In this document: positions 1-64,000 of the stretch, piece after piece | Layout of the letters: every line of letters starts with the position of its first letter | How positions within the stretch are numbered: the first letter of the stretch is position 1 | From: an uncultured Clostridia bacterium | GTDB lineage: Bacteria > Bacillota > Clostridia > Christensenellales > UBA1242 | Assembly (NCBI GenBank): GCA_934754495.1 | Contig: CAKVHW010000001.1 | Location: 136,462-200,461, forward strand | Length of the DNA: 64,000 nucleotides | Direction of reading: 5' to 3' | Program-made: the position numbers and the translations under genes | Notes under the pieces: generated by a model | Told to the model about the DNA's origin: nothing | Database searches by the model: none | Seen by the model: only the letters and a program-made list of their open reading frames with translations

Positions 1-385
1 TCTCTTGAATTTGTTGTTTCGAATATTCCTTAACTACTGCTGGGATTTTCTTTAATCCCGCAAGTTTAGAAGCCCTAAACCTTCTTTCACCTGCAACAAT
101 CATATATCTATCGCCTACAGGTGTTACAAGAATAGGTTGAATTACACCATATGTCTTAATGCTATCAGCCAATTCCTTTAGCGCCGTTGGGTCAAAGTTT
201 TTTCTTGGTTGTTCTTTATTATTGTCAATCTTTGAAATTTCAATTTCTATAGTGTTTAAGTTATTGTCAGAAACTGGTGGTTTTTTGTCAGAAACTTGTT
301 TTTTTGTTTCAACAACCTCATCTCTGCTGTCAAAAATACCTAAAAGACTATCTAAGCCTCTTCCTAGTCCTTTTTTCTGTTCCAT
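1..385 (-). CDS. parB: ParB/Spo0J chromosome-partitioning protein, N-terminal part (C-terminus lies beyond the window start)
   Basis: Absent from the ORF track because it is truncated. My minus-strand translation from the ATG at 385-383 gives MEQKKGLGRGLDSLLGIF...IQPILVTPVGDRYMIVAGERRFRASKLAGLKKIPAVV. This contains the GLGRGL box and the GERRxRA ParB motif. It lies directly downstream of parA. Confidence 0.9.
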   Translation of the reverse strand, partial: MEQKKGLGRGLDSLLGIFDSRDEVVETKKQVSDKKPPVSDNNLNTIEIEISKIDNNKEQPRKNFDPTALKELADSIKTYGVIQPILVTPVGDRYMIVAGERRFRASKLAGLKKIPAVVKEYSKQQIQE

Positions 386-436
386 TTTTATTTTCCCCTT
401 TTTAATTTACTTTTTAATAATCCCTAAATATAGCTA

Positions 437-1198
437 TTATTGATGTTTTAAAAATTCTTTTGTTAGTTCTTTGTAAGCAAGTCCACCAGTACTTTTTGGA
501 TCATAATAGTTAATTGGTTCTCCATAACTTGGAGCCTCAGCAAGACGAATATTACGTGGTATAATTGTTTTGTATACCTTTTCTTTAAAGTACTTTGCCA
601 CATCTTCAGCAACATTTGTGCCTAAATTGCTTCTACCATCTTTCATTGTAAGAACTACACCTTCAACATCAATTTCTGGATTAAGGTGTTTTTTAACCAA
701 TTTCAAGGTATACATCAACACACTTAAACCCTCCAAAGCAAAATATTCACATTGAATAGGAATAATTACCCCATCACTTGCTGTAAGAGCATTTACTGTA
801 ATAAGCCCTAAAGATGGAGGGCAGTCAATACAAATAAAATCATAATCATCTTTTATTTTACTTACAGCCTTTTTAAATGCTTTTTCACGATTATTTATAT
901 CAACAAGTTCTACTTCAGCCCCCGCAAGATCAACATTTGCTGGAATCAACTGCAAATTTTTAAATGGAGTATCAAGTATTGCTTCTTTTATATCGTCTTC
1001 GTTAATAATAATGTTATATATTGTTTTGTGCTTATCTTCTTTATTAATTCCCACACTACTTGTGGCATTTCCTTGTGGGTCCATATCTATTAGCAAAACC
1101 TTTTTACCAACTTCAGCCAAACAACTCGCCATATTAACACAAGTTGTTGTTTTGCCAACACCACCCTTTTGATTAATAAAGGATATTATTTTTCCCAT
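437..1198 (-). CDS. parA: ParA/Soj chromosome-partitioning ATPase
   Basis: 253 aa with the deviant Walker A motif KGGVGKTT and DMDPQGN. Full-length ParA-like sequence, followed by parB. Confidence 0.95.
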   Translation of the reverse strand: MGKIISFINQKGGVGKTTTCVNMASCLAEVGKKVLLIDMDPQGNATSSVGINKEDKHKTIYNIIINEDDIKEAILDTPFKNLQLIPANVDLAGAEVELVDINNREKAFKKAVSKIKDDYDFICIDCPPSLGLITVNALTASDGVIIPIQCEYFALEGLSVLMYTLKLVKKHLNPEIDVEGVVLTMKDGRSNLGTNVAEDVAKYFKEKVYKTIIPRNIRLAEAPSYGEPINYYDPKSTGGLAYKELTKEFLKHQ

Positions 1199-1398
1199 AA
1201 TTCTCCCCCTATATTAAATTTGTAATTAAATTATATCATTAAAATAATTGTATTCCAAACAAATAAACACACCTAAATTAAGATATTTTTATAGAAATAT
1301 ACAAATTTTTATTACATTTTTCTTGCACGTACAGCATTTTAACTAAATTAAGGTTTTATTTGTTTAGACGTTTACTTATTAATTATCTTTAAACAAAT

Positions 1399-1414
1399 TG
1401 TTTCACGTGAAACA
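1399..1414. promoter_or_regulatory. parS site 1 (TGTTTCACGTGAAACA)
   Basis: Exact 16-bp palindrome matching the Firmicute parS consensus TGTTNCACGTGAAACA. Lies in the parA-rsmG gap. Confidence 0.9.
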
Positions 1415-1686
1415 TTCTTAATAAAACACATGTATTATAATATTTGCAATTTACAAAACAATATTTTAATACTACAGAAACGTATGGATGTTTAAATATA
1501 TGGATACAATAAAGAATTTAGTTATTTATATATAATTAAATACATAATTAAAAAACAATTTATTTTTACCATTGTAACATGTTTTTCACTAATGATATAT
1601 AAATTTGTGCTTTTATAGTACATATTATTATACTGCAACACACATTATAACAATAGTATAAAATCGTATAAAGATGTTTAAAAAAA

Positions 1687-1702
1687 TGTTTCACGTGAAA
1701 CA
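1687..1702. promoter_or_regulatory. parS site 2 (core inside a 24-bp perfect palindrome AAAATGTTTCACGTGAAACATTTT)
   Basis: Exact parS core read in the sequence. Confidence 0.9.
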
Positions 1703-2031
1703 TTTTTTCATATTTTATATTGTTTATTAAAAATAGTTTTAGTTATAAATAAAGAATAAGGTGTATTATCAAGTATAATATTATCGAAATAGCTTAAAAC
1801 ATGATTTATATTAAATAATTATTTAATAAATAATTAATTCTTATTAAAAACCAAATAGGTGTTTAAAAACCTATTAGAGATTAAATTATATGATATTTAT
1901 ACAAGGCAAACTCAATTCGCTTATATATTCATGTGATATAATATGGATTATATAATTATTTTTTAAATAGAAAATTTAAAATTAAAAACAACAATAACAA
2001 AAAGATATTAAGCATATAAAACATATTAAAT

Positions 2032-2067
2032 AAAAAAAGAGATATTTGATAAAATTATCTCTTTTTT
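2032..2067 (-). terminator. Rho-independent terminator after rsmG
   Basis: Stem AGAGATA / TATCTCT flanked by an A-run and a T-run, immediately downstream of the rsmG stop codon. Confidence 0.7.
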
Positions 2068-2078
2068 AAATTAAAATA

Positions 2079-2771
2079 TTAATGCAACGGTTCAAGACGA
2101 GGTTTATTTCCACCACGTGGGTATTTATTAGATGTTGTTTGTTGCTTATTAAACACAACAATATATCTTTTACCGTATTCTTTAAGGTCAAATGTTAATA
2201 TATCAGATTGTTTCACGTGAAACATTCTAATAACATTCCTACAATCAAGTAGTTCTTGATTATAATTGTCGCCTTTATACATTACTATACTTCCGCCTAC
2301 CTTTGCAAAAGGAACCATATATTCTAGCAACGTATTCATAGAAGCAACCGCTCTTGCAACAATATAATCATACTTTTCACGATTATCTTTAGCATAATCT
2401 TCACATCTAGTATGATATGCAACAACATTTTGTAAGTTTAAAAGGTCAATTAATTGATTTAAAAAGTTAACCTTTTTGTTAACACTATCAATAAGAGTGA
2501 ATTTTAGGTCAGGTCTAAGTATGGCAAGTGGAACACTAGGAAAGCCAGCCCCAGCCCCAATATCAAGTATATTTGAATTACTTTTAAATACATCTGTAGG
2601 TAAAACACTGTCTAAAAAGTGTTTTATATATACTTCATTTTTTTCAGTAATGCCTGTAAGATTATACTTTTCATTTTCTTGAATTAAAAAATTAAAGTAT
2701 TTATCAAACATTTCGCATTGTAAATCAGAAAGTGAAATATTATATTCTTTAAATAATTCTTTTAAATCCAT
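2079..2771 (-). CDS. rsmG: 16S rRNA (guanine527-N7)-methyltransferase RsmG/GidB
   Basis: 230 aa with the SAM-binding motif LDIGAGAGFPSVPLAI. Canonical position next to mnmG. Confidence 0.92.
   Translation of the reverse strand: MDLKELFKEYNISLSDLQCEMFDKYFNFLIQENEKYNLTGITEKNEVYIKHFLDSVLPTDVFKSNSNILDIGAGAGFPSVPLAILRPDLKFTLIDSVNKKVNFLNQLIDLLNLQNVVAYHTRCEDYAKDNREKYDYIVARAVASMNTLLEYMVPFAKVGGSIVMYKGDNYNQELLDCRNVIRMFHVKQSDILTFDLKEYGKRYIVVFNKQQTTSNKYPRGGNKPRLEPLH
2209..2224. promoter_or_regulatory. parS site 3, inside the rsmG coding sequence
   Basis: Exact TGTTTCACGTGAAACA. Shares the flanks ATTG...CATTCT with site 1. Confidence 0.85.
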
Positions 2772-2815
2772 TTAACTCTCCTTATTGTAGATTAAGAAAG
2801 TACACATTTAGAAAA

Positions 2816-2831
2816 TGTTTCACGTGAAACA
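2816..2831. promoter_or_regulatory. parS site 4 (core inside a 26-bp perfect palindrome GAAAATGTTTCACGTGAAACATTTTC)
   Basis: Exact parS core in the rsmG-mnmG intergenic region. Confidence 0.9.
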
Positions 2832-3010
2832 TTTTCTTACATTGTTACATACTTAGACCATAACATATTTATATATCAATAAAAACAATCATATTTAATG
2901 AAATATAATAAAATATATATAATAAGTTTTATAATATATAAATTATATAAAACCCTATATAAAACAAAATCTTATAAACTCAAACAAGCTGTAATTATTA
3001 CATAAAAGCA

Positions 3011-4876
3011 TTAATTGACATGGTGCATCTTTAAAAATACAATCAATACAGATATATCTGCAGGACTTATACCAGAAATACGGCTGGCTTGACCAATGTT
3101 AAGAGGTTTAATTTTGTTAAGCTTTTGTTGAGCTTCTTTTCTTAATCCTTTTATATCATCAAAATTAATATCACTAGGAATTAACATGTTTTCTTGTTTA
3201 AGGCTTTGTTCTATCTGTTTTTCTTGTCTTACAAGATAGCCTTCATATTTTGCCATAATTTCAACTTGTTTTAAAACATCATTAGGATACTTCTTTAATT
3301 CATCAAAAATCTCGACTAAATCAGTCATATAAATACTATTACGTTTTAAGGCATCAAAAACACTAATACCAGTTGTAGGAAATACTTCATTTTTAGATAA
3401 CATAAGTTTTCCCAAATCGCTTTTTATACTAAATCTTTGTTCGCAAAATCTTTTTACTTCATTAATTTGTTTTAGTTTATTTTTATATTGATTGTATCGT
3501 TTTTTGTCAACAAGTCCATATTTTTTGCCAATTTCTGTTAGTCTAATGTCAGCATTGTCTTGTCTTAGCCATAATCTATACTCGGCACGGCTAGTCATCA
3601 TACGGTATGGTTCGTTGGTTCCTTTACTTACAAGATCGTCTATTAGCACACCAATATATGCTTCATTTCTCTTTAATACAAGTTGCTCTTTATTTAGCAC
3701 ATATTGTCCAGCATTGATACCAGCAATTATACCTTGTGCACCTGCTTCTTCATAACCACTTGTACCATTAATTTGACCAGCAAAGTATAAACCATTAATA
3801 AATTTACATTCCAAAGTTGGGTAAAGTTGGGTTGGGTCGATGGCATCATACTCAATTGCATAAGCATCACGCATAATTTTTGCATTTTCCAAGCCTTCTA
3901 CACTATGCACAATTTGTTGTTGAATGTCCACAGGCATACTTGTAGATAAACCTTGCACATACATTTCGTTTGTTGAAAGTGCTTCTGGCTCTAAAAACAA
4001 TTGATGACGGTCTTTATCAGAAAATCTTACAATTTTTGTTTCGATACTAGGGCAATATCGTGGGCCCTCACTCTTAATAATACCGCTATACATAGGCGCT
4101 TTATCAAGATTGTTAAGAATAATGTTTTTAGTATCAAGAGTTGTGTAGGTTAGCCAACAATCAGCAACATTTTTAGGTTCTTTTTTGGTCATAAATGAAA
4201 AACATTGAATACCATCTTCACCTTTTTGAATTTCAACCTTAGAATAATCTACCGTATTGTTGTAAATTCTTACTGGTGTACCTGTTTTGAATCTAACAAT
4301 TTTAAAACCAAGGTCAATAAGATTTTTGGTAAGATAATTTGCATTAGAAAAACCGTTTGGTCCTTCATTTTTTAGATATTCACCCACAATAATACGGCTA
4401 TTTAAGTATACACCTGTGCAAATAACAGCGGTTTTGCACACAAAAGTTTGACCTTGTGCGGTTTTTACAGCAGTTACACGACCATTTTCAACCACAATTT
4501 CACTTACTTCGGCTTGTTTTATATCCAAATTAGGTTGATTTTCAAGGGTTTGTTTCATGAAAGTGTGGTATTTAATTTTATCTGTTTGTGCTCTCAAACT
4601 TTGAACAGCTGGACCCTTACTACTATTTAACATACGGCGTTGAATTGTTGCTTTATCGGCATTAATTCCCATTTGACCACCTAGTGCATCAATTTCACAC
4701 ACTAAGTGACCCTTAGCAGTTCCGCCAATACTAGGATTGCACGCCAAAAAAGCAATGCTATCAAGATTTAGAGTTAATAGCACAGTTTTAATTCCTTTTC
4801 TAGCAAGTGCAAGGCAGGCTTCACAACCTGCATGACCGCTACCAATTACAACAGCATCATAATCTGTAATTATCAT
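3011..4876 (-). CDS. mnmG: tRNA uridine-5-carboxymethylaminomethyl modification enzyme MnmG/GidA
   Basis: FAD-binding motif DAVVIGSGHAGCEA and full-length GidA-like sequence. I place the start at MIITDYD (ATG at 4876, preceded by GAAGGA). The 11-codon extension in the ORF track would overlap mnmE. Confidence 0.93.
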   Translation of the reverse strand: MIITDYDAVVIGSGHAGCEACLALARKGIKTVLLTLNLDSIAFLACNPSIGGTAKGHLVCEIDALGGQMGINADKATIQRRMLNSSKGPAVQSLRAQTDKIKYHTFMKQTLENQPNLDIKQAEVSEIVVENGRVTAVKTAQGQTFVCKTAVICTGVYLNSRIIVGEYLKNEGPNGFSNANYLTKNLIDLGFKIVRFKTGTPVRIYNNTVDYSKVEIQKGEDGIQCFSFMTKKEPKNVADCWLTYTTLDTKNIILNNLDKAPMYSGIIKSEGPRYCPSIETKIVRFSDKDRHQLFLEPEALSTNEMYVQGLSTSMPVDIQQQIVHSVEGLENAKIMRDAYAIEYDAIDPTQLYPTLECKFINGLYFAGQINGTSGYEEAGAQGIIAGINAGQYVLNKEQLVLKRNEAYIGVLIDDLVSKGTNEPYRMMTSRAEYRLWLRQDNADIRLTEIGKKYGLVDKKRYNQYKNKLKQINEVKRFCEQRFSIKSDLGKLMLSKNEVFPTTGISVFDALKRNSIYMTDLVEIFDELKKYPNDVLKQVEIMAKYEGYLVRQEKQIEQSLKQENMLIPSDINFDDIKGLRKEAQQKLNKIKPLNIGQASRISGISPADISVLIVFLKMHHVN

Positions 4877-4895
4877 TATTTTCCTTCTTTTGTTT

Positions 4896-6251
4896 TTATT
4901 TTCCAACACAAAAATTCATAAAAATTGAATTTATAATTTCTTCATTGTTGGTTTCCCCAGTAATTTCACCAAGAACACTCCAAACATTGTAAATATCTAC
5001 AGCAACAAGTTCTAGTGATACATGATTATTAAGAGATTCAATAACATTTTTTAGACTTTCCAAAGCACGATCAAGTGCATTTATGTGACGAGTGTTGGTT
5101 ATTATTACACTTGAATTCATAATTTTTTCATCAATCATCATATCGAAAAGCTTTTGTTTAACATCATTAATTCCGTTTTTTAACAATGCAGATGTTTTAA
5201 TAATATTGTTGAATGGTAATTTTGATGTATCAAGTTTTTGGCCAAGGTCATTTTTATTAACAACCACCAAAACCTTTTTATCTTTAATAAGGTTAATAAT
5301 TTTTTGGTCGTCTTCAGATAATTCGCAACTCCCATCTAATATCAACAACACAATATCAGCCATATTAATTGCTTCAACAGACCTATCAACACCAATTTTT
5401 TCTACAGTGTCATCACTTTCTCTAATTCCTGCTGTATCTACAATTATAAACTTTACACCATTGTATGTGAAAGTTTCTTCCAAGGTATCACGAGTTGTAC
5501 CCTTAATATCTGTTACAATTGCACGGTTGTAGTTAAGTAGGGCATTCATAATGCTAGATTTTCCTACATTTGGCTTACCCAAAATTACAACACGACACCC
5601 ATTTTTAATTGTCATCCCTGTGTCTGCAGTTTTTCTAATATCTAAAATTTGTCCTTCTAATTTATGCATTCTAGTTAAAACTTCACTAGCAGTTATGTCT
5701 TCAATGTCATATTCTGGATAATCAAAATTAACATCAATAAAAGCAAGTGTGTCAGTTAGTTCTTTTTGAATTTTTGCAATCTCTCGTTGCAAGTTTCCCT
5801 GCAATAAGTTGTAACCGGCTTTAAGTTCGCTATCACTTTCAGCATTAATAATATCAATAACACCTTCAGCTTCATCAAGGCTTATTTTTTTATTTAAAAA
5901 CGCACGTTTTGTAAATTCACCTGCTTCAGCAAGTCTAACTCCGCTAGACATTATGGTTTTTAATATTAAATTAGTTATTGCAACACCGCCGTGGCATTGA
6001 AACTCAACCAAATCTTCACCAGTATAACTATTTGGTGCTTTAAAATAAACACAAAGACAGTGTTCACTAAAATCACCCAAATTAAATTTACCTAAATACA
6101 TATAACGTGGCTTAATATTATCTACACTAAAATTTTTGGCAGTAAAAAATTTGGAAACGACATTTAATGCATCGTCACCACTAACACGAATTATTGAAAT
6201 TCCGCCCACACCAATTGCTGTGGATATTGCACAAATTGTGTCTTGCGTCAT
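4896..6251 (-). CDS. mnmE: tRNA modification GTPase MnmE/TrmE
   Basis: 451 aa with G1 motif GKPNVGKSS, DTAGIR, NKND and the C-terminal CVGK motif. Confidence 0.95.
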   Translation of the reverse strand: MTQDTICAISTAIGVGGISIIRVSGDDALNVVSKFFTAKNFSVDNIKPRYMYLGKFNLGDFSEHCLCVYFKAPNSYTGEDLVEFQCHGGVAITNLILKTIMSSGVRLAEAGEFTKRAFLNKKISLDEAEGVIDIINAESDSELKAGYNLLQGNLQREIAKIQKELTDTLAFIDVNFDYPEYDIEDITASEVLTRMHKLEGQILDIRKTADTGMTIKNGCRVVILGKPNVGKSSIMNALLNYNRAIVTDIKGTTRDTLEETFTYNGVKFIIVDTAGIRESDDTVEKIGVDRSVEAINMADIVLLILDGSCELSEDDQKIINLIKDKKVLVVVNKNDLGQKLDTSKLPFNNIIKTSALLKNGINDVKQKLFDMMIDEKIMNSSVIITNTRHINALDRALESLKNVIESLNNHVSLELVAVDIYNVWSVLGEITGETNNEEIINSIFMNFCVGK

Positions 6252-6324
6252 ATTTGTACTTACCTTTTTTTATTATTTTTCGGCTACATTATATCACAAC
6301 AGTATTAATTTTAAAATAGTTTAT

Positions 6325-6353
6325 TAAAAAAAAATGCCAAATGGCATTTTTTT
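6325..6353. terminator. Bidirectional hairpin between jag and mnmE
   Basis: ATGCC-AAAT-GGCAT stem-loop flanked by an A-run and a T-run. Confidence 0.55.
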
Positions 6354-6413
6354 ATTGTCTTATTAAGTTATATTGCATTGAAATATTTTTAATTTTTTTA
6401 TAATTCATTAAAA

Positions 6414-7115
6414 CTATGCAATATAATCAATTACTAAAAATCTTGTTGGGTCAGTGCCTTCGCTGTGAGTCCCAATATGATTTTTGTTTTGAAGTGCATT
6501 GTGAATAATTTTACGTTCATAACGGTTCATAGGTTCTAGTTTCATGCTACGTTTGTTTTTAACAACTTTATCTGCAAGTCTTAAAGCCATATCAACAATT
6601 GTACTTTCTCTTTTAGCACGATAGTTTTCAATATCAACATAAACTTTACGTTCGTAATTTTTAAATTTATCACGAACAATAGTATTTAAAATGTATTGTA
6701 AAGAGTCTAGTGCATCACCATGATAACCAATTAAGCCACCCATATTTTCGCCAGTAACTCTTACGATAATATCTTTATCTTCTTCAGTTACTTCTAAGTG
6801 ATTTTCACCGCCATAAACTTTTAGTAAACCTTCCATAAAGTTTTTAACTTCTCCCATAACTTGTTTTGAAAGTTCGGCATCATAAGGAAGTTCACGTTTT
6901 GGTTCTGTTTTTACAACAGGTTTTACATTGCTTTCTTCGTATTCTTTTTTCTCGTCTTCGTTTTCAAACAATGTCATTTCAATTTTAAATTTCTTTAATG
7001 TTTTGTTTTCTTCTAACACTTTTATAGCAACTTTATCTTTTTCGGCTTCTAGTAACATAAGACCTTTTTCAATTGCTTTATCCAAACTTGTAGAACTAAC
7101 TTCAATTGTTCTCAT
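6414..7115 (-). CDS. jag: Jag/KhpB RNA-binding protein (Jag_N, KH and R3H domains)
   Basis: 233 aa with GYHGDALDSLQYI (KH-like) and ERKIIHNAL (R3H). Conserved position after yidC. Confidence 0.88.
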   Translation of the reverse strand: MRTIEVSSTSLDKAIEKGLMLLEAEKDKVAIKVLEENKTLKKFKIEMTLFENEDEKKEYEESNVKPVVKTEPKRELPYDAELSKQVMGEVKNFMEGLLKVYGGENHLEVTEEDKDIIVRVTGENMGGLIGYHGDALDSLQYILNTIVRDKFKNYERKVYVDIENYRAKRESTIVDMALRLADKVVKNKRSMKLEPMNRYERKIIHNALQNKNHIGTHSEGTDPTRFLVIDYIA

Positions 7116-7127
7116 AAAATTTTCTCC

Positions 7128-8174
7128 TTATCTTGAGTATTCAGGTTTATTGTTGTTTATCTTTTTTTGTGCTTTCTTTTCAAACCAACTATCAATAGCA
7201 AGTGTGATAAGTGGTGAAGTAATACACATAAACAATGAGCCTGTTAGAATGTAAATACCAAATGCGGCATTATAGAAAATCATAAATAATCCCATAACAA
7301 TAGGCATAATTATAGTCATTGCCTTGTTTTGAGCCATACTACTCATGTAAGGAAGACCTTTTTTCTTTGCTCTTGTTTTACTAACAACATCAGACAAATA
7401 CATACTTAAAAAACTAAGTCCTGCGTTTATAATTGCTAGCAAGAAATAACCGTTCCAGCCTTTATATTCTGCTTGAATAGGGTTCATAATTTTTTCGTAA
7501 TTTTCTTGGCTAATTTCTTCAGCACTAACTTTAGTTGTTTTTAAGAATGTGTTGTAAGATAGCGTAACTTTTCCGCTTGTATCTGGACGCCAAATATTTT
7601 TAATCCACAAAAATCCGTTTTTAATTTCACCATACTTCTTAACAACCGCATTTTGTGCTTGGGTTGTTGCATACTCGTCAATAGTAACACCATCAACAGG
7701 GTTAAGGGTATATTCTTCTTTTGCTGTAGTTTCAACAATAGTGTATGTCTCGTTTAGGGTAGTGTATTCTTGATACAACTTGTAAGCACTCATTTTGTTT
7801 AGGGTGCTAAATAATGTAAAGAACACAACCATTGTGATAACCATATAAGCAAGCATACCAAAACATGTACCATAGATATTAAAGTTGTTCTTTTTGTAAA
7901 GCTCATTTAATTTCTGGTTTTTCATGTTTGGGTTATTTGCATATAGTTTGTTTATTTTTTCAAGTTCTGGTCGCATTTCTAATTGCATTTGCATGTTCTT
8001 TTTAGAAACATATTTATTGTAAAAGTCAAAAGGCAACAACACAACTTTAATAAGTAAGGTCAAAACAATCAAAACAACGGCATAGTTTGCAATTCCGCCT
8101 TCAAGCCAGTTAATAAGTTTTGCCCAAAGTCCTGTTGGAGCAGTAATTTGCCCCAATACGCTTAAAAAATCCAT
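7128..8174 (-). CDS. yidC: Membrane protein insertase YidC/SpoIIIJ family
   Basis: 348 aa, multi-pass membrane protein with a basic C-terminal tail. Sits in the conserved rnpA-yidD-yidC-jag order. Confidence 0.85.
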   Translation of the reverse strand: MDFLSVLGQITAPTGLWAKLINWLEGGIANYAVVLIVLTLLIKVVLLPFDFYNKYVSKKNMQMQLEMRPELEKINKLYANNPNMKNQKLNELYKKNNFNIYGTCFGMLAYMVITMVVFFTLFSTLNKMSAYKLYQEYTTLNETYTIVETTAKEEYTLNPVDGVTIDEYATTQAQNAVVKKYGEIKNGFLWIKNIWRPDTSGKVTLSYNTFLKTTKVSAEEISQENYEKIMNPIQAEYKGWNGYFLLAIINAGLSFLSMYLSDVVSKTRAKKKGLPYMSSMAQNKAMTIIMPIVMGLFMIFYNAAFGIYILTGSLFMCITSPLITLAIDSWFEKKAQKKINNNKPEYSR

Positions 8175-8440
8175 TTCTTATCTCCTTTTAAATTGTATGG
8201 CACTAAATCAAGACCGCCCTTACTAAGCGGATTGCATCTAACAATTCGTCGTGTGCCCAGTATTATGCCTTTAATAACTCCCCATTCTTTAATGGCCTGT
8301 AGCATGTATGTACTACAACTTGGCTTAAACCTACAGTGGTTTCCGCTAAGTAATGGCGAGATACAGATTTTGTATAAATAAATTAATAAGTTGGCAATCA
8401 GTCTAAAAGGATAACCAACAATATATAGAAATTTATTCAT
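8162..8440 (-). CDS. yidD: Membrane protein insertion efficiency factor YidD
   Basis: 92 aa with ISPLLSGNHCRFKPSCSTYMLQAIKEWG, typical of YidD. Overlaps both rnpA and yidC. Confidence 0.9.
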   Translation of the reverse strand: MNKFLYIVGYPFRLIANLLIYLYKICISPLLSGNHCRFKPSCSTYMLQAIKEWGVIKGIILGTRRIVRCNPLSKGGLDLVPYNLKGDKKWIF

Positions 8441-8777
8441 TAATAATCATACCACTTTTTTTGTAAAGTCCCAACATTTCTGCATAAATTTCATTAAATG
8501 TTTTGTCGGTTATGCTAGGCTTAGCAACAATCACATAGTTAAACTTAGTATTAACCTGTGGCATAATAAGTTTAAATGATTCTCTTAACCTACGCTTAAT
8601 AAGGTTTCGGGTGTGAGCCTTACCAATCTTTTTAGACACACTAAACCCAACCTTATAACTTTTAGCTTTTACAGGAGTGTATAGTAAAACCATGTTGTCT
8701 CCACTTTTTGAAACACCATTTTTATAAATATAGCCAAACATTTTACGTTTAGTAAGTCTAAATTGTTTTTGTAGCAT
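8433..8777 (-). CDS. rnpA: Ribonuclease P protein component
   Basis: 114 aa, basic, with KKIGKAHTRNLIKRRLRE (RNR motif). Lies downstream of rpmH. Confidence 0.9.
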   Translation of the reverse strand: MLQKQFRLTKRKMFGYIYKNGVSKSGDNMVLLYTPVKAKSYKVGFSVSKKIGKAHTRNLIKRRLRESFKLIMPQVNTKFNYVIVAKPSITDKTFNEIYAEMLGLYKKSGMIINE

Positions 8778-8800
8778 AATAAATACCTTTTATTAAAAAT

Positions 8801-8830
8801 AAGTGCCTAACCATTTCTAATTAGACACTT
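8801..8830 (-). terminator. Hairpin between rpmH and rnpA (attenuator or partial terminator)
   Basis: AAGTGCCTAA...TTAGACACTT pairs at 9 of 10 positions. On the minus strand it is followed by a U-rich tract. Confidence 0.45.
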
Positions 8831-8841
8831 TTAAATTTTTA

Positions 8842-8985
8842 TTATTTGTTTGATGTTGCTAGTTTTTTTCTGCCACGGTTTCTTCTTCTTTTAATAACAT
8901 TTCTGCCACCAGTAGTTTTCATTCTTTGTCTAAAACCATGAACTTTAACTCTTTGTTTTTTCTTAGGTTGATAAGTTCTTTTCAT
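8842..8985 (-). CDS. rpmH: 50S ribosomal protein L34
   Basis: Too short for the ORF track. My translation is [47 protein letters not shown], 47 aa. Confidence 0.95.
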
Positions 8986-9053
8986 TTCTGCAATCCTTCC
9001 TTTTTGATATATTAAATAGTAAAAGTACTATTATTTAACTTAAAAGCGTTTTA

Positions 9054-9082
9054 ATTATAATTTATAAAACAACGTAAGTCAA
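9054..9082 (-). promoter_or_regulatory. Consensus sigma-A promoter for rpmH-rnpA
   Basis: On the minus strand: TTGACT (9082-9077), a 17-nt spacer, then TATAAT (9059-9054). Confidence 0.7.
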
Positions 9083-9104
9083 GACATTTTTTATTTTTTT
9101 TAAA

Positions 9105-10205
9105 CTATACAATTCTTACAGGCAATATTAAATATAAAAATTCGTCACTATCATTGCCAGTAATAATACATGGCGCAACACTTGATGAAAAACTTAATTT
9201 TAAAAATTCATCAGTTGTTACTCTTAATGCTTCGGTAAAGTATCTTGCATTAAATGCAATACTTAAGTCGTTACCTTTTAATGAAATGGTGATGTTTTCT
9301 TTAATGTCACCTAATTCACTTTTGCTTGATAACACCATAACACGGTCACTTATATCAAACTTAACAAGGTTGTTTTTATCTATTCTAGATAGTAGTGATG
9401 CTCTCTCTAAAGCATCGGCAAGTTGTTGTTTGTTTAAAATAAGTTCGGTGGTAAAATTGCTAGGAATTATTTGATTGTAATCAATATAATTACCGTCTAA
9501 CAAGCGAGTTGTAATTTTAGTGTTGTCAATATCAACCATTAAGTAGTTTTTTTGAATAAACACCTTAACAGGATTATCATTTTCTTCTAATAGTTTTGAA
9601 ATTTCATTTAAACTACGAGCAGGAACAATAACATTAAATTTACCAGTTGATTTTAAAATTGGTTTTTTAACAACAGCTAATCTATAACCATCTAGAGCAA
9701 TTGATTTTACAAAACCATCTGAAACTTCAAGTTTGCAACCTTTTAGTATTGGTCGTGTATCTTCTTGTGCTACACTAAATATTGACTTATTAATAAGATT
9801 TCTTAGGTCGTTTTGAGTAATTTCAAAATATTCGTTGTAATCAAGTTTTTTTACTTGTGGAAATTCTTGAGGGTTTAAACATTGAATTTTTCCTACACTA
9901 TCGGTGTATTTAATACTAAGCACATTGTTTTCGTTTAGGTTAAGTTCAATTTGTTCATTGCTAAGCTTTTTAATGTATTCATTAAATAGTTTACCAGGAA
10001 CAACTGTTTCACCTTCAAGTTTTACTTCAGCACGAATTGTTTTTTCAATACTAAGTTCTAGGTCGGTTGCTGTTAAAACCAAATTATCTTCTTCTGTAGA
10101 TAGTTTAATTCCTTCTAGTATTGGGTTTGTGGTTTTACTGCTAGTACCTTTAGATACTTTTAATAATGCATCACTAAGTTCTAATCCTTCGCAAACTATT
10201 TTCAT
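9105..10205 (-). CDS. dnaN: DNA polymerase III beta sliding clamp
   Basis: 366 aa with full-length DnaN-like sequence (MKIVCEGLELSDALLKVSKG...LILPVRIV). Confidence 0.95.
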   Translation of the reverse strand: MKIVCEGLELSDALLKVSKGTSSKTTNPILEGIKLSTEEDNLVLTATDLELSIEKTIRAEVKLEGETVVPGKLFNEYIKKLSNEQIELNLNENNVLSIKYTDSVGKIQCLNPQEFPQVKKLDYNEYFEITQNDLRNLINKSIFSVAQEDTRPILKGCKLEVSDGFVKSIALDGYRLAVVKKPILKSTGKFNVIVPARSLNEISKLLEENDNPVKVFIQKNYLMVDIDNTKITTRLLDGNYIDYNQIIPSNFTTELILNKQQLADALERASLLSRIDKNNLVKFDISDRVMVLSSKSELGDIKENITISLKGNDLSIAFNARYFTEALRVTTDEFLKLSFSSSVAPCIITGNDSDEFLYLILPVRIV

Positions 10206-10597
10206 AATACTTCTTCTCCTAATTTGTTATATTATATATTAAATAAAATTTATATTCAATAATATTTTAATCATTTTAAATAGAATTTTAATTTTTGGTT
10301 TATTTGACTTTTATTGGATTTATTTTTTGAGTTTTGTTTTAATTAGTCGAATTCCCCACCAATTTATTTATAAACATAATTAAATAATATTACTCATTAT
10401 ATACAATGTGAATATGTGTACAACTTTAAAAAACACAATATATAGTAAATTAAAATGCCTTTCTTTCGTAAACCATATACTATATGTTGTTTGTTTATAT
10501 GTGCACAACTAGTGTGTAAGTATGTACAACTTACTCACATCTCGTGGTTTACCATGTGTATAACTTTGTTTTTTTTTAATTTTTAACATTGCTTCAA
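10206..10597. other. Candidate oriC sub-region: AT-rich tract plus four same-orientation ATGTGYAYAACT motifs (DnaA-box-like)
   Basis: The dnaA-dnaN intergenic position matches the DUE-bearing half of bipartite Firmicute origins. Motifs lie at 10414-10425, 10499-10510, 10522-10531 and 10554-10565. TGTGTATAA (10555-10563) matches TGTGGATAA at 8 of 9 positions. Confidence 0.55.
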
Positions 10598-10863
10598 CCG
10601 TGCTCTAGCACCACAGAACCAACAGCAGTAAGTGAAATCACTACAGTTGGTTGACAATGCCGTGCGCTAGCACCACAGAACTCACTGAAGTGAATAAAAT
10701 TACTATGGTGTGTTGATAGAAAGCGTGACAACGCCCGGAACCAACTATGGCAGATATAACAACTATGGCTTGCTGATAAGAAGTGCGACAGCACCCAGAA
10801 CCCACTAAATTAAGTTATAATCACTATAGTGTGTTGATAAAGCCGTGCGCTAGCACCTAGGAG
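10598..10863 (+). repeat. Tandem array 1 of a GC-rich ~59-64-bp repeat (about 4.3 units)
   Basis: Unit starts at 10598, 10660, 10724, 10784 and 10843. Unit layout is a head CCGTGCGCTAGCAC, then CAGAACC, then two ACTAYRG heptads about 18-20 nt apart, then a tail GGTTGATAGAG. The last partial unit overlaps the dnaA stop codon. Confidence 0.9.
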
Positions 10864-12197
10864 TTTTGACACATGGATTTAATATCACTAACAATAACCT
10901 TAATACGGTTGTTTTCCTTAATTTTTTCAGAAATTTTTTCACGAGCATGAATAACAGTTGTGTGGTCTTTCTTTCCAAAAATAGAACCAATAGAAGTAAG
11001 TGGAAGGTCAAGTAAATCACACATTATATACATGCTAATTTGACGTGGCTCAACAATCTCTTTGTTTTTCTTTTTACCAAGTAAATCTTCTTTGGAAATA
11101 GAAAAATATTTGCAAACACAATCAATAATTTTGTCACTGTTTAAAGATAACTTGTTGCTGCTAACATGGTCTTTTAAAGCTTCGGTTACATCTTCCATAG
11201 TAGCAGTGGTTTTGCCTAATAATTTAGCAATAAACCAAACTTTTGCAAGTATACCTTCAATTTCACGAATGTTGGTGTCGCAGTTTTCGGCAATGTAGTT
11301 AACAACTTCGTCATCAATGCTGTAATTTTCTTCTTGAATTTTCTTTTTTAGAATTGCAAGACGTGTTTCAAAATCAGGTGATTGAACATCTTGAATAAGC
11401 CCCATACTCATACGAGTTTTAAGACGTTCTTCTAAAGTTTCAATCTCTTTTGGTGGACGGTCAGAAGCAATAATAATTTGCTTGTTTGATTGATATAAAT
11501 CATTAAAAGTGTGAAAAAATTGCTCTTGTGTAGAAGTTTTTTTACTGATAAATTGAATATCATCAACCATTAATACATCAAGATTGCGGTACTTCTCTCT
11601 AAACTTAGAATTAGCATAATCTTTACCACTTGTAAGGCTTGCAATGTAATCGTTTGTAAAGTTTTCACAAGTTACATACATAACCTTTAATTTAGGAAAA
11701 TTCTTCCTAATGTAATTGCCAATTGCATGAAGTAAATGGGTTTTTCCTAGCCCAGACCCACCATAGATAAATAATGGGTTTATTTTACCTGTCGGATTTT
11801 CAGCAACCCCACGTGCAGCGGCATATACAAACTTGTTGCTGTTTCCTACAACATAGTTGTCAAAAGTATATTTTTCTTGAAATTTGCAAAGGTCAAGGTT
11901 TTCTTCCGCTTGTGGTTCGGTAGGCTTACTTTCAAATTCTTTTACTTCGTCTGGATCCAACACTTCAAAATTTTCAATTAAAGGGTTAATTTCCTTTAAT
12001 GCAAAATTAATTTGTGTAGAATGTAACTTTTTTACACGTGTTTTTGCGGTTTCGCTTGTGGCACTTAAATAAAAAACACCATCTCTAAAATCAATAGGTT
12101 CTAGTGTTTTTATCCACAAATCAAACGATACAGCAGTCACTTCCTTTTCAAGTGTTTCTAATGCTTTGTCCCATGTTTCTTTAATTCCCAACATCAC
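10857..12197 (-). CDS. dnaA: Chromosomal replication initiator protein DnaA
   Basis: 446 aa with Walker A GGSGLGKTHLL, VDDIQF, and the C-terminal DNA-binding region DHTTVIHA. Confidence 0.97.
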   Translation of the reverse strand: MMLGIKETWDKALETLEKEVTAVSFDLWIKTLEPIDFRDGVFYLSATSETAKTRVKKLHSTQINFALKEINPLIENFEVLDPDEVKEFESKPTEPQAEENLDLCKFQEKYTFDNYVVGNSNKFVYAAARGVAENPTGKINPLFIYGGSGLGKTHLLHAIGNYIRKNFPKLKVMYVTCENFTNDYIASLTSGKDYANSKFREKYRNLDVLMVDDIQFISKKTSTQEQFFHTFNDLYQSNKQIIIASDRPPKEIETLEERLKTRMSMGLIQDVQSPDFETRLAILKKKIQEENYSIDDEVVNYIAENCDTNIREIEGILAKVWFIAKLLGKTTATMEDVTEALKDHVSSNKLSLNSDKIIDCVCKYFSISKEDLLGKKKNKEIVEPRQISMYIMCDLLDLPLTSIGSIFGKKDHTTVIHAREKISEKIKENNRIKVIVSDIKSMCQNS

Positions 12198-12348
12198 TTC
12201 ATCTCCGTATAAAAATGTGTCTTAATTTTCTCGACACTTCTAATAATAATATAGTACCAAATAAATTCCCAAAAGTAAACAAAAAATAAAAACAAACACT
12301 CCAAAATGCTTGTTTTTCTATTATCTTTTAGGTTTTTAAATATATAAA

Positions 12349-12987
12349 TTATTGTATTTTACTTATCCAGTTTTCTAGTACTTTTAATAAAGTTTTGTAA
12401 TGCTCAAAATTTTCCTTTTTGTTGGTTATGTCGCACCTTATTTCAATCTGTATCGTCCAAATATCACAAAATTCGTTTTTTAACGACCCGCTAATTGTTT
12501 TGTCGCCACCAGAAAATGGCTCGTCGATAAAAACGTTAAACCCACTAGCCATAAGGCTGGTGTTTAAGTTGTTAAACAACTCAATGTTGTTTGATACGTT
12601 TTTTCCACCACTTATGCCAAGGTTTATTTCGCACTCTCGGGTTTCGGCAAGTCCGTGTAAATCAATTATGTATTTTATTTTGTCCGCACGAATTAGTTCT
12701 TTAATTGAATCCTTGTAACTGCTTTGCTCGTCGTAATTAGCATCGTCGTTGTTGTTTTTGGTTTTCGCAATAAAAAAACTTCCCGTTTGCTTTTGTAAAT
12801 ATAAACCAGTGGTCACAGACCCTGGTTCATACACCTTTGATTTACCGTTTCTAGTTTGTTCGACCCCGTGCGGTGCGGAAACTAATACGTTGTTGTTTCC
12901 CGTAATAACAACGTGGTCAAGATTTGCGTTGTCGTTAAGAAAAACGTCCCTTTCGACCACTAATTTTTCAAATGTGATTTTTTTCAT
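12349..12987 (-). CDS. Hypothetical protein, N-formylglutamate amidohydrolase (FGase)-like zinc hydrolase fold
   Basis: 212 aa. The pattern VLVSAPHGVEQTR...EPGSVTT...IIDLHGL resembles the H/E/H metal-ligand pattern of the FGase superfamily. Assignment is by motif only. Confidence 0.45.
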   Translation of the reverse strand: MKKITFEKLVVERDVFLNDNANLDHVVITGNNNVLVSAPHGVEQTRNGKSKVYEPGSVTTGLYLQKQTGSFFIAKTKNNNDDANYDEQSSYKDSIKELIRADKIKYIIDLHGLAETRECEINLGISGGKNVSNNIELFNNLNTSLMASGFNVFIDEPFSGGDKTISGSLKNEFCDIWTIQIEIRCDITNKKENFEHYKTLLKVLENWISKIQ

Positions 12988-13008
12988 TTTTTGCCTTTTT
13001 ATTTAAAT

Positions 13009-13034
13009 AAAACCGCTTTAAATGTTGCGGTTTT
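13009..13034 (-). terminator. Hairpin downstream of recF
   Basis: AAAACCGC...GCGGTTTT stem with flanking T/A runs. Confidence 0.5.
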
Positions 13035-13046
13035 ACATTATTATTT

Positions 13047-14162
13047 TTATTTTAAATTGTTTAGTTCTGATTGTAACTCACTTTCAATAATTTTACCATT
13101 CTCAACAGTAAACTTGTCGCATGGAAACCTAAAATCAAAATCAGTGCAAGTAATAATTGTTTGAATGTTTTGTATTTTTTCCAACAACTTTAACTGTCTT
13201 GAGCCGTCAAGTTCGCTTAACACATCGTCTAGTAGCAACACTGGGTACTCGCCAAGGCGGTCTTTAAATACATCAAGTTCGCCCAATTTTAGTGATAATG
13301 CAACAGTTCGTTGTTGACCTTGCGACCCAAAATGACGCACGTCAATGCCGTTTACGGTTATTTTAAGGTCGTCACGATGTGGTCCAACACTTGTGTAACC
13401 TAATTGCATGTCTTTTTCAAGTGTTTTTTCGTACTCAATCATAAGCATTTTTTTAATAGTCTTTTCGTCATCGGCAGTAAAACCAACATAACTAAGGTCA
13501 AGGGTTTCTTTGCTGTCTGTAAGGTATTTTTGTGCGTAGTTGCAATACACCTTTAACTTTTCAATAAGTTTCATTCTGTCGGCTATTATTTTAGCCCCAA
13601 CAGTGGCAAGTTGGTCATTCCAAATAGAAATGGTTTCTGATAAGGCATTCTTATTTAAACTGGTTTTTAATAGTTTGTTTCGTTGAACCAAAATTTGATT
13701 ATATTTGTTAAGGTTATAAAAATAATTTTTATCGAATTGACAAAGGTCAATATCCATAAACTTCCTACGTTGGTCAGGGCTATCTTTCACAAGTTTTAGT
13801 TCGTCTGGCGAAAAGTATATCGCGTTTAAATTGCCCATAAGTTCGCCCATTTTTTTAATGGCAAGCGAATTTATTTTGATTGTTTTGTTTTGGTCTTCAA
13901 ATATAAAAACCTCAATTTTTTTCTGCGATTTATCTCGCACAAGTTCTAGGGTGACTTTTGCAAAACTACTACGCCACTTAATAAGTTCTTTGTCTTTGGC
14001 TGTGCGTGGACTTTTTCCAATTGCACACATAAAAATACCCTCTAATATATTGGTCTTTCCTTGTGCGTTTTTTCCAATCAAAACGTTAATGTTTGGACCA
14101 AATGTAATTAGTTGGTTGTCGTAATTTCTAAAATTTCTAAGTTCTATTGATTTAATATACAT
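13047..14162 (-). CDS. recF: DNA replication and repair protein RecF
   Basis: 371 aa with Walker A GKNAQGKTNILEGI, signature SQGQQRT and Walker B LLLDDVLSELD. Confidence 0.95.
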   Translation of the reverse strand: MYIKSIELRNFRNYDNQLITFGPNINVLIGKNAQGKTNILEGIFMCAIGKSPRTAKDKELIKWRSSFAKVTLELVRDKSQKKIEVFIFEDQNKTIKINSLAIKKMGELMGNLNAIYFSPDELKLVKDSPDQRRKFMDIDLCQFDKNYFYNLNKYNQILVQRNKLLKTSLNKNALSETISIWNDQLATVGAKIIADRMKLIEKLKVYCNYAQKYLTDSKETLDLSYVGFTADDEKTIKKMLMIEYEKTLEKDMQLGYTSVGPHRDDLKITVNGIDVRHFGSQGQQRTVALSLKLGELDVFKDRLGEYPVLLLDDVLSELDGSRQLKLLEKIQNIQTIITCTDFDFRFPCDKFTVENGKIIESELQSELNNLK

Positions 14163-14270
14163 TACTTTTACCTAAATATTCCCTATAAAATATTATACCA
14201 TATTTTGCGGTGCTTTCAAAATATTTTTATAGATAACATTTTTAATTTAACACCGCTTTTAAATATGTAA

Positions 14271-14449
14271 ATGAAGCAATGTTATAACACAACCACTACA
14301 GTAGGCTGATAGAGAGTGTGTCAACACCCAGAACCCGCTACAGTGAATATAATCACTACAGCCGGCTGACAATGCCGTGCGCTAGCACACAGGACTCATT
14401 ATCGTAAATATACTAACTTTGGCTGGTTGATAGAGCCGTGCGCCAGCAC
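14271..14449 (+). repeat. Tandem array 2 of the same GC-rich repeat (about 3 units), in the recF-gyrB divergent intergenic region
   Basis: Unit starts near 14271 (partial), 14317, 14375 and 14436 (partial). The 22-mer TGACAATGCCGTGCGCTAGCAC at 14367-14388 is identical to 10652-10673 and is in the same orientation. Confidence 0.9.
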
Positions 14450-14522
14450 TATATATAATATAATTTATATATTATTTTATAAAAATTATTTGTTATATAA
14501 TAAATTTTATGTTATTATATAA

Positions 14523-16481
<1,959 letters not shown>

Positions 16482-16493
16482 GGAGTGTAGGCA

Positions 16494-19076
16494 ATGGATA
16501 AAAAAGATATTGACGAAATTTTAGAAAAAAATGATAATTCAAAAATTATAGACGTTAAGGTTAAGGAAGAACTTGAAAAATCATTTATTGCCTATGCAAT
16601 GGCGGTTAATGTTAGCCGTGCTATTCCTGATGTTAGAGATGGTTTAAAACCTGTTCATCGTAGAATTTTGTATTCCATGAACGAACTTGGACTTACTCCA
16701 GATAAACCTTACAAAAAATGTGCTACTATTGTCGGTGATGTTCTTGGTAAATACCATCCACACGGCGATAGTTCGGTATACGATGCATTAGTTAGACTTG
16801 CTCAAGACTTCTCTATTAACTTACCACTTGTAGACGGTCATGGAAACTTTGGTAGTGTAGATGGTGATAGTCCAGCGGCTTACCGTTATACTGAAGCCCG
16901 CATGAGTAAACTTGCTATTGAAATGCTTAGAGAAATAGATAAAGAAACAGTAGATTTTTACCCTAACTTTGATGATACTCTAATGCAACCAGTTGTGCTT
17001 CCTTCACGTTTTCCAAACTTGCTTGTTAATGGTAGTGACGGTATCGCCGTAGGTATGGCAACCAATATTCCACCACACAACTTAGCAGAAGTTATTGACG
17101 GTGTAATAGCACTTATTGACAATAAAGATATAGATATTGACGAATTGTGTAAAATTATACCTGGCCCAGACTTCCCTACACGTGCACTTATTCTTGGTAG
17201 AAAAGGTATTAAAGATATGTACCGCACAGGCCGTGGCTCATTCTATATTCGTAGCCGTGCCGAAATTGAAGATTATGCTAATGGCACTCGCCAACGTATT
17301 GTAATCTCCGAAATTCCTTACCAAGTAAACAAAGCAAAACTTATTATTCAAATTGCCGATTTAGTAAAAGCAAAACGTATTGAAGGCATTAGTGATATTA
17401 AGGAAGAAAGCGACCGTGAAGGTATGCGTATTGTAATTGAAGTTAAGAAAGATGCAAACGCACAAGTTGTTCTTAATACACTATACAAACACACCCAACT
17501 TCAAATAAGTTTTGGTGCAATCATGCTTGCACTTGTTGATGGTGTTCCTAAAATTTTAAACCTTAAAGAAATTCTTACACACTATTTGAATTTTCAAAAA
17601 GATGTTATTGTAAGACGTACTAAATACGATCTTGATAAGGCAGAACAAAAAGCACACATTTTGCAAGGTTTAGTAATTGCTCAAGCAAATATTGACGAAG
17701 TAATTCGTACCATCAAACTTTCTGATGATAAAAACGATGCTATTGCAAAACTTATTAAATTATTTGAACTTACCGAAAAACAAGCAACCGCAATTCTTGA
17801 TATGAGACTTCAACGTCTTACTGGTCTAGAAGTTGAAAAACTAAAACAAGACCTTGTTAGCACTGAGAACGCTATTAGAGAATTTAAAGAAATTTTGGCA
17901 AGCGAAGAAAAAGTATTGTTAATAATTAAACACGACCTTACCGAAATTAAAGAAACCTATGGTGTTCCACGTAAGAGCGAAATTAGTTTTGATTATAGCG
18001 AAATTGATGTTGCTGACCTTATTAAAAAGGAAAATGTTGTTGTTACACTTACTCACGGTGGCTATATTAAACGTATGCCAGTTAGCGAATACAAGGCACA
18101 ACATCGTGGCGGTATGGGTGTAAGTGCTCATAAGACTAAAGAAGAAGACTTTGTAGAAAGCATTTATGTTACTTCTACTCATGACGAACTATTCTGCTTT
18201 AGTAATAAGGGTAAAGTTTACACAATGAAAGCATACGAAATTCCTGAAGCACAAAAACAAGCCAAAGGCAGAGCATTTGTAAACTTACTTCAACTAGACC
18301 AAGACGAACGTATCACAACAATTATTCCAATTGCTGATAAATCAAATGGTTATTTGGTTATGAGTACTAAGTATGGTTTGATTAAAAAGACCAAACTTGA
18401 AGAATTTGAAAGTATACGTAAAAACGGGAAAATTGCCATAAAGCTTAACGAAAATGACGAATTGATTAGCGTTTATGTCACAAACGGCAATAATGAGATA
18501 ATTATGGCAAGTAGTTCTGGTAAGTGTATTAGGTTTAACGAGAAGTATGTAAGAGTACTTGGTCGTGAAGCAATGGGTGTTAAATCTATTAGACTTGAAG
18601 AAGGCGAATATATTGTTGATATGGCTGTTGTTAACCCAGACCTTAAGATGCTTACAATTAGTGAATATGGTTATGGTAAACGTAGCAATCCAGACGACTA
18701 CCGTGTACAAGGCCGTAACGGAAAAGGTATCAAGGCTGGTATCTTTAACGAACAAACTGGCGGTCTTGTAAATTTAAAACAAGTATCAGATACTGACGAC
18801 ATTATGATTATTTGTGATGACGGTCAAATTATTAGAATTAAAGCAAGTGAAATTAATGTTATTGGTAGAAATACCAAAGGTGTTAAAATTATGAAAATGC
18901 GTAACAATGGTAAGATTATTGCTGTTGCTATCACACCTAGCGAGGAAGAAGAACAAAACATGGCTGAAAACATGGAAGAAGGTGTTGTAGAAGATGTACT
19001 TCCAGACGACCTACCAGATGATATGCCAGAACCTACTCCAAACCTTGCTCAAGAAGACGATAGTTTGCTTGACTAA
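16494..19076 (+). CDS. gyrA: DNA gyrase subunit A
   Basis: 860 aa with the active-site region AAYRYTEARM and the QRDR-type YHPHGDSSVYDALVRLAQ. Acidic C-terminal tail. Confidence 0.97.
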   Translation: MDKKDIDEILEKNDNSKIIDVKVKEELEKSFIAYAMAVNVSRAIPDVRDGLKPVHRRILYSMNELGLTPDKPYKKCATIVGDVLGKYHPHGDSSVYDALVRLAQDFSINLPLVDGHGNFGSVDGDSPAAYRYTEARMSKLAIEMLREIDKETVDFYPNFDDTLMQPVVLPSRFPNLLVNGSDGIAVGMATNIPPHNLAEVIDGVIALIDNKDIDIDELCKIIPGPDFPTRALILGRKGIKDMYRTGRGSFYIRSRAEIEDYANGTRQRIVISEIPYQVNKAKLIIQIADLVKAKRIEGISDIKEESDREGMRIVIEVKKDANAQVVLNTLYKHTQLQISFGAIMLALVDGVPKILNLKEILTHYLNFQKDVIVRRTKYDLDKAEQKAHILQGLVIAQANIDEVIRTIKLSDDKNDAIAKLIKLFELTEKQATAILDMRLQRLTGLEVEKLKQDLVSTENAIREFKEILASEEKVLLIIKHDLTEIKETYGVPRKSEISFDYSEIDVADLIKKENVVVTLTHGGYIKRMPVSEYKAQHRGGMGVSAHKTKEEDFVESIYVTSTHDELFCFSNKGKVYTMKAYEIPEAQKQAKGRAFVNLLQLDQDERITTIIPIADKSNGYLVMSTKYGLIKKTKLEEFESIRKNGKIAIKLNENDELISVYVTNGNNEIIMASSSGKCIRFNEKYVRVLGREAMGVKSIRLEEGEYIVDMAVVNPDLKMLTISEYGYGKRSNPDDYRVQGRNGKGIKAGIFNEQTGGLVNLKQVSDTDDIMIICDDGQIIRIKASEINVIGRNTKGVKIMKMRNNGKIIAVAITPSEEEEQNMAENMEEGVVEDVLPDDLPDDMPEPTPNLAQEDDSLLD

Positions 19077-19104
19077 TTGATTTTGGTAAATTGTATTAAA
19101 TGTT

Positions 19105-19133
19105 AAAAAATACTCTAAAATTTTAGAGTATTT
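19105..19133 (+). terminator. gyrA terminator hairpin 1
   Basis: Perfect inverted repeat TACTCTAAAA/TTTTAGAGTA followed by TTT. Confidence 0.6.
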
Positions 19134-19157
19134 CCGAAAATGATACGGAATAATATG

Positions 19158-19192
19158 AAAAAACACTCAAAATTTACTTTGAGTGTTTTTTT
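19158..19192 (+). terminator. gyrA terminator hairpin 2
   Basis: ACACTCAAA...TTTGAGTGT followed by TTTTTT. Confidence 0.7.
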
Positions 19193-19385
19193 ATTTGCTT
19201 AATACGGGTTAGTTTTAATTAAAACCATTTTAAATATACAGCCATTCAAATTAAAATATTCCCAGCGACTAGAAATAATTAGTTTTTAATAGTATATAGT
19301 TAATATTTTAAGGTTTTTATATGTTTTAGTGAGTTTTAATATGTAATACTATGTTTTTGTAATTTTGTGCCGTAAAATTGAAGTA

Positions 19386-19793
19386 TTAATGTTGTTTTGT
19401 AGGTGTGTTTTTAAAATCCTTAATGATATTGATGTACTCGTTTGCAGTTTCGTATAGTTTGTAACCAGTTAGTCTGGCATATGCTAGCGGATTACTTTTT
19501 TGTAATCTTGTGTTGTTTTTGTAAATGTTTTTTACATATTCAAGGCTTCTTAAATGTGTTGAGAACACATTATAAATTCGTCCGTCATTATTGTTTTCGT
19601 TAAGGTATTTAGAAACTTTGCAGGCTTCTGAAAGTGTTGTAAAATACACATTCTTTTTAATCTTTCTAGGAATTAGGTACATTCGAGAACCTTTTTGTTT
19701 TAATGTTAGATTGCTTCTATCTGCTAAATTTTCATCGGCAATAAAAGAAATTCCATATACTTTTTTTGTTTTACTAATTTCGTTTTGTTTCAT
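19386..19793 (-). CDS. Hypothetical protein (orphan)
   Basis: The ORF-track start is TTG. I prefer the ATG at 19793 (MKQNEISK), preceded by GGAGAAAAAC. No recognisable motif. Confidence 0.6.
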   Translation of the reverse strand: MKQNEISKTKKVYGISFIADENLADRSNLTLKQKGSRMYLIPRKIKKNVYFTTLSEACKVSKYLNENNNDGRIYNVFSTHLRSLEYVKNIYKNNTRLQKSNPLAYARLTGYKLYETANEYINIIKDFKNTPTKQH

Positions 19794-19911
19794 GTTTTTC
19801 TCCAAATATTACTAATATAATGTTATCACATAATACTCTATTTTTCAATACAAAGTCCTTAAAACATAAATAGACATTAAATTATCGACATTTTTCGACA
19901 ATTTACACATA

Positions 19912-19939
19912 TTGACATTATTTTTAAATTTGGTATAAT
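19912..19939 (+). promoter_or_regulatory. Near-consensus sigma-A promoter for the 19973 gene
   Basis: TTGACA (19912-19917), a 16-nt spacer ending in TGG, then TATAAT (19934-19939). Three further GACAWT copies lie upstream at 19873, 19887 and 19897. Confidence 0.6.
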
Positions 19940-19972
19940 AAAAACGGAAAGGAAAAAAGAGAGGGAAAAATT

Positions 19973-20950
19973 ATGTTAGATAAAAACGGGAATGAAATAA
20001 CATTCGAAGAAGAAGTTTCAAAAAATAGAAGTGCTTTGTGTGAAATTAAAGAATACTTGCTTCAAAAATCACTTACTTCTGCAATGAAAGAAAGTTACAT
20101 GGATCCTTTTACAATCCAAAGTTATTATATTAATAATGTTTTTGATTATATTGTTAATAAGTATAGTGCAATTGATATGCTTAAATACAAAATGTATCCA
20201 GATTTTCCAGAGTGTTTTAATGACGATATGGCACCTTTAATTTTGCCACGTTTTGAAGAAAGAAATGGAGAAAAAGTTTTACTTGTTAGTGGTGATGGTG
20301 GTAAAAAGTTTAAAGAGTACGATGAGATAAATGAAAAATACGGGAAATTAACCAACCTTGTTCAAAATGATGACTTAAGAGTATATGCTACACCAAACTC
20401 ACTTACAAGGCTTGCCCTACTTTTACATATGCCAGACCAAAATTGTAGAAACTTTGATTTATTTGTAAAGCCTTATAGTATTGGATACGATGTGTTTAAA
20501 ATGAGAGATGTGTGCAAAAAAAGATATGATTACTATTGTAAGTTTTGGCGAATTCCAGAAAAAGGCGGAACAAAATGGTATACTGAATTTGAGTATCCAA
20601 GCCAACGAAAAACAGAACTTGAAGAATCTACTCACAAAAAAAGAGAAGATATCCAACTTGACTCTAAATACAAAGAACAGCGTATTGATATGGACGAGTA
20701 CAATTTAAGAAAAGACGATCAAAATATTTATTATCCCGAAAAGACCCCATATGAATTGGGAATAAGTAAATATGAAAAGATGCATTTGTTAAAAGATGTA
20801 GAATTTATTGGCTCGTACAGTGTTCCTAAAAAAATTGTTCTTACTGACAAAACCGAACGAAGTGCAATTAATTATTTTACACGGGTTGCCTCAGAAAAAA
20901 ATGCTGGCGAAGCATTCCATAAAGCAATGATTAATGAAAGACAGTTATAA
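19973..20950 (+). CDS. Hypothetical protein (orphan, 325 aa)
   Basis: Long ORF with a purine-rich RBS and a strong promoter. No motif I can assign. Confidence 0.7.
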   Translation: MLDKNGNEITFEEEVSKNRSALCEIKEYLLQKSLTSAMKESYMDPFTIQSYYINNVFDYIVNKYSAIDMLKYKMYPDFPECFNDDMAPLILPRFEERNGEKVLLVSGDGGKKFKEYDEINEKYGKLTNLVQNDDLRVYATPNSLTRLALLLHMPDQNCRNFDLFVKPYSIGYDVFKMRDVCKKRYDYYCKFWRIPEKGGTKWYTEFEYPSQRKTELEESTHKKREDIQLDSKYKEQRIDMDEYNLRKDDQNIYYPEKTPYELGISKYEKMHLLKDVEFIGSYSVPKKIVLTDKTERSAINYFTRVASEKNAGEAFHKAMINERQL

Positions 20951-20994
20951 AAAAACTTATAAAAATAAAGATTAGTTTTTAAAAACAAAAATAT

Positions 20995-21027
20995 AAAAAA
21001 ACGGCTTGACTTTAAGCCGTTTTTTTG
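20995..21027. terminator. Bidirectional terminator
   Basis: ACGGCTT-GACTT-AAGCCGT flanked by an A-run and a T-run, between convergent genes. Confidence 0.8.
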
Positions 21028-21067
21028 TTGTGTTAATTATAGTTGTAACAAACATTGTTAACAAATA

Positions 21068-22345
21068 TTATTTATTTTTTAAAATTTTGTCTAGTCCAAT
21101 CATAATTCCAAGTTTACCGTATTCGTACATAAGTCCGCCTTGCATGTAAGCAATGTAAGGTGGCTTTACTGGACCATCACAACTTAATTCTATTGTGCTA
21201 CCTTGAATAAAACTTCCACCAGCCATAACTTCATCGTCTGGGTATCCAGGCATAGGTGCAGGTACAGGAGTTACATAACTTTCAATTGGGCTACCAAATT
21301 GAATACCTTTGCAAAAGTTTACAAGGTTTTGTTCGCTTTTTAAGGTTATGGTTTGAATAATGTCGGTGCGTGCTTCATCGTGTGATGGGTCTACTTGAAA
21401 ACCTAACTTTTCCAACATAAGACTAGCAAAAACCATGGTTTTTAAGGCATTTTTAACAACAACAGGTGCATTAAACAATCCTTTGTAAAAACTTAAAAGT
21501 TGGTTTAGATTTGCACCAATTTCTTTGCCAAGCCCAGGTGCAGAAAATCTTTCGGCAATGTCTAGCACGTATTCTTTTTTGCCCACAATGTATCCGCCGG
21601 TTTTAACTTCGCCACCGCCCAGATTTTTAATAAGCGACCCTACAATAATGTCTGCTCCAACATCGGTTGGTTCTTTTTTCTCTACAAAATCGCCGTAGCA
21701 GTTGTCCACCATAATAATAACATCTGTATTAACTTCTCTAATAGCTTTAATTACACGTTCAATTTTTTCAATGCTTAGGCTTTTTCTTTCGCTATAACCA
21801 CGGCTTCTTTGAATTTCTACAAGTTTAACATCGTGTTTACTTAAGCGGGTTTTAATTGTATTAATATCAAAATCGTTATCAATAAGTTCAATTTGCTCGT
21901 ACTTCATTCCGTTTTTGATAAGAGAATTACGGCTGTCACCTGTTAGACCAATTATGGTTTTTAATGAATCATATGGGTCACCTGTAATAGAAATAAATGT
22001 GTCGCCGTGTTTTAGTAGCCCCGAAAAACACAAATTAATGGCATGTGTTCCGCTCATAATTTGTGGTCTTACAAGTGCATCTTCTGCATTAAAAATTTGG
22101 GCGTATATTTTTTCAAGTTTGTCACGTCCGTCATCAGTGTAACCATAGCCAGTAATCTCTGTAAAATCGTTTGTTCCAACACGATTGTCTTGAAATGCTT
22201 TTAATAGTTTTGCACTGTTAAACATACATACATCGTCAATTTTCTCAAAAATTGGTGCAAGTTCGGTTTCTGTTTCCTTAGATAATTTTGTTATTTTTTC
22301 ATCAATATCATAATTGTAATACATACTTTGCTCCTTAAAATACAT
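21068..22345 (-). CDS. PLP-dependent Cys/Met-metabolism family protein (YnbB / aluminium-resistance family)
   Basis: 425 aa. ITGYGYTDDGRDKLEKIYAQIFNAEDALVRPQIMSGTHAI is characteristic of this family. The exact start is uncertain. Confidence 0.75.
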   Translation of the reverse strand: MYFKEQSMYYNYDIDEKITKLSKETETELAPIFEKIDDVCMFNSAKLLKAFQDNRVGTNDFTEITGYGYTDDGRDKLEKIYAQIFNAEDALVRPQIMSGTHAINLCFSGLLKHGDTFISITGDPYDSLKTIIGLTGDSRNSLIKNGMKYEQIELIDNDFDINTIKTRLSKHDVKLVEIQRSRGYSERKSLSIEKIERVIKAIREVNTDVIIMVDNCYGDFVEKKEPTDVGADIIVGSLIKNLGGGEVKTGGYIVGKKEYVLDIAERFSAPGLGKEIGANLNQLLSFYKGLFNAPVVVKNALKTMVFASLMLEKLGFQVDPSHDEARTDIIQTITLKSEQNLVNFCKGIQFGSPIESYVTPVPAPMPGYPDDEVMAGGSFIQGSTIELSCDGPVKPPYIAYMQGGLMYEYGKLGIMIGLDKILKNK

Positions 22346-22485
22346 AGTATTCTACTAAATATTGCCTAAAATGTAAATAACATTGTTAATTTGTGTTTAA
22401 AAAATTTACAAACACATTTAAAAGATATTGACTTTTTACTGTAAAAAAGGGTAAAATTAGTTATTAATAAAGTGAGGACAATTAT

Positions 22486-23043
22486 ATGATAGATGTAAAT
22501 GACATTAGAAATGGTATGACTTTTTTATTTGAAGGAAATATTTATCAAGTTATAGAATTTTTGCACGTTAAACCAGGTAAAGGTTCTGCATTTATGAAAA
22601 CCAAAATTTTAAACCTACGTACTGGTGCTACAATTGAACGTACTTTTAACACCAATGTTAAGTTTGAAGAAGCAAGAATTGATAGAGTTAAAGTTCAATA
22701 CTTGTATGAAGATAATGGTAATTTCTGCTTTATGGACGTTAATACCTACGATCAATTCGAACTTACAGCAGACCAAATTGGCGACAAAAAACGTTTCTTG
22801 GTAGAAAATATGGAACTTGATGTTACCCGTTATCAAGGCGAACTTCTTGGTGTTTCACTTCCAGAAAAAATGGAATACACAGTTGCTAGCACCGAACCTG
22901 CTGTTAAGGGCGGAACAACAACCAACGCCAATAAAGACGCAGTTATGGAAAACGGACTTGTTGTTAAAGTTCCTTTGTTTATCAACGAAGGCGAAAAGAT
23001 TATCGTAACAACATATGACGGAAAATACTACGGTAGAGCTTAA
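22486..23043 (+). CDS. efp: Translation elongation factor P
   Basis: 185 aa with the HVKPGKGSAFMKTK loop and full-length EF-P-like sequence. Confidence 0.95.
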   Translation: MIDVNDIRNGMTFLFEGNIYQVIEFLHVKPGKGSAFMKTKILNLRTGATIERTFNTNVKFEEARIDRVKVQYLYEDNGNFCFMDVNTYDQFELTADQIGDKKRFLVENMELDVTRYQGELLGVSLPEKMEYTVASTEPAVKGGTTTNANKDAVMENGLVVKVPLFINEGEKIIVTTYDGKYYGRA

Positions 23044-23054
23044 TTAAATTAGTT

Positions 23055-23084
23055 AATAACCCCACATTAATAGGGGTTATTTTT
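23055..23084 (+). terminator. efp terminator
   Basis: TAACCCC...GGGGTTA followed by TTTT. Confidence 0.75.
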
Positions 23085-23100
23085 ATGTAAGGAGATTTTT

Positions 23101-23841
23101 ATGAAACAAACAGTTTTGGTGACCGGCTCAGCCAAGGGAATAGGTAGAGAGATTATAACTCGCTTTGCAAAAAGTGGTTTTAATTGTGTTATCAACTACC
23201 ACACTAGCGAAAAGCAAGCCAAAGAACTAAAAAACGAACTTGAAAAACTTGGCGCAGATGTGTTACTTATTAAGGCTGATGTGTCTAACGAAGCACAAGT
23301 AAAAGAAATGGTGTCGAAAATTGTCGAAAAATATCAAAAAATTGATGTTTTAGTCAATAATTCGGCGGTCACTTACGATAGTTTGTTTTGTGATAAACAC
23401 CAAGATGAGTTTAATAAAGTGTTAAATACTAATATTACAGGCACATTTTTAGTAAGTAAATATGTTGGCGATATAATGTTTAAAAATAAATATGGCAAAA
23501 TTATAAACATTGCATCAACTAATGGTATTAATACATATTATCCAATGTGTGCCGAATACGATGCTTCTAAGGCTGGCATTATTTCTCTTACCCACAACTT
23601 GGCTGTGCAATATGCCCCATATATAACAGTAAATGCTGTTGCTCCAGGATTTGTGGCGACCGAAGCTGAAATTAAAGATATGGACGATGAGTATATTAAA
23701 GCAGAAACCGAAAAAATTATGGTAAGACGTGCCGGCACCCCAAGTGATGTGGCAGGACTAGTGATGTTCTTGGCAAGTAAACAAGCAGATTTTATTAACA
23801 ACACTGTAATAAGAATTGATGGCGGTCTTTACGGAGCATAA
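23101..23841 (+). CDS. Short-chain dehydrogenase/reductase, 3-oxoacyl-ACP reductase-like
   Basis: TGSAKGIGREI (TGxxxGIG), NNSA and YDASKAG (YxxxK). Confidence 0.85.
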   Translation: MKQTVLVTGSAKGIGREIITRFAKSGFNCVINYHTSEKQAKELKNELEKLGADVLLIKADVSNEAQVKEMVSKIVEKYQKIDVLVNNSAVTYDSLFCDKHQDEFNKVLNTNITGTFLVSKYVGDIMFKNKYGKIINIASTNGINTYYPMCAEYDASKAGIISLTHNLAVQYAPYITVNAVAPGFVATEAEIKDMDDEYIKAETEKIMVRRAGTPSDVAGLVMFLASKQADFINNTVIRIDGGLYGA

Positions 23842-23885
23842 CAAACAATCTTCAACAAAAACCCATGAATTGTAGCCAATTAATA

Positions 23886-23917
23886 AAACAACTCTACCAG
23901 TAGTAGAGTTGTTTTTT
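23886..23917 (+). terminator. Terminator after the SDR gene
   Basis: CAACTCTAC-CAGTA-GTAGAGTTG followed by TTTTTT. Confidence 0.8.
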
Positions 23918-23973
23918 GCTTGACTTTTTAAATTGTTTTGTTGTGTTTTGTTGTGTTTTTAAGGCATATAAAG

Positions 23974-24843
23974 TTATTTTGCATCAATGCTCTCAGTGGT
24001 CACATTTGTTGAGATACTTTTTTCTTGTATTTTGTTTACTTCGTCTATTTTTGTCACATCACATTCAGTGCCATAAAAGTCGTTCATTACTTTTATCATG
24101 CTATCTCTTGAACGTGTTTTTAAATCTTCAATTCTTTGTTTTGTTGGTAAATCATTATTTGCATATACTGGTGGCAAAACCTGAGTTGTTATTTTAAAAT
24201 GTCTACCCCAAAGATTGTCCCACCAATTGGCTTTTCTAATTAAATTTACAATCGGTATAATTGGAACGTTATTCTTAACGGCATAGTAAAATGCACCGTT
24301 TTTAAATGGTCTAAGTTTTGTATATCCTCGCCACATGGCTTGTTCTGGGTTAAGACAAACCAATTTTCCTTGTGATATATAATAAGTTATGGCACTATCT
24401 AAATTTTTTTGATTGCTAAATTGTGAAGATAATGGTAAAAACCCCAAAAGTTTTATTGTATAACCACCAAAGCCTCTCTTGTTGTTGTGTTCAGCTCCTA
24501 CAAAATATGCTTTTTTAAAAATTGTTTGTTTTGTAATCAGGCAGTCAAAAAGTGCTACGTGGTTACAAACAACAATACCACCAGTTTTACCACGTTTCTT
24601 TAGATTTTTTCTGCCCTTTATTCGTAGTCGGTAAGTAAAAAACAACAATATTGGAGCAAAAATAAAAACTATTACTCTCAAGAAGGCATAATAAATTTTG
24701 TCTATAAATCTATTGTAGATATAGCGATGGTTTGGTTCTTGTTGTTTTATAAATTTGTACTCGCCATAATTAACATCAACATCATACTTTTGTTGGCTTT
24801 CTAGGTTTTTAAGTTTTTCTTGGTATTTTTTATACTTCTTCAT
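23974..24843 (-). CDS. 1-acyl-sn-glycerol-3-phosphate acyltransferase (PlsC family)
   Basis: 289 aa with an N-terminal TM segment and the HX4D motif CNHVALFDC. Confidence 0.75.
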   Translation of the reverse strand: MKKYKKYQEKLKNLESQQKYDVDVNYGEYKFIKQQEPNHRYIYNRFIDKIYYAFLRVIVFIFAPILLFFTYRLRIKGRKNLKKRGKTGGIVVCNHVALFDCLITKQTIFKKAYFVGAEHNNKRGFGGYTIKLLGFLPLSSQFSNQKNLDSAITYYISQGKLVCLNPEQAMWRGYTKLRPFKNGAFYYAVKNNVPIIPIVNLIRKANWWDNLWGRHFKITTQVLPPVYANNDLPTKQRIEDLKTRSRDSMIKVMNDFYGTECDVTKIDEVNKIQEKSISTNVTTESIDAK

Positions 24844-25993
24844 CTTTTTTGCTCAATGCTTTATTTATTATGTCGGCTATTTCCATAGAACCGTTGCACT
24901 CTTTTTTAAATTTGTGCGTGTTTTTAATATAGGTGTCCAGCAAACTTGGGTCATCAATAAATTGTTCTACACGTTTACGAATTTTATAAGGGTTGCTAAT
25001 GTATTCACCACATTTATATTTATCTACAAACAACTTTTTTGTTGCCTTTTCAATTGGGTGTGGATAATAATCTATTAATATTGGTGTGCCCATAAACACA
25101 GAATCTAGCACGGAGTTTGGTCCTGCTTTTGTTATAAATAAATCAGCAGCTTTGTACAACTCGTGAATATTTTCAACAAATGGTAGCGGAATAAAATTAA
25201 TGTTGTCGTTTACTTTTTTGTCTAAAAAGTAATCAAGTATTTTTTGATTTTTTCCAGCAACTGAAATTATGGTTAGGTTCTTTTTGGTTTTTAGTAATTG
25301 ATTTGTTACACTTTTACATTTTCCGAGTGCATAGCCACCATCTGCAACAACGACACAAAAAGTATTTTTATCTATGCCATATTTTTCTCTAAAAAATTCT
25401 TTTGGTTGGTTGCAAGTTACAATATCGTTTCGTGCAGTAAAATTAACAGTATAACAGTTTTCACCTAAAAATTTTCGCCTGTTTACAGCTTCGCTTGTTG
25501 CATAAATATTATTGGAAATAAAAATTCCATCACTATTATCCCACCATGGGTGAACATTGTTGTCGGGATTGTATGTAACAACCACACAATTTGGGTTGTA
25601 TTGTTTTTTATATTCCAACGCACAAAAAGTAATAAAATAGTGTGTGCTAACAATGCAATCTGGATTGTGATTTTTAATTGTTTCCACAGTAGCCTTAACA
25701 TATTGCTTAAAAATTGTTTTGTGTGTAAATTTTAAAAGTTTTACTCCTCCCAATGTTTCCATTAAGGCAAAAACAAAAAAGCCGTAGCCGTGAAGTTTGT
25801 TGGTTGCTTTTGTTTGGTTTGTTAAGAATTTTTCAAAAGCTACAGATTTTTCGTTTTCTTTCATTATGTTAACATCTTGAATTTCGTACAATTCACCATA
25901 TTTTTCTTTCAAACTATCAGATATTGCTCTGGCACTTGTAATGTGTCCAAAACCAGATTCAATAAATGTTACTAGTATTTTTTTCTTATCCAT
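24830..25993 (-). CDS. Diacylglycerol glycosyltransferase (MGDG synthase / UgtP-like, GT28 family)
   Basis: 387 aa. The N-terminal SGFGHITSARAI is typical of the MGDG-synthase domain. Overlaps the acyltransferase gene by 14 nt. Confidence 0.7.
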   Translation of the reverse strand: MDKKKILVTFIESGFGHITSARAISDSLKEKYGELYEIQDVNIMKENEKSVAFEKFLTNQTKATNKLHGYGFFVFALMETLGGVKLLKFTHKTIFKQYVKATVETIKNHNPDCIVSTHYFITFCALEYKKQYNPNCVVVTYNPDNNVHPWWDNSDGIFISNNIYATSEAVNRRKFLGENCYTVNFTARNDIVTCNQPKEFFREKYGIDKNTFCVVVADGGYALGKCKSVTNQLLKTKKNLTIISVAGKNQKILDYFLDKKVNDNINFIPLPFVENIHELYKAADLFITKAGPNSVLDSVFMGTPILIDYYPHPIEKATKKLFVDKYKCGEYISNPYKIRKRVEQFIDDPSLLDTYIKNTHKFKKECNGSMEIADIINKALSKKDEEV

Positions 25994-26227
25994 ATTTTCC
26001 TCTTGATGTGCAATTTTTAATTATTTAATATTGGTTTTATTATATCTAAAAAAACAGTTAAAACGCAAATACTTTGTTTTGTTTGATTTAAAATGTGATT
26101 ACAAACTTGAAAAAGTGTTCAAAATTAAAACCTTTTGTGTAAAATTTGATAAGTTTGGAGTTTAATTTGTTTTGTGATGAGTGTTTTATTATGTTAAACT
26201 ATAAATAGTTTAAAGTGGTTTTATTGT

Positions 26228-27742
26228 ATGAAAAAAGAATTTCTAGCAAAACTTAAAGAATCGGTGCTTTCAATACTTCCAATTGCAATAATTGTAGTTG
26301 TATTGACGCTAATATTTGTGCCAAACTGTAGTATAAGCTTGGTGGCATTTTTAGTGTGCTCGCTGTTTTTGATGATGGGAATTTGTTTGTTTAATATTGG
26401 TAGTGATATGTCGCTTATGAAAATGGGTGGATATGTGGGGTCTCACCTAAGCAAAACAAGAAAAACTGCACTTATGATTGCGTGTGCGTTTTTAATTGGT
26501 TCTATTGTAACAATTGCAGAGCCCGACCTTATGGTGCTTGCAAATCAAATACCGGGAATCAACAAATGGGTGTTTTTAATAACCGTGTCGGTTGGTGTGG
26601 GTATATTTTTGGTTTTGTCGGTGCTTAGAATATTGTTTAAAATAAAAATTCAATATATCTTAGCAATTTGCTATGGGCTGATTGCTGTTTTAATGTTTTT
26701 TGTTCCGTCTAATTTCTTGCCAATCTGCTTTGACGCAAGCGGAGTTACAACAGGCCCAATATCTGTGCCGTTTATTATGGCATTCGGTCTTGGTATTGTT
26801 GCTGTTAGGTCTGGCAAAAGCAACGAAAGCGATGGATTTGGGCTTTTGGCAATCTGCTCAATTGGTCCAATTATATCTGTTATGCTAATCAGTGCCTTTT
26901 TAAAGGGTGGTGCTAGTACTGAAGTGCTTAACACAACATACGCTGTGTTTGGTAGTATGGGTGAATTTGGAAGTTTAATGCTAGCCACGCTTTTAGATAG
27001 TTTAAAAGAAGTTGCACTTGTGTTGTTGCCCGTGGTTGCATTTTTCTTAATTTATAATTTTACCGCATTAAAACAACCTGTGCGAGCACTTGCTCGTCTT
27101 GGCATTGGTATAGTGTACACATATGTTGGTATTGTATTGTTTTTCACCGGTGTAAATACTGGTTATTTGCCACTTGCCAATGTTATTTCTACCAGCATTA
27201 TGGCATCTAAGGCATGGTGGATTGTAATTCCAATTAGCATTATTATAGGTCTTGTTATTGTAGTGGCAGAACCTGCTGTGCATGTTTTAAACAAGCAAGT
27301 TGAAGATCTGTCATCTGGTGTTATCTCTAAAAAAATGATGCTTGTTTCTATGAGTATTGGTGTGTCAATCTCGGTGCTACTTTCTGCATTAAGAGTGTTG
27401 TTTGAAATTAATGTAATTTATTTTTATTTTCCACTTATTGTTGGTTGTGTGGTTCTTACGTTTTTTATTCCAAACCATATTACAGCCATTGCGTTTGACT
27501 CGGGCGGAGTAAGTGCGGGCTCGGTTAGTGGGTCGTTTATCTTACCATTCATGCAAGGTATTTGCACCGCACGTGGTCTAGATATTATGACTTACGGCTT
27601 TGGTACAATTGGGTTAATAGTGCTTACACCAATACTTATTGTAGAATTTATGGGTTTAAAGATGGCTATTAATCAAAAACGTCTTGCCAAAAGATATGCA
27701 GAACACGATGATGAAGAAATTACTGTTATTGAGTTTGATTAA
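26228..27742 (+). CDS. DUF1538 family polytopic membrane protein
   Basis: 504 aa, highly hydrophobic, with a duplicated motif FDASGVTTGPISVPFI / FDSGGVSAGSVSGSFILPF. Confidence 0.75.
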   Translation: MKKEFLAKLKESVLSILPIAIIVVVLTLIFVPNCSISLVAFLVCSLFLMMGICLFNIGSDMSLMKMGGYVGSHLSKTRKTALMIACAFLIGSIVTIAEPDLMVLANQIPGINKWVFLITVSVGVGIFLVLSVLRILFKIKIQYILAICYGLIAVLMFFVPSNFLPICFDASGVTTGPISVPFIMAFGLGIVAVRSGKSNESDGFGLLAICSIGPIISVMLISAFLKGGASTEVLNTTYAVFGSMGEFGSLMLATLLDSLKEVALVLLPVVAFFLIYNFTALKQPVRALARLGIGIVYTYVGIVLFFTGVNTGYLPLANVISTSIMASKAWWIVIPISIIIGLVIVVAEPAVHVLNKQVEDLSSGVISKKMMLVSMSIGVSISVLLSALRVLFEINVIYFYFPLIVGCVVLTFFIPNHITAIAFDSGGVSAGSVSGSFILPFMQGICTARGLDIMTYGFGTIGLIVLTPILIVEFMGLKMAINQKRLAKRYAEHDDEEITVIEFD

Positions 27743-27753
27743 AGGAGTATAAT

Positions 27754-28092
27754 ATGGTTAACTCGCCAATAGAAATGCTTTTTGTAATTGTTGGACACAA
27801 AAACTTAGAAAAAGTATACGAAATTTTTGAAAACAATGGCATAGAATACAAAACAGTTATGCCTGGCAAAGGTACGGCAGAATCAAAATTGGGCGACCTG
27901 TTTGGTTTTGGAATTATTGACCGTGATGTGATTGCAACTGTTGTGAAAACCGCTCAACGAGGTAAAATTTTGAGTGAACTAGATGAAAAACTAAATCTAT
28001 CCGAACCACATAATGGTGTAGCCTTTTCAATGAGTATTGATGCTGTTACAAGCGATGTGCTACAACTGTTAAATATTAAATTGGGGGAATAA
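27754..28092 (+). CDS. P-II-like signal-transduction protein
   Basis: 112 aa. Size, pattern and the conserved pairing with DUF1538. Confidence 0.55.
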   Translation: MVNSPIEMLFVIVGHKNLEKVYEIFENNGIEYKTVMPGKGTAESKLGDLFGFGIIDRDVIATVVKTAQRGKILSELDEKLNLSEPHNGVAFSMSIDAVTSDVLQLLNIKLGE

Positions 28093-28094
28093 TT

Positions 28095-28457
28095 ATGATA
28101 AAACCTAAGAGTATTAAAGAACAAAAAAACACACCAATCGAAATGATTGTTGCGGTTATTAATAGGGGTTATGCGGATTATGTTGTAGATGCTTCTCGTG
28201 ATGCTGGTGCAACAGGTGCAACCATTTTGTATGGCAGAAGTTCAATTAAAAAAGAAGATGCCGAATTTAATGGTGTAACAATTCAAAGTGAAAAAGAAAT
28301 TGTACTAATTTTGGTTACTAAAGATATTCGCAAAAAAGTTATGCAAGAAATTAGCAAACGTACACACTTACAGGAAAAAGGTAATGGTGTGTGTTTCTGC
28401 TTGCCTGTAAACGAAATTAAAGGGCTTACTCCTTTTGAAAAGAAAAGCATGAAATAG
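28095..28457 (+). CDS. P-II-like signal-transduction protein (second paralog)
   Basis: 120 aa. IEMIVAVINRGYADYVVDASRDAGATGATILYGR resembles the P-II beta-alpha-beta core. Confidence 0.55.
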   Translation: MIKPKSIKEQKNTPIEMIVAVINRGYADYVVDASRDAGATGATILYGRSSIKKEDAEFNGVTIQSEKEIVLILVTKDIRKKVMQEISKRTHLQEKGNGVCFCLPVNEIKGLTPFEKKSMK

Positions 28458-28467
28458 GAAAAATAAA

Positions 28468-30468
28468 ATGAATTTAAAAATTCTTTCTCCAGTAGGGGAT
28501 TTTGAAAGTTTAAAAATGGCTGTGTTTAATGGTGCGGACGAAATTTATCTTGGAATTACCGATTTTAATGCCCGCAACACCAACGGCTTTTCATTAGAAC
28601 AACTACCAAAGGTTGTTCATTTTTCACATCTATATAATGTTAAGGTTTTGTTGGCGGTAAATATTTTGTTTAAAAATTCCGAACTTAATAGGGCTGTTGA
28701 CCTTGTTGTGGACGCATATAACATGGGCGTTGATGCATTTATAGTACAAGACTTGGGGCTTATATCACTTCTTCATGCTAATTACCCAGAATTAGAACTT
28801 CATGCAAGCACCCAAATGGGCATTCACAATCTAGAAGGTGTAAAATTTTTAGAAAAATATGGCATAACTAGAGTTGTGCTAGCACGTGAAACACCACTTG
28901 ATGAAATTAAAAGAATAAGACAAAATAGCGATGTGGAAATAGAGTATTTTGCACATGGTGCACTTTGTGTAAGTTTTTCTGGAAATTGCTACTTAAGTTC
29001 TAAGTTTTGTAATGCTAGTGGAAACCGTGGTAAGTGCAAACAACTTTGTAGGCTTCCATATACTTTAAAAAACGAAAATAAGACGTTGGCAAAAGGCTAC
29101 CTATTAAGTGCTAAAGATTTTAATATGATTAATAGACTTTCAGATTTGGAAAATGCAGGTGTAAATGTAATAAAAATTGAAGGTAGAGCAAGGCGACCAT
29201 ATTATGTGGCAACTGCAACTAAAGAATACTACAATGCTATTCACGGTGAAAAAGTTGACAACACGACTCTACAGCTTGCATTCAATAGGGGTTTTACTGA
29301 AGGTTACTTTAATGGTAATGGAAATATTATATCAAAATATAACAACCATATTGGTATTAAGGTTGGTAAAGTAGTAAAAGTAAATAATGGTAAAAAATTT
29401 AATGAAGTGTTTTTAGAAACTTCTTACCCAATAAACAAAAAATCTGCTTTTAAGGTATTTGTTGATGGGGTGGAAAAATCATCTTTCACCGCATTTGATT
29501 TGCAAGAAGTTGGAAAAAACAAATATAAGGTTACCACAACTAATAATGTTCCGCTTGGTGATTTACATCTAATCATGGATAATGCCCTAGAAGAGCAAGC
29601 ACTATCTAAAATTAGAAAAATTGCTGTTTATGTTAACTTGACCGCAGTTGGTGGTGAAAATATTACTGCTATAGTAAAATGTAGGAATGTTGAATTTAAA
29701 CTATCTGGCGAAACATGTGATATTGCTAAAAATAATCCACTTACAAATGAAGAGCTTAACACATGCTTTAATAAGTCCGAAACCTTTTTGCCAAATATAA
29801 CTTGTACTACATATAATGCATTTTTACCAAAACAAAAACTAAACGAGTTTAGGCGAAATGTGTATGCGGTGCTAGAAGAAAAACTTACTGCAAACATAAG
29901 AAAACAATTAGAAAAGAAAAATCTAAACACAAACCTACCATTTAAGGCTCTTAATGACTTTAGTGTTGTTTTGTCACAAAATGATAAGTTTTTGACAAAA
30001 AACATTATTTATTCACCAGAAACGTATACAATTGATGACATTATAAAATTTAAAGAAAAGTGTGATAAATTAAATAAGGTTGGTTATTTGGATTTGCCAA
30101 ACTTTGCTCTATATGACGATATAAAATTATTAAGAGAGATAATTGAAAAAACAAAAATAGGAATTGTGGCTAATAATTATTATGCGCTAAGTTTTGATAC
30201 AGATATAATAATTGGTGCAGGGCTTAATGTATATAATTCTGTTTCCGCACACGAATTTGGACTTTTTGTTGTTACGGCCGAAAGTGATATTGCTAGTAAA
30301 ATAAACTTTCCATATATGGCATTAAGGCATTGCCCGTTTAAGTGTGATTTAGGTGCTACATGTGCAAAATGTCCTTACAACAAAAATTATACACTTACAA
30401 TGCAAGATGGCACAGTTCTTCACTTAAGCCGAAAAAAACTTAGCACTTGCACATTTTATTTAAGCTAG
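28468..30468 (+). CDS. Peptidase U32 family protein (long form with C-terminal extension)
   Basis: 666 aa with VIKIEGRARRPYYV (U32 signature E-x-x-x-EGR) and a cysteine-rich C-terminus. Confidence 0.8.
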   Translation: MNLKILSPVGDFESLKMAVFNGADEIYLGITDFNARNTNGFSLEQLPKVVHFSHLYNVKVLLAVNILFKNSELNRAVDLVVDAYNMGVDAFIVQDLGLISLLHANYPELELHASTQMGIHNLEGVKFLEKYGITRVVLARETPLDEIKRIRQNSDVEIEYFAHGALCVSFSGNCYLSSKFCNASGNRGKCKQLCRLPYTLKNENKTLAKGYLLSAKDFNMINRLSDLENAGVNVIKIEGRARRPYYVATATKEYYNAIHGEKVDNTTLQLAFNRGFTEGYFNGNGNIISKYNNHIGIKVGKVVKVNNGKKFNEVFLETSYPINKKSAFKVFVDGVEKSSFTAFDLQEVGKNKYKVTTTNNVPLGDLHLIMDNALEEQALSKIRKIAVYVNLTAVGGENITAIVKCRNVEFKLSGETCDIAKNNPLTNEELNTCFNKSETFLPNITCTTYNAFLPKQKLNEFRRNVYAVLEEKLTANIRKQLEKKNLNTNLPFKALNDFSVVLSQNDKFLTKNIIYSPETYTIDDIIKFKEKCDKLNKVGYLDLPNFALYDDIKLLREIIEKTKIGIVANNYYALSFDTDIIIGAGLNVYNSVSAHEFGLFVVTAESDIASKINFPYMALRHCPFKCDLGATCAKCPYNKNYTLTMQDGTVLHLSRKKLSTCTFYLS

Positions 30469-30534
30469 TGTTTTAATTATAATATTTTAGGTTGTGATTA
30501 CTTTTATTACTAAAGGTTTTTATAATGAAAAAAG

Positions 30535-30569
30535 AAAAAAGAGTTACTTTAAGTAGCAACTCTTTTTTT
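30535..30569. terminator. Bidirectional terminator
   Basis: AGAGTT...AACTCT stem flanked by an A-run and a T-run, between convergent genes. Confidence 0.65.
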
Positions 30570-30583
30570 GTTGAAATCTAAAA

Positions 30584-31072
30584 TTATTTAGCAATAACTT
30601 CATATCCAATAACAAGTGTTTCAATACCAGCAACAACACCAGCAATGATTGCACCAACACCTAGAGCTGAAGTATAAGCTTCGTAAATTGATGCAGTGTT
30701 TTCAGCGAAAACAATCATGTTAGGCATTAAAAACAACATAATTGTGCCAGCTAATGCACATATAGCACCAACAAGTTTTAAAACCTTACTCTTAGAAAGT
30801 TGAAGTAATGCACCAGCGATTGGTAGGATAATAGCAAGAAGGTTTAGAAAGCTAAAACCTAAAATTTCTGTTTTAACTGTAGAACCCATAACGGTTGTTT
30901 GTTCTACATAACCAAAAATTGTTTGCCAACCAGTGTATTCAATTTTACTTCCAAGAAGTCTGCCAGTATAACTAACAACAGTTAAAAACATCATACAAAC
31001 TACAACAACTGCCAAAGCCACTGGAATGAATTTTACCCATTTAGGTGTTTTCATAGATTTTCTTTTAGCCAT
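30584..31072 (-). CDS. Hypothetical membrane protein
   Basis: 162 aa with four predicted hydrophobic helices. Confidence 0.65.
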   Translation of the reverse strand: MAKRKSMKTPKWVKFIPVALAVVVVCMMFLTVVSYTGRLLGSKIEYTGWQTIFGYVEQTTVMGSTVKTEILGFSFLNLLAIILPIAGALLQLSKSKVLKLVGAICALAGTIMLFLMPNMIVFAENTASIYEAYTSALGVGAIIAGVVAGIETLVIGYEVIAK

Positions 31073-31344
31073 TTTTTAATCTCCTATATTTATTTTATAT
31101 ATTGATTATAGCAAAAATATGTTTTAAAAGTAAAATAAAGTGTGTGCCAAATTTTTAATTTTGTCAATTTTGAACATTTTAGCAAAAAATTATTTAATTT
31201 TGCTAGTTTTTATAGATTATTTTAAAAGCTAGTTCAATTATTTTTTCGTTATGTTTTGAGTTTTTAAACATTTGTTGTATAATATTACACATATTTTATG
31301 TATATATGGTATAGTACATTATAATTTTAAAAGGACAACTAAAA

Positions 31345-32280
31345 ATGGAAGACAAAATTAAAGTAATATTAGATACCGACCCTGGGGTGGACGACACAAT
31401 AGCATTAATGTTTTTTATGTTTGACCCCAGAATTGATGTAAAGCTTATTACAACCGTATCGGGAAATCGCCCCCTTGAAATAAACAGCCGTAACACAATG
31501 CACTTGCTTGAAAAATTTGGAAGATGTGATATTCCTGTTGCACTTGGTGCTAACAAACCACTTAAACGTGCAAGAAAAGATGCGTCTTTTATTCACTCTG
31601 CTAGTGGAATGGGGCACTATACACCAACCGAACCAACAAAAATTAAACCTATTAAAGACCCAGCATGGGAAGCAATGTATAAAACGATTATGGAGAATAA
31701 AAACGAAATAATTATTTGTTTGCAAGGGCCTCACACCAACATGGCAAAGTGTTTAATGGCTCACCCAGATTGTGCACAATATGTAAAGCAAATCATTTAC
31801 GAAGGTGGCTCGCCATATGGATATAAGGGAATTGCTCCACACATTTCGTTTAATGCATCGTCAGACCCCGAAGCAATGAAGATAGTGCTAGAATCTGGTA
31901 TTCCTATTGTTATGATTCCGTCAGAAATGGGCAGGATTCACACATATCTATCATACAAACAAGTTATGAAAATTGAAAATGCCAACGATGTTGGAAAATT
32001 TATTGGTGAAATGTTTGATGCGTATTGGGAACCAGGCTACGAAGACAAACGTATCGCAATGAATGATTCTTGTATCTACTTTTACCTTGTAGAACCTAAA
32101 ATGTTTAAGGGATATAGGGCAGATATTGACCTAGATATTAATGAATTTCCAGGCAAAACTGTTATGGACTTTAAAAAAGACGGTAAATATCTAATTTTAA
32201 TGAGTGCAAAACGCAATAGAAGTTTTAAATATCTTTACTCGCTTGTTAAAAAATTGGACGACTATAAATTTTACGAATAA
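31345..32280 (+). CDS. Nucleoside hydrolase (IUNH family)
   Basis: N-terminal DTDPGVDD aspartate cluster; 311 aa. Confidence 0.85.
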   Translation: MEDKIKVILDTDPGVDDTIALMFFMFDPRIDVKLITTVSGNRPLEINSRNTMHLLEKFGRCDIPVALGANKPLKRARKDASFIHSASGMGHYTPTEPTKIKPIKDPAWEAMYKTIMENKNEIIICLQGPHTNMAKCLMAHPDCAQYVKQIIYEGGSPYGYKGIAPHISFNASSDPEAMKIVLESGIPIVMIPSEMGRIHTYLSYKQVMKIENANDVGKFIGEMFDAYWEPGYEDKRIAMNDSCIYFYLVEPKMFKGYRADIDLDINEFPGKTVMDFKKDGKYLILMSAKRNRSFKYLYSLVKKLDDYKFYE

Positions 32281-32282
32281 TA

Positions 32283-32318
32283 AAAACAGACCGCTTCTAA
32301 AATTTGGCGGTCTTTTTT
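32283..32318 (+). terminator. Terminator after the nucleoside hydrolase gene
   Basis: AGACCGC...GCGGTCT followed by TTTTT. Confidence 0.8.
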
Positions 32319-32410
32319 GTTGCGGTTTTGTGTATAAGGCTCTATTTTTTACAAGAAGAATAAAACAATTTATTTGTTATAATTTTGTAGTTTAAAAAAC
32401 ATATTTTATG

Positions 32411-32439
32411 TTGACATTTTATCATTTTAATACTATAAT
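32411..32439 (+). promoter_or_regulatory. Consensus sigma-A promoter about 208 nt upstream of tRNA-Arg
   Basis: TTGACA (32411-32416), a 17-nt spacer, then TATAAT (32434-32439). Confidence 0.65.
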
Positions 32440-32647
32440 ACGTAAGTGTTATAAAAAAGATAAAACTAATAAACAATACTACTCTTTCATTAGGGCTGTA
32501 GTTTTATAATATAATTTTTATAAATATGATATTATTATATTATACCTTATTTTATAATCAACTATCCTTGTTTTTTTATAACAACAATATTACAACCTTT
32601 GGTTCCTACCATAAGTTGCAATACAAAACAAATTTAATATCACATAT

Positions 32648-32724
32648 GCACCGTTAGCTCAGCTGGATAGAGCGTTGGTCTACGGAACCAAAGGTCGAGA
32701 GTTCGAATCCCCCACGGTGCACCA
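32648..32724 (+). tRNA. tRNA-Arg (anticodon ACG), with encoded CCA
   Basis: Folded by hand. Acceptor GCACCGT/ACGGTGC, D stem GCTC/GAGC, anticodon stem TTGGT/ACCAA, loop CTACGGA. The T stem GAGAG/CCCCC has two A.C mismatches. Confidence 0.8.
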
Positions 32725-32734
32725 AAAACGAGGT

Positions 32735-32763
32735 AATCAAGACTTTTTGTCTTGATTTTTTTG
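32735..32763 (+). terminator. Terminator after tRNA-Arg
   Basis: AATCAAGAC-TTTTT-GTCTTGATT followed by a T-run. Confidence 0.8.
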
Positions 32764-32839
32764 TTGAATTTTAAATGGCACAAAATATTGCAGTTGGGCT
32801 TATCGTGTGATAAAATGTATAAAAAGGAGAAATTATTAA

Positions 32840-33475
32840 ATGAATTTTCAACCGATTATAAACTTTGAACCGATTATGCACTATCATACAAGAGATAAGA
32901 AAAAAGGAAATCCGATTGCTTTGAGAGATTTTTTATCTTTAAGAAATGAAGACCCATATTTTTCAGAAAAATTTGTTATTAAGATAATGGAAAACTCAAA
33001 ATTCTTTAATGAGCAACAATTGCAATTAGTTGAAGAGCAAAGTCATAATGAACCTGATATAATCGATGTTTTGAATGAAGACAATAAATACGAAGTTAAA
33101 ACTTTTTGGAATGAGAGTGGTTGTAAACTACTATCTTTAAATAAAAATTTTGGTGATGTTTATAAAGAGTTGTGTATTAATGAAGAATTAGATTATCAGT
33201 TTGCCAATTGGAACAAACCAGATATGTATAATGAAACAAGTAAAAAACTTATAGAAAAAATGAAGAAAAAGCCAATGGATTATATTTTATTGATGGTAAA
33301 TACTTTCTCACTAGACAATAAAAATATATATCATTTAGATAGGTCTATTGATGTAGATGTTTTAAAATGGCAATATGTATTAAATGTATACGATTTTAAC
33401 TATGCTATTTACTTAATAAAACCAACATATTACAACCAGTTTACAATTTATCATATTACAAAAAAACAATATTGA
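32840..33475 (+). CDS. Hypothetical protein with a PD-(D/E)xK nuclease-like motif (paralog A)
   Basis: 211 aa with QSHNEPD(x11)EVK at aa 67-87 (nt 33050-33100). RBS AAGGAG. May be truncated by a frameshift in the A7 tract at 33460-33466. Confidence 0.6.
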   Translation: MNFQPIINFEPIMHYHTRDKKKGNPIALRDFLSLRNEDPYFSEKFVIKIMENSKFFNEQQLQLVEEQSHNEPDIIDVLNEDNKYEVKTFWNESGCKLLSLNKNFGDVYKELCINEELDYQFANWNKPDMYNETSKKLIEKMKKKPMDYILLMVNTFSLDNKNIYHLDRSIDVDVLKWQYVLNVYDFNYAIYLIKPTYYNQFTIYHITKKQY

Positions 33476-33556
33476 AAATGATTTAATAAACTACAATGAC
33501 TTTTTTGAAAAGTATGTAACCATAGAGAAAATTATATTTAGATAAGGAGAAAGTTA

Positions 33557-34276
33557 ATGAATGTAATAAGATTGCTACCACTTGCACTAATAAACAACAA
33601 GCATGTATGTGGAACGAAGATTAACTATGAAAATGATTTGATTGATGTGCTAAATAGTTCTTTTGATTTATTAAGAATAAAGGGGCTTGATAGTTTTTCT
33701 CCGATCACAAGTCAGGCGCATGGAGAATGCGATGCTCGCTCTGGCAACTACGAAATCGATTTTAAACTGTTAGTTCCTACCGAATTCATGAACAACAAGA
33801 AAAAAACCATGCCTGATGTTGACTATTCACATTTATCTGATGGGTTTATTAGTATAAAAAATAACGAAAATAGTTTAAACAAAAAAGCAAAAATAGAAGC
33901 AGATAAATTGTTCTACACTTTTATTACCGCTTTTTTAACAAAAGATAAAGATGATTTATTAAAAATAACAGACAAAAAGAATACATTATTTTCAGCAATA
34001 AAAAACATGCAGGTAAATAAAAATTTATTAATATATATTCCCTGTGAGTTTGAAAATAAAATTGACGCCATTGGGGTAATAAGTAAACTTTTGATGCCAT
34101 TGTTTAACATAAGAGACGATTATGAAAAAGATACTTTTTTAACTTATTTTCAAAATGATTGTTTTGTTGTTCTTTATTATAAAAATGGACAACTATTTAA
34201 AGTTAATAGTGTTAGCAAATACTTTGTTCAACAATTCAATAAATATTATACTCTTGCAAGCAGTATAGAAGAATAA
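33557..34276 (+). CDS. Hypothetical protein, paralog B of the PD-(D/E)xK-like gene
   Basis: 239 aa. QAHGECD(x6)EIDFK (nt 33725-33766) aligns with QSHNEPD...EVK of paralog A. RBS AAGGAG. Confidence 0.6.
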   Translation: MNVIRLLPLALINNKHVCGTKINYENDLIDVLNSSFDLLRIKGLDSFSPITSQAHGECDARSGNYEIDFKLLVPTEFMNNKKKTMPDVDYSHLSDGFISIKNNENSLNKKAKIEADKLFYTFITAFLTKDKDDLLKITDKKNTLFSAIKNMQVNKNLLIYIPCEFENKIDAIGVISKLLMPLFNIRDDYEKDTFLTYFQNDCFVVLYYKNGQLFKVNSVSKYFVQQFNKYYTLASSIEE

Positions 34277-34312
34277 TAAATCAAAATAGCCCCTAAACAA
34301 GAGGCCATTTTT

Positions 34313-34432
34313 TTAATTTGCATACAACAGATTTTCTATTGTGTCAGAGGCTCTTTTGTCGGATTGTTTAGTATAGTGAGAGTAAATATTTAATGTTGTT
34401 TGAGTGTCGCTATGACCAACTCCACCAGCAAC
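34313..34432 (-). pseudogene. Tyrosine recombinase (integrase) C-terminal remnant, 39 codons plus stop
   Basis: My minus-strand translation is VAGGVGHSDTQTTLNIYSHYTKQSDKRASDTIENLLYAN*. It contains the GHS...T...Y.H box with the catalytic Tyr. An in-frame stop lies immediately upstream, so the rest of the gene is missing. Confidence 0.8.
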
Positions 34433-34592
34433 TATTTACTTGTTGCGTTATAGTACTGAAAACACTACCATAAAAATGGAAACTCCATCAACAAAAAATA
34501 TTACATATACATCAAATCTTATAACCTTTAATGGAATGAAAGTTGAAACTGAACACAAAATAACAAGCTTTTAATAAGGATTGAAAACAATT

Positions 34593-34636
34593 AAAAAAAA
34601 GCATATTTTAGGAATTTTCCTAGATATGCTTTTTTT
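34593..34636. terminator. Bidirectional terminator
   Basis: AGCATAT..TAGGAA-TT-TTCCTA..ATATGCT long hairpin flanked by an A-run and a T-run. Confidence 0.75.
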
Positions 34637-34697
34637 GTGTGGGTATAAAAATTCTTATAATTTTTTTTAAATATTATTAATATAATATTAATAATTG

Positions 34698-35933
34698 TTA
34701 CTCGCTATCATCACTTGGTGGTTCTGGCTCGGCTTCTTCATCGTATTTGTCTTCTAGACTATATAAAAGTTTTTCGCCGCTACTGTCTCTTAGGTCGTCA
34801 TCTTCGCTGTCACTGACTTCGCCGTTCTCGTTTCTAACAAGTGGTTTTGCAGATTGGTGTTTTTGTGTCTTCTTTGCAACTTTACTTTTGTTTTCCGAGT
34901 TGTTGTTGGCTGTTGTGTCGCCGTCAGCATTTTCGGTGTCTTCTGTTGTTTCACTTTGTACATTGGCTGGAAGGTTGTCCATTTTAAATACTTTATTGTT
35001 GTTTTTAATTTCTTCAGCAATTCCAAGTATACAACTAATGTCGTCATAAAGATTATCAAAAACATTCACGCTAAGCTCTTTTAGGTTGCTTTTCATTTCA
35101 AATAAATTTCTATCCAGTGCAATATACATTTCGTCTTTGCATAACAACAACCCAAGTTGTCCAGTACGTTTTTTTAGGTTTTTAAGTTTGTTCATCATAG
35201 TTGGGGTCAAAATGCACAAGGCTTCTACTTGGTCATCGGTGCTTACAATAAAGTTCTTGTTAAATTGAATGTCTTCTAGTTTTATTACTTCAAGGTCTTC
35301 TTCGTCATCGTTAATGGCAAGGGTGCACTTAAATTGAAATGGGAATTTTATATAACCAAAAGCGCCTGTAAATATGTCAATAGTCCTTGTTTCTTCTTCG
35401 GTGTAGGTGATTCCATTGGCATCTCTTCTTGTCACGGTTTCGGTTTCTTCTTTTGTTACGTCAAGGTCGCTTATTAAAAATTGTGTGTTAGAGTCTGTTC
35501 CGTCATCGTTTTTAATTGTTATTTTAAATAAATCTTCGCCACCATATGAGTCGTATATATCAAACAAAAAACTTTTTCTAAATAGTTTTTCGTCCATATA
35601 TTTATCTGGTTCGTAAGAGTAGGTGTAGCCGTCAAGCAAATAGTCCATAATGGCTCTAATATGTTTTTCTTTAAAGTTGTCCCACTTAAATCCGCTTATG
35701 GCTGGGATTGTAAAACAAGTTACAAGTATTACAACACCCATAAAAACACCAACAATAATTTTGGATACAGTACTATCTACACATATCACAGCAAAAATTG
35801 CCATTAATATCTCAATTGGAAGTATTGTGGCAAGTAGTATTTTTGTACGTTTTTTGCACTTTAAAAATTTCTTTTTGTCATCACCGGATATTCGTTTTTT
35901 GGCAAAAGCTTTAAATTCTTCTTTTGATACCAT
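34698..35933 (-). CDS. DUF3137-like membrane protein with an acidic C-terminal tail
   Basis: 411 aa with two N-terminal TM helices. Lies immediately downstream of lemA (4-nt gap), a recurrent pairing. The C-terminus is rich in D/E/S. Confidence 0.6.
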   Translation of the reverse strand: MVSKEEFKAFAKKRISGDDKKKFLKCKKRTKILLATILPIEILMAIFAVICVDSTVSKIIVGVFMGVVILVTCFTIPAISGFKWDNFKEKHIRAIMDYLLDGYTYSYEPDKYMDEKLFRKSFLFDIYDSYGGEDLFKITIKNDDGTDSNTQFLISDLDVTKEETETVTRRDANGITYTEEETRTIDIFTGAFGYIKFPFQFKCTLAINDDEEDLEVIKLEDIQFNKNFIVSTDDQVEALCILTPTMMNKLKNLKKRTGQLGLLLCKDEMYIALDRNLFEMKSNLKELSVNVFDNLYDDISCILGIAEEIKNNNKVFKMDNLPANVQSETTEDTENADGDTTANNNSENKSKVAKKTQKHQSAKPLVRNENGEVSDSEDDDLRDSSGEKLLYSLEDKYDEEAEPEPPSDDSE

Positions 35934-35937
35934 GATT

Positions 35938-36576
35938 TTACTCCTTAACTACAGGCAAAACCTTTTCGTTTGCATCTATTTTAAATAGAACTTCTTTGGT
36001 GTATCCATAAGTTTTTGCTAAAATATTGCTAGGAAATGTTTGTATAAGCGAATTGTATTCGTTTACATTGCAGTCGTAAATTCTACGAGCCGAAACAATC
36101 CTGTCTTCAATATCTCCAAGCTGTTCCATAAGGTTTTTAAAAAGTGGTTGTGCCTTTAAATCCGGGTAACTTTCTGCCACGGCAATAAGACTTTTCATTT
36201 GCGGAACAAGTTGGTTGGAGTAGTCAAGTTTTTGGGATTCGTCAGTCGCTTTAACTGCCAAATTTCTAAGTCTTGTTACTTCGGTCAAAACTTCCTTTTC
36301 GTGTTTTGCATAACCCTTAACAGTGTTTACAAGATTTGGCACAAGGTCAAAACGCAACTTTAAGTGAATGTCTATAAGTGCTAGGCTTTCTTTTACCTTG
36401 TTTTTGTATCTAACCATTTTGTTGTAAATTGAGATATAGGTGATAATAAGTGTAAATGTAAGCACACCAAATATAGCCCCCAATATGTATTGTTTAACAG
36501 CAATTAGTGCAGTAGAAACAGCAAAAAGAACTGTAAATACAATTCCAAACATCATTTTTAATCCATTTTTGTTCAT
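35938..36576 (-). CDS. lemA: LemA family protein
   Basis: 212 aa with an N-terminal TM and LemA-like sequence (RYKNKVKESLALIDIHLKLRFDLVPNLV...AESYPDLKA). Confidence 0.85.
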   Translation of the reverse strand: MNKNGLKMMFGIVFTVLFAVSTALIAVKQYILGAIFGVLTFTLIITYISIYNKMVRYKNKVKESLALIDIHLKLRFDLVPNLVNTVKGYAKHEKEVLTEVTRLRNLAVKATDESQKLDYSNQLVPQMKSLIAVAESYPDLKAQPLFKNLMEQLGDIEDRIVSARRIYDCNVNEYNSLIQTFPSNILAKTYGYTKEVLFKIDANEKVLPVVKE

Positions 36577-36683
36577 ATGCTATAAATCTTCCCTTTTGTG
36601 ATAATAAATATCACTTTATTATAAATATAAAATAACATATTTACGGTTTTTTATCAATTTAATTAAGGCTAATATAATGTAAA

Positions 36684-36714
36684 AACAAAAAAAGGCACTG
36701 TTTAAAGTGCCTTT
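36684..36714 (-). terminator. Terminator after the 896-aa surface protein gene
   Basis: AAAGGCAC...GTGCCTTT flanked by A/T runs. Confidence 0.75.
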
Positions 36715-36732
36715 ATAATTTTTTAAAATGGT

Positions 36733-39345
36733 TTATTCACCATCGTGCATGTTGTTGAAATCTTCTTCGTCATCATCTTCTAGGTTTATGTGGTGTTTTG
36801 ATGCATTCTTTTTAAGTTCTTCATTAGACTTTTTAGCATAACTTTCTTCATAAACTTTTTCAACAGTGCTAACCATTTTGCGTTCTAGTTTTTCTTTGAT
36901 AGGCTTTTTAAATGTAACAACTATAACCACTGCAAAAATGATAGCAACTGCTAGTATGCTAAATAGCCAAATACCAGTTTCAGCAAACCAATTTGACTTA
37001 GTCATCATAAAGGCGTAAGTGCCAAGGTCTGAGTTTTTAATTACAATGTAGCCATTCTCAACATTAAAATTACATTCGTTGTATGAGCCGTTGTTAAGAG
37101 TGAAAATGTGAAGTTTTGATGTGTCAACATTGTTAAGTTTAAATCTAATTGTTTCCACATTGCTACTTTGACTTTCATTGTTTTGAAGTCCTAGTTTAAT
37201 CATTTTAATTAGGTTTAAGTCGTTTCCAATTGCAGACAAACTTGTGTCGCTTTTGTTTGCGGTAATTACACCAATAGTAAGTTTTGCACCAATTTCAAAT
37301 CCTCTAAGACCTTCCACCTCAACCATAACGTCATTGTTTTTCGCTGTAAGTTCGGCAGGTAAAATTCTAATTACACACAAGGCCTCGTTGCCTTTAATGT
37401 TTTTAGTGTCTTCGGTGTAAACTTTCAATACGTATTCGCCAACTTCTTTTACACCACTTGGGTACATAACACCAGCAGCGGAGAACATAACTTGTTGTTC
37501 ACCGTCATAAGTATAACTTGGCAAAATATATTGACCGTTGTATCTTTGAGTGATAAGGTTGCTATTTAAAATAAGTGTTTCTGATTTCTTTAAAATATAG
37601 TAAGTAGTTGTTGCGTTCTTTAGTTCGTAGTTTTGATTGCTTCCGCTTAATTTTGCAGTTGCAACATATGCGTTTGCAGAACCTTCGTTTGCATCAATTT
37701 CAGCACCCATAACTTCAAGGTCAACAATTAGCCCGTTGTCTAGTGCAAGTGCTTTAGGTGCTTGTCTTAGTCCGTTGTAATATAGTGTGTAGTTACTCCA
37801 TCTTACTTCAATTGTCTTTTGGCTAATCTTCCAACTAAATGTTGTAATTGCTCCGCTTGCAAGTTTGTAGTTTGGATTGTTAAGCCCAATTACTTTTACA
37901 GCATACTTGCCTGCATTGGCGGTAATCAAAACAGAGTCTGCAGAATATGTAAGATTAACATTAGAGCAAGCGCTGTTGTCTTTGTGGTATAGTGTAGGGG
38001 TTACGTTTATTGTTGTGCCATTGTAAGAAAACTCACTAACACTAGGCCATACAATTGTAAGTTCGCTAGGCAAAACAGAAAATTTCTTTTCGGTGCTAGA
38101 AAGTTCGTAGTTGGTGCTAAACGTATCTTTTAGTGTAAGCACAGCCTTCCATCTACCTGTTCCAAAAACGCTTTCTTCATAGGTTTCAGTTTCGTTGTTT
38201 GTTAGTTTTAGTAACTTACAATTAGCATAATCTACTACTGGGTTGAATTCAACAATGTCAATATTTTCATTGTATTCGATTGAATTTGCAATGTTCCATT
38301 CAACATCTATAATCTTCTTTGCAACAGTAAAGTTATAACAATTGTCACTAAGTATATTTATATTGTCAAGAAACTCACTTTTAACATTTACAATCATTTT
38401 GTACTTTCCGGCATTAATAATGCTACTTACAGGAATGTAATCGGTTGTAAAATAATTATATTGCACATCAAAATAGTTGTTTGTAATATAACTTAAGTTT
38501 GTGTTAAATGGTAGTGTTAGGCTAGAGCCTGTGTATTCAAGAAGTGTGTCATTAAATGTAAGTGAAACTTCTGCTTTTTCAATTGTAATAAAATAAGTGT
38601 GAGTTTTTACAAGTTTGTTGTCGTTGTATACTTCGTAAGAATATGTGTAAGTGCCTACTTTTAATCCGCTTATTCTTATGCTTTTAGATGTATCAATTTG
38701 TTCGTCACCTCTGTACCAAATGTAGTCACCACTTTCATTTATGGTAAGGTCAATTGATTCACCAAAAGTGTGTGTTTGGTTTTCGGTTGTGCTTGTGCTG
38801 GTTGTAATAAGTCTTTCGTTTAGGTTTACCCAATTTTCGCTTGCATTTGTGGTTTTAAAGTTTTCAATGTCGTCACTTGTTTTGAATACAAATACAGTTG
38901 TGTCAGGAAATGAATCAGGTTGTACAGTGATGTTTGAATTAACATAAACCTTTTCAATTTGTGTTCCTAAAAATGCTTTGCTTCCAATTTTTGTAAGGCT
39001 TGCAGGTAATGTTAGTTCGCCACCTAAGTTACTGCAGTTTTGAAACGAGCATTTTATAATGCTTTGTAAGTTGGTTGCTTCTTTTAGGTTTAGTCCAACA
39101 ATTAAATCTCTTGCAGCAGGTGAGTTGAAGTTTATTGCATCGCCATTTCCAATTGAAGTTATGTTAAATTCACCATATTTAGCAGGAACATCAACAATCA
39201 CTTCGCTTGTTGGTGCTTCCCTAAATCCGTCTAGTTGGTTGCAATTAAAATGTAATGCTTCCGTACTAGAATAGGTGTAAGGGGTGAATAAAATTACAAC
39301 AAGCCATAAAAGGGTTGTTGTAGCCATCAAAAAATATTTTTTCAT
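36733..39345 (-). CDS. Large cell-surface protein: signal peptide, BspA-type leucine-rich repeat, repeated Ig-like (MBG-type) modules, C-terminal TM anchor
   Basis: CSFQNCSNLGGELTLPASLTKIGSKAF is LRR-like. Recurring Y(N/T)G modules include LEYTGSSLTLPF, FSYNGTTINVTP, LYYNGLRQAP and QRYNGQYILP. Start set at MKKYFLMATT (ATG 39345, RBS AAAGGA), because a promoter sits inside the longer ORF-track extension. Confidence 0.8.
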   Translation of the reverse strand: MKKYFLMATTTLLWLVVILFTPYTYSSTEALHFNCNQLDGFREAPTSEVIVDVPAKYGEFNITSIGNGDAINFNSPAARDLIVGLNLKEATNLQSIIKCSFQNCSNLGGELTLPASLTKIGSKAFLGTQIEKVYVNSNITVQPDSFPDTTVFVFKTSDDIENFKTTNASENWVNLNERLITTSTSTTENQTHTFGESIDLTINESGDYIWYRGDEQIDTSKSIRISGLKVGTYTYSYEVYNDNKLVKTHTYFITIEKAEVSLTFNDTLLEYTGSSLTLPFNTNLSYITNNYFDVQYNYFTTDYIPVSSIINAGKYKMIVNVKSEFLDNINILSDNCYNFTVAKKIIDVEWNIANSIEYNENIDIVEFNPVVDYANCKLLKLTNNETETYEESVFGTGRWKAVLTLKDTFSTNYELSSTEKKFSVLPSELTIVWPSVSEFSYNGTTINVTPTLYHKDNSACSNVNLTYSADSVLITANAGKYAVKVIGLNNPNYKLASGAITTFSWKISQKTIEVRWSNYTLYYNGLRQAPKALALDNGLIVDLEVMGAEIDANEGSANAYVATAKLSGSNQNYELKNATTTYYILKKSETLILNSNLITQRYNGQYILPSYTYDGEQQVMFSAAGVMYPSGVKEVGEYVLKVYTEDTKNIKGNEALCVIRILPAELTAKNNDVMVEVEGLRGFEIGAKLTIGVITANKSDTSLSAIGNDLNLIKMIKLGLQNNESQSSNVETIRFKLNNVDTSKLHIFTLNNGSYNECNFNVENGYIVIKNSDLGTYAFMMTKSNWFAETGIWLFSILAVAIIFAVVIVVTFKKPIKEKLERKMVSTVEKVYEESYAKKSNEELKKNASKHHINLEDDDEEDFNNMHDGE

Positions 39346-39379
39346 CTTTTTTAGTCCTTTTTCGTAAAAACCAAACAAA

Positions 39380-39408
39380 ATTCTACATAAATTACCAAGT
39401 CGTGTCAA
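39380..39408 (-). promoter_or_regulatory. Sigma-A promoter for the surface-protein gene
   Basis: On the minus strand: TTGACA (39408-39403), a 17-nt spacer, then TAGAAT (39385-39380). Confidence 0.6.
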
Positions 39409-39423
39409 GTTTAATTTGCACAA

Positions 39424-39449
39424 AAAATGGCAAAATTTGCCATTTTTAA
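39424..39449. terminator. Perfect palindromic hairpin (insulating terminator?)
   Basis: AAATGGCAAA / TTTGCCATTT flanked by A/T runs. Confidence 0.45.
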
Positions 39450-39686
39450 AACTTTTGTAATATGTGCCAAATTTTATTATTTTATTATTTTTTAAAAAAG
39501 TTTTACAACCACTATTACTTAATAGTATAATATATATAAGTAGTTATTTCAATATTAAATCGACATTTTTATCTATTTTTTTTAAACATCAAAAATTTTT
39601 TTGATTTAGTAGCATAATAAAAACCAAAACAATTAATGTAACAAGATTTAAATATCGCAATTATTTATAACAACTAAAAATTGTAT

Positions 39687-39761
39687 GCTCCCATAGTGAA
39701 GTGGATATCACAATGGTCTTCGGAACCATTATGGAGGGTTCGAGTCCTTCTGGGAGCGCCA
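39687..39761 (+). tRNA. tRNA-Arg (anticodon TCG), with encoded CCA
   Basis: Folded by hand. Acceptor GCTCCCA/TGGGAGC, D stem GTGA/TCAC, anticodon stem ATGGT/ACCAT with loop CTTCGGA, T arm GAGGG-TTCGAGT-CCTTC. Confidence 0.85.
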
Positions 39762-39821
39762 ATAAAATGTATGCAAAAAAACATACAACTTGCCATATCA
39801 CTTATTTGGTGGCTTAATTAA

Positions 39822-39868
39822 TAAAAAACAACCGACTATACTCATAAAAATTTAGTCGGTTGTTTTTT
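39822..39868. terminator. Bidirectional terminator (tRNA-Arg on plus, M64 gene on minus)
   Basis: AACAACCGACT...AGTCGGTTGTT flanked by an A-run and a T-run. Confidence 0.8.
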
Positions 39869-39894
39869 ATAATTTTTCTTGTTTTATAAATTAT

Positions 39895-42800
39895 TTAGTT
39901 CTTCTTATTTTTTTTGGTGAACAACGATTTTATTGCAATACCCAAGTCTGCAAAAGTTTTTTTCTTAATTGCAAACCAGAAGATTGAAAACCCGCCAATT
40001 CCTGCAAATACCACTGCGCCGATTATTATGCCTGTAATTTTACCACTGGTTAGAGTGTTGTTGTGTTTTTTACCGTCATTTGTTTCTGAATCGGGCAAAG
40101 GTAAAATGTCGTAAACTGCTGTAAGGCTTACTTCGCTATTTACTGTGAATGTGTAGTTTTTGTCTGTGCTTACAATTTCTCCTCGTTCGTTTTTCCAGCA
40201 TTTAAACACTTTTCCAGTAGTAGGCTCATCGGCTGTTATGGTTATACTTTCACCTGCTTTAACAAACTCTGTATCACCGCTAATGGTGCCACCAGTGACG
40301 GTTACTTTGTACGTGCCGGTTTTTGCAATTCTAAGGTCAGTAATTTCGTTTCCAGCTTCATCAAAGTGCTTTCCACAAACCAAACAGTCATAGTGTCCTT
40401 TTGTTCCAAACTCTGTTTCGGTTGCGGATACCTCTTCTTTCCAGTCACTATAAGTATGGGGTTTTGTTGTACCATAAGCAGCTTTGCATACGGCACAAAT
40501 TGCTTGTTCTGTGCATGTTGCAGTTCCACCCAAACAGTTTGCTGTTTCGGTATGACTACCATCTTTCTTACAAGTGCGAGTGTGTGTGCCATTTCCGTTG
40601 CTAATCCACTCGCCCCAACGGTGAACATGAGTATTGGTTTGTTTGGTGTAATAATATGTCACCGTTTGACCACTACCGTTTATTGTTTCGTGTTGTCCTT
40701 CCGCTTTTGCAAATGTATGCCCCAAAAGTGTAGGCGGTGCAGTCCAATTGAGAGTAGTTCCAAGTGGAATAGGTATTACAGCTCTTGGAGCGTTTGGAAT
40801 TTCAGTACCGTCTTCAAACTTGTATTCTATATTTACGTTTGCGTAAATTTGAGTTTCTGTGTTGTCATTTGCCAACACGTTCCCTGTTTCGTCTGTCACT
40901 TCAAAAGCAACTGTGTCGCCACTGTTTAAAACCGCATTGGCAGGAATTTGATAAATCATAGAACAATTCACTAGTCCAGAATTAAAATCGCTACCAGTAT
41001 ATTCTAAAGCACCTTTAGGCCAAAACTTGTTTTTATCGCCCCATACGGGAATAGTAAAAGTTTGAGTTAATTCAAGCTTATTGCCACTTGTTGTAGTTCC
41101 AATACTTCCGTCAGCACGTTTTATCCAAACCTTCATGGTGATGTATCGTTCTGTAGTTTCAGAAAGATTTTGGACAATTGTTCTAAGCTCAATTTTTTCA
41201 CCTCTCATATTAGTGCCGAATTTGTTTTTGTTTGCTCCGCTAAGAATTACATTGTTATGATAATTTGCAAAATTATAATATCCAGTATAGCTTGTGTCTT
41301 CAAACTCTGAGTAAGTGGTATATTGCCCAGTATATTTCTTAACTTCAGGGTTGGCAACATAGAGGTTTTTTCCATTTACAAGTTGCGATAATCTCTTATA
41401 ACCTTGCAACTTGCAAACTTCACATAATGGGAAGCTTGTGTCACGCATAAGGCACTCAAAACTTGAGTTGTAAGAATTGCCATAACCTAGTGCATTGCAT
41501 GTATAAGTTTTTCTAAAACCTAATAGTTGTTTCCACTTTACATTGTTTGGGTCGTGAGTGTGTGTCACATTTAATGATGTGATATCTGTTTGGGGTGAAG
41601 TTCTATCTAAATACTCGTCACCGAGACCTAATAGCCCGTGTCCAAGCTCGTGAGTAAAAGTCTTTGCAGCTCGGTCGCTGTCTGATGGTGTTATGAAATA
41701 GTGAAATCCTGACTTAAGATTTGTATATGCGTCACCAAAATTACGGGTGGTATTTACAAGCAACGCAAACTGGTTAATGTAATTATGCACGTAATAAAAT
41801 GGGGGATATTGTTTGTTGTCGTCCCAATACATTACGTCAGGTTCAGTGTTGTTAGGAATATGAGCATCGTGTATTTGTTCAATAAAAGTAGGGCCTATAC
41901 ATCTTTCAAAAATATGATTTTTCCAACTGTTACCCATATTTGTTGATATCGAAGATGAATTCTTATTGCTTACTACTACGTCAAAAAATGTACTGCCACC
42001 ATTTTCAAAACTCGACTCTGATGCTGTGCAAAGTGCGTAAACGTTAAAACGGTCGGCATAACTACGGTATGGTTCGTACTGCATAGCGCCTCTCCAAACC
42101 TTTTTGACATCATTTATAAACTTTTGCTGTTGACTTTTTGTATAACCTTCACCACAAAACACGATAACCATGTTTTCGGTGTCGCTTCTTGTTTTTTGAA
42201 TAGTGTATACTGGGATTGTTGGATTAGCATATTTGCCGTCATTTGAGTAATAAGGGCCAAGGGTAAGTTCAAGCTTTTGTTCAATATTAATATCCCACTC
42301 TTGATTTGGGTCGTCTTCAGGCTCGGCAACGGTATAATCGTCTTCCATTTTGTCGGGAGCTGAACCAATATATGGGTTTAAAAGTGTTCCATTGCCTGAC
42401 GTTGCCACATAATAGTTGGTATCAAGATAAAACGCAGGTCTCACTCCAATGTAATCTCGTTGAGGCGACTCTCTGCCTATTGTTCCATTATTATGGACAT
42501 AACGCATATCATGGTTGCAATCTGTTACCGGAGTCCTTAGCCAATATGGCCAGTTTGTTCCTTCTTCATTTTTACCCACATAGTAGCTGTCAAAATTTTT
42601 CCAAACAGCGTTTACTTGCTTGACATCAAGAAGAAAAACTTTTTCAGTTGAATTCTCGCCGTATGCGCTTTCAAAGTTGTTGGCAACGCTTTGAATATCA
42701 TAATTTAATTCTAAATCGGAGCGACCATCGCCGTCATAAATTCCTTGTTTGTATTCTGGATGAGATACAAGCGAACGTTGGGTAATAGTCTTCATTGTTG

Positions 42801-43347
42801 CAATTTCAGCTTTTGTAAAGTCGCTTAAAAACCCAGCTTTTCCATCATAAGCACTACCATCAACATAATTAGCTTTTGGTGGATTACCACACAACCACTT
42901 TACTTCGCCAGATGATGCAGTGGAATTTAACCACGAGCGCATATTACTGTCTTTCCAGTAATTGGAACCATATTTATCACGCTTGTAATTTCTGCTGTGC
43001 GATTTCGAACGACTGTTGTCGCTAGTCATGGCATCATACGGAAGAGTATCAATTATTTTGTCTGCAAGCATAAGGTAGCCTTTTTCATCAATACTCACAC
43101 ACTTCCAAATAATATTTTTGCTATTATATTTGCCAAGACTTATATAATCACCAAGTTTTATTTGGGTGACATTTGTTCTGTTTGTTGACAAAGAGTTTAG
43201 AGTGTTTTCGGTTGTTTTATTTTCAGTGTTAGCAATACTTCGTATTCTCATTGCCTCACAGCCAAAAACAACAAGAACAAGTATTGTTGCGATTAATATT
43301 AAAATTGCACTTATTTTTTCAAAACATTTCTTCATTGAGGTTTGCAT
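39895..43347 (-). CDS. Large membrane-anchored protein: DUF6273-like domain, M64 (IgA-protease-type) zinc metallopeptidase, Cys-rich and B-repeat modules, C-terminal TM
   Basis: 1150 aa with an N-terminal signal or anchor. IIWKCVSIDEKGYLMLADK...NYWKDSNMRSWLN is DUF6273-like. VIVFCGEGYTKSQQQKF...FTHELGHGLLGLGDEY carries HExxH in an M64-like context. The start (43347 versus MKKC at 43335) is ambiguous. Confidence 0.8.
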   Translation of the reverse strand: MQTSMKKCFEKISAILILIATILVLVVFGCEAMRIRSIANTENKTTENTLNSLSTNRTNVTQIKLGDYISLGKYNSKNIIWKCVSIDEKGYLMLADKIIDTLPYDAMTSDNSRSKSHSRNYKRDKYGSNYWKDSNMRSWLNSTASSGEVKWLCGNPPKANYVDGSAYDGKAGFLSDFTKAEIATMKTITQRSLVSHPEYKQGIYDGDGRSDLELNYDIQSVANNFESAYGENSTEKVFLLDVKQVNAVWKNFDSYYVGKNEEGTNWPYWLRTPVTDCNHDMRYVHNNGTIGRESPQRDYIGVRPAFYLDTNYYVATSGNGTLLNPYIGSAPDKMEDDYTVAEPEDDPNQEWDINIEQKLELTLGPYYSNDGKYANPTIPVYTIQKTRSDTENMVIVFCGEGYTKSQQQKFINDVKKVWRGAMQYEPYRSYADRFNVYALCTASESSFENGGSTFFDVVVSNKNSSSISTNMGNSWKNHIFERCIGPTFIEQIHDAHIPNNTEPDVMYWDDNKQYPPFYYVHNYINQFALLVNTTRNFGDAYTNLKSGFHYFITPSDSDRAAKTFTHELGHGLLGLGDEYLDRTSPQTDITSLNVTHTHDPNNVKWKQLLGFRKTYTCNALGYGNSYNSSFECLMRDTSFPLCEVCKLQGYKRLSQLVNGKNLYVANPEVKKYTGQYTTYSEFEDTSYTGYYNFANYHNNVILSGANKNKFGTNMRGEKIELRTIVQNLSETTERYITMKVWIKRADGSIGTTTSGNKLELTQTFTIPVWGDKNKFWPKGALEYTGSDFNSGLVNCSMIYQIPANAVLNSGDTVAFEVTDETGNVLANDNTETQIYANVNIEYKFEDGTEIPNAPRAVIPIPLGTTLNWTAPPTLLGHTFAKAEGQHETINGSGQTVTYYYTKQTNTHVHRWGEWISNGNGTHTRTCKKDGSHTETANCLGGTATCTEQAICAVCKAAYGTTKPHTYSDWKEEVSATETEFGTKGHYDCLVCGKHFDEAGNEITDLRIAKTGTYKVTVTGGTISGDTEFVKAGESITITADEPTTGKVFKCWKNERGEIVSTDKNYTFTVNSEVSLTAVYDILPLPDSETNDGKKHNNTLTSGKITGIIIGAVVFAGIGGFSIFWFAIKKKTFADLGIAIKSLFTKKNKKN

Positions 43348-43569
43348 CCTCCTAATTTTTGTTTTTTTTAAGCTGTGTGAGATAGTATTTATTTTAGTTT
43401 TTTTGTTTTTATGCTCAATAGTAAAAAAGATTTTATTAGACTCAAGTTTTACTTACTAATTATTTTTCTCATTTTATGAATTATATCATACATTAATTAA
43501 ATTTCATATAAAAAAAGTCTAAATCAAATACTTTTTCCAAGTGTTAAATTTGTGCTTTTGGTTGTAAAT

Positions 43570-43604
43570 AAAAAAGGACACTCATTACAAGTGTCATCTT
43601 TTTT
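43570..43604 (-). terminator. Terminator after the zinc-ribbon gene
   Basis: GACACT...AGTGTC; on the minus strand it is followed by a T-run. Confidence 0.65.
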
Positions 43605-43633
43605 AATTTGTTTATAATACTTTTTGTAGCAAA

Positions 43634-44065
43634 TTATTGTTCTTTTCCACAACTTTTACAAAACTTGGAATCATTGTCGATTTTTGCACCGCAGTGTTTG
43701 CAAAATTTTGTATCTTTTATACCGTCTTTAATTGCTTTTGTTGTACGGGTTATTGCTTCTTCGTGAATTTCCGCATTAGTATTTGCCATGTTTTTCATAG
43801 TATCTTTGTTTTCACTTTGAATGTCACCAATAGTACCTATCATAAATGCACTAATCTTCTTTGAAAAACCCCAGGTAATTAGTGTAAGGGAAATAGGTAT
43901 AAGGAAGATTCCGATTACAAGCAATGGAATATTAGGAATAGTTCCGTCGCCAAAAGAACCTCTAAATACTACTGTGCCTAGAATTATTAACAAAATTCCA
44001 ACACCAAGTGAGGTAAATCCCAAAGCTTTAAAAATTGTAAAAACTTTATTTCTTTTATTATTCAT
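43634..44065 (-). CDS. Zinc-ribbon membrane protein
   Basis: Start set at MNNKRNKVF (ATG 44065, RBS GGGGAG). Two TM helices, with C-terminal CKHCGAKIDNDSKFCKSCG. Confidence 0.7.
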   Translation of the reverse strand: MNNKRNKVFTIFKALGFTSLGVGILLIILGTVVFRGSFGDGTIPNIPLLVIGIFLIPISLTLITWGFSKKISAFMIGTIGDIQSENKDTMKNMANTNAEIHEEAITRTTKAIKDGIKDTKFCKHCGAKIDNDSKFCKSCGKEQ

Positions 44066-44312
44066 TGTTTTCTCCCCATTTATTCTTATATGATTAACAA
44101 AGTATAACATATTACAATAATACCGGTCAACACTGTAAAACTTATTTTTAAAGGATTTAAACAAAATAATTTTGCTTTAATCTACAAAAACTCTTGATTT
44201 TGTGGTTAATTTATAGTAAACTATGCGTAGTTTTTAATAAAACATATCTATTTACAAACATTTTTTAAATGTGTTGTTAGTAAAGTGTTTTTTAAAAATA
44301 AAAACATAATAT

Positions 44313-44400
44313 GGAGAGTTGGCTGAGCGGTCGAAAGCGGCGGTCTTGAAAACCGTTGAAGTGAGAGCTTCCTGGGGTTCGAATCCCTAACTCTCCGCCA
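44313..44400 (+). tRNA. tRNA-Ser (anticodon TGA), long variable arm, encoded CCA
   Basis: Folded by hand. Acceptor GGAGAGT/ACTCTCC, anticodon loop CTTGAAA, long variable arm, T arm TGGGG-TTCGAAT-CCCTA. Confidence 0.9.
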
Positions 44401-44405
44401 TTAGT

Positions 44406-44441
44406 ATCCAGTCTAACATGTTGTTTGGCTGGATTTATTTT
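44406..44441 (+). terminator. tRNA-Ser terminator hairpin
   Basis: ATCCAG(T)C...G(G)CTGGAT followed by TTATTTT. Confidence 0.6.
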
Positions 44442-44460
44442 GATTTTAGAGGTTTGTAAA

Positions 44461-44925
44461 ATGAATATCGAAATTCTTGCTCAATCTATTTTACCATTGT
44501 CTATACATGGTGTAAACCCACGAAAAATTATGGGCGATTATAAATGGAAAAAAATAAAAAAAGAAAAACAAAAAGAAGCAGATCATCATTGTATGTGTTG
44601 CGGAGAATACGTTGAGCACGTTCCAGGTAATTATTTAGAATGTCATGAATTATATGATATTGACCTTGAAAATAGAGAGTTTAGATTTAAAGATGTAGTT
44701 TGTATATGTAAAAAATGTCATCAGTTTATACATTCGGCAAGAACTAAATGCTTAGTGGAAGAGGGTGAAATAACACAAGAATATTTTAATGAAATAATGG
44801 AACGTGGCAATAATTTATTGATGATAAATGGCTTAGAAAAAAAAGACTTATCACAAAAAGAAATAAAAAATCCCAAGTGGGTTTTAATTTATGAGAATAA
44901 ACGTTACAATAATAAGTCGTTTTAG
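44461..44925 (+). CDS. HNH-type zinc-finger nuclease-like protein
   Basis: Start set at MNIEIL (ATG 44461, RBS AGAGG). The track start is TTG. HHCMCCGEYVEH...LECHELYDID...ENREF...CICKKCHQFIH fits the CxxC...H...N...CxxCH pattern. Confidence 0.6.
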   Translation: MNIEILAQSILPLSIHGVNPRKIMGDYKWKKIKKEKQKEADHHCMCCGEYVEHVPGNYLECHELYDIDLENREFRFKDVVCICKKCHQFIHSARTKCLVEEGEITQEYFNEIMERGNNLLMINGLEKKDLSQKEIKNPKWVLIYENKRYNNKSF

Positions 44926-45022
44926 AAAAAACTTACTTCGTAAATTCTAAAATTTTTGGCAACTCTCAAAATCTTACCGCAAAAGAAGTTTGTTCTCACT
45001 TGCAAAACAATCAATAAAACTC

Positions 45023-45054
45023 AAAAAGGAAGAAGTTTAAACTTCTTCCTTTTT
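45023..45054. terminator. Bidirectional terminator
   Basis: Perfect 15-bp stem AAAAAGGAAGAAGTT / AACTTCTTCCTTTTT between convergent genes. Confidence 0.85.
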
Positions 45055-45904
45055 AAGTTAAAAAATAAAACTGATTTATATAATCAAATTTATGTCCTAA
45101 TGTTACAAGTCTTAATTTGCTATTATAATACAATTGTATTTTATCAATATATTTCGGTATTTCAAGAGCTATTAAAGTCATATTTAATCTTTCTTTACCT
45201 TCAGCGTCAATTCCACCTTTTAAATTTCTTTGAATAAATAAGCTATTGTCTTTATTTTTAAATGTGCAGATATAATCTACAAATCTTTTATACTTTACCA
45301 AATCAAAGGTATTTATAAACACCCATTCAATCATTTCGTTTTGTGACATAAAAAATTCATTAAGATAAGGCAATAAATCTATTTCTTCTGGTAACTCATC
45401 AAATATCTCTAATATTTTTCTCTTAGTTATATTAAATTCATCAATCAACTTGGACTTATGCACACAAACTTTCATCTTTTCATTTATATTATTTTGCAAA
45501 GAAATAATAAATGATTTGTGTTGAGATATGTTTCTTAATTCATATAAAAATCTATAACTTAATCTCATATCATAAAAAGTATGTGTTAGTTTAGTGAAAA
45601 ATTTATCACCACATATTTGTTTCAAACCATTTAAAAAAGGTGAAAAGTTTCCTAAAAAAGATTGTATTACATTTTTTAGTTTTGTTGCCAAATTTGAGTT
45701 AATGCGATTATCGTGAACATTCCTTACGCATTCTACAATATCAGCAAAAAGCATTTCATTTTCTTCTGCAATTTGATACAATTTACCCACTCGAATGATT
45801 TCTTCAAAGTCACTATCAAATTCAGGATATAAATTTTTCTCATCTACCAATGTTTTAAGGTTGTATATTCCATCAATTTTCTTTTGTTCAATTAAATTAC
45901 TCAT
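45053..45904 (-). CDS. HEPN-motif protein (Abi-like)
   Basis: YELRNISQHKS gives the Rx4H motif RNISQH at nt 45518-45535. Start set at MSNLIEQ (ATG 45904, RBS GGAGAA). No other recognisable domain. Confidence 0.6.
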   Translation of the reverse strand: MSNLIEQKKIDGIYNLKTLVDEKNLYPEFDSDFEEIIRVGKLYQIAEENEMLFADIVECVRNVHDNRINSNLATKLKNVIQSFLGNFSPFLNGLKQICGDKFFTKLTHTFYDMRLSYRFLYELRNISQHKSFIISLQNNINEKMKVCVHKSKLIDEFNITKRKILEIFDELPEEIDLLPYLNEFFMSQNEMIEWVFINTFDLVKYKRFVDYICTFKNKDNSLFIQRNLKGGIDAEGKERLNMTLIALEIPKYIDKIQLYYNSKLRLVTLGHKFDYINQFYFLT

Positions 45905-46165
45905 ACTTTTCTCCACAACAATTATAGCATATTTGTAATCGAAAATCTATATTTTAAAGTTTTAATATAATATTTATCCTAACCCTCCTATCACCAACAT
46001 ACACTTTTAAGTTAGAATTGGATAGCATTGACTCCGCCAAGTGTGAAATGGCTAGATTTAGCCATTTTTTTGTTTTTTAAAGTAGCGGCAGGACTCATTT
46101 TATTTTGTGCTTTTATAAGCATTGTAATGAGTAAATAAAAATACCTGTTGTGTAAAAGAGTTAAT

Positions 46166-46194
46166 TTGACTTTTTAGTAAATATTTGGTATACT
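46166..46194 (+). promoter_or_regulatory. Near-consensus extended -10 promoter placing the TSS at or near the ATG of the 497-aa gene (leaderless)
   Basis: TTGACT (46166-46171), a 17-nt spacer ending in TGG, then TATACT (46189-46194). The ATG lies at 46201, only 6 nt downstream, with no Shine-Dalgarno sequence. Confidence 0.6.
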
Positions 46195-46200
46195 AATTAT

Positions 46201-47694
46201 ATGGAAATTAAGAAAATTTTAAGTGAAAAAGAGTTTAAAGATTTTGAAGATGCCGTTGTTAAAATAAAATTGGATTGTTTAATAAAAACCGAGAACGACC
46301 CAGACTTTCGCCGAAAAAATATATCAACATATATTGATGTTGACAAAGTTGTGAATGACAACACCTTGTTTAAAAGATTGGCAAACAACTATCACAATGC
46401 AAAAAATTGTTTGGAAAATCTTTACAAAAAACATGAAGATGAATACGTTGATATGTATGAATTTGAAAGAGAACTGTTTAACAATCTTAAAGGTTATGTG
46501 TCAAATCAAGCGGTTTTGGCATCTAAAAATGAATTACCTAAGCGAAAATTAACCACAGAAGAAGCGGTTAAATACGAAGAAGCCCGAAACCTTTACATAC
46601 AGATGATTAGAAGTATTGATAAAGGGCATGCTGACTCGCAATTGATTGCCGAATCGCTAAAAACCCTACCATTGGAAATACTAGCCGACTATGTGGACAA
46701 AGTGGAAAAAGTGGTTGAAGAAAGGTATAACAAACCAAACAACAACAGCCCAAGAATGGCTATTTTGCACGATTATTTATCCACAATCGTTCCATTTTCA
46801 AGTACTTACGGCAACAATCTTGTTACACAAAAAATAGATATAAACACCACACGATTAAAAGGCTCCGACCCCAAATTTGCCTTGATGCCAACACATTTAA
46901 GAACCCTTGCGTTTCTTGAAAACCAACTACTGCTTAGCGACACTGGGCTAGACAAACAAAACATAGGATTTGACGGATACAGATTTTTTAACACAATTAC
47001 AAACTCAACCATTTTAAGTTCTACACTAAAACTTAATTTGACTTTTCTTAGCACAGCGGACATATCAAAACAATCAAACTTTGTTTTGGACGAAGACTTT
47101 GCCGATATGCTTATTTCAATCCACAAAGTTCACCGTAAAGTTACAAACAAAAATGTTATAACAAGCGTGCAGGAGGTTGATGGCGACACAATAATAACAA
47201 CCAAAACTTTGTTTAAGCCTGTTTTTGATGATTTGCCAAAGGCAAGAAAGACTTATGTTCAGCTGTGTATGGGGTTGGGACATTTTTGCAAAGTTAAGGA
47301 ATACAACAAAACAAAAAACACATTTAATATTGAATTGTATTACTTTGCCGACCCAAACAGCACAAACGGCATACAACTTCTACGCTTAGATAAAGTGGCA
47401 GATATGTTTAAGGGCAAACCAGCGAGTCACAACCTTCGTGGTAAAGAAAAAATTGAAACAACCATGCATATACACAAATATAATCTTGTAGATGCTGTTT
47501 TAAAAAACTACCAAAGTCCAGATAGTCTTGGTAAAATGGATATATCGTACAACTTTATCACTGTTTCAAAACCCAATATATATGCGGCAGAAGAACTTTT
47601 TAACAATAAATGTGGAATATATAACAAAGCTCTAAACAACAAAAATAGAAAGTTTTTTGAAAGAAAGCCCCCACTTCCAGACATGGAAAAGTAA
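46201..47694 (+). CDS. Hypothetical protein (497 aa orphan)
   Basis: Long uninterrupted ORF bounded by a strong promoter and a terminator. No motif I can assign. Confidence 0.7.
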   Translation: MEIKKILSEKEFKDFEDAVVKIKLDCLIKTENDPDFRRKNISTYIDVDKVVNDNTLFKRLANNYHNAKNCLENLYKKHEDEYVDMYEFERELFNNLKGYVSNQAVLASKNELPKRKLTTEEAVKYEEARNLYIQMIRSIDKGHADSQLIAESLKTLPLEILADYVDKVEKVVEERYNKPNNNSPRMAILHDYLSTIVPFSSTYGNNLVTQKIDINTTRLKGSDPKFALMPTHLRTLAFLENQLLLSDTGLDKQNIGFDGYRFFNTITNSTILSSTLKLNLTFLSTADISKQSNFVLDEDFADMLISIHKVHRKVTNKNVITSVQEVDGDTIITTKTLFKPVFDDLPKARKTYVQLCMGLGHFCKVKEYNKTKNTFNIELYYFADPNSTNGIQLLRLDKVADMFKGKPASHNLRGKEKIETTMHIHKYNLVDAVLKNYQSPDSLGKMDISYNFITVSKPNIYAAEELFNNKCGIYNKALNNKNRKFFERKPPLPDMEK

Positions 47695-47789
47695 CGATGA
47701 ATTTAAGTATTAAAAGTTAATATTGTGCTTGTTTTTTATTTGTTAGCATAAAAACAATTAGTATAAACAATAACAAAACTGAAGCTTAT

Positions 47790-47827
47790 AAAAAAGATAC
47801 AACAATATTGTTGTATCTTTTTTTTTA
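47790..47827. terminator. Bidirectional terminator
   Basis: AAGATACAACA-ATAT-TGTTGTATCTT flanked by an A-run and a T-run. Confidence 0.85.
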
Positions 47828-47859
47828 AAAATTTTGTATTTAAAAACATAATTTAATGT

Positions 47860-48267
47860 TTAGTGTATGTTTGCTGTTGTGGAAATTAGAGACCATACAA
47901 CGGCATGTTTTTCTTCGTTGTACTTATATTGAGATAGTACTTTATAGACACCCAAAAACTTGCGACAAGAAATTCCTAATACATTTGTATATTTCAAAAA
48001 GACGTATCTTTCAGTGTTTTGTTTTATGTGGTAATCAGCATCTGATATCGTTTTCTTCTCTTTTTCGCCTGTTTTATTGTTGTAACATTCATAGATGTGA
48101 GTTAAATCATCGTCTATCGTGTTTACCCAACCACCTTTATTTGATCCGTCAACAGATAGAGTGGGTGACCATACTTTATTCCAAGAACATTTGTAATAAC
48201 CTTTAACTATGTGCCCAAATACTCCTAGTATGTCTTTCATGTATTTAAGCGAATCTCCCTGCTTCAA
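47860..48267 (-). CDS. Hypothetical 135-aa protein, downstream partner of the STAND gene
   Basis: TTG start preceded by AAGAGG. Same strand as the STAND gene, 76 nt downstream, with no intervening terminator seen. The beta-rich pattern (ERYVFLKY...RKFLGVYKVL...HAVVWSLI) is reminiscent of PUA/SRA-like folds, but this is unproven. Confidence 0.55.
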   Translation of the reverse strand: MKQGDSLKYMKDILGVFGHIVKGYYKCSWNKVWSPTLSVDGSNKGGWVNTIDDDLTHIYECYNNKTGEKEKKTISDADYHIKQNTERYVFLKYTNVLGISCRKFLGVYKVLSQYKYNEEKHAVVWSLISTTANIH

Positions 48268-48343
48268 ATAACCTCTTTATAAATTTACACATTTTAAAAA
48301 AGATATTTTCTACAATGTTAATCTTAGTTGTTTACAAACTGCT

Positions 48344-50974
48344 TTAAATATTGTTCCTTTTTGAAATGTTTGACACATATTCAATATGCTCAACAGCAAA
48401 TCCTTGTTTTTTTTCTATTATTTTTCCAAGCTTAATAATATCCCCAATTTTGGGAGTAAAATCCAGCCTAAATCTAGAAAAATAAATTCCTTTAGGATAA
48501 TCTAAGTTTTTAACAAAACCAAAATCTTCTCTAACATTGTATATTATGGCTTCTCCTTTATTTAATGATGCCAACTCTGAATCAACATCAAAGACATAGG
48601 ATAACAATTCTTCTCGGCCATTAAAATTAGGGAATTCGCTTTTCTTTTCCCTTATAATTTTTTTTAAGCGTTTGAAGTTTGTAGTTTTAAATAAATTAGT
48701 ATTATATTTTCTAAACGTTTCATTGATAATCTCCAAAACCTTTTTGTTGGGGACGACATAAAACATATCTGTAAGTACAAGTGCAATAAAATTTAGAGTA
48801 TCTTCATCTGGATCAGGTTCTTTTTCAACAGTGGTCAAACATTCACTAAGTTTCTCTAGTTTTAAAGAAATGTTTCGATTATCAATTTTTTCAGCCTCTC
48901 TTCTTTTTATGTCAGACAATCTTAAATAAAAAAGATTTCTAGCAGTCCTATTTTTTTCTATATTGTGAAACTCAATTGAATCTATACAATTATAAGCCTC
49001 ATCAAATCTTCCGCAACAAGATAAAATTTTCGTTTTTTCAAAAACAATATATTCATCTTTTTTAATTAGCTCTGCCTTATCCAATTTGTCAATTGCACCA
49101 TTGTAATCATTTGTGCTGAGTAAAAATTTTGCATAATGAATATATATCATTCTTGTTTCATTAATATCCGTTGAATTATTTAATGCTATTTCATATTCTT
49201 CTATTGATCTCTGAGGGTTTGTGCTTGAATTTAAAAAAGCACTTACTATGTTGCAGGCAAAAAAATTCGGACTTATGCGTTTTGCTATATCTAAAAGGTT
49301 GCTACACTCTGAGATGTTTTTGTTTTTATAGCAAGATAATGCTTCTCTAAGATAATATGCCGATACGAGTTTATGTTTTTCACTAGTCGAAACAAAGTAG
49401 TTTTTTATATTGTAAGGATCTGTATTAAAATCTGATGCCAACTCTTGCTCAAAGGCAAACAATCTTTTTTGCTTGTTGTTAAGCCTAATTTGATCATATT
49501 TATCTAGTTTTAATAAGAATTCCTTTGCAAACTCAGATACGGATATAACAGAGTCATCATTATAAATTGTTTGTTCAATAAAACTACTATTTATTAAATC
49601 ATTTATTGCTTTTCTTATTTTTAATTCGTTTCCTTTTTCTACTTCCATAAAATAAAAAAGCTCGCCTATTGTTAATGATTTATTCAGAACAGATAAAACG
49701 TTTAATAAATTTTTCGCATCTTCACTAAGTTTTTCATAAACATTCGACATGCAGAAATTTACAACATCATCCTTATGACTTAGTATATCTTTTATATCTT
49801 TCGCATCTTTACGTGATGATAGTGTTCTTACAAACCATTTTATTGCAAGGGGATTTGAGTGTAATTCATTTTTTGCATAATTTAATTTTTCATCATATGT
49901 AAAATAATTCTTAAATCCATACAATTCAAGTAAGGTATCGAAATATTCTAGCATATCTTCTTCTTTCAATCCCAAAAGTTTATAACGTGTTTCCATCTCA
50001 CCCAATCCAATTCTTGACGTAATAATAACTTTTGCATTTTCAGTAAAACGAGAAAGGAAGTCTTTTACTTCTTCGGAGTTTATTGTTTCCAAGTTGTCCA
50101 AAACAAGTAAAATGTTAAATTTAGTAGATAAAGATATCAAATACTCTTTTATATCAACCTGTTGATCATTACCTCCAACAACATCATACAATTCTTTATA
50201 CATTCCCGATGTATCAGTTATAGCATTTTCTATTTTTTGAAACTCATATTTATTTAGTGTCTTGGTTTTTAAAGATGTCCATAATATCAAATTAAAAGGC
50301 TGGTTTATATCATCAAGTAATTCATATAGTAATTTGATAGTTGTTGAAGTTTTACCAATTCCGCCTTCGCCAACTATACTTAAAATATGCACATTCTTTT
50401 TAAATAGTTTTTCCTTTATTTCGCCTATTTCTTTTTTTCTTCCAATAAAAGAAGTTTCTTCAAAATCAACGTCTTGTGGTAAATTTTCAATAACACTAAG
50501 AGATTTTTTCAATCTAATTTTAGATTCAAGCTTTAACAACTCGTCGTTATTTGGCAAAATATTATTTTGAGCAAAATCCACATTTGTCCAACTAAACAGT
50601 GACAGCTCTTTACTGATACAATTAAAACATTCCTGCAGTTTTGGAAAATCATAAAAATCAAGTAGCCTTGGGTGCATTATTTTGTTTCTAATTCCTATTA
50701 TTTCAGACAATGTGGAGTTGACAAATTTCTTTTCACTGCTTGTGGCTTCTAATTTTAATATATTATAATTAAATATTTCAATATATTGTTGTAAGTCTAA
50801 GGCTCTTAAGAAATCCTCAAAGCTGTTAATGGCTTTTTTGCTACTAATTTCACTTTTTAAGTTTGATGGAATGTCGTCTAATGTTAAAAACTGTAAATAA
50901 TTATAAATAATATCTTCTTCTATTGAATTAATCATTACATACATTTTTATTCGTTTTAAAAGTTTATTTATCAT
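48344..50974 (-). CDS. STAND NTPase fusion: N-terminal Swt1-like HEPN, NB-ARC-type P-loop NTPase, TPR-like repeats, C-terminal cold-shock (OB) domain
   Basis: HEPN motif RNKIMH at nt 50672-50689. Walker A GEGGIGKT at nt 50348-50371. Walker B LLVLDNLE, plus IITSR and SNPLAIKW (NB-ARC-like RNBS-B and GLPL motifs). Helical-repeat region at about aa 540-700. The C-terminal GEAIIYNVREDFGFVKNLDYPKGIYFSRF...GDIIKL...GFAVEHI (nt about 48374-48556) matches the CSD pattern G-x-V-x-x-F-x-x-x-x-GFGFI...VF. Confidence 0.8.
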   Translation of the reverse strand: MINKLLKRIKMYVMINSIEEDIIYNYLQFLTLDDIPSNLKSEISSKKAINSFEDFLRALDLQQYIEIFNYNILKLEATSSEKKFVNSTLSEIIGIRNKIMHPRLLDFYDFPKLQECFNCISKELSLFSWTNVDFAQNNILPNNDELLKLESKIRLKKSLSVIENLPQDVDFEETSFIGRKKEIGEIKEKLFKKNVHILSIVGEGGIGKTSTTIKLLYELLDDINQPFNLILWTSLKTKTLNKYEFQKIENAITDTSGMYKELYDVVGGNDQQVDIKEYLISLSTKFNILLVLDNLETINSEEVKDFLSRFTENAKVIITSRIGLGEMETRYKLLGLKEEDMLEYFDTLLELYGFKNYFTYDEKLNYAKNELHSNPLAIKWFVRTLSSRKDAKDIKDILSHKDDVVNFCMSNVYEKLSEDAKNLLNVLSVLNKSLTIGELFYFMEVEKGNELKIRKAINDLINSSFIEQTIYNDDSVISVSEFAKEFLLKLDKYDQIRLNNKQKRLFAFEQELASDFNTDPYNIKNYFVSTSEKHKLVSAYYLREALSCYKNKNISECSNLLDIAKRISPNFFACNIVSAFLNSSTNPQRSIEEYEIALNNSTDINETRMIYIHYAKFLLSTNDYNGAIDKLDKAELIKKDEYIVFEKTKILSCCGRFDEAYNCIDSIEFHNIEKNRTARNLFYLRLSDIKRREAEKIDNRNISLKLEKLSECLTTVEKEPDPDEDTLNFIALVLTDMFYVVPNKKVLEIINETFRKYNTNLFKTTNFKRLKKIIREKKSEFPNFNGREELLSYVFDVDSELASLNKGEAIIYNVREDFGFVKNLDYPKGIYFSRFRLDFTPKIGDIIKLGKIIEKKQGFAVEHIEYVSNISKRNNI

Positions 50975-51457
50975 TTAATACGGTTACCTTTTGTTTTTTT
51001 ATATTATACCATAAAATACTAATTTTCCAATTAATTATTAATCTTATTTACATAATGTAACAGCTTTAATTCAACATAACAACATAATATTGTTGTTTGA
51101 GATATTAATTTTCTATCATTTTAGATTAAAACACATTAATTTCAATATAAACTATTGTTACTACAAGGGCAAGCACTTCGTCGAAAAGAACTGACAACTA
51201 AATATCATTTACACCCATAATTAACCGTTTTTGCGTGAGCAAGTTGAAAATCTTTAATGTTTAGTGTGTTAAATATTATAGAAAGCTCTTGACAATTATT
51301 ATTATAAATATTAATTTATTTATAATATGAAGTTATTAATTATAAATCGTTTAATTTATGATGGACGCTTACTGAAAATAATTTTTTTGTCTAATTACAT
51401 AAGGATTTAAAGGTGGCTATCAATGATTTCAAATAACAAATAATTGGTGGAAGTGAT

Positions 51458-52654
51458 ATGACGACTTTTTTAATAGTGTTTATCTTGGTTTTGGCAGCAG
51501 TATGTGTTTTGCACTGTTTTTTTACAAGTCCATGCAACTTTAGGGATTGGTTTGTTAACAAACATGCATGGATTTGGATTGTTGGAGTAGTTATATCTTT
51601 TATTATACTAGCTTTATTCATTGAATCGCCACTGATTTTTGTTTGTGTATTCGCTGCGGGGCTTTTTATAGTTTTTGTGGGCTGTAATAATTGGTCGACC
51701 ACAAAAGATGCCAGAGAAAAGAAAAACAAAGAAAAAAATGATAACTTTTTTGAGGAGTGTGTTTATAACAAAATAGATAAAATGCTTATATATTCTAGTT
51801 GTGGAACCGACTTTAAAATCGAAAAACACAAATTTACATGCTATAGTAATAAATTGAAAAAAATTATTGATAACATATATTTCGATGTTAAGAATAGAAC
51901 AAATAGAGATGATTGTCGTGAAGACTATTATATATTGAGAAATTTTATTGGTGACTCTTTGGAAGATGTTACAAAATTCGAAAAAAAAGTTATAGAGAAT
52001 CGTTTCAAGTTTGTAAGCACAGATTTGGAGGTGGCTAGTTTCTTTGATGTAAAGTATAACAAAATAAGTGAATATTTGCTAAATTTCAAGGAAAGCATGT
52101 GTAAAACCTTTTTAATAATCAAAGGAGGATATATTACTCCAAACAAACAAGACCTAAGGATATATAAAATCCTGCCAGAAAAGTTGATTGAAATCGAAAG
52201 AAAAAACATGAAACCTTATTTAAGAATATTCGAAATCGAAAATTTTTTAAGGATATATATAAATTTAAAGTATTATGCAAAATATGGCAATTATAGTTTG
52301 GATGAATTATTTAAATATGCTACAAAAGCAAAGGCTAAATCACAAACAAGATTTGAAACTGCACAAAAACAAGGTTGGACAATGCCTTTAGAACAGCCAA
52401 TTGTGTTTTATGTTAATTTTGAAGACTTGGAATCCTTGTTAACAGCCTCATCCAATTGGGATTTGTTCAAGGACGATTTTAAAAGTCAAGATTTTATTAA
52501 GTTGCGTTTAAATGAATTATATGATATAAGAAACAAAATAGCACACAATTGTTCTCTAAGTAAGAGTGAAATAACAAGCTTAAACAGATGGTGTGGTCAA
52601 ATTTATTCGCAACTTTCAAACTACAAAGAGAAAATAAGAAATTGGAAGTTCTAG
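51458..52654 (+). CDS. Membrane protein with three N-terminal TM helices and a C-terminal Swt1-like HEPN domain
   Basis: RBS GGTGGA. TM segments lie within aa 1-80. NELYDIRNKIAHNCSL gives RNKIAH at nt 52529-52546. The upstream VNFEDLESLLTASSNWDLF parallels INSFEDFLRALDLQQYIEIF of the STAND protein. Confidence 0.75.
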   Translation: MTTFLIVFILVLAAVCVLHCFFTSPCNFRDWFVNKHAWIWIVGVVISFIILALFIESPLIFVCVFAAGLFIVFVGCNNWSTTKDAREKKNKEKNDNFFEECVYNKIDKMLIYSSCGTDFKIEKHKFTCYSNKLKKIIDNIYFDVKNRTNRDDCREDYYILRNFIGDSLEDVTKFEKKVIENRFKFVSTDLEVASFFDVKYNKISEYLLNFKESMCKTFLIIKGGYITPNKQDLRIYKILPEKLIEIERKNMKPYLRIFEIENFLRIYINLKYYAKYGNYSLDELFKYATKAKAKSQTRFETAQKQGWTMPLEQPIVFYVNFEDLESLLTASSNWDLFKDDFKSQDFIKLRLNELYDIRNKIAHNCSLSKSEITSLNRWCGQIYSQLSNYKEKIRNWKF

Positions 52655-52675
52655 ATCTGATTTTGCTATAGATAA

Positions 52676-52701
52676 ACAAAAAGAGCCATTGGCTCTTTTT
52701 G
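52676..52701 (+). terminator. Terminator after the TM-HEPN gene
   Basis: AGAGCC-ATT-GGCTCT followed by TTTTT. Confidence 0.7.
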
Positions 52702-52829
52702 TTTGTGTAATATTGATTTAAAATATAAAATTAAAATCTGCCGTGTTTCATATTTTTCTTAAGCATGTTGTTTACAGGGTTTGTAAACATTGTCATAATT
52801 CTGTAAACAACTTCTTTAAATTAACATGC

Positions 52830-53168
52830 TTAGATGCATTCTACTTGAATTGCCAATACACCGTAGGTTTGTTCGTCGTAGGGTGTGTAGAATGTGTGAT
52901 AGGTATCAACAATCTGTTCTTTAGAATAATTTTCAAAACCCAGTAGGGTGGCAGGAAGAGTAGATGCCATTTGAACAAATGATTTAAAGTGATATAGGTT
53001 GGTTACCTTTACCTTAATTGTTTGCCTTGTTGTTAGACTTGTAAAAACTATTGTGTCGTCAATGTTAATAAGTTTACGTTTTTCATCGTTTAGTCTAACT
53101 TCGTATATTTTTTCTTTAGATGCAATTTTATTAAAATACACATCTTGAAGTTTCATCTCATGAACCAT
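52830..53168 (-). CDS. ASCH domain protein
   Basis: KLQDVYFNKIASKEKIYEVRLNDEKR fits the ASCH N-terminal pattern (F..I..G.K..E.R). About 110 aa. Confidence 0.65.
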   Translation of the reverse strand: MVHEMKLQDVYFNKIASKEKIYEVRLNDEKRKLINIDDTIVFTSLTTRQTIKVKVTNLYHFKSFVQMASTLPATLLGFENYSKEQIVDTYHTFYTPYDEQTYGVLAIQVECI

Positions 53169-53177
53169 ATTTTCTCG

Positions 53178-53660
53178 CTATTTTTCAGTTTTGTTGGTTT
53201 CGTTTGTGTTTGTTAATTTTGCTTTTTGGTTATCCACTTTTCCACGATAAACCACCAATCGGCAGAAAAGATATTCAGTTATAAAATTTAAAATCATTGA
53301 AATTGCAAGCACTAAGTATTCGTTCCAGCCAGAACGTTGTAGGGCGTTGCCACCAATTGTTGAAAGCGGAGTAAATACAAGATAATAGCAAAATACTTCA
53401 AGCATTGCAAGTGGAATATTCGCAGCCGATTTGAATGTGAATTTGCGGTTTAAGGTAAAATTCCAAAGCACGCTTAAAATTAATGAAATTAAATAACTTG
53501 GCCAGTATGGAAGTTTTATTAACTCATTTAAAAGTGTAAACGATAGTAATTGAATAAGCCCAGCACTAATAGAAAAAAACACAAATTTAACGAGCCTTAA
53601 AGTTTCGGCTTTTTTATTCGATGAAGAAGGTGTTTCTAAATTTTTTGTTTCGTTTTCCAT
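53178..53660 (-). CDS. GtrA family membrane protein
   Basis: 160 aa with four TM helices and the GtrA-like pattern FVFFSISAGLIQLLSF...NFTLNRKFTF. Confidence 0.7.
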   Translation of the reverse strand: MENETKNLETPSSSNKKAETLRLVKFVFFSISAGLIQLLSFTLLNELIKLPYWPSYLISLILSVLWNFTLNRKFTFKSAANIPLAMLEVFCYYLVFTPLSTIGGNALQRSGWNEYLVLAISMILNFITEYLFCRLVVYRGKVDNQKAKLTNTNETNKTEK

Positions 53661-53678
53661 TTTTTCATATCCTAAAAA

Positions 53679-54248
53679 TTAATCTCTGTAAATGTTTGAC
53701 CTGCAGTGGTCAGTCCTAAAATGTGCTTCAATTCTAAAAGGTAGCTTGTCTGGTTCTTTAACCTTTTTAACATAAATTAATGTATTTGGGTCGCTCTTAG
53801 ATTGCACACTTTGAAAACCATTATGCTCAAATAATTTTCTGCTAGGTGTGTTTTTAATATTAACATCAGAACTCATGTAGTTAAAGCCCTTTGAGTGCTC
53901 TTTAATGTAGTTTAGCATTTGAGTTGCAACTCCATAGCCCTGAGCCTTTTTTGTTACACCAATTTGCATAATGTGTAAATCTGTGTCTTCGCCACCTTTT
54001 TTAATGTGACAACCACTGTTTAGACCACAAAATCCAACTAAGTGTTCGCCGATATAAGCGGTTATTAAGTGAGTGCAATGGTCGTAAACTATGCTAAAAT
54101 TGCTTAAAAAACCACCTTTGTTAACGTGGTTTTCGTTGATTATTGGAATAAGCTTTTGGCAATTGAATCCATTAATGCGTTCTTCTTTTATTTTAATAGG
54201 TAAATCGGGTATCATAACAAAATTCTCCATATATAAATAGTATATCAC
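53679..54248 (-). CDS. GNAT family N-acetyltransferase
   Basis: IMQIGVTKKAQGYGVATQMLNYI (Q/RxxGxG/A acetyl-CoA motif). The start codon is uncertain. Confidence 0.75.
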   Translation of the reverse strand: MIYYLYMENFVMIPDLPIKIKEERINGFNCQKLIPIINENHVNKGGFLSNFSIVYDHCTHLITAYIGEHLVGFCGLNSGCHIKKGGEDTDLHIMQIGVTKKAQGYGVATQMLNYIKEHSKGFNYMSSDVNIKNTPSRKLFEHNGFQSVQSKSDPNTLIYVKKVKEPDKLPFRIEAHFRTDHCRSNIYRD

Positions 54249-54445
54249 TTTTCATTGTATTACGCAACCTGTAATTGTTTGTTAAAAAACTAAAATGTAA
54301 TGCTTTTTGCTGTACATACACACTAAAAAACATTTTCTAAATGTTTAATATTTTTAGGTATAAAAATTTTTGGGTGTAATATTTTTGTTGACTAAAAGGT
54401 GCTTATTGAATATATTAATATGTATGATTTTTAAAGGGAGAAAAC

Positions 54446-56200
54446 ATGTTTAAACTTATATTTCAAAACACTAAAAAACGAGAATGGCTTTCAGTATTGG
54501 CGGTTGTAATTTTCATTGTTGGGCAAGTATTTCTTGATTTAAAACTTCCAGATTACATGCAAGAAATCACGGTTATGATAAATGGCGGAACAGCAACCAC
54601 AAGTGCGGTGCTAAAATCAGGCGGATTTATGCTACTATGTGCTGTAAGTAGTGCTTTATTATCGGTATGTGTAGGATATATTGTTGCTAGATTATCCGCA
54701 ACAGTTTCAGCCAGAATTAGAAGTAAAGTTTTTAATAAAGTGCTAAGTTTTTCGCATGGCGAAATAAATAAATTTAGCACCGCAAGCCTTATCACTCGTA
54801 GCACTAATGACGTTGCACAAATTCAAGGTTTTATTGCAATGGGCATGCAGGCTTCAATTAAAGCACCAATTTTGGCGGTGTGGGCAATATGTAAAATTGC
54901 AAATAAAAGTTGGCAGTGGAGCACTGCAACAGCCGTGGCAGTTGGATTCCTTCTAATTGTTGTTGTAACATGCCTAGTTCTCGCTTTGCCAAGGTTTAAA
55001 AAGATTCAAACTCTTACTGATAATCTTAATAGGGTTACTAGAGAAAACCTTACAGGTGTAAGAGTGGTTAGGGCATATAATGCCGAAAATTACGAAGAAC
55101 AAAAATTTGAAAAAGCAAACAACGACATTACCCAAAACCACTTGTTTACTCAAAGGGTTATGGCTATTATGAGTCCGGCAATGTCAATGTTGATGAGTGG
55201 TCTTAGCCTTGCAATTTATTGGATTGGGGCTCACTTAATCAATGAAGCACCACTTGTTAGTAAGAGTGTGCTAATGGGTGACATGGTTGTATTTATGTCG
55301 TACTCAGTTCAAGTAATTATGGCATTTATAATGCTAGTAATGATATTTGTTTTGACTCCACGTAGCATGGTGGCAGGAAAAAGAATAAACGAAGTATTAG
55401 ATACTAAGTCCAGCATTTTAGACGGTGAAGGGAATATTGTACCTGAGCCTAATAAAACTGGTGAAGTTGAATTTAAACACGTTTGCTTTAAATATCCTAA
55501 TGCTGATGAATATGTGTTAAAAGACATTACTTTTACTGCTAAAAAGGGTGAAACTGTGGCAATCATTGGCTCAACAGGTTGTGGGAAAAGCACACTTGTA
55601 AACCTTGTACCTCGTTTTTATGATATTACAGAGGGAAGCCTTACAGTAGATGGTGTAAATGTTAAAGAATACAAACTTGCAGATTTACATAATAAAATTG
55701 GCTATGTATCGCAAAAGGCGGTTATGTTCTCTGGAACAGTTGAAAGTAACATCTCGCTTGGCGATTACATAAAAGAACCTACAAAAGAAGATATGATGAC
55801 TGCCATAGATACAGCACAAGCAAGTGACTTTATAAAAACAGAAGACGACCTTAATAAACCAATTACTCAAGGTGGTCTTAACGTGTCTGGTGGTCAAAAG
55901 CAAAGGCTTAGTATTGCAAGGGCATTACTTAGAGCACCTGAAATTTTAATTTTTGACGATACTTTTTCAGCCCTTGATTACAAAACTGATAAAAAACTTA
56001 GAAAGGCAATTAGCCAAAAATTAAAAGATAGCACATGTTTAATTGTTGCTCAACGTATTGGAACAATTAAAAATGCAGACAAAATTATTGTGCTAGAAGA
56101 TGGTGAAATTGCAGGAATTGGCAAACATGACGAACTTCTAAAAACCTGCAAAGTATATCAAGAAATAGCACTTTCACAATTAAGTAAGGAGGAATTGTAG
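54446..56200 (+). CDS. ABC transporter permease/ATP-binding protein (exporter half-transporter)
   Basis: Six-TM domain, Walker A GSTGCGKST, signature VSGGQKQR and Walker B ILIFDD. Confidence 0.9.
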   Translation: MFKLIFQNTKKREWLSVLAVVIFIVGQVFLDLKLPDYMQEITVMINGGTATTSAVLKSGGFMLLCAVSSALLSVCVGYIVARLSATVSARIRSKVFNKVLSFSHGEINKFSTASLITRSTNDVAQIQGFIAMGMQASIKAPILAVWAICKIANKSWQWSTATAVAVGFLLIVVVTCLVLALPRFKKIQTLTDNLNRVTRENLTGVRVVRAYNAENYEEQKFEKANNDITQNHLFTQRVMAIMSPAMSMLMSGLSLAIYWIGAHLINEAPLVSKSVLMGDMVVFMSYSVQVIMAFIMLVMIFVLTPRSMVAGKRINEVLDTKSSILDGEGNIVPEPNKTGEVEFKHVCFKYPNADEYVLKDITFTAKKGETVAIIGSTGCGKSTLVNLVPRFYDITEGSLTVDGVNVKEYKLADLHNKIGYVSQKAVMFSGTVESNISLGDYIKEPTKEDMMTAIDTAQASDFIKTEDDLNKPITQGGLNVSGGQKQRLSIARALLRAPEILIFDDTFSALDYKTDKKLRKAISQKLKDSTCLIVAQRIGTIKNADKIIVLEDGEIAGIGKHDELLKTCKVYQEIALSQLSKEEL

Positions 56201-56201
56201 C

Positions 56202-58001
56202 ATGCCAAGACCAAATAATAATGCTAATATGGGCAAAGCAAAAAACTTTAAAAAATCCGCCTTACGTTTCTTTGGGTATTGCAAAAAACACATGGTTACA
56301 ATCATAATTGCTGTTGTGCTTTCGGTTGTTAGCACAGTGTTTACGCTAATTGGGCCAGATAAACTAAAAGAAATAACCAACATTATTTCAAAACCATTTG
56401 GAATATTACAGCAAACAGGTGTGTGGGTTGGAATTGATATTAATGCAGTTTTAAAAATTGCAATTTTTCTTGTTGTTATTTACGGGGTTGGTGCAATTTG
56501 TGGCTATACACAAGGCTTTTTAATGAGCGGAGTTACACAAAAAGTTTCTAAAAAAATGCGTAGTGACATTTCGTGTAAAATAAACCGCTTGCCACTAAGT
56601 TATCTAGACCGTACTCCGTATGGTGACGTGCTTAGCCGTGTAACCAACGATGTTGACACGGTTTCGCAATCGCTCAACAACAGTATTACTACTTTAGTAA
56701 GTGCAACAACATTATTTGTTGGAAGTGTTGTTATGATGTTTGTCACCAACTGGATTATGGCACTATCGGCAATTGGTGCATCACTAATTGGATTTGTAAT
56801 AATGTTTTTGGTGATGTCTAAATCACAAAAGTACTTTATTGAGCAACAACAAGTGTTGGGAGTTCTAAACGGACAAATTGAAGAAGTTTATTCTGGTCAA
56901 ACAATTGTTAAGGCATATAATGCCGAACGTGAAGTAACCGAAAAATTTGAAAATAGTAACTCAAAACTATACTCAAGTGCGTGGAAATCACAATTTTTAA
57001 GTGGTTTAATGGGACCTATCATGAACTTTATGGGAAACTTTGGCTATGTTGTTGTGTGTGTTGTTGGCTCGGCACTTGCAATTAAGGGCTCAATAAGTTT
57101 TGGTGTAATCGTTGCATTTATGGTGTATATTAGATTATTCATGCAACCACTTAGTCAATTTGCACAATGCCTAACAAATGTTCAACAACTTGTAGCATCA
57201 AGCGAACGTGTATTTGAATTTTTGGACGAACCAGAACTTTTAGCAGAACACCCTACAAAAAAACTTAGCACAGTTAAGGGCAATGTTGAATTTAAAAATG
57301 TTAAGTTTGGTTATAGCCCAGACAAAACAATTATTCACGACTTTAGTGCAAAAATTAAGGCAGGTCAAAAAGTTGCAATTGTAGGTCCAACAGGGGCAGG
57401 CAAAACAACACTTGTAAACCTACTTATGAGATTTTACGAAATAGACAATGGCGACATTTATATTGACGGTATTAATACTAAAGATATGTCTAGAGATAAT
57501 ATTCACAATTTGTTTGGAATGGTTTTGCAAGATACATGGCTATTTGAAGGTACAATAAAACAAAATATTGTGTATTCTAAGCAAAATGTTAGTGATGAAA
57601 CAGTAATTGATGCATGTCGTGAGTGTGGACTTCATCACTTTATTAAAACCTTGCCACAAGGATACGACACAGTGTTAGATGACACAACAACAATCTCGGC
57701 AGGGCAAAAGCAGTTGTTGACTATTGCAAGGGCAATGGTTCAGGACAATCCAATGTTAATTTTAGATGAAGCAACAAGTAGTGTTGATACTCGAACAGAA
57801 ATACTTATTCAAAATGCAATGGATAAACTTATGAAGGGTCGCACAACTTTTGTAATTGCTCATAGACTATCTACAATAAAAAATGCCGATTTAATACTTG
57901 TATTAAAAGATGGCGACATTATAGAAAAAGGCAAACATGCCGAACTTTTAGCTAAAGGTGGAGCATATGCCGAATTATATAATAGTCAATTTGAAGAATG
58001 A
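56202..58001 (+). CDS. ABC transporter permease/ATP-binding protein (heterodimer partner)
   Basis: Walker A GPTGAGKTT, signature ISAGQKQL and Walker B LILDEATS. Starts 1 nt after the upstream gene's stop. Confidence 0.9.
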   Translation: MPRPNNNANMGKAKNFKKSALRFFGYCKKHMVTIIIAVVLSVVSTVFTLIGPDKLKEITNIISKPFGILQQTGVWVGIDINAVLKIAIFLVVIYGVGAICGYTQGFLMSGVTQKVSKKMRSDISCKINRLPLSYLDRTPYGDVLSRVTNDVDTVSQSLNNSITTLVSATTLFVGSVVMMFVTNWIMALSAIGASLIGFVIMFLVMSKSQKYFIEQQQVLGVLNGQIEEVYSGQTIVKAYNAEREVTEKFENSNSKLYSSAWKSQFLSGLMGPIMNFMGNFGYVVVCVVGSALAIKGSISFGVIVAFMVYIRLFMQPLSQFAQCLTNVQQLVASSERVFEFLDEPELLAEHPTKKLSTVKGNVEFKNVKFGYSPDKTIIHDFSAKIKAGQKVAIVGPTGAGKTTLVNLLMRFYEIDNGDIYIDGINTKDMSRDNIHNLFGMVLQDTWLFEGTIKQNIVYSKQNVSDETVIDACRECGLHHFIKTLPQGYDTVLDDTTTISAGQKQLLTIARAMVQDNPMLILDEATSSVDTRTEILIQNAMDKLMKGRTTFVIAHRLSTIKNADLILVLKDGDIIEKGKHAELLAKGGAYAELYNSQFEE

Positions 58002-58003
58002 GA

Positions 58004-58032
58004 AAAAGACCTAAAATAAATAGGTCTTTTTT
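58004..58032 (+). terminator. Terminator after the ABC operon
   Basis: AAGACCTA...TAGGTCTT followed by TTTT. Confidence 0.8.
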
Positions 58033-58119
58033 AAAAACACATGAAAACATTATTTGATTTATTTGTGTCATAATTAATAATGATGCTATAATAAAAATAT
58101 ATAAGGAGTGTGTAATCTT

Positions 58120-58341
58120 ATGAAAAACAAAACAAAAATTATTATGGATGCAATTTGTGGAAGCCTTATTATGCTTAGTATTCTTATCTATATAATTTTA
58201 GGTTTAACAATTAAATGGTGGCACCCAGGTTGGGTTATAATTGTAGGCACAATTATCGTTATTAGCATTATGGCTATTGTTACCGATGCAGTTGTAAAAC
58301 TTCAAGCAAAACCAGAAGAAACACCAAAAGACGAGAAATAA
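58120..58341 (+). CDS. Small membrane protein (2 TM)
   Basis: MKNKTKIIMDAICGSLIMLSILIYIILGL...; the start is uncertain (GTG 58108 or ATG 58120). Confidence 0.5.
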   Translation: MKNKTKIIMDAICGSLIMLSILIYIILGLTIKWWHPGWVIIVGTIIVISIMAIVTDAVVKLQAKPEETPKDEK

Positions 58342-58383
58342 TAAAAAATCACCATTTAAGGACTGACATTTTTGAAACTAGCG

Positions 58384-58430
58384 AAAAAAAATAAGACATT
58401 CTATAAGCAGAGTAGAATGTCTTATTTTAT
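58384..58430. terminator. Bidirectional terminator after hsdR
   Basis: 14-bp stem AATAAGACATTCTA / TAGAATGTCTTATT flanked by an A-run and a T-run. Confidence 0.85.
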
Positions 58431-61393
58431 TATTCTTTTAATTTGTTATAAACAACTCTAAATAAAGCGGATTTTATGTCGTTCATAAATTCTTCATCAG
58501 TAAATAATATTTTGAAAAGTTCACTATTTTGTTCATATCTTTGAATAGCTTTGTTTTCAAATTCTTTATCATAAACTTTCTTAAATGCCTTTTCTTCATT
58601 GTTTCTAGCAAAAGCTTTCATTCGTTCATCGTTAAGATAATCACTTTCGATTTGTTCAAATACCTTATCCATATTTGTGAACTTAGTTTGGTACTTCTTA
58701 TTTATTTTGTCAATAATTTCACTTAATTTATTTTTTTTTTCTTCACATTTTCTTCCAATATTACCTGTTGCAGGAGCTATTTCTCCTTGCTCTTTTGTTA
58801 AACTAATACTTCCTTCAAATTTCTTTTCGATTTTAAAATATTCTAGTTCGACTAGGTCTTTAACATCAATTTTTTTAGTATTGTCTTTAGGGAGAAACTG
58901 GTTTAAATATTTATAATAAATGTATGATGCTTGCAGATCTTTATCATTCATTCTAGTAACTTGTGTAACAAAATTATAATTTCTTAAAAATGCTCGCATT
59001 ATTGATTTGAATTCGTATTTATCTTTCTTGTCCAAATTAATGTATTTTTCTTTTGATTTATACAAATATGAACTTAATTTTCCCATATCTTCCGAGTTTG
59101 AATAATACAAATCCGCAAATCCATTAATGTCGTTAATGTCAACTATTTTATATGCCTCCAATCTACCATAAATATCATACACATTATTTACATCAAAACC
59201 TTCCGTTAAAACTGTTCCTTGATAATAATCTTGAAATGCATTTTGTATTTCCTCTGCTTTGTTAACAAAATCGAGAACAAATGTATCTGTTTTACCTTCA
59301 CAAATTCTATTTAATCTTGATAAAGTTTGAACTGCTTTAATTCCAGAAAGTTTTTTATCAACAAACATAGTATGAAGAAGTGGCTGATCAAAACCTGTTT
59401 GATATTTCTCTGCAACGATTAAAACATTGTATTCTTCATCAAATGCTTCAGGAAGCTGAGTTTCGCTGATTTTATTGATGCCAGCCTCAGTATATGTTTC
59501 ATTTGTGTCAGGATCAAAAACCTCACCAGAAAATGCAACTAATACTTTTATTTTATCTTCCATTGAAATCTTTTTGATGTATTCTTTGAAAGCATTTATA
59601 TATTTTACTGCATGCAATCTTGAAGGTGTTACAACCATAGCTTTTGCTCTTCCATTAATCTTGTATGCGGTCGTATTTAAAAATTGTTCTATTATAATTG
59701 CGGTTTTTTGCGAAATATTAGTAGGATGCAAAGTTTCAAATCGAATTAATTCTTTAATACCTTTTCCAGCCTCAAATTCAGGATCTTCATTTGCTTTTTT
59801 AACAAGTTTATAAAATGTGCTGTATGTCATATAGTTTTGAAGAACATCTAATATAAAACCTTCCTCAATAGCTTGTTGCATAGAATAAATATGAAATGGA
59901 ACGTAAGTACCAGATTCAGTTTTATTTCCAAAAATTTGTAAAGTTTTTGCTTTTGGTGTTGCCGTAAAGGCAAAGAATGAAAGGTTTTTTTGTTTTCCTT
60001 GACTTGCCAGTTCATTTAAAAGTTTATCTTCATTTTCAGAAGCAAGTTCTTCTAGTTCGCTTTCTATTTTAATTGCTTCTTCTAAATCACCCAATCCTGC
60101 CTTTAATTTTTTAGCACTATTGCCAGTTTGTGAAGAATGAGCTTCATCTATTATAACCGCAAAATGTTTGTTTTCAGATTTGATATCTTTGTATATTATA
60201 GGAAATTTTTGTAATGTTGTAATAATAATCTTCTTACCTGAATTTACTGCAGTTAATAAATCCTTGCTAGATTTATTTTTATCAATTTTTTCAATGAACC
60301 CCAAAGTGTGCTCAAATTGATAAATATTATCTTGTAGTTGTTGATCAAGCACTCGTCTGTCAGTGATAACGATAACGCTATCAAATATTGTTTTATCATC
60401 TTTATCATGTAATGTTGCTAAGCGATAGGCAAGCCATGCAATGCTATTGCTTTTACCACTTCCAGCACTATGTTGAATCAAATAATTTTTTCCTGCACCA
60501 TTTTGTTTAGCATCTGCTATTAATTTTCTAACTACATCTAGTTGATGATATCTTGGAAATATTAATGTTTTTTTAATTTCTCCGGTCTTTTTATTTTTTT
60601 TAACTTCTAATTGAATATATTTATTTAAGATATCAAACAGACTATCTTTATTTAATACATTTTCCCATAAATATGCTGTCGCAAAACCATTTTCATTGTA
60701 TGGATTCCCTTTTCCTCCGACGTTGCCGGCACTATTAGATCCTTGATTAAATGGCAAAAATTTTGTTGCTATTCCATTTAATTTTGTGGTCATGTATACT
60801 TCTTGCAAATCTACAGCAAAATGAACTAAAGATCTTTTATTAAATCGGAAAATTATTTCATTTGGATCTCTGTCATTTTTATACTGACGAATTGCATCAT
60901 CACATGTTTGTCCTGTAAATTCATTCTTTAATTCTATTGTTACAATAGGGAAACCATTAATAAATAAAACAGAATCTAAGCTATTATTGTTTAAATATGA
61001 ATAATGAAGCTGACGAACAAGTTTACAAATATTTTGTTCGTATAGTTTCATACTATCAGCATTGATATTGCTTTCAGGTTTAAAGAAAATAAGATTAATT
61101 GTTACTCCATTTAATTTTATTCCATTTCGTAATACATGTAAGAATCCATTTTCATCAATATTTTTCTTTAGTCTATCAATAAAGTATGTTTCAGCTTGAC
61201 TACCTTGACTATCTATAACTTTTTTCCATTCTCTTGGTTGGGATGTTTTAATGAATGAAAACATATCAGAAATAATAATTCCTGTTTTGTTATCGTATCC
61301 AGTTTCGTCAGCTTTAATGTAACCACCTTTAGTAGTTAAGTATTTTTCAATAAAAGCTTCATAATTTTTTTCTTTAGTTTCCATTAAATACAC
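58430..61393 (-). CDS. hsdR: Type I restriction enzyme, R subunit
   Basis: 987 aa. N-terminal nuclease motif VTIELKNE, helicase motif I HSAGSGKSNS and motif II VIIDEAHSSQ. Confidence 0.93.
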   Translation of the reverse strand: MYLMETKEKNYEAFIEKYLTTKGGYIKADETGYDNKTGIIISDMFSFIKTSQPREWKKVIDSQGSQAETYFIDRLKKNIDENGFLHVLRNGIKLNGVTINLIFFKPESNINADSMKLYEQNICKLVRQLHYSYLNNNSLDSVLFINGFPIVTIELKNEFTGQTCDDAIRQYKNDRDPNEIIFRFNKRSLVHFAVDLQEVYMTTKLNGIATKFLPFNQGSNSAGNVGGKGNPYNENGFATAYLWENVLNKDSLFDILNKYIQLEVKKNKKTGEIKKTLIFPRYHQLDVVRKLIADAKQNGAGKNYLIQHSAGSGKSNSIAWLAYRLATLHDKDDKTIFDSVIVITDRRVLDQQLQDNIYQFEHTLGFIEKIDKNKSSKDLLTAVNSGKKIIITTLQKFPIIYKDIKSENKHFAVIIDEAHSSQTGNSAKKLKAGLGDLEEAIKIESELEELASENEDKLLNELASQGKQKNLSFFAFTATPKAKTLQIFGNKTESGTYVPFHIYSMQQAIEEGFILDVLQNYMTYSTFYKLVKKANEDPEFEAGKGIKELIRFETLHPTNISQKTAIIIEQFLNTTAYKINGRAKAMVVTPSRLHAVKYINAFKEYIKKISMEDKIKVLVAFSGEVFDPDTNETYTEAGINKISETQLPEAFDEEYNVLIVAEKYQTGFDQPLLHTMFVDKKLSGIKAVQTLSRLNRICEGKTDTFVLDFVNKAEEIQNAFQDYYQGTVLTEGFDVNNVYDIYGRLEAYKIVDINDINGFADLYYSNSEDMGKLSSYLYKSKEKYINLDKKDKYEFKSIMRAFLRNYNFVTQVTRMNDKDLQASYIYYKYLNQFLPKDNTKKIDVKDLVELEYFKIEKKFEGSISLTKEQGEIAPATGNIGRKCEEKKNKLSEIIDKINKKYQTKFTNMDKVFEQIESDYLNDERMKAFARNNEEKAFKKVYDKEFENKAIQRYEQNSELFKILFTDEEFMNDIKSALFRVVYNKLKE

Positions 61394-62685
61394 CTCTTTT
61401 TACCTGTTACATATTCATATATCATAGATCTTTTGTAAGTTTCAAGTTCTTCAATTTTTTTATTTTTAATTTTAATTAAATCATCAATACATTTGCATTT
61501 ATTATTTAATGCATTTACTATTGACTTTTGTTCGTTTTGAGGCGGTAACACCACAAAACATTGTGATAGCATTCTCTTTGTAATACTAAACAATTTAACA
61601 CCATTGACTCTGCTTCTAAGTTGACTTTTCCATAAATCTGTCATAAACTGAAAAGCTAAATAATTTGAATATGTATTGTTTTTGTTTATTAATGAAATCG
61701 TATGGTATCCAGCAAAAACCGTGTCGTTATTATCAATATGTATAAAATCACCGGTTCCTTCTAAATCCTCAGAAGTATCTGCAAATACAAAATCACCATA
61801 ATGGACTAGAGAATTTTGATTTGTATCCAAATATTCATCAGAAACAAATCTATAAAGACTATCATCTATTTTAACTGATTTATTTGATTTTGAGTGTATT
61901 TGTCCATAACTAATTACTTTTATTCCATTTTTAATTAGATTTTCTTTTGTAATTGGCAATCCTTTACCAAAATCAAATAATATTTTTAAAGGAATTATGT
62001 TCCAATTATCAGGAACCTGTCCAAAATAATCAATGTTTTTCATTTTTGTAGTTTTATTTAGACCTTGAACTACAATTTCTGATATAACCGATTGTTTGTA
62101 TTCTTCTAATTTTTCAATTTCTTTTTCTTCAAGTGAAATAAGCGCATCAATTTGAGAACATTTTTTATCAAGAAAGTCTGCAATTTGAGTTTGTTCTTCA
62201 AAAGATGGGAGTGGTATGTAATAATTCATCAACGTTTCATTATTTAATGTCCATCTATTATCAAAAGATACACCTTTGCCGTGAGCAAAAAATGTCATTG
62301 CCCAATATTGACATTTAAAATAATAATCATAGTACCTGGAATCTGATTTTCTGTAACTTCGCAAATTCATATATGCAGGACTTATAACGCCATTAACTTT
62401 AGAGTAGCTACAATTTGCTCCACTGTATAAATCCATAGGGTTTAATAATAAATCTCCAACTTTTACAGGATTATAATCATAATAACTTTCGGCTAATTGT
62501 CCTTCATTATTAGAAATATCCCTTATTTTAACACCACTTCTAGCAAGCGATAAAACTACTGGATTTTCTGTTTGAGCCTTTGCTTGACTTCTATAGAATA
62601 TATTTTTAACTTTTCCCACATTCCAACTATCAGGTATTTGACCAATCCATTTAACTGAACTTTCTTTATAATTATTCATTACCAA
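61384..62685 (-). CDS. hsdS: Type I restriction enzyme, S (specificity) subunit
   Basis: 433 aa with two target-recognition halves, each followed by a conserved coiled-coil spacer (EEQTQIADFLDKKCSQIDALI... and QNEQKSIVNALNNKCKCIDDLI...). Overlaps hsdM by 14 nt and hsdR by 10 nt. Confidence 0.9.
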   Translation of the reverse strand: MVMNNYKESSVKWIGQIPDSWNVGKVKNIFYRSQAKAQTENPVVLSLARSGVKIRDISNNEGQLAESYYDYNPVKVGDLLLNPMDLYSGANCSYSKVNGVISPAYMNLRSYRKSDSRYYDYYFKCQYWAMTFFAHGKGVSFDNRWTLNNETLMNYYIPLPSFEEQTQIADFLDKKCSQIDALISLEEKEIEKLEEYKQSVISEIVVQGLNKTTKMKNIDYFGQVPDNWNIIPLKILFDFGKGLPITKENLIKNGIKVISYGQIHSKSNKSVKIDDSLYRFVSDEYLDTNQNSLVHYGDFVFADTSEDLEGTGDFIHIDNNDTVFAGYHTISLINKNNTYSNYLAFQFMTDLWKSQLRSRVNGVKLFSITKRMLSQCFVVLPPQNEQKSIVNALNNKCKCIDDLIKIKNKKIEELETYKRSMIYEYVTGKKRCI

Positions 62686-64000
62686 ACAACTCCTTCATTA
62701 ATAATGTTTCTCCCTTTTCTAATTGTTTGATTTCAGTAAAAATTTCTTTTGAAGATTTTGGCGGAATATATTTATAAAATAGTTTAACAAAAGGTATCTC
62801 ATAACCAACTTTAGTCTTGCTTGTGTCAATGTATGCATCCGGATTGTATGGGTATACATTTTTTTTCATATAATTTTCAAAATCTTCTTTTGCAGGAATA
62901 ATCTCAAAATCTCTTAAATTTTTATTTGCCTGTTTGTTTCCTTTTTTATCTAAAACAAGTTTTCCTTTGTCATCTTTTAAAGGAGTTTCTACAGTAACCT
63001 TAAAATATTTGAAATCATCATTACCAAGAATTATACTGTTTTCAGTATTCTTATAATCATCATACAATTTTGTAATTTGAGATATTTGTGATTTTGAAAT
63101 ATCATTCCTTTTTTCACCCAAAGGCTTACGCCTCTTTGTAAACATTTCATTCGCATTAATGAGTTGAACTTTACCTTGTCTTTCTTTTGATTTTTTATTT
63201 GATAGTAACCAAATATAAGTAGTTATTCCTGTATTGTAAAAAATATCATTTGGAAGTTGAATAATAGCTTCAAGCAAATCGTTTTCAATTAAATATTTTC
63301 GAATTTCACTAGGACCACTTTCTGCATCGCCAGTAAATAATGGTGAACCATTATGAATAATAGCAACTTTACTGCCAGTAGGTTTCATTTTAGATATTGC
63401 ATTTTGCAAGAACAACATTTGACTATCACTAACAGCAGGTAAACCGGCTCCAAATCTTCCAGCGAAACCACGTTTATATTCTTTTTCTACTTCATCTTTA
63501 TCTTTTTTCCATTCTCTACCAAATGGTGGGTTCATAATAATATAATCAAATTGATCGTCAGGGAATTGATCATTAGAAAGAGTACTGCCAAATCTGATGG
63601 ATGCGTTTTTGCCACCTTTCAACAGCATATCGCTTTTACAAATTGCATAGGTTTGTGGATTGATTTCTTGTCCAGATGTAAACACTTCATTGGTATTATT
63701 TAGTTGTTTAATTCTTTCATAGGAAATAGATAACATCCCACCGGTTCCACATGCTCCGTCGTATATTTGAATAACTTTATTATTTTCACTTAATTCTTCA
63801 TTGTTTAATAGTAAATTAACCATTAAATCAATTATTTCTCTAGGTGTGTAGAATTCCCCAGCATCAGCTTGATATGTTTCACTAAATTTTCTAATTACTT
63901 CTTCAAATATATAACCCATTTCAATATCGCTAATTTTATCGGGATGCAAATCCGCCTTTTCAGTGTTAAATTCAGAAATAATTAAGTATAAAAGGCCGGC
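62672..64000 (-). CDS. hsdM: Type I restriction enzyme, M (N6-adenine methyltransferase) subunit; N-terminus beyond the window end
   Basis: YDGACGTGGML (AdoMet motif I) and IIMNPPFG (motif IV). The frame stays open upstream of the track's TTG start (63949) all the way to nt 64000 (…AGLLYLIISEFNTEKADLHPDK), so the gene is truncated by the window. Confidence 0.92.
   Translation of the reverse strand, partial: AGLLYLIISEFNTEKADLHPDKISDIEMGYIFEEVIRKFSETYQADAGEFYTPREIIDLMVNLLLNNEELSENNKVIQIYDGACGTGGMLSISYERIKQLNNTNEVFTSGQEINPQTYAICKSDMLLKGGKNASIRFGSTLSNDQFPDDQFDYIIMNPPFGREWKKDKDEVEKEYKRGFAGRFGAGLPAVSDSQMLFLQNAISKMKPTGSKVAIIHNGSPLFTGDAESGPSEIRKYLIENDLLEAIIQLPNDIFYNTGITTYIWLLSNKKSKERQGKVQLINANEMFTKRRKPLGEKRNDISKSQISQITKLYDDYKNTENSIILGNDDFKYFKVTVETPLKDDKGKLVLDKKGNKQANKNLRDFEIIPAKEDFENYMKKNVYPYNPDAYIDTSKTKVGYEIPFVKLFYKYIPPKSSKEIFTEIKQLEKGETLLMKELFGNE

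Follow-up and report, generated by a model that had tools for sequence, protein, structure and literature searches.

The DNA analysed here (the window, a stretch of 64 kb) has a GC content of 31% and uses the standard genetic code. It carries dnaA, dnaN and recF in one block with further genes, from which gyrB and gyrA diverge (Table 1). Cumulative G-C skew is lowest at about 13-14 kb in the window, and the region is the chromosomal origin of an uncultured Clostridia lineage; the nearest named match to its DnaA is from a Christensenellales MAG, at 65% identity. Three tRNAs were the only Rfam matches across the window, and no tRNA or tmRNA lies close to the repeat array described below.

The spacer between dnaA and dnaN measures 651 bp. 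In gene sense, that is, on the minus strand, it begins TCC TAG|GTGCTAGCGCACGG..., such that a GC-rich repeat array (array 1, 10598-10856) starts directly 3' of the dnaA stop codon; the array ends about 40 bp short of the first DnaA box. It consists of four units of 60-62 bp and a solo 14-nt head. In gene-sense order, the units are 62, 60, 61 and 62 nt long (10856-10612), and the solo head (10611-10598) is followed by TTGAAGCAATGTTAAAAATT, about 20 further nt and the first DnaA box. The G of the dnaA TAG extends the unit consensus (...CTAG|GTGC). Read on the plus strand, the heads are CCGTGCTCTAGCAC at 10598 and CCGTGCGCTAGCAC at 10660 and 10843, with variants at 10724 and 10783; they delimit units of 62, 61, 60 and 62 bp, plus the terminal solo head.

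An initial annotation of this DNA had described a tandem GC-rich array at this position, and our analysis bears this out. The GC content of array 1 is 0.46; where the spacer is AT-rich, it is 0.12-0.22. With up to three mismatches allowed, the 14-mer head occurs six times in the 64-kb window, where 0.51 occurrences are expected, and none of 100 shuffles reached six. TRF called the first two units only (10598-10716, period 62, 77% matches, score 147), because the units have diverged; their mean column identity is 78%. A scan for promoters and terminators over 10150-10950 returned nothing above shuffled sequence, and no terminator.

A second array (array 2, 14285-14449) lies 3.5 kb away in the divergent recF/gyrB spacer, in the same orientation as array 1. 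It comprises two full units and a truncated third, and had been overlooked in the initial annotation. The dnaA-recF block, at the GC-skew minimum, lies between the two arrays, both of which are at most 4 kb from oriC. A covariance model built from 40 distinct units and run over the 64 kb with filters off detected nothing credible beyond these two arrays. Each array is also bordered by a copy of a 13-mer, TAACATTGCTTCA, of which the window holds exactly two exact copies, inverted relative to each other; the 13-mer was found at neither site in a sister species.

Table 1. Coordinates of the genes, repeat units and associated motifs in the window. Scores in bits are those of the covariance model.
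Feature	Position	Strand	Remarks
dnaN	9105-10205	minus	
DnaA-box cluster of oriC	10368-10563		TGTGTATAA, TGTGCACAA, TGTGTACAA and others; bona fide boxes at 10415, 10500 and 10555; outside the repeat, 98% conserved between strains
13-mer TAACATTGCTTCA, first copy	10584-10596	plus	dnaN-side border of array 1; inverted copy at array 2
Array 1, terminal solo head	10598-10611	minus	GTGCTAGAGCACGG; same ending in every conspecific array
Array 1, unit d	10612-10673	minus	Head GTGC-TAGC-GCAC, then well-formed 15-bp hairpin AACCAAC.GUAGUGA...UUACUGC.GUUGGUU including G-U pairs; 75.1 bits
Array 1, unit c	10674-10734	minus	Head GCGT-TGTC-ACGC, a compensatory stem variant; 69.6 bits
Array 1, unit b	10735-10794	minus	"Unit 3" of the initial annotation; head GTGC-TGTC-GCAC; direct repeat GCCATAGTTG twice instead of long hairpin; 69.8 bits
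Array 1, unit a	10795-10856	minus	Unit nearest to the dnaA stop; head hairpin GTGC-TAGC-GCAC, then GG, linker CTTTATCAAC and a weak long hairpin; 72.9 bits
dnaA stop codon TAG	10857-10859	minus	Abuts the first head directly
dnaA	10857-12197	minus	
212-aa ORF	12349-12987	minus	
recF	13047-14162	minus	
13-mer TAACATTGCTTCA, second copy	14272-14284	minus	Inverted copy bordering array 2
Array 2, truncated unit 3	14285-14327	minus	Head GTGT-TGAC-ACAC and half a hairpin; deletion fuses the unit to the flanking 13-mer; 27.8 bits
Array 2, unit 2	14328-14388	minus	Hairpin better formed than in any other unit, with 10 pairs in a row (GCUGUAGUGA/UCACUGUAGC); 80 bits
Array 2, unit 1	14389-14449	minus	59 bits
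gyrB, gyrA	from 14553, diverging	plus	
rpmH, rnpA, yidD, yidC, jag, mnmE, mnmG, rsmG	same block	minus	

Structure of the repeat unit

The anatomy of the unit was derived from an alignment of 40 distinct units, taken from 13 conspecific sequences and spanning 62 columns. On the dnaA/dnaN/recF strand, each unit runs from the 14-nt head through a short linker (YWTTRTCARC) and an imperfect, roughly 15-bp hairpin to the tail GGTTCTRG. The stretch between heads is about 47 nt long and is homologous from unit to unit. The head itself is a mini-hairpin (columns 1-12) with a 4-bp stem and a tetraloop, 95.6% paired and with two covarying pairs; its variants are GTGC-TAGC-GCAC, GTGC-TGTC-GCAC, GCGT-TGTC-ACGC and GTGT-TGAC-ACAC. 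Columns 22-58 hold the potential 15-bp hairpin, which is 79% paired, although Watson-Crick cells amount to only 64%. The full structure is 82.8% paired, versus 25-52% when the 3' partners are slid by one to three columns.

The initial annotation had proposed that the stems change in a compensatory manner, and this is indeed what the alignment reveals. In the mini-hairpin, U-A is replaced by C-G in 6 of the 40 distinct units and C-G by U-A in 9, with both sides switched each time, and in the long hairpin four pairs are altered on both sides. The long hairpin is nevertheless gone in many units, wholly in type b and partly in types a and c. The unit at 10735-10794, which had already been set apart as not fitting the fold, contains a direct and not an inverted repeat, and the exact 9-mer AACTATGGC reported there does recur at 10743 and 10761. 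This is also the unit for which the description of two ACTAYRG heptads holds; elsewhere the heptads are repeated only loosely.

Folding was compared with that of shuffled sequences. The gene-sense strand gave z = -2.0 and -2.3, versus -0.8 and -0.2 for the opposite strand. Pairing in the long hairpin is likewise higher in gene sense (79%, versus 72.5% on the opposite strand), and its G-U cells number 90 in sense and 49 in antisense. RNAalifold, applied to the 40 distinct units, found no meaningful consensus structure. Searches of Rfam, both at gathering thresholds and up to E <= 10, retrieved no relevant family in 10200-11000.

Variation among strains

Conspecific assemblies, among them NCBI GCA_964317905.1, were located through DnaN and RnpA sequences identical to those of the window. 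Their dnaA-dnaN spacers are 466, 588, 649-651 or 709 bp long, corresponding to 1, 3, 4 or 5 units. Array 1 always starts at the stop codon and always closes with the solo head. The recF-gyrB spacers range from 330 to 551 bp, with between one and three full units in array 2. The species is fixed for both loci, but the number of units differs by strain. Some strains also carry an extra hairpin-forming module of 129 bp in the recF-gyrB spacer, which the window has lost through a deletion that also truncated the last unit of array 2.

Strains with four units permit a direct comparison of the array with its surroundings. Mean identity is 85.9% in the array (minimum 74%), as against 98.1% in the rest of the spacer and 98.0% in dnaA; between strains, therefore, the array has diverged about seven times as much as the adjacent oriC DNA (14% versus 2%). 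The rest of the spacer, at 98.1%, holds the DnaA boxes and the unwinding region. Mosaic units occur as well: in one strain (L030), the second unit combines the 5' half of type b with the 3' half of type c, joined at CCATAGT.

Of the traits that mark a MITE, neither terminal inverted repeats nor target duplications were recognised at the arrays. The one-unit allele (L043) is flanked by two direct 14-bp heads and not by inverted repeats, and the left junctions (CCTA|G, TATATA| and TTTTTTT|) have no duplication in common. Across the window and the conspecific loci, all units are direct, and palindromic hairpins are present. The 64-kb window contains no gene for a transposase, RAYT, Y1-transposase domain, other mobilising protein or cas protein, and no rep-like gene but only the chromosomal dnaA.

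Occurrence in related species and other genomes

A sister species is represented by four assemblies (L001-L004), with a DnaA 92% identical to that of the window. Gene order is conserved and the dnaA-dnaN spacer is 385 bp long. There, dnaA ends TCC TAA and is followed by 47 nt of unrelated sequence and then by the same first DnaA box. No unit is present in the dnaA-dnaN or recF-gyrB spacer of this species, and relatives at 74% DnaA identity, whose dnaA-dnaN spacers measure 212 and 292 bp, have no match to the unit at either site. The initial annotation had named a lack of conservation in relatives among the findings that would count against it, and the array is absent from the sister species and from the 74% relatives alike.

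A degenerate 21-mer pattern that joins tail and head, GAYARWGCCGTGCGCYAGCAC, was scanned in four collections, including 185,579 species representatives. Genome contigs yielded 15 matching stretches, 14 of which are chance matches in high-GC or coding DNA. All 10 matches in JGI metagenome contigs, at 51-66% GC, are also due to chance, and viral contigs gave none. Blastn searches of the array against plasmids and phages produced no match, nor did a protein-database search for arrays miscalled as genes, carried out with a spurious 66-aa ORF that spans the array.

The one real outside locus (L006) is in a mouse-gut MAG, MGBC117996, from another gut Clostridia species, where two heads stand 61 nt apart. 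The first of these continues into the CATTGTC linker, giving an identity of 21 nt with the window (GTGCTAGCGCACGGCATTGTC). Both heads, in pheS sense, follow a T-box leader (Rfam RF00230, 98 bits) and are placed between its terminator and the RBS of pheS. A second assembly of the same species (L052) keeps this arrangement, with changes in loop and stem; in both assemblies, two conserved heads of 25 nt enclose 36 nt unlike the units of the window. Among species whose PheS is 88% and 84% identical to that encoded at L006, the terminator runs straight to the RBS without the element, which is also absent upstream of pheS where PheS identity is 68%. At all three loci, the units have one orientation relative to the downstream gene, namely dnaN, recF or pheS.

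Nature of the repeat

Taken together, these data make it probable, with a likelihood that we put at about three in four, that the array represents an interspersed repeat, specific to the lineage, rich in GC and able to form hairpins, each locus of which behaves as a VNTR in the manner of STAR, BOX or MIRU elements; the term interspersed refers to three loci in two species, two of them from the 64 kb and the flanks of about 10 kb that were read in this species. A mobile or interspersed repeat was among the roles considered in the initial annotation, and it is the one best supported by the second array 3.5 kb away and by the related copy in the pheS leader of another species. The repeat is a recent, lineage-specific acquisition and not a conserved component of oriC. 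A reading as an oriC component fails because the number of copies varies by strain and because the sister species is without the array.

A conceivable but unlikely alternative is that the units are functional structured RNA, placed in the dnaA 3' UTR or dnaN leader and in the recF and pheS leaders, with hairpins that regulate stability, read-through or translation and a copy number that tunes the effect. The initial annotation had also named an RNA role. The hairpins are real, and the sense strand folds somewhat better than shuffled sequence, while the plus strand does not. The excess of G-U cells in sense, the compensatory changes and the common orientation at three of three loci are in keeping with such a role, although three loci would share an orientation by chance with a probability of 0.25. 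Between dnaA and the array there is no intrinsic terminator, which makes read-through transcription plausible. STAR repeats, moreover, fold at the RNA level into a conserved stem-loop and lend function to a 3' UTR. Against an RNA module is the lack of any RNAalifold consensus for the units and of any Rfam match up to E <= 10; the long hairpin has a Watson-Crick share of 64% and is missing from type b and partly from types a and c, and sister species manage without the element. Still, the better fold of the sense strand and the shared orientation might reflect selection for a role as RNA rather than neutrality.

The position of array 1 brings to mind a protein-binding array at the origin, made up of iterons, weak boxes that titrate DnaA, or sites for a nucleoid or partition protein, that would modulate initiation at oriC. 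Array 1 adjoins the DnaA-box cluster, the dnaA-recF block at the skew minimum has an array on either side, the linker TTATCAACA fits a DnaA box at 8 of 9 positions, and 21 nt of head and linker are identical in two species, as could be expected of a site recognised by a protein. We nonetheless regard this explanation as very improbable. Sister and distant relatives have an otherwise similar oriC without the array, and the array varies from 1 to 5 copies, with 86% identity between strains, beside an oriC that is 98% conserved. Matches to a box at 8 of 9 positions arise about once per 2 kb in this AT-rich window, TTATCAACA departs from the box in the CACA half, which is intact in every bona fide box of the area, and the units of array 2 and of L006 match a box even less; in the other species, furthermore, the element is in the pheS leader. 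The iteron-like, oriC-controlling array proposed in the initial annotation was accordingly rejected: iterons are direct repeats of about 17-22 bp, set in number and spacing, shared by relatives and paired with a rep gene for their initiator, whereas the period here is 60-62 bp, the number of units ranges from 1 to 5 by strain, relatives are devoid of the array, and no rep-like gene is nearby. The same holds for the reading of the unit tails as DnaA boxes. The best copy, TGTTGATAA, is found at 10832-10840 as described, but its 8 matches out of 9 are at chance level, and its mismatch lies in the critical CACA half; the 64-kb window has 31 matches of at least 8/9 to TTATCCACA (with TTATNCACA as the box). 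Equally far-fetched, in our estimation, would be a scenario in which the arrays, GC-rich and able to form hairpins or cruciforms, are the sole copies in the genome and were recruited at the origin as a strain-variable rheostat or insulator that tunes read-through from dnaA into oriC and dnaN, or else supercoiling and unwinding; the number of units would then set the frequency of initiation, and the 21-nt head would be the site for a protein or RNA partner. Finally, a degenerate or orphan CRISPR-like array is effectively refuted, as the initial annotation had maintained. Its period of about 61 bp and the 36 nt that the L006 and L052 heads enclose, unlike the window units, are reminiscent of CRISPR, but the sequences between heads in the window are homologous and shared between loci rather than unique spacers, the heads vary with compensatory changes, the 64-kb window has no cas gene, and neither viral contigs nor phages gave a match.

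On the interpretation as an interspersed repeat, arrays would grow and shrink by replication slippage and by unequal recombination between near-identical heads. New sites might be reached by a route such as a recombinase or single-strand transposase that acts in trans and recognises head and linker, or by recombination. The array would be dispensable for the function of the origin, and its position between the dnaA stop codon and the DnaA boxes would represent a tolerated insertion. Any effect would most likely be exerted at the level of RNA: stable hairpins, lying in the 3' UTR of dnaA or in the leaders of dnaN, recF or pheS, would alter mRNA decay or read-through. REP, BOX and STAR elements are reported to act on these same processes.

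Comparison with known repeats

Judged by its architecture and dynamics, the array is an analogue of the STAR (Staphylococcus aureus repeat) elements, the closest one that we can name, and not a member of the STAR family. STAR elements stand out from an AT-rich genome by GC-rich direct repeats of 14 nt, with a recurring spacer of at least 40 nt that contains a covarying stem-loop of variable sequence; STAR loci gain and lose copies from strain to strain, keep their places within a species and occupy different places in related species (PMC3532100; bioRxiv 10.1101/2023.05.16.541063). They are intergenic, with about half in UTRs or sRNAs, and one S. aureus genome has about 100 spacer-STAR copies (PMC3532100; bioRxiv 10.1101/2023.05.16.541063). 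The STAR motif is T(G/A/T)TGTTG(G/T)GGCCC(C/A) (PMC3532100). The repeat described here likewise has a 14-nt GC-rich head and a homologous spacer of about 47 nt with a 15-bp hairpin whose pairs change on both sides. Its loci also expand and contract within the species (1-5 units at one, one to three full units at the other), and the corresponding sites are empty in relatives. In contrast to STAR, the head in the window (GTGCTAGCGCACGG, or CCGTGCGCTAGCAC on the plus strand) does not conform to the STAR consensus, shows no sequence similarity to it and is itself a mini-hairpin. Its host belongs to an uncultured gut Clostridia lineage, and two loci were seen in 64 kb.

Other families share single traits with the repeat. 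BOX elements of Streptococcus pneumoniae are modular intergenic repeats of the form boxA-boxB(n)-boxC (Martin et al. 1992). They resemble the present arrays in having internal units, about 45-60 bp long, whose number varies, in the distinct terminal modules and in the strong potential to form hairpins, and BOX-like elements can occupy UTRs and affect the expression of neighbouring genes. There is no sequence similarity, however, and the terminal module here is the solo head plus about 13-20 nt. The MIRU/VNTR loci of Mycobacterium tuberculosis consist of tandem units of 40-100 bp in operon spacers (Supply et al. 1997). Their units, too, abut or overlap the flanking stop and start codons, and their copy number is polymorphic among strains and usable for typing (PMC3294723); MIRUs, by contrast, are not dominated by hairpins, reside in a GC-rich genome and are without sequence similarity to the array. 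REP/BIME elements are short, imperfect extragenic palindromes, usually arranged as inverted pairs and numbering in the hundreds, together with a RAYT gene that has REPs on either side. Common to both are clusters of intergenic palindromes and compensatory changes in stems, and REPs can stabilise upstream mRNA; unlike REPs, the units of the window are all direct, and no RAYT gene was found in the 64 kb.

The location has a precedent of another kind. In Beijing strains of M. tuberculosis, IS6110 is inserted between dnaA and dnaN (PMC3294723). This case shows that a dnaA-dnaN/oriC spacer tolerates lineage-specific mobile DNA without loss of origin function (PMC3294723), although IS6110, an insertion sequence that is autonomous and about 1.4 kb long, is unlike array 1, which is a short, non-coding tandem repeat.

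Implications for annotation and typing

An annotation of the array as a regulatory part of oriC is tempting but wrong, and is removed by these results. Instead, the dnaA-dnaN spacer of this gut Clostridia species carries a fast-evolving VNTR. It also offers an independent, non-staphylococcal case of a STAR-type architecture, in which a GC-rich head is combined with a structured spacer in an AT-rich genome, and a comparison of STAR with the Clostridia repeat could reveal features common to such elements. If the arrays were specific to the origin, they would provide a natural allelic series for the effect of oriC-adjacent DNA on initiation. Strains in metagenomes could be typed by the two loci, one varying from 1 to 5 units and the other from one to three full units. 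Variable arrays also explain assembly gaps at the origin; in one scaffold, an N-gap sits exactly over array 1.

Sequences bordering the hairpin arrays

The two arrays of hairpin-forming units share a border sequence. On the downstream flank of each, on the side of dnaN for array 1 and of recF for array 2, lies the 13-mer TAACATTGCTTCA; its orientation relative to the units is opposite in the two arrays, and these are the only exact copies in the window. In the sister species, whose DnaA is 92% identical and which lacks both arrays, the 13-mer is absent from the two corresponding sites. TAACATTGCTTCA may be a terminal module of the repeat element, or else a recombination scar.

In part of the conspecific strains, array 2 is followed downstream by an additional hairpin-forming module (minimum free energy, -29 kcal/mol), of which no other copy was found across the remaining DNA compared in the analysis. 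This module is absent from the window, where it is deleted at ~14285, and from four conspecific assemblies (L033, L035, L039 and L040); in the strains without it, the deletion joins the truncated array-2 unit to TAACATTGCTTCA.

In the conspecific assembly L032, a run of N in the scaffold (~9500-9600) falls precisely where array 1 is expected; the repeat disrupts short-read assembly at the origin. In MGBC117996, another gut Clostridia species, the repeat sits between the T-tract of a T-box terminator and the ribosome-binding site of pheS, and therefore the element tolerates, or exploits, a position in a 5' UTR. A weak match to the covariance model of the unit at 39830-39862 in the window, between tRNA-Arg and the 3' end of the M64-peptidase gene, is probably merely a terminator hairpin.

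Features of the window and of related assemblies (window coordinates unless stated)
Feature	Position	Strand	Remarks
Origin gene block	2079-19076		recF to rsmG on one strand; gyrB-gyrA divergent from recF
oriC DnaA boxes	10415-10563		mostly TTGTNCACA or TTATACACA variants
13-mer TAACATTGCTTCA	10584-10596	+	adjoins array 1, dnaN side
212-aa ORF	12349-12987	-	between recF and dnaA
13-mer TAACATTGCTTCA, inverted copy	14272-14284	-	adjoins array 2, recF side
BspA-type leucine-rich repeat protein, very large	36733-39423	-	
tRNA-Arg	39687-39761		
M64 peptidase, DUF6273 and InlB B-repeat protein, very large	39895-43347	-	
NB-ARC (STAND NTPase) protein, 876 aa	48344-50974	-	
hsdR (987 aa), hsdS (433 aa), hsdM (425 aa)	58430-63949	-	type I restriction-modification operon
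Hairpin-forming module, ~129-142 bp	L030 6455-6596		also L031, L032, L034, L036, L037
T-box leader and repeat upstream of pheS	L006 (MGBC117996) 1026-1248 (-) and 901-1010		T-box leader: RF00230, 98 bits

Organization of the origin region

The order recF, (ORF), dnaA, dnaN, rpmH, rnpA, yidD, yidC, jag, mnmE, mnmG, rsmG, with rpmH downstream of dnaN, is unusual for Firmicutes; it is common to the sister species and to relatives with 74% identical DnaA. The bracketed ORF, whose sole Pfam match (N-formylglutamate amidohydrolase) is below threshold, is found in most conspecific strains. The sister species lacks it, as do L030 and L040, which makes it a presence/absence polymorphism adjoining the origin. 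The oriC boxes include TGTGTACAA, TGTGCACAA and TGTGTATAA and are mostly imperfect relative to TTATCCACA; the sister species retains one perfect box.

Other genes in the window

The protein collection has no entry for the exact HsdS and HsdM sequences, suggesting a restriction specificity particular to this strain. The NB-ARC protein is possibly an Avs-type anti-phage defence gene, and both very large proteins are probable surface proteins.

Follow-up and report, generated by a model that had tools for sequence, protein, structure and literature searches.

The repeat array between recF and gyrB (array 2) may well be one of two local copies of a genus-specific, locus-bound minisatellite of hairpin heads and variable bodies, serving as a recombination substrate and not as a component of the replication origin. 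The other copy (array 1) lies between dnaA and dnaN. Both were found in the window, by which we mean the whole 64-kb stretch of DNA analyzed here.

Two arrays of a 61-nt repeat flank dnaA

A profile HMM built from the repeat units was run with nhmmer over the whole window. It found a tandem unit of ~61 nt in two arrays, with all units on the plus strand and no third copy in the 64 kb below an E value of ~1. Array 2 had been described from the letters alone as a second copy of the array-1 repeat, in the same orientation and with about three units, which is a fair description of two full units, one partial unit and a head. The arrays and the genes around them are as follows.

9105-10205, minus strand, dnaN (Pfam)
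10598-10856, plus strand, array 1: four full units and a terminal head
10843-10856, plus strand, terminal head of array 1: 14 nt, directly adjoining the dnaA stop codon (10857-10859)
10857-14162, minus strand, block between the arrays (dnaA, FGase-fold gene, recF)
10857-12194, minus strand, dnaA (Pfam)
12349-12987, minus strand, FGase-like gene, 212 aa (Pfam)
13047-14162, minus strand, recF (Pfam)
14274-14449, plus strand, array 2: one partial unit, two full units and a terminal head
14274-14314, plus strand, partial or degenerate first unit of array 2: the 3' two-thirds of a body (model positions 21-60 by nhmmer, E = 2e-6)
14316-14375 (14316-14374 by HMM), plus strand, first full unit of array 2: head GTGTGTCAACAC at 14318-14329, then body (E = 1e-15)
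14376-14436 (14376-14435 by HMM), plus strand, second full unit of array 2: head GTGCGCTAGCAC at 14377-14388, then body (E = 4e-15)
14437-14449, plus strand, terminal head hairpin of array 2: CGTGCGCCAGCAC, adjoining the conserved A+T-rich gyrB promoter region
14450-14552, plus strand, A+T-rich spacer upstream of gyrB: 103 nt, 7.8% G+C, putative gyrB promoter
14553-16481, plus strand, gyrB (Pfam)
16494-19076, plus strand, gyrA

The full units of array 1 lie at 10600-10842 and were detected at E values of 6e-16 to 3e-14. The minus strand carries, in order, recF, the FGase-fold gene, dnaA, dnaN, rpmH, rnpA, yidD and yidC, while gyrB and gyrA diverge on the plus strand. Pfam bears out the gene identities proposed earlier, so that arrays in direct orientation do bracket dnaA, the FGase-like gene and recF. 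Three further details of the sequence-only reading were also recovered. Both arrays end in the same type of terminal head, array 2 is followed by ~100 bp of nearly pure A+T before gyrB, and an exact match of 22 nt (TGACAATGCCGTGCGCTAGCAC) joins 10652-10673 to 14367-14388. The match is exactly 22 nt long and spans the tail-head junction, the best-conserved part of the unit, and is therefore no special feature. The 14-nt head CCGTGCGCTAGCAC occurs six times in the window with up to three mismatches, always within the two arrays, against 0.5 occurrences expected. Tandem Repeats Finder called array 1 only, because the units of array 2 are merely 65 to 82% alike.

A 16-nt segment at the left edge of array 1 (10581-10596) matches the reverse complement of 14272-14287, at the left edge of array 2, to 94%; the match is weaker in other strains. 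Open frames of 66 aa (10594-10794, minus strand) and 54 aa (10641-10805, minus strand) run across array 1. A 51-aa ORF was called in array 2 of a same-species locus (L006), and ORFs of 80 aa and 48 aa were called in the dnaA-dnaN spacers of two related loci (L037 and L038). These are likely spurious genes made by the repeats, and arrays of this kind are thus a warning for assembly and annotation, with spurious ORFs of up to 66 aa in the window.

The head of each unit is a hairpin kept by compensatory substitutions

A unit of 59 to 63 nt consists of a hairpin head followed by a body of ~47 nt that is richer in A+T. The head is 12 to 13 nt long and GC-rich, with a stem of 4 to 5 bp and a loop of 4 to 5 nt (e.g., GTGC-GCTA-GCAC), and the motif CC(C)NGAAC is conserved 3' of it on the plus strand. 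Covariation was assessed over 26 distinct heads from three lineages, with four degenerate heads left out. The stem was paired in 96% of cells, compared to 8 to 49% in slid controls. Double changes occurred at all four head pairs, in 15 cells versus 3.8 in shuffles, and none of 500 shuffles reached as high a count. Stem variants include GTGC/GCAC, GCGT/ACGC, GTGT/ACAC, ATGC/GCAT, GTAC/GTAC and a fully flipped GCAC/GTGC whose loop is unchanged. Compensatory substitutions maintain the head stem. This upkeep could reflect either selection on a single-stranded structure or template switching at quasi-palindromes, a mutational process that yields compensatory-looking changes without selection (PMC7202029; PMC8794818).

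The case for pairing in the body is much weaker. The type I body of the window is an imperfect palindrome, roughly CAGAACCNACTACAG..AATATAAT..ACTACAGNNGGYTGAYARWG, whose helix is paired in 79% of cells, mostly via conserved sequence. Its pairing is scarcely above that of column shuffles (82.0% versus 80.2%), its covariation is weak, and RNAalifold gave no consensus structure for it. Many array-1 units carry direct, not inverted, sub-repeats in the body, and bodies of type II, found in lineage 3 (see below), fold weakly. We therefore rejected the body hairpin as a conserved RNA helix, given the missing RNAalifold consensus, the direct sub-repeats and a pairing marginally above the shuffle control.

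Arrays vary among strains of the species

Exact matches to the GyrB and DnaN proteins gave 16 same-species loci, drawn from ENA, Logan and a single NCBI MAG (GCA_964317905.1); once duplicate assemblies are discounted, 13 of them are distinct. Exact look-ups of the window DnaA (446-aa start), RecF and the FGase-like protein matched no record. Outside the arrays the strain loci are 97.5 to 99% identical to the window (100% in L027), and an array is present at each site that a locus of the species spans. The arrays themselves differ. Array 1 has two to four units and array 2 has zero to three full units, and 40 of 75 units among the strains are distinct. Unit order is shuffled (a,b,c,d versus a,c,d versus b,a), and many units resemble mosaics of a few archetypes. 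Such fast turnover would follow from replication slippage or unequal recombination. For strain typing, the arrays are a useful marker.

On its left, array 2 begins with either of two forms, the partial unit seen in the window or a hairpin of ~130 bp that we call module B. The latter takes the place of the partial unit in 10 of the 16 retrieved loci (duplicates included). Module B (L001 9632-9767; also L005, L022, L024, L026 and L030) is an imperfect palindrome with arms built of GTGGAAA/GTGAAAA heptads. It had no match elsewhere in the compared sequences or in Rfam.

Recombination between direct arrays had been expected to excise dnaA. No such excision was seen: all 13 distinct loci, each spanning both sites, keep the block between the arrays. 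Crossovers between the arrays are presumably not seen because they would remove the essential dnaA gene.

Arrays are shared by three lineages and exchange sequence between sites

The closest named relative is a Christensenellales MAG with a DnaA identity of 65%. At 90% identity the DnaN cluster splits into five lineages that are 92.6 to 95.4% mutually identical. Lineage 3 (L035 and L036, two independent assemblies) carries five diverged units between dnaA and dnaN, with a period of ~63 nt, the head GTGC-GACCA-GCAC and a body of type II, and two units plus a head on the gyrB-promoter side. In lineage 4 (L037 and L038) the dnaA-dnaN spacer holds DnaA boxes, then about three inverted units, then one or two direct units, whose number differs between the two loci; the last head is at the dnaA stop codon. 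The inverted units occupy L037 6480-6665, so both orientations are possible in arrays of this family. The 228-bp recF/gyrB spacer of lineage 4 has no array. Contigs of lineage 5 (P0128) end 40 to 70 nt upstream of dnaN at low-coverage breaks, one of them in a Nextera adaptor, and are uninformative.

The placement of the terminal head is conserved: it adjoins the dnaA TAG stop codon, or overlaps it by 1 nt, in lineages 1, 3 and 4; lineage 2 has a TAA stop and no head there. Within the 13- to 21-kb loci of the three lineages, arrays were found in the two dnaA-flanking spacers only. The arrays predate the divergence of at least three species-level lineages.

Lineage 2 (L011 and L033) has the gene order of the window (gyrA-gyrB / recF-dnaA-dnaN-rpmH) at ~77 to 84% nucleotide identity, with arrays at neither site and no FGase-fold gene. 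A supposed relic head beside its gyrB promoter (GATTGTGCGCGCC) is alike by eye but was rejected because the HMM did not support it. The outgroup L015 (DnaA identity, 73%) likewise has the recF-dnaA-dnaN / gyrB order and no arrays. Gene order is therefore a clade trait independent of the arrays, and the origin works without them. The sequence-only reading had itself held that its link to oriC would be coincidental if relatives with the same gene order lacked the arrays, and lineage 2 and L015 bear this out in part.

Units at the two sites of one genome resemble each other (identity of 0.71 in lineage 1 and 0.74 in lineage 3) more than units at the same site do between lineages (0.59 to 0.61). 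This within-genome likeness shows concerted evolution by sequence exchange between the arrays, and it indicates gene conversion, by which the two sites would homogenize each other. On the likeliest reading, a self-perpetuating structural repeat occupies two permissive spacers that tolerate length change, one after the dnaA stop codon and one between the divergent recF and gyrB promoters. Its side effects would be hairpins in the dnaA 3' untranslated region, if that region is read through, and a recombination substrate along whose edges the oriC core moved in lineage 3.

The oriC core lies beside array 1 in the window

The sequence-only reading took the two array-bearing spacers as the two parts of a bipartite oriC. 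The dnaA-dnaN spacer does contain an origin-like segment.

10206-10367, no strand assigned, A+T-rich region between dnaN and the DnaA boxes: G+C of 0.21 to 0.22, putative unwinding element and dnaN promoter
10368-10563, minus strand, oriC core: seven DnaA-box matches (TTATNCACA, at most one mismatch), five of the seven on the minus strand

This is the sole DnaA-box cluster near the arrays, and it is homologous in L011, L015, L037 and, relocated, in L035. As in a bipartite Firmicutes oriC, the arrays stand beside dnaA and one spacer has a DnaA-box cluster and an A+T-rich region. The units, however, are not DnaA boxes, and the second spacer is box-free in this genome. With the same motif and threshold we found zero boxes in the recF/gyrB spacer (14163-14552) versus seven in the core; the two spacers thus form no bipartite oriC here, and array 2 was rejected as its second box cluster. 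The recF/gyrB spacer is also not immediately upstream of dnaA. Two array-1 units hold one-mismatch box matches at chance level. Cumulative GC skew has its minimum near 14.3 kb, and because this coincides with the gene-strand switch, skew cannot tell apart two spacers 4 kb from each other.

Four perfect parS sites (TGTTTCACGTGAAACA) lie at 1399-1414, 1687-1702, 2209-2224 and 2816-2831, compared to 0.3 expected by chance. They surround gidB and parA, as expected near an origin. The arrays themselves were considered as parS sites and rejected.

In lineage 3, whose DnaN is 94.5% identical, the core has moved, and the two independent assemblies agree on this. Its recF/gyrB spacer is 937 bp long (L035 2304-3240) and contains a segment homologous to window 10319-10583 and also to the dnaA-dnaN spacers of L011, L015 and L037. 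The relocated core has an A+T-rich element, a GC cluster and three perfect DnaA boxes, with about eleven box matches in L035 2510-3092; the dnaA-dnaN spacer of this lineage (L035 6537-7000) has an array only and no DnaA boxes. The relocated core is followed by a segment of ~330 bp with GC-rich hairpins (segment X) and then by array 2. Segment X (L035 ~2560-2890) contains the hairpins CCGCCCC..GGGCGGG and GGTGTGCG..CGCACACC, and it has no homolog among the other loci and no Rfam match. Lineages 1 and 4 therefore have the core directly to the left of array 1, and lineage 3 has it to the left of array 2. Its orientation is the same in both settings, and both relocation breakpoints coincide with left array edges. 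The outgroups point to the dnaA-dnaN spacer as its ancestral place.

The earlier proposal that the repeats mediated a local rearrangement thus stands in part: a move of the core with breakpoints at array edges agrees with it, whereas the gene order that prompted it is independent of the arrays. Recombination between the direct arrays could excise a dnaA-recF circle with one array, and re-integration of the circle into the A+T-rich region left of the core would yield the arrangement of lineage 3.

The arrays are probably not a working part of the replication origin. With no DnaA boxes in the units and a related lineage that has the same order without arrays, they are not a required origin component, and the origin-linked function put forward in the sequence-only reading found no support. 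An origin-associated role of another kind is unlikely, though credible. The arrays, as hairpins or cruciforms, might absorb or signal negative supercoiling, bind gyrase or a nucleoid protein, or insulate oriC, dnaA and the gyrB promoter. Such a role would fit their restriction to the two dnaA-side spacers in three lineages, the occurrence of both arrays throughout the strains of the species, the compensatory change in the head, the contact of array 2 with the conserved gyrB promoter region and the position of the core beside an array in both configurations. This last point exceeds what a neutral repeat predicts, and persistence at the same sites in three lineages, with both arrays in every strain and the head kept up, fits a selected function as well as it fits a minisatellite. 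Against such a role, neither the units nor the array-2 spacer has DnaA boxes, and arrays are absent from lineage 2 and the outgroup, which share the gene order and the oriC core. Unit number also ranges from 0 to 4, and the gyrB site of lineage 4 has no array. Finally, if origins fire at the box clusters, array 1 is replicated in opposite directions in lineages 1 and 3, which leaves no consistent polarity.

Promoters and transcription around the arrays

The A+T-rich spacer before gyrB is conserved in all lineages, including those without arrays. Promoter-like sites were found on the minus strand in the A+T-rich region beside dnaN (10259-10231) and upstream of recF.

14192-14219, minus strand, recF promoter-like site: TTGAAA-16-TGnTATAAT, 11 of 12 positions, consensus match only

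Because the latter site separates array 2 from recF, the array is located upstream of it and outside any 5' leader that would start there.

The arrays might instead yield a structured minus-strand RNA. Array 1 would then be a dnaA 3' untranslated region or a stabilizer of dnaA-dnaN mRNA, a processing platform or a small-RNA source, and array 2 would belong to a separate transcript from the A+T-rich region. We regard this as distinctly unlikely. The minus strand of the window array folds better than shuffles (z = -2.2) and the plus strand does not (z = -1.1), with values of -4.0 and -1.1 in L001, which hints at a constraint at the transcript level and speaks against the minisatellite reading. 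The body helix has more G.T pairs, which are valid on the minus strand alone, than A.C pairs (98 versus 59). Moreover, three lineages share the orientation and placement of the terminal head at the dnaA stop, there is no terminator between dnaA and array 1, and a weak promoter-like site (14483-14455, minus strand) would start a transcript at the array-2 head. However, wobble pairs in the head show no strand preference, and the body helix is poorly conserved, as described above. The weak folding of type II bodies and the units in both orientations in lineage 4 also speak against an RNA. The strong recF promoter has array 2 on its upstream side, and the match at 14483-14455 is at chance level for A+T-rich DNA. 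At the gathering score, Rfam identified only three tRNAs in the window, by which we rejected a known RNA family, and a permissive scan of the arrays returned chance-level matches to eukaryotic miRNAs and snoRNAs only.

The arrays resemble known intergenic hairpin repeats

The best reading of the element is that it is a new family within a known kind, the MIRU-, BOX- and NIME-like intergenic hairpin repeats. As expected of a MIRU-like VNTR, the arrays are non-coding head-to-tail direct repeats of 59 to 63 nt on one strand, with a copy number that is polymorphic among strains of one species, and their head shows the compensatory pairing of a structured hairpin. Domain searches of the window ORFs found no transposase, recombinase, integrase or RAYT. 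On the right the arrays end in a clean head and on the left in degenerate units, and neither end has a terminal inverted repeat or target site duplication. A CRISPR array was rejected, since the bodies are mutually homologous (65 to 98% identity) and no Cas domains occur in the window. Plasmid-type iterons, which are 17- to 22-bp repeats beside rep, were rejected on the period of 61 nt, the lack of a rep gene and the lack of plasmid similarity. No plasmid or phage similarity of the arrays was found.

MIRU-VNTRs are direct tandem repeats of 40 to 100 bp in operon spacers, in one orientation, touching the stop codon and polymorphic in copy number. The dnaA-flanking arrays share the tandem intergenic layout, the contact with a stop codon and the strain-variable copy number. 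MIRUs, in contrast, occupy ~40 dispersed loci and lack a defining covarying hairpin, whereas the present arrays are known at two neighboring loci only, are hairpin-based and have at least two body types. In NIME arrays, a short conserved inverted repeat, dRS3, alternates with longer variable RS bodies of a few families. The conserved head and variable bodies form strain-variable mosaic arrays in the same way, but the dRS3 sequence differs, and dRS3 is dispersed and a phage integration target. REP and BIME elements bind gyrase and stabilize mRNA. The likeness to these lies in imperfect extragenic palindromes, often 3' of genes; REPs, however, are ~35 nt long, alternate in orientation, exist in hundreds of copies and go with RAYT transposases, while the repeat described here is a 61-nt direct tandem with no RAYT in the window. 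Pneumococcal BOX elements (boxA-boxB(n)-boxC) are modular and intergenic, with a strain-variable number of internal modules and extensive secondary structure; their range is a single species or genus, and they probably influence the genes transcribed together with them (PMC3049150). Modular intergenic structure, a variable tandem module, secondary structure and a restricted range are common to both, but BOX elements exist in >100 dispersed copies and are regarded as parasitic mobile elements, while the present repeat shows no dispersal in 64 kb and no sequence similarity to BOX.

A dispersed mobile repeat (MITE-, REP- or BOX-like) would make the dnaA arrays simply the copies that fall in the window, and we hold this to be very unlikely. 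The modular, palindromic build with variable copy number recalls BOX and NIME (PMC3049150), the ~130-bp hairpin module is present or absent at the array-2 edge among strains, and the phyletic distribution is patchy. Against dispersal, the HMM and a head-motif search found no copies in L032 or in the remaining ~63 kb of the window. The window has dozens of intergenic regions, among which a BOX-like density of ~1 per 20 kb predicts about three. The same sites are occupied in three lineages (in lineage 4 only the dnaA-dnaN site) with no other match in their 15-kb loci, and no transposase is nearby. Scans of GTDB species genomes, JGI metagenomes and IMG/VR with the strict head-junction pattern TGAYARWGCCGTGCNCYAGCAC gave 4, 4 and 0 matches, none of them true, in sets of which the first two probably lack the species. 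These chance matches all lie in contigs of 58 to 63% G+C; the window has 31.5%. The species' NCBI MAG (L025) contains TGAYARWGCCGTGCNCYAGCAC but is outside the scanned genome set, so the scans are uninformative on dispersal within the genome. The readable sequence of the species comes to ~67 kb in total, so a low-copy dispersed family retains some probability.

A recombination module near the origin and the interest of the locus

The arrays could also be a recombination module of the origin neighborhood, confined to the two dnaA-flanking spacers, that exchanges sequence, lets the oriC core or the recF-dnaA block move and has in its head a selected origin signal. The core would then move by array-by-array excision and forced re-integration, as one possible route. 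We have little confidence in this stronger version and prefer the locus-bound minisatellite.

Either way, the arrays represent a new hairpin-based family of intergenic tandem repeats in uncultured Christensenellales-like gut bacteria. Their setting adds interest: the family appears tied to the dnaA spacers across species, the arrays homogenize across the essential dnaA gene, and relatives differ in which spacer bears the core. The relocation of the oriC core is a more interesting result than the repeat family. Should the arrays mediate it, or influence control of the origin or of gyrB, they would offer a natural system for the study of origin movement; should they prove dispersed elsewhere in the genome, they would be an ordinary repeat family.

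Two other features of the window deserve mention. The FGase-like product is confidently predicted from its structure model (pLDDT, 96) to be an enzyme of the N-formylglutamate amidohydrolase, poly-gamma-glutamate hydrolase or carboxypeptidase fold. Its family is small (36 database clusters), and the gene has its own terminator. Because the gene and the arrays co-occur in the same lineages, a link between them was considered and rejected: the gene is missing in L022 and L029, both of which keep both arrays, and the two are probably unrelated. Farther along the window lies a defense-like cluster with an NB-ARC STAND NTPase, a further protein that matches the PADLOC candidate PDC-M34B (E = 2e-18) and the type I restriction-modification genes hsdR, hsdS and hsdM.

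48344-50974, minus strand; 51458-52654, plus strand; 58430-63949, minus strand: defense-like cluster

Follow-up and report, generated by a model that had tools for sequence, protein, structure and literature searches.

Genes A and B, which lie next to each other on the 3' side of a tRNA-Arg gene in an uncultured Clostridia bacterium, are probably two independent defence genes and not a two-part enzyme, given that each gene occurs alone elsewhere, in anti-phage islands or prophages. The explanation that we favour, and to which we give about an even chance, is that both would encode stand-alone, one-gene nucleases of PD-(D/E)xK type that belong to a new family and are carried as accessory anti-phage or anti-plasmid cargo in a decaying tRNA-Arg island. 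The stretch of DNA analysed, hereafter the window, comprises 64,000 nucleotides (GCA_934754495.1 CAKVHW010000001.1:136462-200461), has a GC content of 31 % and carries long ORFs under genetic code 11. The features of the locus, numbered from the first letter of the window, are as follows.

32648–32724, plus strand: tRNA-Arg (anticodon ACG), which anchors the island, called by ARAGORN
32735–32757, plus strand: terminator-like hairpin with a T-run, 3' of the tRNA-Arg, found by a hairpin scan
32788–32816, plus strand: possible A–B promoter (TTGCAG, 17 nt, extended −10 element TGATAAAAT), read by eye from the sequence
32840–33545, plus strand: gene A (A family), 234 aa after removal of one A from the A7 run, 211 aa as sequenced
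33460–33466, plus strand: A7 homopolymer with the +1 frameshift (A6 in L007, L008 and L009)
33557–34276, plus strand: gene B, 239 aa, a phrog_4170 member by ORF call and profile match
34283–34311, strand not assigned: terminator-like hairpin just 3' of B; the scan places it on the minus strand, and a plus-strand T-run follows too
34313–34435, minus strand: tyrosine recombinase (integrase) remnant, last 40 codons, IVAGGVGHSDTQTTLNIYSHYTKQSDKRASDTIENLLYAN*
34440–34574, plus strand: stump of a 207-aa ORF, which L008 has in intact form, from comparison with relatives

The two hairpins flank the A–B pair, 115 nt separate the end of the tRNA from the start of gene A, and each gene is preceded by an AGGAG ribosome-binding site (32825–32829 for A, 33545–33549 for B). 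A sequence-only reading that preceded this analysis had given the ORF and motif coordinates exactly (ORF A start 32840, ORF B 33557–34276), and had correctly placed the pair between the tRNA-Arg and an integrase remnant. It had also credited the pair with its own promoter and ribosome-binding sites, of which the AGGAG sites hold but the promoter is not statistically supported: the A–B promoter is at best a plausible extended −10 element (32808–32816), absent from the list that the promoter scan itself returned and lying in a region where promoter-like matches show no enrichment (15, against 16.8 in shuffles). The neighbours of the pair in the window are genes for a U32 peptidase, a nucleoside hydrolase, a DUF3137 protein, LemA and an LRR surface protein. 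As the same reading had stated, no methyltransferase is adjacent, there being none within about 5 kb of A–B in the window. Contigs with identical LemA/nucleoside-hydrolase proteins, sought for an empty-site allele, break at the island.

As sequenced, ORF A starts at 32840 and stops at 33475, truncated to 211 aa by the +1 frameshift in the A7 run. Three strains with 92–99 % DNA identity across the locus have six A at this point and an ORF that continues to window position 33545, and deletion of one A from the A7 run of the window likewise yields a 234-aa protein A that ends at 33545. In the intact gene the stop codon overlaps the ribosome-binding site of gene B. Homologues of A are 225–239 aa long and share a conserved C-terminus (I211, F221, F222, K224, Y225), which the 211-aa ORF of the window lacks. 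At the other end of the gene is an 18-nt tandem duplication (32840–32875). Between strains the pN/pS of gene A is 0.12–0.19, which indicates purifying selection. It follows that the frameshift is either a real and recent inactivating mutation or a sequencing error in the homopolymer. We also considered reading the terminal TGA of ORF A under genetic code 4. This was rejected, since the long table-11 ORFs across the window, together with the A6 alleles in relatives, show it to be a frameshift.

Within the species, A and B have different histories. The 5' part of A is 92–96 % identical to its relatives with a pS of 0.11–0.13, against a pS of 0 for B, and this difference in synonymous divergence implies a recombination breakpoint near 33286.

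Are the two genes related to each other? The sequence-only reading had called them tandem paralogues, and the homology has stood while the local duplication has not. Pairwise BLASTP detects no similarity between A and B, and hhalign with thin profiles gives a probability of 3 %; with deeper profiles, however, hhalign aligns them at 95.8 % (E 8.2e-9) over 179 columns, pairing residues 21–211 of A with residues 6–214 of B and covering the segments that the earlier reader had spotted. The identity is about 12 %. Failure of BLASTP combined with success of the deep-profile alignment argues for ancient homologues rather than a local duplication. So too does the fact that each gene is far closer to its own family elsewhere: the closest relatives of A are A-type genes in other species (45–58 %), those of B are B-type genes (43–49 %), and the tandem arrangement is thus a juxtaposition. 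On these profile comparisons, A and B are anciently diverged members of one small uncharacterised superfamily of proteins 225–275 aa long, in which the B branch corresponds to phrog_4170 and the A branch to a rare offshoot. A scan of PHROGs returned phrog_4170 for B only (E 4.2e-12, residues 5–166), and all 52 of the 52 aligned B homologues match that profile (best E 2e-96). No direct match was found for A, which is related to phrog_4170 solely via hhalign.

The residues that suggested a nuclease are conserved in both branches. The motif of A is E71-P72-D73-x11-E85-V-K87 (nt 33050–33100), and that of B is E57-C58-D59-x6-E66-I-D68-F-K70 (nt 33725–33766). In a 10-sequence alignment of the A family (a search of 1.84 billion protein representatives returned 9 matches), E43, E85 and K87 are invariant, and conservation is 90 % or higher at Q67, D73, D76 and Y84. 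For B, an alignment of 52 sequences drawn from 64 matches shows E25, E57, D59, D68 and K70 to be invariant among homologues down to 19 % identity; N33, Y65, K155, P162 and R186 are invariant in the same set. By contrast E66, which had earlier been taken as catalytic, varies among the 52 homologues. With E66 variable and D59, D68 and K70 invariant, the motif of B reads as a canonical D59-x8-D68-x-K70. The proposal of one active and one degenerate subunit thus fails on the side of B, whose acidic and lysine residues are invariant; to judge by this conservation B is not degenerate, and it is A that is the damaged gene here. The E...D...(D/E)xK signature that is conserved in A and B has the arrangement seen in Mg2+-dependent PD-(D/E)xK endonucleases, to which the two proteins would be comparable on this pattern, short as the motif is.

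AlphaFold2 models of A (pLDDT 81.4, pTM 0.82) and B (pLDDT 91.3, pTM 0.89) have their secondary-structure elements in the same order. DSSP assigns helices 41–51 and 92–99 and strands 61–63, 74–76 and 79–88 in model A, and helices 24–34 and 75–83, a short strand around 48–49 and strands 60–62 and 65–71 in model B. E43 of A and E25 of B belong to an N-terminal helix, D73 and D59 immediately precede a strand, and the strand after that contains E85-x-K87 in A and D68-x-K70 in B. Judged by the order of secondary-structure elements, the models therefore place the signature on an alpha-beta-beta-beta core, the textbook PD-(D/E)xK layout. The PD-(D/E)xK-like character claimed by the sequence-only reading is upheld to this extent, but Foldseek finds no significant match to solved structures: against the PDB neither model has a match at E <= 0.001, the best being E 0.1 for A and 0.08 for B with TM < 0.35, and the restriction-endonuclease fold is accordingly unconfirmed. 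Known PD-(D/E)xK proteins (YaeQ, SfsA and ThaI) appear among the matches at noise level (E 0.2–0.7, TM < 0.25). One unrelated target, namely the central domains of acetyl-CoA carboxylase, is weakly matched by both models, which is consistent with their resembling each other. A Foldseek search of BFVD, a set of viral predicted structures, was made with model B only and gave nothing significant. PD-(D/E)xK families often escape automated structure searches.

Profile databases are similarly silent, and the earlier statement that the family could not be recognised is borne out. Whether single proteins or whole alignments were used, neither A nor B has a significant match in Pfam, NCBIfam or PADLOC (PADLOC-DB v2). 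At noise level there are matches to single-member RE_HaeIII (E 0.05) and REase_II (E 0.015), and to a PADLOC 'homing endonuclease' profile (E 0.02). Four profiles searched against PDB sequences gave nothing but a chance match to XPB at E 0.9, and in the source records the homologues are all 'hypothetical' or without annotation.

A and B are adjacent only in L007–L009, which belong to the window's own lineage and are 92–99 % identical to it. A is solitary in 5 other species-level contexts (loci L001, L002 and L020, from a Christensenella-like MAG and relatives; L019 and L021, from two uncultured Clostridia; and L034, L035 and L037), and solitary B homologues are found in at least 8 contexts (L010–L018, L022–L033 and L042). 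Since either gene stands alone outside this lineage, an obligate heterodimer is unlikely. Next to the solitary genes in L001, L010, L034, L035 and L042 there is no methyltransferase, and adjacency to a methyltransferase is absent in most contexts of A and B homologues.

It is the neighbouring genes that suggest a role in defence, those of the B family above all. The B homologue P0029 is surrounded by type III restriction-modification genes (Mod, Res) and adjoins AbiTii. P0055 is flanked on one side by type I restriction-modification genes and YgjP and on the other by GmrSD. Downstream of P0035, after 13 nt, comes a full-length Stk2 (PADLOC E 1e-252; L030–L032). Stk2 is described as a kinase of validated anti-phage activity whose gene is part of SCCmec (PMC11470126), and as a staphylococcal abortive-infection system inside SCCmec (PMC11470126; PMC6532042). 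P0041 has ParE, RES-like and HTH genes as neighbours, on an element that encodes serine recombinases, and in L024 the B-family gene adjoins a split kinase and two genes called serine-recombinase-like from their N-terminal motifs. IMG/VR contigs carry B homologues as extra genes within phage structural modules, the genes of which were named from ORF order, size and N-terminal sequence: one homologue is between apparent tail-chaperone and tape-measure genes, and another is on the opposite strand between apparent portal and large-terminase genes. A tblastn search with B, P0041 and P0062 had no match among the INPHARED phages, nor did P0041 match any PLSDB plasmid. Overall, members of the family occur in human-gut Clostridia, Lactococcus and prophages, as well as at a staphylococcal Stk2 locus of SCCmec type. 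The nearest relatives of B abut tRNA 3' ends (tRNA-Leu(CAG) at 248 nt and tRNA-Arg(TCG) at 52 nt); the more distant ones are away from tRNAs, in restriction-modification/Abi islands and prophage structural modules. The sequence-only reading had suggested a defence or addiction module, and these neighbourhoods favour its first half, while addiction is disfavoured by each gene being solitary elsewhere.

The setting of A homologues is of a different kind. They start 71–522 nt downstream, and on the same strand, of five different genes: tRNA-Arg(ACG), tRNA-Leu(CAG), tRNA-Val(TAC), tRNA-Ser(TGA) and tmRNA. The exception is L021, in which 2.2 kb separate the A homologue from tRNA-Arg(ACG) and an AAA_21/AAA_15 ATPase fragment intervenes, this fragment being the sole defence-like neighbour of an A homologue. 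By our estimate about 1 % of positions would fall so by chance, and the occurrence of A after a tRNA or tmRNA gene in five of six contexts is thus far beyond chance. At the A loci of other species there is no integrase alongside and no att repeat, and the loci share no flanking DNA, save that L019 is nearly identical to L021. The A family was not found in IMG/VR. A Cys/His-rich ORF after the tRNA-Ser looks HNH-like by eye, for which Pfam gave no confirmation.

In the window itself, the setting is a decayed tRNA-linked island, as the sequence-only reading had proposed from the tRNA and the integrase remnant, to which nested deletions can now be added. The remnant (GHSDTQTTLNIYSHY...) is a 40-aa C-terminal fragment of a tyrosine recombinase; 247 phage records match it by tblastn (best E 2e-6), and the annotated records among the ten matches listed are integrases or tyrosine recombinases. 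Beyond it, one or two additional ORFs are present in the relatives L008 and L007 and have gone from the window through nested deletions, so that the description of the pair as the island's only cargo is right for this strain and wrong for these relatives. Of two ORFs present in L008, the window keeps only a stump of one (207 aa) and nothing of the other (192 aa), and L007 is intermediate; the deletion junctions with respect to L008 and L007 are near 34551/34589 and 34666/34708. The GC content of the island is 24–29 %, against about 31–37 % in its flanks. A search for an att direct repeat of the tRNA 3' end (exact, at least 10 nt, within 9 kb) found none. The locus thus resembles tRNA-linked tyrosine-recombinase islands in its position on the 3' side of a tRNA, its integrase remnant, its strain-variable content, its nested deletions and its lower GC. 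It differs from them in having no detectable att repeats and in having its integrase, of which 40 codons are left, at the tRNA-distal end. In other species, moreover, the A-type islet is a single gene.

Several other explanations need to be weighed against that of independent nuclease genes. The heterodimer of the sequence-only reading, in which an active A and a degenerate B would form an obligate restriction-fold nuclease, draws on the adjacency of the genes, on the tight junction between them (the stop of intact A overlaps the ribosome-binding site of B, with a 10–11 nt spacer) and on their homology, as in the subunits of some heterodimeric nucleases. We consider it highly improbable, given that the pairing occurs in one lineage with other homologues solitary, that the catalytic-type residues of B are invariant, and that A is frameshifted here with B intact and has a pS unlike that of B. 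The least probable reading of all is a toxin-antitoxin or addiction pair in which one protein neutralises the other. A and B are homologous and similar in size, A has been lost by frameshift while B persists, and each gene is solitary in other genomes, which argues against a toxin that needs its antitoxin, a lone toxin not being tolerable; these observations in our view outweigh the appearance of a small two-gene operon on a mobile element and the single B homologue that adjoins a ParE toxin gene.

More weight attaches to the possibility that the proteins are not nucleases but have a new fold with a phage-sensing, nucleotide-processing or regulatory function, the E/D/K pattern then reflecting other chemistry or coincidence. 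This would sit well with confident models that have no significant neighbour in the PDB (nor, for B, in BFVD), with the want of any profile link to PD-(D/E)xK Pfam families and with the further invariant residues of B listed above. Against this, the E...D...(D/E)xK spacing and its placement on the secondary structure fit the textbook core in both branches, and we judge the non-nuclease reading unlikely. Quite unlikely, in our estimation, is that these are site-specific endonucleases, the A family above all, that drive their own insertion or retention beside tRNA/tmRNA genes in a homing-like manner, or that serve the integration or excision of islands and not the defence of the host. The recurrence of A homologues after five tRNA/tmRNA genes with neither integrase nor att repeat, and the position of close B homologues at the 3' ends of tRNA-Leu and tRNA-Arg(TCG), are what such genes might be expected to show, and the weak PADLOC match to a homing endonuclease points the same way. 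However, that match is at noise level, tyrosine integrases, of which the window has a remnant, classically insert at tRNA and tmRNA 3' ends, the A loci share no flanking DNA, and distant B homologues are not near tRNAs. A bolder version, which we hold to be more doubtful still, would make the superfamily a structurally new endonuclease, with the A branch and the closest relatives of B being integrase-independent selfish genes that home to the tRNA/tmRNA 3' flank, perhaps via T-arm/acceptor DNA, like the free-standing homing endonucleases of phage tRNA clusters.

Returning to stand-alone nucleases as the explanation that we favour, each gene would be a self-sufficient one-gene accessory module that travels on integrative elements and prophages and in defence islands, with a product that is presumably a homo-oligomer. 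Such an enzyme would most likely cleave the nucleic acid of invading phages or plasmids, and would do so with no methyltransferase as partner. Sparing of self-DNA would then imply that it either depends on modification or structure, as type IV restriction enzymes do, or is active only during infection. A and B would have been brought side by side 3' of the tRNA-Arg(ACG), forming one operon when intact, and the island afterwards decayed, with the integrase reduced to 40 codons, the downstream ORFs deleted and A frameshifted in this strain.

Such proteins would have several known counterparts. With the PD-(D/E)xK superfamily (Hjc-type nucleases, type II enzymes) A and B share an E(helix)-x30-34-D-x9-12-(D/E)xK pattern on an alpha-beta-beta-beta element, a motif spacing that resembles that of archaeal Hjc, but they have no profile or Foldseek link to any member and have in addition a helical insert and, at the C-terminus, an alpha-beta3-alpha part. 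They are unlike type II restriction-modification systems in having no cognate methyltransferase. In this respect, and in consisting of one gene with predicted PD-(D/E)xK chemistry, they are like Shedu SduA (DUF4263), Mrr and MspJI (type IV), and like these and Hachiman HamA they are sited in defence islands or mobile elements; HamA differs in that it acts with a helicase. A and B gave no PADLOC match to SduA or HamA, and have no recognisable sensor or reader domain. phrog_4170 (PHROGs v4) is matched by all B homologues and has some members in prophages; unlike the better-known families, it has no assigned function or structure. The Stk2 SCCmec locus offers a B-family gene directly upstream of stk2 (L030–L032), unlike the A–B window, in which there is no kinase; in the original Stk2 work the upstream gene was reportedly not required.

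For the annotation of the window, these results mean that gene A should be marked as frameshifted and that the A–B pair should not be labelled a heterodimer. Stand-alone restriction-fold nucleases of defence islands are already well known as a kind, and candidates are frequent. What lifts this case above the routine is that confident models have no structural neighbour, and that A-type genes regularly come right after tRNA/tmRNA genes. The models are for that reason useful targets for structure determination, and the B-family member that shares one operon with the validated Stk2 is a ready experimental entry point. From the placement of A-type genes after five tRNA/tmRNA genes without integrases, something might be learnt about the formation of minimal islets at tRNA hot spots. 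Should A and B prove to be nucleases with a role in defence, they would represent a new family of small effectors against phages or plasmids, each encoded by a single gene, for which Pfam, NCBIfam and PADLOC have no entry.

In five species-level contexts, an A-family gene immediately follows a tRNA or tmRNA gene on the same strand, and this tRNA or tmRNA gene differs from one context to the next. The intervals from the tRNA or tmRNA gene to the A-family gene are:

Window 32648-32840, same strand, gap of 115 nt
L001 9391-10001, same strand, gap of 522 nt
L034 2613-2797, same strand, gap of 108 nt
L035 6805-7227, same strand, gap of 71 nt
L037 2113-2277, same strand, gap of 76 nt

By a rough estimate, chance would place ∼1% of genes after a tRNA or tmRNA gene in this manner. 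We found no integrase, att repeat or common flanking DNA at the five loci. The gap in contig L001 is longer because its tRNA-Leu-to-A spacer (9479-10000) includes a duplicated GC-rich unit, each copy roughly 190 nt long (gaccgcaagcaaagagagacgcaagcgc...), that is not present at the other A loci. On contig L021 the A homologue is farther from its tRNA: from this gene to tRNA-Arg(ACG) (8376-10346) there lie a truncated AAA_21/AAA_15 ATPase, of which the C-terminal half alone remains, a 185-aa ORF and a 318-aa ORF. These intervening genes look like a degraded ATPase-type defence system.

A second tRNA-linked islet was also observed in the window (44313-47694), in which the following ORFs lie past tRNA-Ser(TGA):

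44425-44925, beginning 25 nt past the tRNA gene, Cys/His-rich ORF of 166 aa (CxxC...H...CxxCH), HNH-like by eye
Thereafter, a 287-aa ORF on the minus strand, then a 497-aa ORF

Pfam and PADLOC searches gave no match to any of the three.

In IMG/VR contigs, homologues of gene B occur as additional genes inserted within phage structural modules (L022 7953-8723; L025 5687-6457; L027 7974-8741). Judged by N-terminal sequences and the order of the ORFs alone, one such homologue is flanked by putative tail-chaperone and tape-measure genes, and another, on the opposite strand, by putative portal and large-terminase genes. Elsewhere, a full-length Stk2 anti-phage kinase, called by PADLOC match (E 1e-252), lies 13 nt downstream of a B-family gene (L030 6001-8293; also L031 and L032), and beyond it are two unknown ORFs, one of which weakly matches Endonuclea_NS_2. 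The arrangement is repeated on viral contig L024 (7962-10254), there with the kinase in two pieces and with two serine-recombinase-like (ccrAB-like) genes preceding the B gene.

Within the A-B locus itself, the tRNA flank and 5' part of A (window 32666-33286) share 92-96% identity with sister strains (pS 0.11-0.13, pN/pS 0.12-0.19), whereas the 3' part of A together with B (33259-34551) shares 99.2%, with no synonymous change in gene B. So abrupt a shift in sequence divergence points to a recombination breakpoint within gene A. In-frame indels also distinguish gene A among near-identical strains. In the window and in L007 the gene opens with a tandem duplication of 18 nt (NFQPII/NFEPIM, window 32840-32875), while a 33-nt duplication (MKKKSMDYILL/MKKKPMDYILL; L008 about 1400-1440) is carried by L007-L009, contigs of the window's own lineage, but not by the window.

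Nested deletions are evident beyond the integrase remnant (window 34440-34708 compared with L008 2598-4454 and L007 1777-3160). L008 has 207-aa and 192-aa ORFs here, neither with a Pfam match, L007 retains just the 192-aa ORF, and the window just a 44-codon stump. In independent metagenome assemblies the contigs (L039, L040 and L038) end at tRNA-Arg on one side and just beyond the DUF3137 gene on the other, which suggests strain heterogeneity at the tRNA-Arg island.

Follow-up and report, generated by a model that had tools for sequence, protein, structure and literature searches.

A putative phage-defence hotspot between tRNA-Ser(TGA) and an ASCH gene, probably a mosaic of separately exchanged segments

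The question raised by this locus is whether the AT-rich DNA located downstream of a tRNA-Ser gene represents one mobile element or an assembly of several. It resides in a window of 64 kb (the whole stretch of DNA that was analysed) from an uncultured low-GC gut bacterium, Bacillota-like, and was originally predicted to be a single integrase-less island of 8.3 kb, delimited by two 10-mers duplicated at its ends. Based on the work reported here, window positions 44401-52829 are probably the variable part of a chromosomal putative phage-defence hotspot, a mosaic derived from at least two processes and not one element. Its left anchor is tRNA-Ser(TGA) (44313..44400, + strand; ARAGORN; Rfam tRNA 56.9 bits), one of three tRNA genes in the window, and its right neighbour is the ASCH-GtrA-GNAT-ABC block, of which the ASCH gene (52830..53168, - strand; Pfam ASCH 3.5e-10) is the first conserved gene.

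Relatives were reached via ABC-transporter variants of 98-100% identity, which led to the loci L123, L127 and L128/129, and breakpoints between the window and these relatives were mapped by blastn. The strain-level comparison comprised five relatives with flanks 97-99% identical and sampled five arrangements, with four distinct ones being found besides that of the window; L127 was examined as a sequence without its upstream part, where an integrase could lie. The right flank (ASCH-GtrA-GNAT-ABC1-ABC2) was identified at 97-99% identity in L123, L124, L127 and L128/129, and the left flank, consisting of Zn-ribbon and M64 genes together with tRNA-Ser(TGA), is retained in L123 and L128/129, meaning that the same conserved genes enclose a gene content which differs between close strains. 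Variability begins right after 44400, hence at the 3' part of the tRNA gene, and breakpoints were located at the tRNA 3' end and 46032, at 45020 and 45961, at about 47831 and 52781, and at 52830. Of the six genes, L123 keeps four (98.8% identical), namely the resident gene g3 and those for the SRA, STAND and HEPN proteins, and misses the g1-g2 segment; in L128/129 the terminator of g3 is followed directly by window position 52781 onwards, the three-gene block being missing. Empty sites were thus found segment by segment, in L123 for g1-g2 and in L128/129 for the three-gene block, and a fully empty site, with tRNA-Ser directly beside ASCH and no g3, was found in none of the five strain-level arrangements; the empty site had been predicted to be of this kind, with a single copy of the block between both genes. 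In a sister lineage at 79% identity, synteny is rearranged. At least three pieces, swapped independently of one another, make up the locus, and the earlier view of its DNA as accessory, strain-variable and defence-like is borne out.

Composition follows the same division. No other 8.4-kb stretch of the window is as AT-rich as the tRNA-Ser-ASCH span (GC 0.284 vs a mean of 0.319, sd 0.015), which had been described before as more AT-rich than the core genes; the extension of this claim to everything within the span does not hold, as g3 has a genome-typical GC of 0.324, the g1-g2 segment having 0.261, the three-gene block 0.278 and the flanks 0.355. Likewise, the inventory of the original prediction is right in being defence-like and was corrected in its details: there are six genes and not seven, one supposed orphan is an SRA protein, and the STAND protein itself counts among the three HEPN-motif proteins. 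None of the six proteins possesses a recombinase domain (Pfam, NCBIfam, PHROGs, PADLOC), in agreement with the absence of a recombinase gene between tRNA-Ser and ASCH noted before.

The tRNA-proximal piece is a segment of 1.64 kb at the tRNA 3' end, which carries g1 (HNH) and g2 (RNxxxH), is flanked by the 8-bp sequence CTCCGCCA and is missing in L123. Copy 1 of this junction repeat constitutes the last 8 nt of the tRNA (44393..44400, + strand) and copy 2 is located at 46032..46039 (+ strand); the sequence, G+C-rich in relation to the 31% GC genome, occurs only twice in the 64 kb, and two or more copies were obtained in 0 of 100 shuffles. In L123 the tRNA end is joined directly to the sequence following copy 2 (46040 onwards), and the site homologous to copy 2 is decayed in L128 (CTCCGCTA) and L127. 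A terminator hairpin stands behind either copy, and the two hairpins differ: after copy 1, a ATCCAGTC-loop-GGCTGGAT hairpin with a T-run (44409..44446, + strand) was read from the sequence as a replacement tRNA terminator, accompanying g1 in L128/129 and being absent in L123, and after copy 2 the presumably ancestral tRNA-Ser terminator hairpin GAAATGGCTAGATTTAGCCATTTT with its T-run (46045..46075, + strand) was called as a terminator and stands directly after the tRNA in L123. The right end of the segment (45961..46031, + strand) is common to the window, L127 and L128 in spite of different cargo on its left side, and is absent in L123. L127 contains a second scar, CTCCGCCA plus hairpin, at its position 3981, which suggests repeated insertions at this site. 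CTCCGCCA is the only junction repeat with statistical and comparative support, and it bounds just 1.64 kb: end repeats co-varying with the element, as for attL/attR, were found for this inner segment and not for an 8.3-kb unit.

On this basis, a first process is suggested in which a segment inserts at the tRNA 3' end and is framed there by two copies of the tRNA's final 8 nt. Its conserved left end would consist of the replacement terminator and the HNH gene g1, its right end of about 70 nt ending in CTCCGCCA, and between both ends the cargo would be exchangeable, with g2 in the window and a HEC-01-like ATPase pair in L128. Such an insertion would shift g3, along with the terminator that first served the tRNA, 1.64 kb downstream; the inserting enzyme is not encoded within the segment and may have been lost or supplied in trans. 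The event was probably an insertion, although the L123 state could also stem from a deletion between the two 8-mers; we consider it unlikely that no site-specific step took place at all, the CTCCGCCA pair being incidental microhomology, L123 arising from a window-like ancestor by an illegitimate 1.64-kb deletion, and all variation stemming from transformation or transduction with subsequent recombination, homologous or illegitimate. This explanation draws on the shared repeat having just 8 nt, on the lack of an encoded recombinase and on flank recombination being the favoured model for core defence hotspot turnover (PMC10250203). Moreover, similarity between the tRNA 3' half and the sequence upstream of copy 2 is not significant (local score 17 vs a 99th percentile of 22), hence the att-type reading is carried by the 8 nt and the comparative junction. 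An origin without a site-specific step has to account, however, for a G+C-rich sequence in a genome of 31% GC being present at these two places only, for the further CTCCGCCA-plus-hairpin scar in L127, and for the hairpin after copy 2 being the tRNA terminator of L123 with a different hairpin after copy 1, an arrangement which is predicted by insertion into the tRNA-terminator junction and not expected of a random deletion.

Considering the contents of the segment, g1 (44461..44925, + strand) encodes a phage-type HNH endonuclease of 154 aa (phrog_5200 1.3e-17), to which proteins of Vibrio and Pseudomonas phages are homologous over the full length (28-35% identity); it is 98.7% identical in L128/129 and missing from L123 and L127. 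Next to it, positions 44955..45020 (+ strand) were identified by comparison with L127 as the relic of a small-ORF 3' end left by cassette replacement, as L127 has an intact ORF of 80 aa (4197-4439) whose C-terminus is encoded by this core, and in the window the frame upstream of the core is broken. Between g1 and g2, a palindrome with 21-nt arms (45018..45059), a bidirectional terminator, coincides with the breakpoint of the L128 cargo divergence, where homology between window and L128 ends at 45020. The product of g2 (45053..45916, - strand; 287 aa), the place of which is taken by the HEC-01-like pair in L128, matches nothing in Pfam, PADLOC and NCBIfam, and no profile match was obtained with HEPN family profiles, the STAND family or PDB. 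It is rare (only 22 representative clusters among 1.84 billion), and from its invariant RNxxxH motif (Y121, R128 and H133 invariant, N129 nearly so) it is a putative HEPN-type protein that would act as RNase effector.

The second variable piece is the three-gene indel block of 4.95 kb (47831..52780), which is present in the window, L123 and L001 and missing in L128/129 and L127, the latter having a 140-aa ORF in its place. No convincing flanking repeat was found for this block, only microhomology of the TTTGTA type. For this block, situated between g3 and ASCH, a second process is suggested, namely recombination in conserved flanks and terminators by which cassettes are gained, lost or replaced. 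Gene relics such as 44955-45020 would be explained by it as well.

Its first gene encodes a stand-alone SRA-domain protein of 135 aa (47860..48267, - strand; Pfam PF18491 3.9e-14), which matches the C-terminal part of PADLOC mREase_II (8e-12), shows no nuclease domain in Pfam and PADLOC, and would bind modified cytosine in DNA. It resembles type IV restriction enzymes of the mREase_II kind in their DNA-binding C-terminal part and differs from them in lacking a fused nuclease; the HNH gene g1 is located 3 kb away, but both segregate independently, L123 having SRA without g1 and L128 g1 without SRA, and consequently they are not a split enzyme.

The second gene encodes a STAND NTPase of 876 aa (48344..50974, - strand; NB-ARC 4.4e-11; phrog_24039 4e-89), composed of a HEPN-like N-domain, NB-ARC, TPR-like repeats and a small C-terminal beta-barrel. 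R96, N97, H101 and Walker A are invariant in 64 homologues, as are the NTPase-core residues G204, G205, G207, K208, T209 and D293. The AF2 model (pLDDT 88.6) contains helical repeats at 495-800, and fold matches were found to STAND-TPR 6mfv, NLR resistosomes, CED-4, EfAvs5 and TPR proteins. The N-domain obtained no match to Pfam HEPN; its assignment was suggested by the invariant R96-N97-x3-H101, a weak PDC-M34B match (0.004) and a 47-column hhalign match to the putative HEPN domain of g6 (E 0.03). In gut Bacillota, over 280 proteins belong to this family of about 870 aa (PHROG 24039). For the closest homologue, 71% identical and from another species (L110), and for a further one at 67%, homology with the window does not extend beyond the ORF, and the genes neighbouring it in the window were found at neither locus; the STAND gene is an autonomous cargo gene. 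Avs1-5 are antiviral STAND NTPases regarded as bacterial NLR-like receptors, and a wider STAND survey is available (PMC13581612). Like these, the window protein combines a putative N-terminal effector, a STAND NTPase core with Walker A and B and a C-terminal TPR-like sensor, occurs as a single-gene module in defence islands or mobile elements, and matches NB-ARC/AP-ATPase proteins and EfAvs5 in fold. Unlike them, it has as putative effector a helical domain of HEPN type, with the invariant RNxxxH motif as the one feature by which this domain is recognised, and an extra small C-terminal beta-barrel; none of the PADLOC Avs profiles was matched at E <= 0.01, which places it outside Avs1-5 by sequence. 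By analogy with Avs, it would sense a phage protein via the TPR-like arm and oligomerise in an NTP-dependent manner, thereby activating the N-terminal HEPN-type RNase.

The third gene, g6 (51458..52654, + strand; 398 aa), encodes a putative membrane-anchored Swt1-like HEPN protein, for which PADLOC PDC-M34B was matched at 2.3e-18 and Pfam HEPN_Swt1 at 1.5e-4, the latter under the curated cut-off. Its motif is RNKIAH, the annotation of a plasmid homologue reads Swt1-family HEPN, and the N-terminus of g6 is hydrophobic as judged from the translation. The likeness to PDC-M34, itself a candidate system mentioned in no paper that we found, concerns the C-terminal half, which matches component B with its Swt1-like HEPN domain; the predicted N-terminal membrane anchor of g6 sets it apart, and no PDC-M34A partner was detected by PADLOC among its neighbours. 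The protein would act as RNase effector.

Between both variable pieces resides g3 (46201..47694, + strand), which encodes a protein of 497 aa and was found in every strain arrangement at 95-99% identity. Its family comprises 26 proteins and no Pfam domain was identified in it; the AF2 model (pLDDT 84) yielded no fold match in PDB and BFVD. Being universal and of genome-typical GC, g3 does not belong to a single mobile unit, and as the tRNA's own terminator sits between the g1-g2 segment and g3, the latter lies outside the tRNA-proximal insertion. These findings bear on a further, quite improbable explanation, according to which one old integrase-bearing element once filled the tRNA-Ser-to-ASCH interval and decayed, its integrase being lost and the strain differences being secondary internal deletions or replacements. 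The location beside a tRNA and the defence cargo would be typical of such elements, relic gene ends point to decay, and the STAND homologue of L110 resides in just such a setting, a 7.8-kb element with Rep and tyrosine integrase at tRNA-Arg(CCT), along with a partial second copy of the 3' end of this tRNA. Yet the variable, AT-rich DNA lies on both sides of g3, and no tRNA-derived repeat was found in the window close to ASCH. Furthermore, the g1 region is 99.3% identical between window and L128, above their flanks (97-98%), which suggests a recent separate exchange.

The mosaic reading, in which segments were exchanged separately, adds a new example to the already known class of tRNA-side defence hotspots. 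Core defence hotspots were described beside tRNA and tmRNA genes, often without identifiable mobilisation genes, and islands were divided into "additive" and "replacement" types (PMC10250203, PMC10121019), with P. aeruginosa cDHS1/2 (PMC10250203) and E. coli hotspots such as #37 (PMC10121019) as examples. Shared with core defence hotspots and tRNA-associated additive islands are the conserved flanks, the tRNA at one edge, divergent defence cargo in close strains, a GC below the core genome, many occupants without identifiable mobility genes and signs of several stacked insertions. Unlike cDHS1/2 and #37, this hotspot belongs to an uncultured low-GC gut Bacillota-like organism represented by metagenome assemblies only, is small, with a length of about 4-9 kb among the five arrangements sampled, and has the resident gene g3 in its middle. 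Most of the cargo consists of known or candidate defence genes, the majority being candidate families only: STAND, SRA/mREase_II-like and PDC-M34B-like genes in the window, and HEC-01A/B-like (HEC-01A 5e-53), PtuA/AriA-like (3e-20) and AbiTii (2e-10) genes at the same site in other strains. A defence function of the locus would follow by analogy, several assignments being to candidate families (PDC-M34B, HEC-01) or by motif only (g2, STAND N-domain).

Islands of the integrase-mediated kind, for which Williams (2002) is cited in the hotspot papers, are said to insert into tRNA genes with attL and attR arising from duplication of the tRNA 3' end, and L110 represents a complete one with a homologous STAND gene. 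The g1-g2 segment resembles them in starting at the last base of the tRNA, repeating the terminal 8 nt of that gene at its other end and providing a new tRNA terminator; it differs in having no integrase or excisionase gene, a repeat of 8 nt and a length of 1.64 kb. The L110 integrase has no match in window positions 44-53 kb (tblastn). A bolder reading, doubtful when all its parts are taken jointly, would assign the segment to a family of integrase-less mini-cassettes inserting precisely after the tRNA-Ser CCA end, with an 8-bp duplication, conserved ends, a tRNA-proximal HNH gene and swappable putative defence cargo, targeting being due to the HNH protein or a trans factor; g3 would then be a possible new hotspot-resident function and the ~870-aa STAND family an undescribed Avs-like clade.

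What remains to be explained are the 10-mers. Their positions were confirmed: CATGTTGTTT (44417-44426 and 52764-52773) and GGTTTGTAAA (44451-44460 and 52778-52787) each occur exactly twice, with spacers of 24 nt on the left and 4 nt on the right. Also the placement of the left copy is as described, CATGTTGTTT residing in the loop of the 44409..44446 hairpin just 3' of the tRNA and GGTTTGTAAA (44451..44460, + strand) filling the gap from the AGAGG Shine-Dalgarno sequence to the g1 start codon (ATG 44461). The assumption that chance would hardly produce two colinear 10-mers failed, since 72 such doubles were counted in the window vs 42±8 in dinucleotide shuffles, the window having 11,290 direct 10-mer pairs; taken singly, either 10-mer was present at least twice in 18-19% of shuffles, and a colinear double starting within 80 nt 3' of any of the three tRNA genes appeared in 26 of 200 shuffles (13%). 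Among strains the copies segregate independently (right only in L123, left only in L128/129, neither in L127), so that L123 carries its four genes without the flanking duplication, an outcome that the original prediction had named as its refutation, and this chance-level pattern is not that of attL/attR or a target-site duplication. The two repeated 10-mers at the proposed ends are a coincidence, and one integrase-less 8.3-kb island bounded by them is hardly tenable, even though the blocks are real, in the same order and close to both limits of the variable DNA in an AT-rich span without a recombinase gene, as their copies vary separately and g3, native in GC, is kept inside the span by all strains. 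The right limit itself was well placed, as variability ends within about 50 nt or less of it, homology resuming at 52781 in L128 and at 52830 in L127. There, the right copy of both blocks (52764..52787, + strand) lies across the junction 52780/52781, at which the three-gene block has its right breakpoint, and the right GGTTTGTAAA copy combines GGT from the inserted block with TTGTAAA from the conserved flank, the latter being present in L128.

The relatives that allowed the locus to be compared among strains came from a protein search with the ABC transporter, which returned some twenty variants at 98-100% identity together with a sister lineage at 79%, whose synteny is rearranged and uninformative. 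A scan of the genome collection anchored on the ASCH gene gave a best match of 55%, and a scan of the metagenome collection anchored on the ABC transporter one of 61%; synteny was shared in neither case, and for the latter no tRNA-Ser gene was nearby. Exact-protein look-ups of the window proteins yielded only short contigs, all from a single Logan run of the same strain. The contigs of the ABC transporter variants revealed, in human-gut metagenome assemblies, four further arrangements of the locus, the breakpoints of which were taken from blastn maps. In the window, the tRNA-Ser(TGA) gene (44313-44400) is followed by g1 (an HNH gene, 44461-44925, plus strand), g2 (encoding a 287-aa protein, 45053-45916, minus strand), g3 (encoding a 497-aa protein, 46201-47694, plus strand), the genes for an SRA protein, a STAND NTPase and a membrane HEPN protein (HEPN398), and the ASCH gene. 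Strain L123 possesses tRNA-Ser, g3, the SRA-STAND-HEPN398 block and ASCH, and its counterpart of window positions 46032-58359 is 98.8% identical. Strains L128/129 carry tRNA-Ser, g1, a HEC-01-like ATPase with a 161-aa partner, g3 and ASCH, and strain L127, taken from contig ERZ27287351:k141_332291, carries other cargo (a PtuA/AriA-like ATPase, an AbiTii-like protein and others), g3, a 140-aa membrane ORF and ASCH. The right flank (ASCH, GtrA, GNAT and two ABC transporter genes) is 97-99% identical in every strain up to window position 58359. On the other side, L128/L129 were found to possess an extra 209-aa membrane-protein gene (2829-3518) between the Zn-ribbon gene and tRNA-Ser, which is absent from the window, meaning that the 5' side of the tRNA is variable too. 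Further, L123 harbors at 1387-1505 a partial 5' tRNA-Ser copy (GGAGAGTTGGCTTAAGCGGT), which lies some 110 nt upstream of the complete gene. An inverted piece resembling a D-arm separates the two, and the arrangement is either a rearrangement scar 5' of the tRNA or an assembly artefact.

The original prediction had delimited an island of about 8.3 kb by two 10-mers occurring in the same order at 44417-44460 and 52764-52787, which were judged to look like attL/attR or a target-site duplication. Both 10-mers do locate to these positions with two copies each in the window, whereby the left copy resides in the hairpin loop just 3' of tRNA-Ser and in the spacer that links the AGAGG ribosome-binding site to the start codon (ATG, 44461). 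That such an arrangement is very unlikely by chance does not hold true, as, for each of the 10-mers alone, 18-19% of dinucleotide shuffles yield two copies. In the window, with its 31% GC, direct 10-mer pairs number 11,290; colinear doubles (gaps ≤40 nt) amount to 72 distinct ones, as compared to 42±8 in shuffles, and a double 10-mer starting ≤80 nt 3' of any of three tRNA genes was obtained in 26 of 200 shuffles. The attL/attR reading was found to be incompatible with the strain comparison, since the two copies segregate independently (L123 has the right copy only, L128/129 the left copy only and L127 neither), an outcome which the original prediction itself had named as speaking against it. 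Moreover, the right copy spans a breakpoint: in L128, which is devoid of the SRA-STAND-HEPN block, the g3 terminator runs directly into TTGTAAACATTGTC (window 52781 onwards), and consequently only CATGTTGTTTACAGGGT comes from the three-gene block, and TTGTAAA from the conserved flank. A search of the window, including the vicinity of ASCH, for another copy of the tRNA 3' end (≤3 mismatches over 23 nt) was negative, as was that for a long direct repeat on both sides of the region. The repeated 10-mers are hence real but coincidental. In AT-rich DNA, short repeats noticed by eye on either side of a region ought not to be taken for att sites before they have been checked against a chance model and against related strains; at this locus, both checks overturn the proposed boundaries.

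A different junction was revealed by L123, where the tRNA end ...CTCCGCCA is immediately followed by the hairpin AAATGGCTAGATTTAGCCATTTTTTT. In the window this hairpin resides at 46045-46075, following a second CTCCGCCA at 46032-46039, and a different hairpin is located directly 3' of tRNA-Ser itself, whose last 8 nt (44393-44400) constitute the first copy. Within the 64 kb only these two CTCCGCCA copies exist, with 0.25 being expected and none of 100 shuffles reaching two. The L123 junction and the two repeat copies together define 44401-46031 plus one repeat copy as a 1.64-kb indel at the very tRNA end, flanked by an 8-bp direct repeat. A longer similarity to the tRNA 3' half at 45990-46039, upstream of g3, as aligned with MAFFT, was not significant against the local-alignment background, and the exact 8-mer alone was kept. 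The ends of this tRNA-proximal segment are conserved (L128 matches 44303-45020 at 99.3% identity, and both L127 and L128 share 45961-46031), with the cargo in between varying among strains. In L127, a second CTCCGCCA-plus-hairpin at position 3981 suggests stacked insertions. The three-gene block constitutes a separate segment of 4.95 kb (~47831-52780) for which no convincing flanking repeat was found, just 6-7-nt AT-rich microhomology. This segment structure and the 8-bp repeat are directly observed. In addition, a conserved core of about 66 nt (44955-45020) recurs at cassette borders, namely at 1033-1062 and 4377-4442 in L127 and at 4541-4606 in L128. The idea that the conserved stretch after g1 (~75 nt) represents a small RNA or an attC-like site was discarded, as Rfam returned terminator-like noise only and translation showed that it encodes the C-terminus of an 80-aa ORF, which is intact in L127 alone (4197-4439). 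The core is therefore a gene relic, i.e., debris of cassette replacement, and not an RNA element.

With respect to composition, the claimed AT-richness was confirmed, the span being the lowest-GC 8.4-kb stretch in the window (0.284 vs a mean of 0.319). Tetranucleotide deviation does not single out the region. Two hallmarks of a classical integrase-mediated island are absent from the locus, namely a recombinase gene and, for the unit of 8.3 kb, terminal repeats that co-vary; duplication of the tRNA end is limited to the inner 1.64-kb segment. What endures of the original prediction is accessory, defence-like, recombinase-free DNA beside a tRNA gene, whereas its boundaries, its repeats and the unity of the region did not survive the strain comparison. 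Most likely, this is a chromosomal hotspot of defence genes, the content of which probably turns over by (i) insertion at the 3' end of the tRNA gene through an enzyme that was lost or acts in trans, and (ii) gain, loss or replacement of cassettes via recombination in conserved flanks and terminators, whereby the direction of these events is what we infer. Excision at the junction repeat would join tRNA-Ser...CTCCGCCA directly to AGTGTGAAATGGCTAG and would yield a circle in which the two segment ends are joined. In its behaviour the locus resembles the P. aeruginosa core defence hotspots and the E. coli hotspots linked to tRNA genes, for which conserved flanks, an edge tRNA and diverse cargo, the frequent absence of recognisable mobility genes and an 'additive' stacking at tRNAs were reported (PMC10250203, PMC10121019). 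It adds an example to an established type of locus, contains a few uncharacterised genes that merit testing, and documents that tRNA-adjacent hotspots with modular, separately exchanged cassettes and no local recombinase also occur in poorly sampled gut Bacillota.

Within the three-gene block, the 876-aa protein belongs to the NB-ARC-type STAND NTPases; its Walker A motif (with K208) and N-terminal R96-N97-x3-H101 are invariant in 64 homologues. In its structural model (pLDDT 88.6), a helical N-domain is followed by the NTPase and TPR-like repeats, with a small beta-barrel at the C-terminus, and STAND-TPR, plant NLRs, CED-4, Dark and EfAvs5 were identified as fold neighbours. The protein matches PHROG 24039 end-to-end (4e-89), but none of the PADLOC Avs profiles, and searches of phages and viral contigs gave no matches. 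Homologues at 71% and 67% identity are the only ORFs that their loci have in common with the window, the neighbour genes of the window being found at neither; accordingly, the STAND NTPase is an autonomous module, and SRA or the membrane HEPN protein as its obligate partners are unsupported. The 71% homologue (L110, an other-species locus; also L111-L114) resides in a 7.8-kb integrative element at tRNA-Arg(CCT) (L110 8800-16720), which carries a rolling-circle Rep, the STAND homologue, an HTH protein, Nmad3, two small ORFs and a tyrosine integrase, and at whose far end the tRNA 3' end is partially duplicated (8802-8826 vs 16640-16664). This element gives a picture of a complete tRNA-integrated STAND carrier and of what the window is devoid of. 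By analogy with established Avs knowledge and a survey (PMC13581612), from which we infer the function here, the TPR-like arm would recognise a phage protein, NTP-dependent oligomerisation would follow and the N-terminal effector, probably a HEPN RNase, would become activated, causing growth arrest; the protein would hence work like Avs, but by profile it falls outside Avs1-5.

The 135-aa protein is an SRA domain without nuclease, which probably binds modified cytosine, and a sequence search of the PDB with it gave no match; a split type IV restriction enzyme formed with the HNH protein was ruled out, as both genes segregate independently among strains. The 398-aa protein combines a hydrophobic N-terminus with a putative Swt1-like HEPN C-terminus (PDC-M34B, 2.3e-18), in which R357 and H362 belong to an RNKIAH motif. 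Both it and the g2 protein probably act as RNase effectors, each in a system of its own. The g2 protein has no family match and forms a family of 22 clusters among 1.84 billion representatives, in which Y121, R128 and H133 are invariant, yielding an RNxxxH motif, and its profile revealed no similarity to other HEPN candidates or to the PDB. The g1 protein is a phage-type HNH endonuclease (phrog_5200, 1.3e-17) with full-length phage homologues. The g3 protein has 26 relatives, no domain match, no fold match in PDB or BFVD and no matches in phage and viral-contig searches; its AlphaFold model is confident (pLDDT 84, pTM 0.84) and a C-terminal cluster (D397, H410, R413, E416, H423, H425, D447) is conserved. 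As g3 is present mid-hotspot in all strains and has genome-typical GC (0.324), it was treated as resident and not as cargo. Cheap experimental candidates are available: a STAND family that has many members, carries a putative HEPN-type effector and lies outside current Avs profiles, a membrane-anchored HEPN protein, a stand-alone SRA protein and, with g2 and g3, two rare unannotated families, one without detectable fold relatives.

Beyond the locus, homology of the window with L123, L124, L127 and L128/129 ends at 58359, where these possess a 73-aa ORF and a DAP_DH_C-like gene instead. The window carries a strain-specific type I restriction-modification block at 58360-64000 (hsdR 58430-61393, hsdS 61384-62685 and one further gene), a second variable defence site of low GC (0.285) just past the ABC transporter pair. 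Downstream of tRNA-Arg(ACG) (32648-32724), two ORFs without family match (32840-33475 and 33557-34276; GC 0.27-0.29) are located, followed on the minus strand (34358-34435) by a 26-aa stretch with similarity (54% identity, E 5e-4) to the C-terminal end of the tyrosine integrase from L110; window 32648-34700 could be a second, decayed tRNA-linked island. A perfect 24-nt palindrome, AAAATGTTTCACGTGAAACATTTT, occurs twice about 1.1 kb apart (1683-1706 and 2812-2835) and two intergenic regions (10633-10679 and 14348-14394) share a 47-nt repeat at 81% identity that includes the exact core TGACAATGCCGTGCGCTAGCAC; both look like operator or leader sequences. Finally, distant ASCH homologues of other gut Bacillota (L002, L003, L008 and L009) have a tRNA gene (Glu, Trp or Ser-GCT) within ~100-800 nt.
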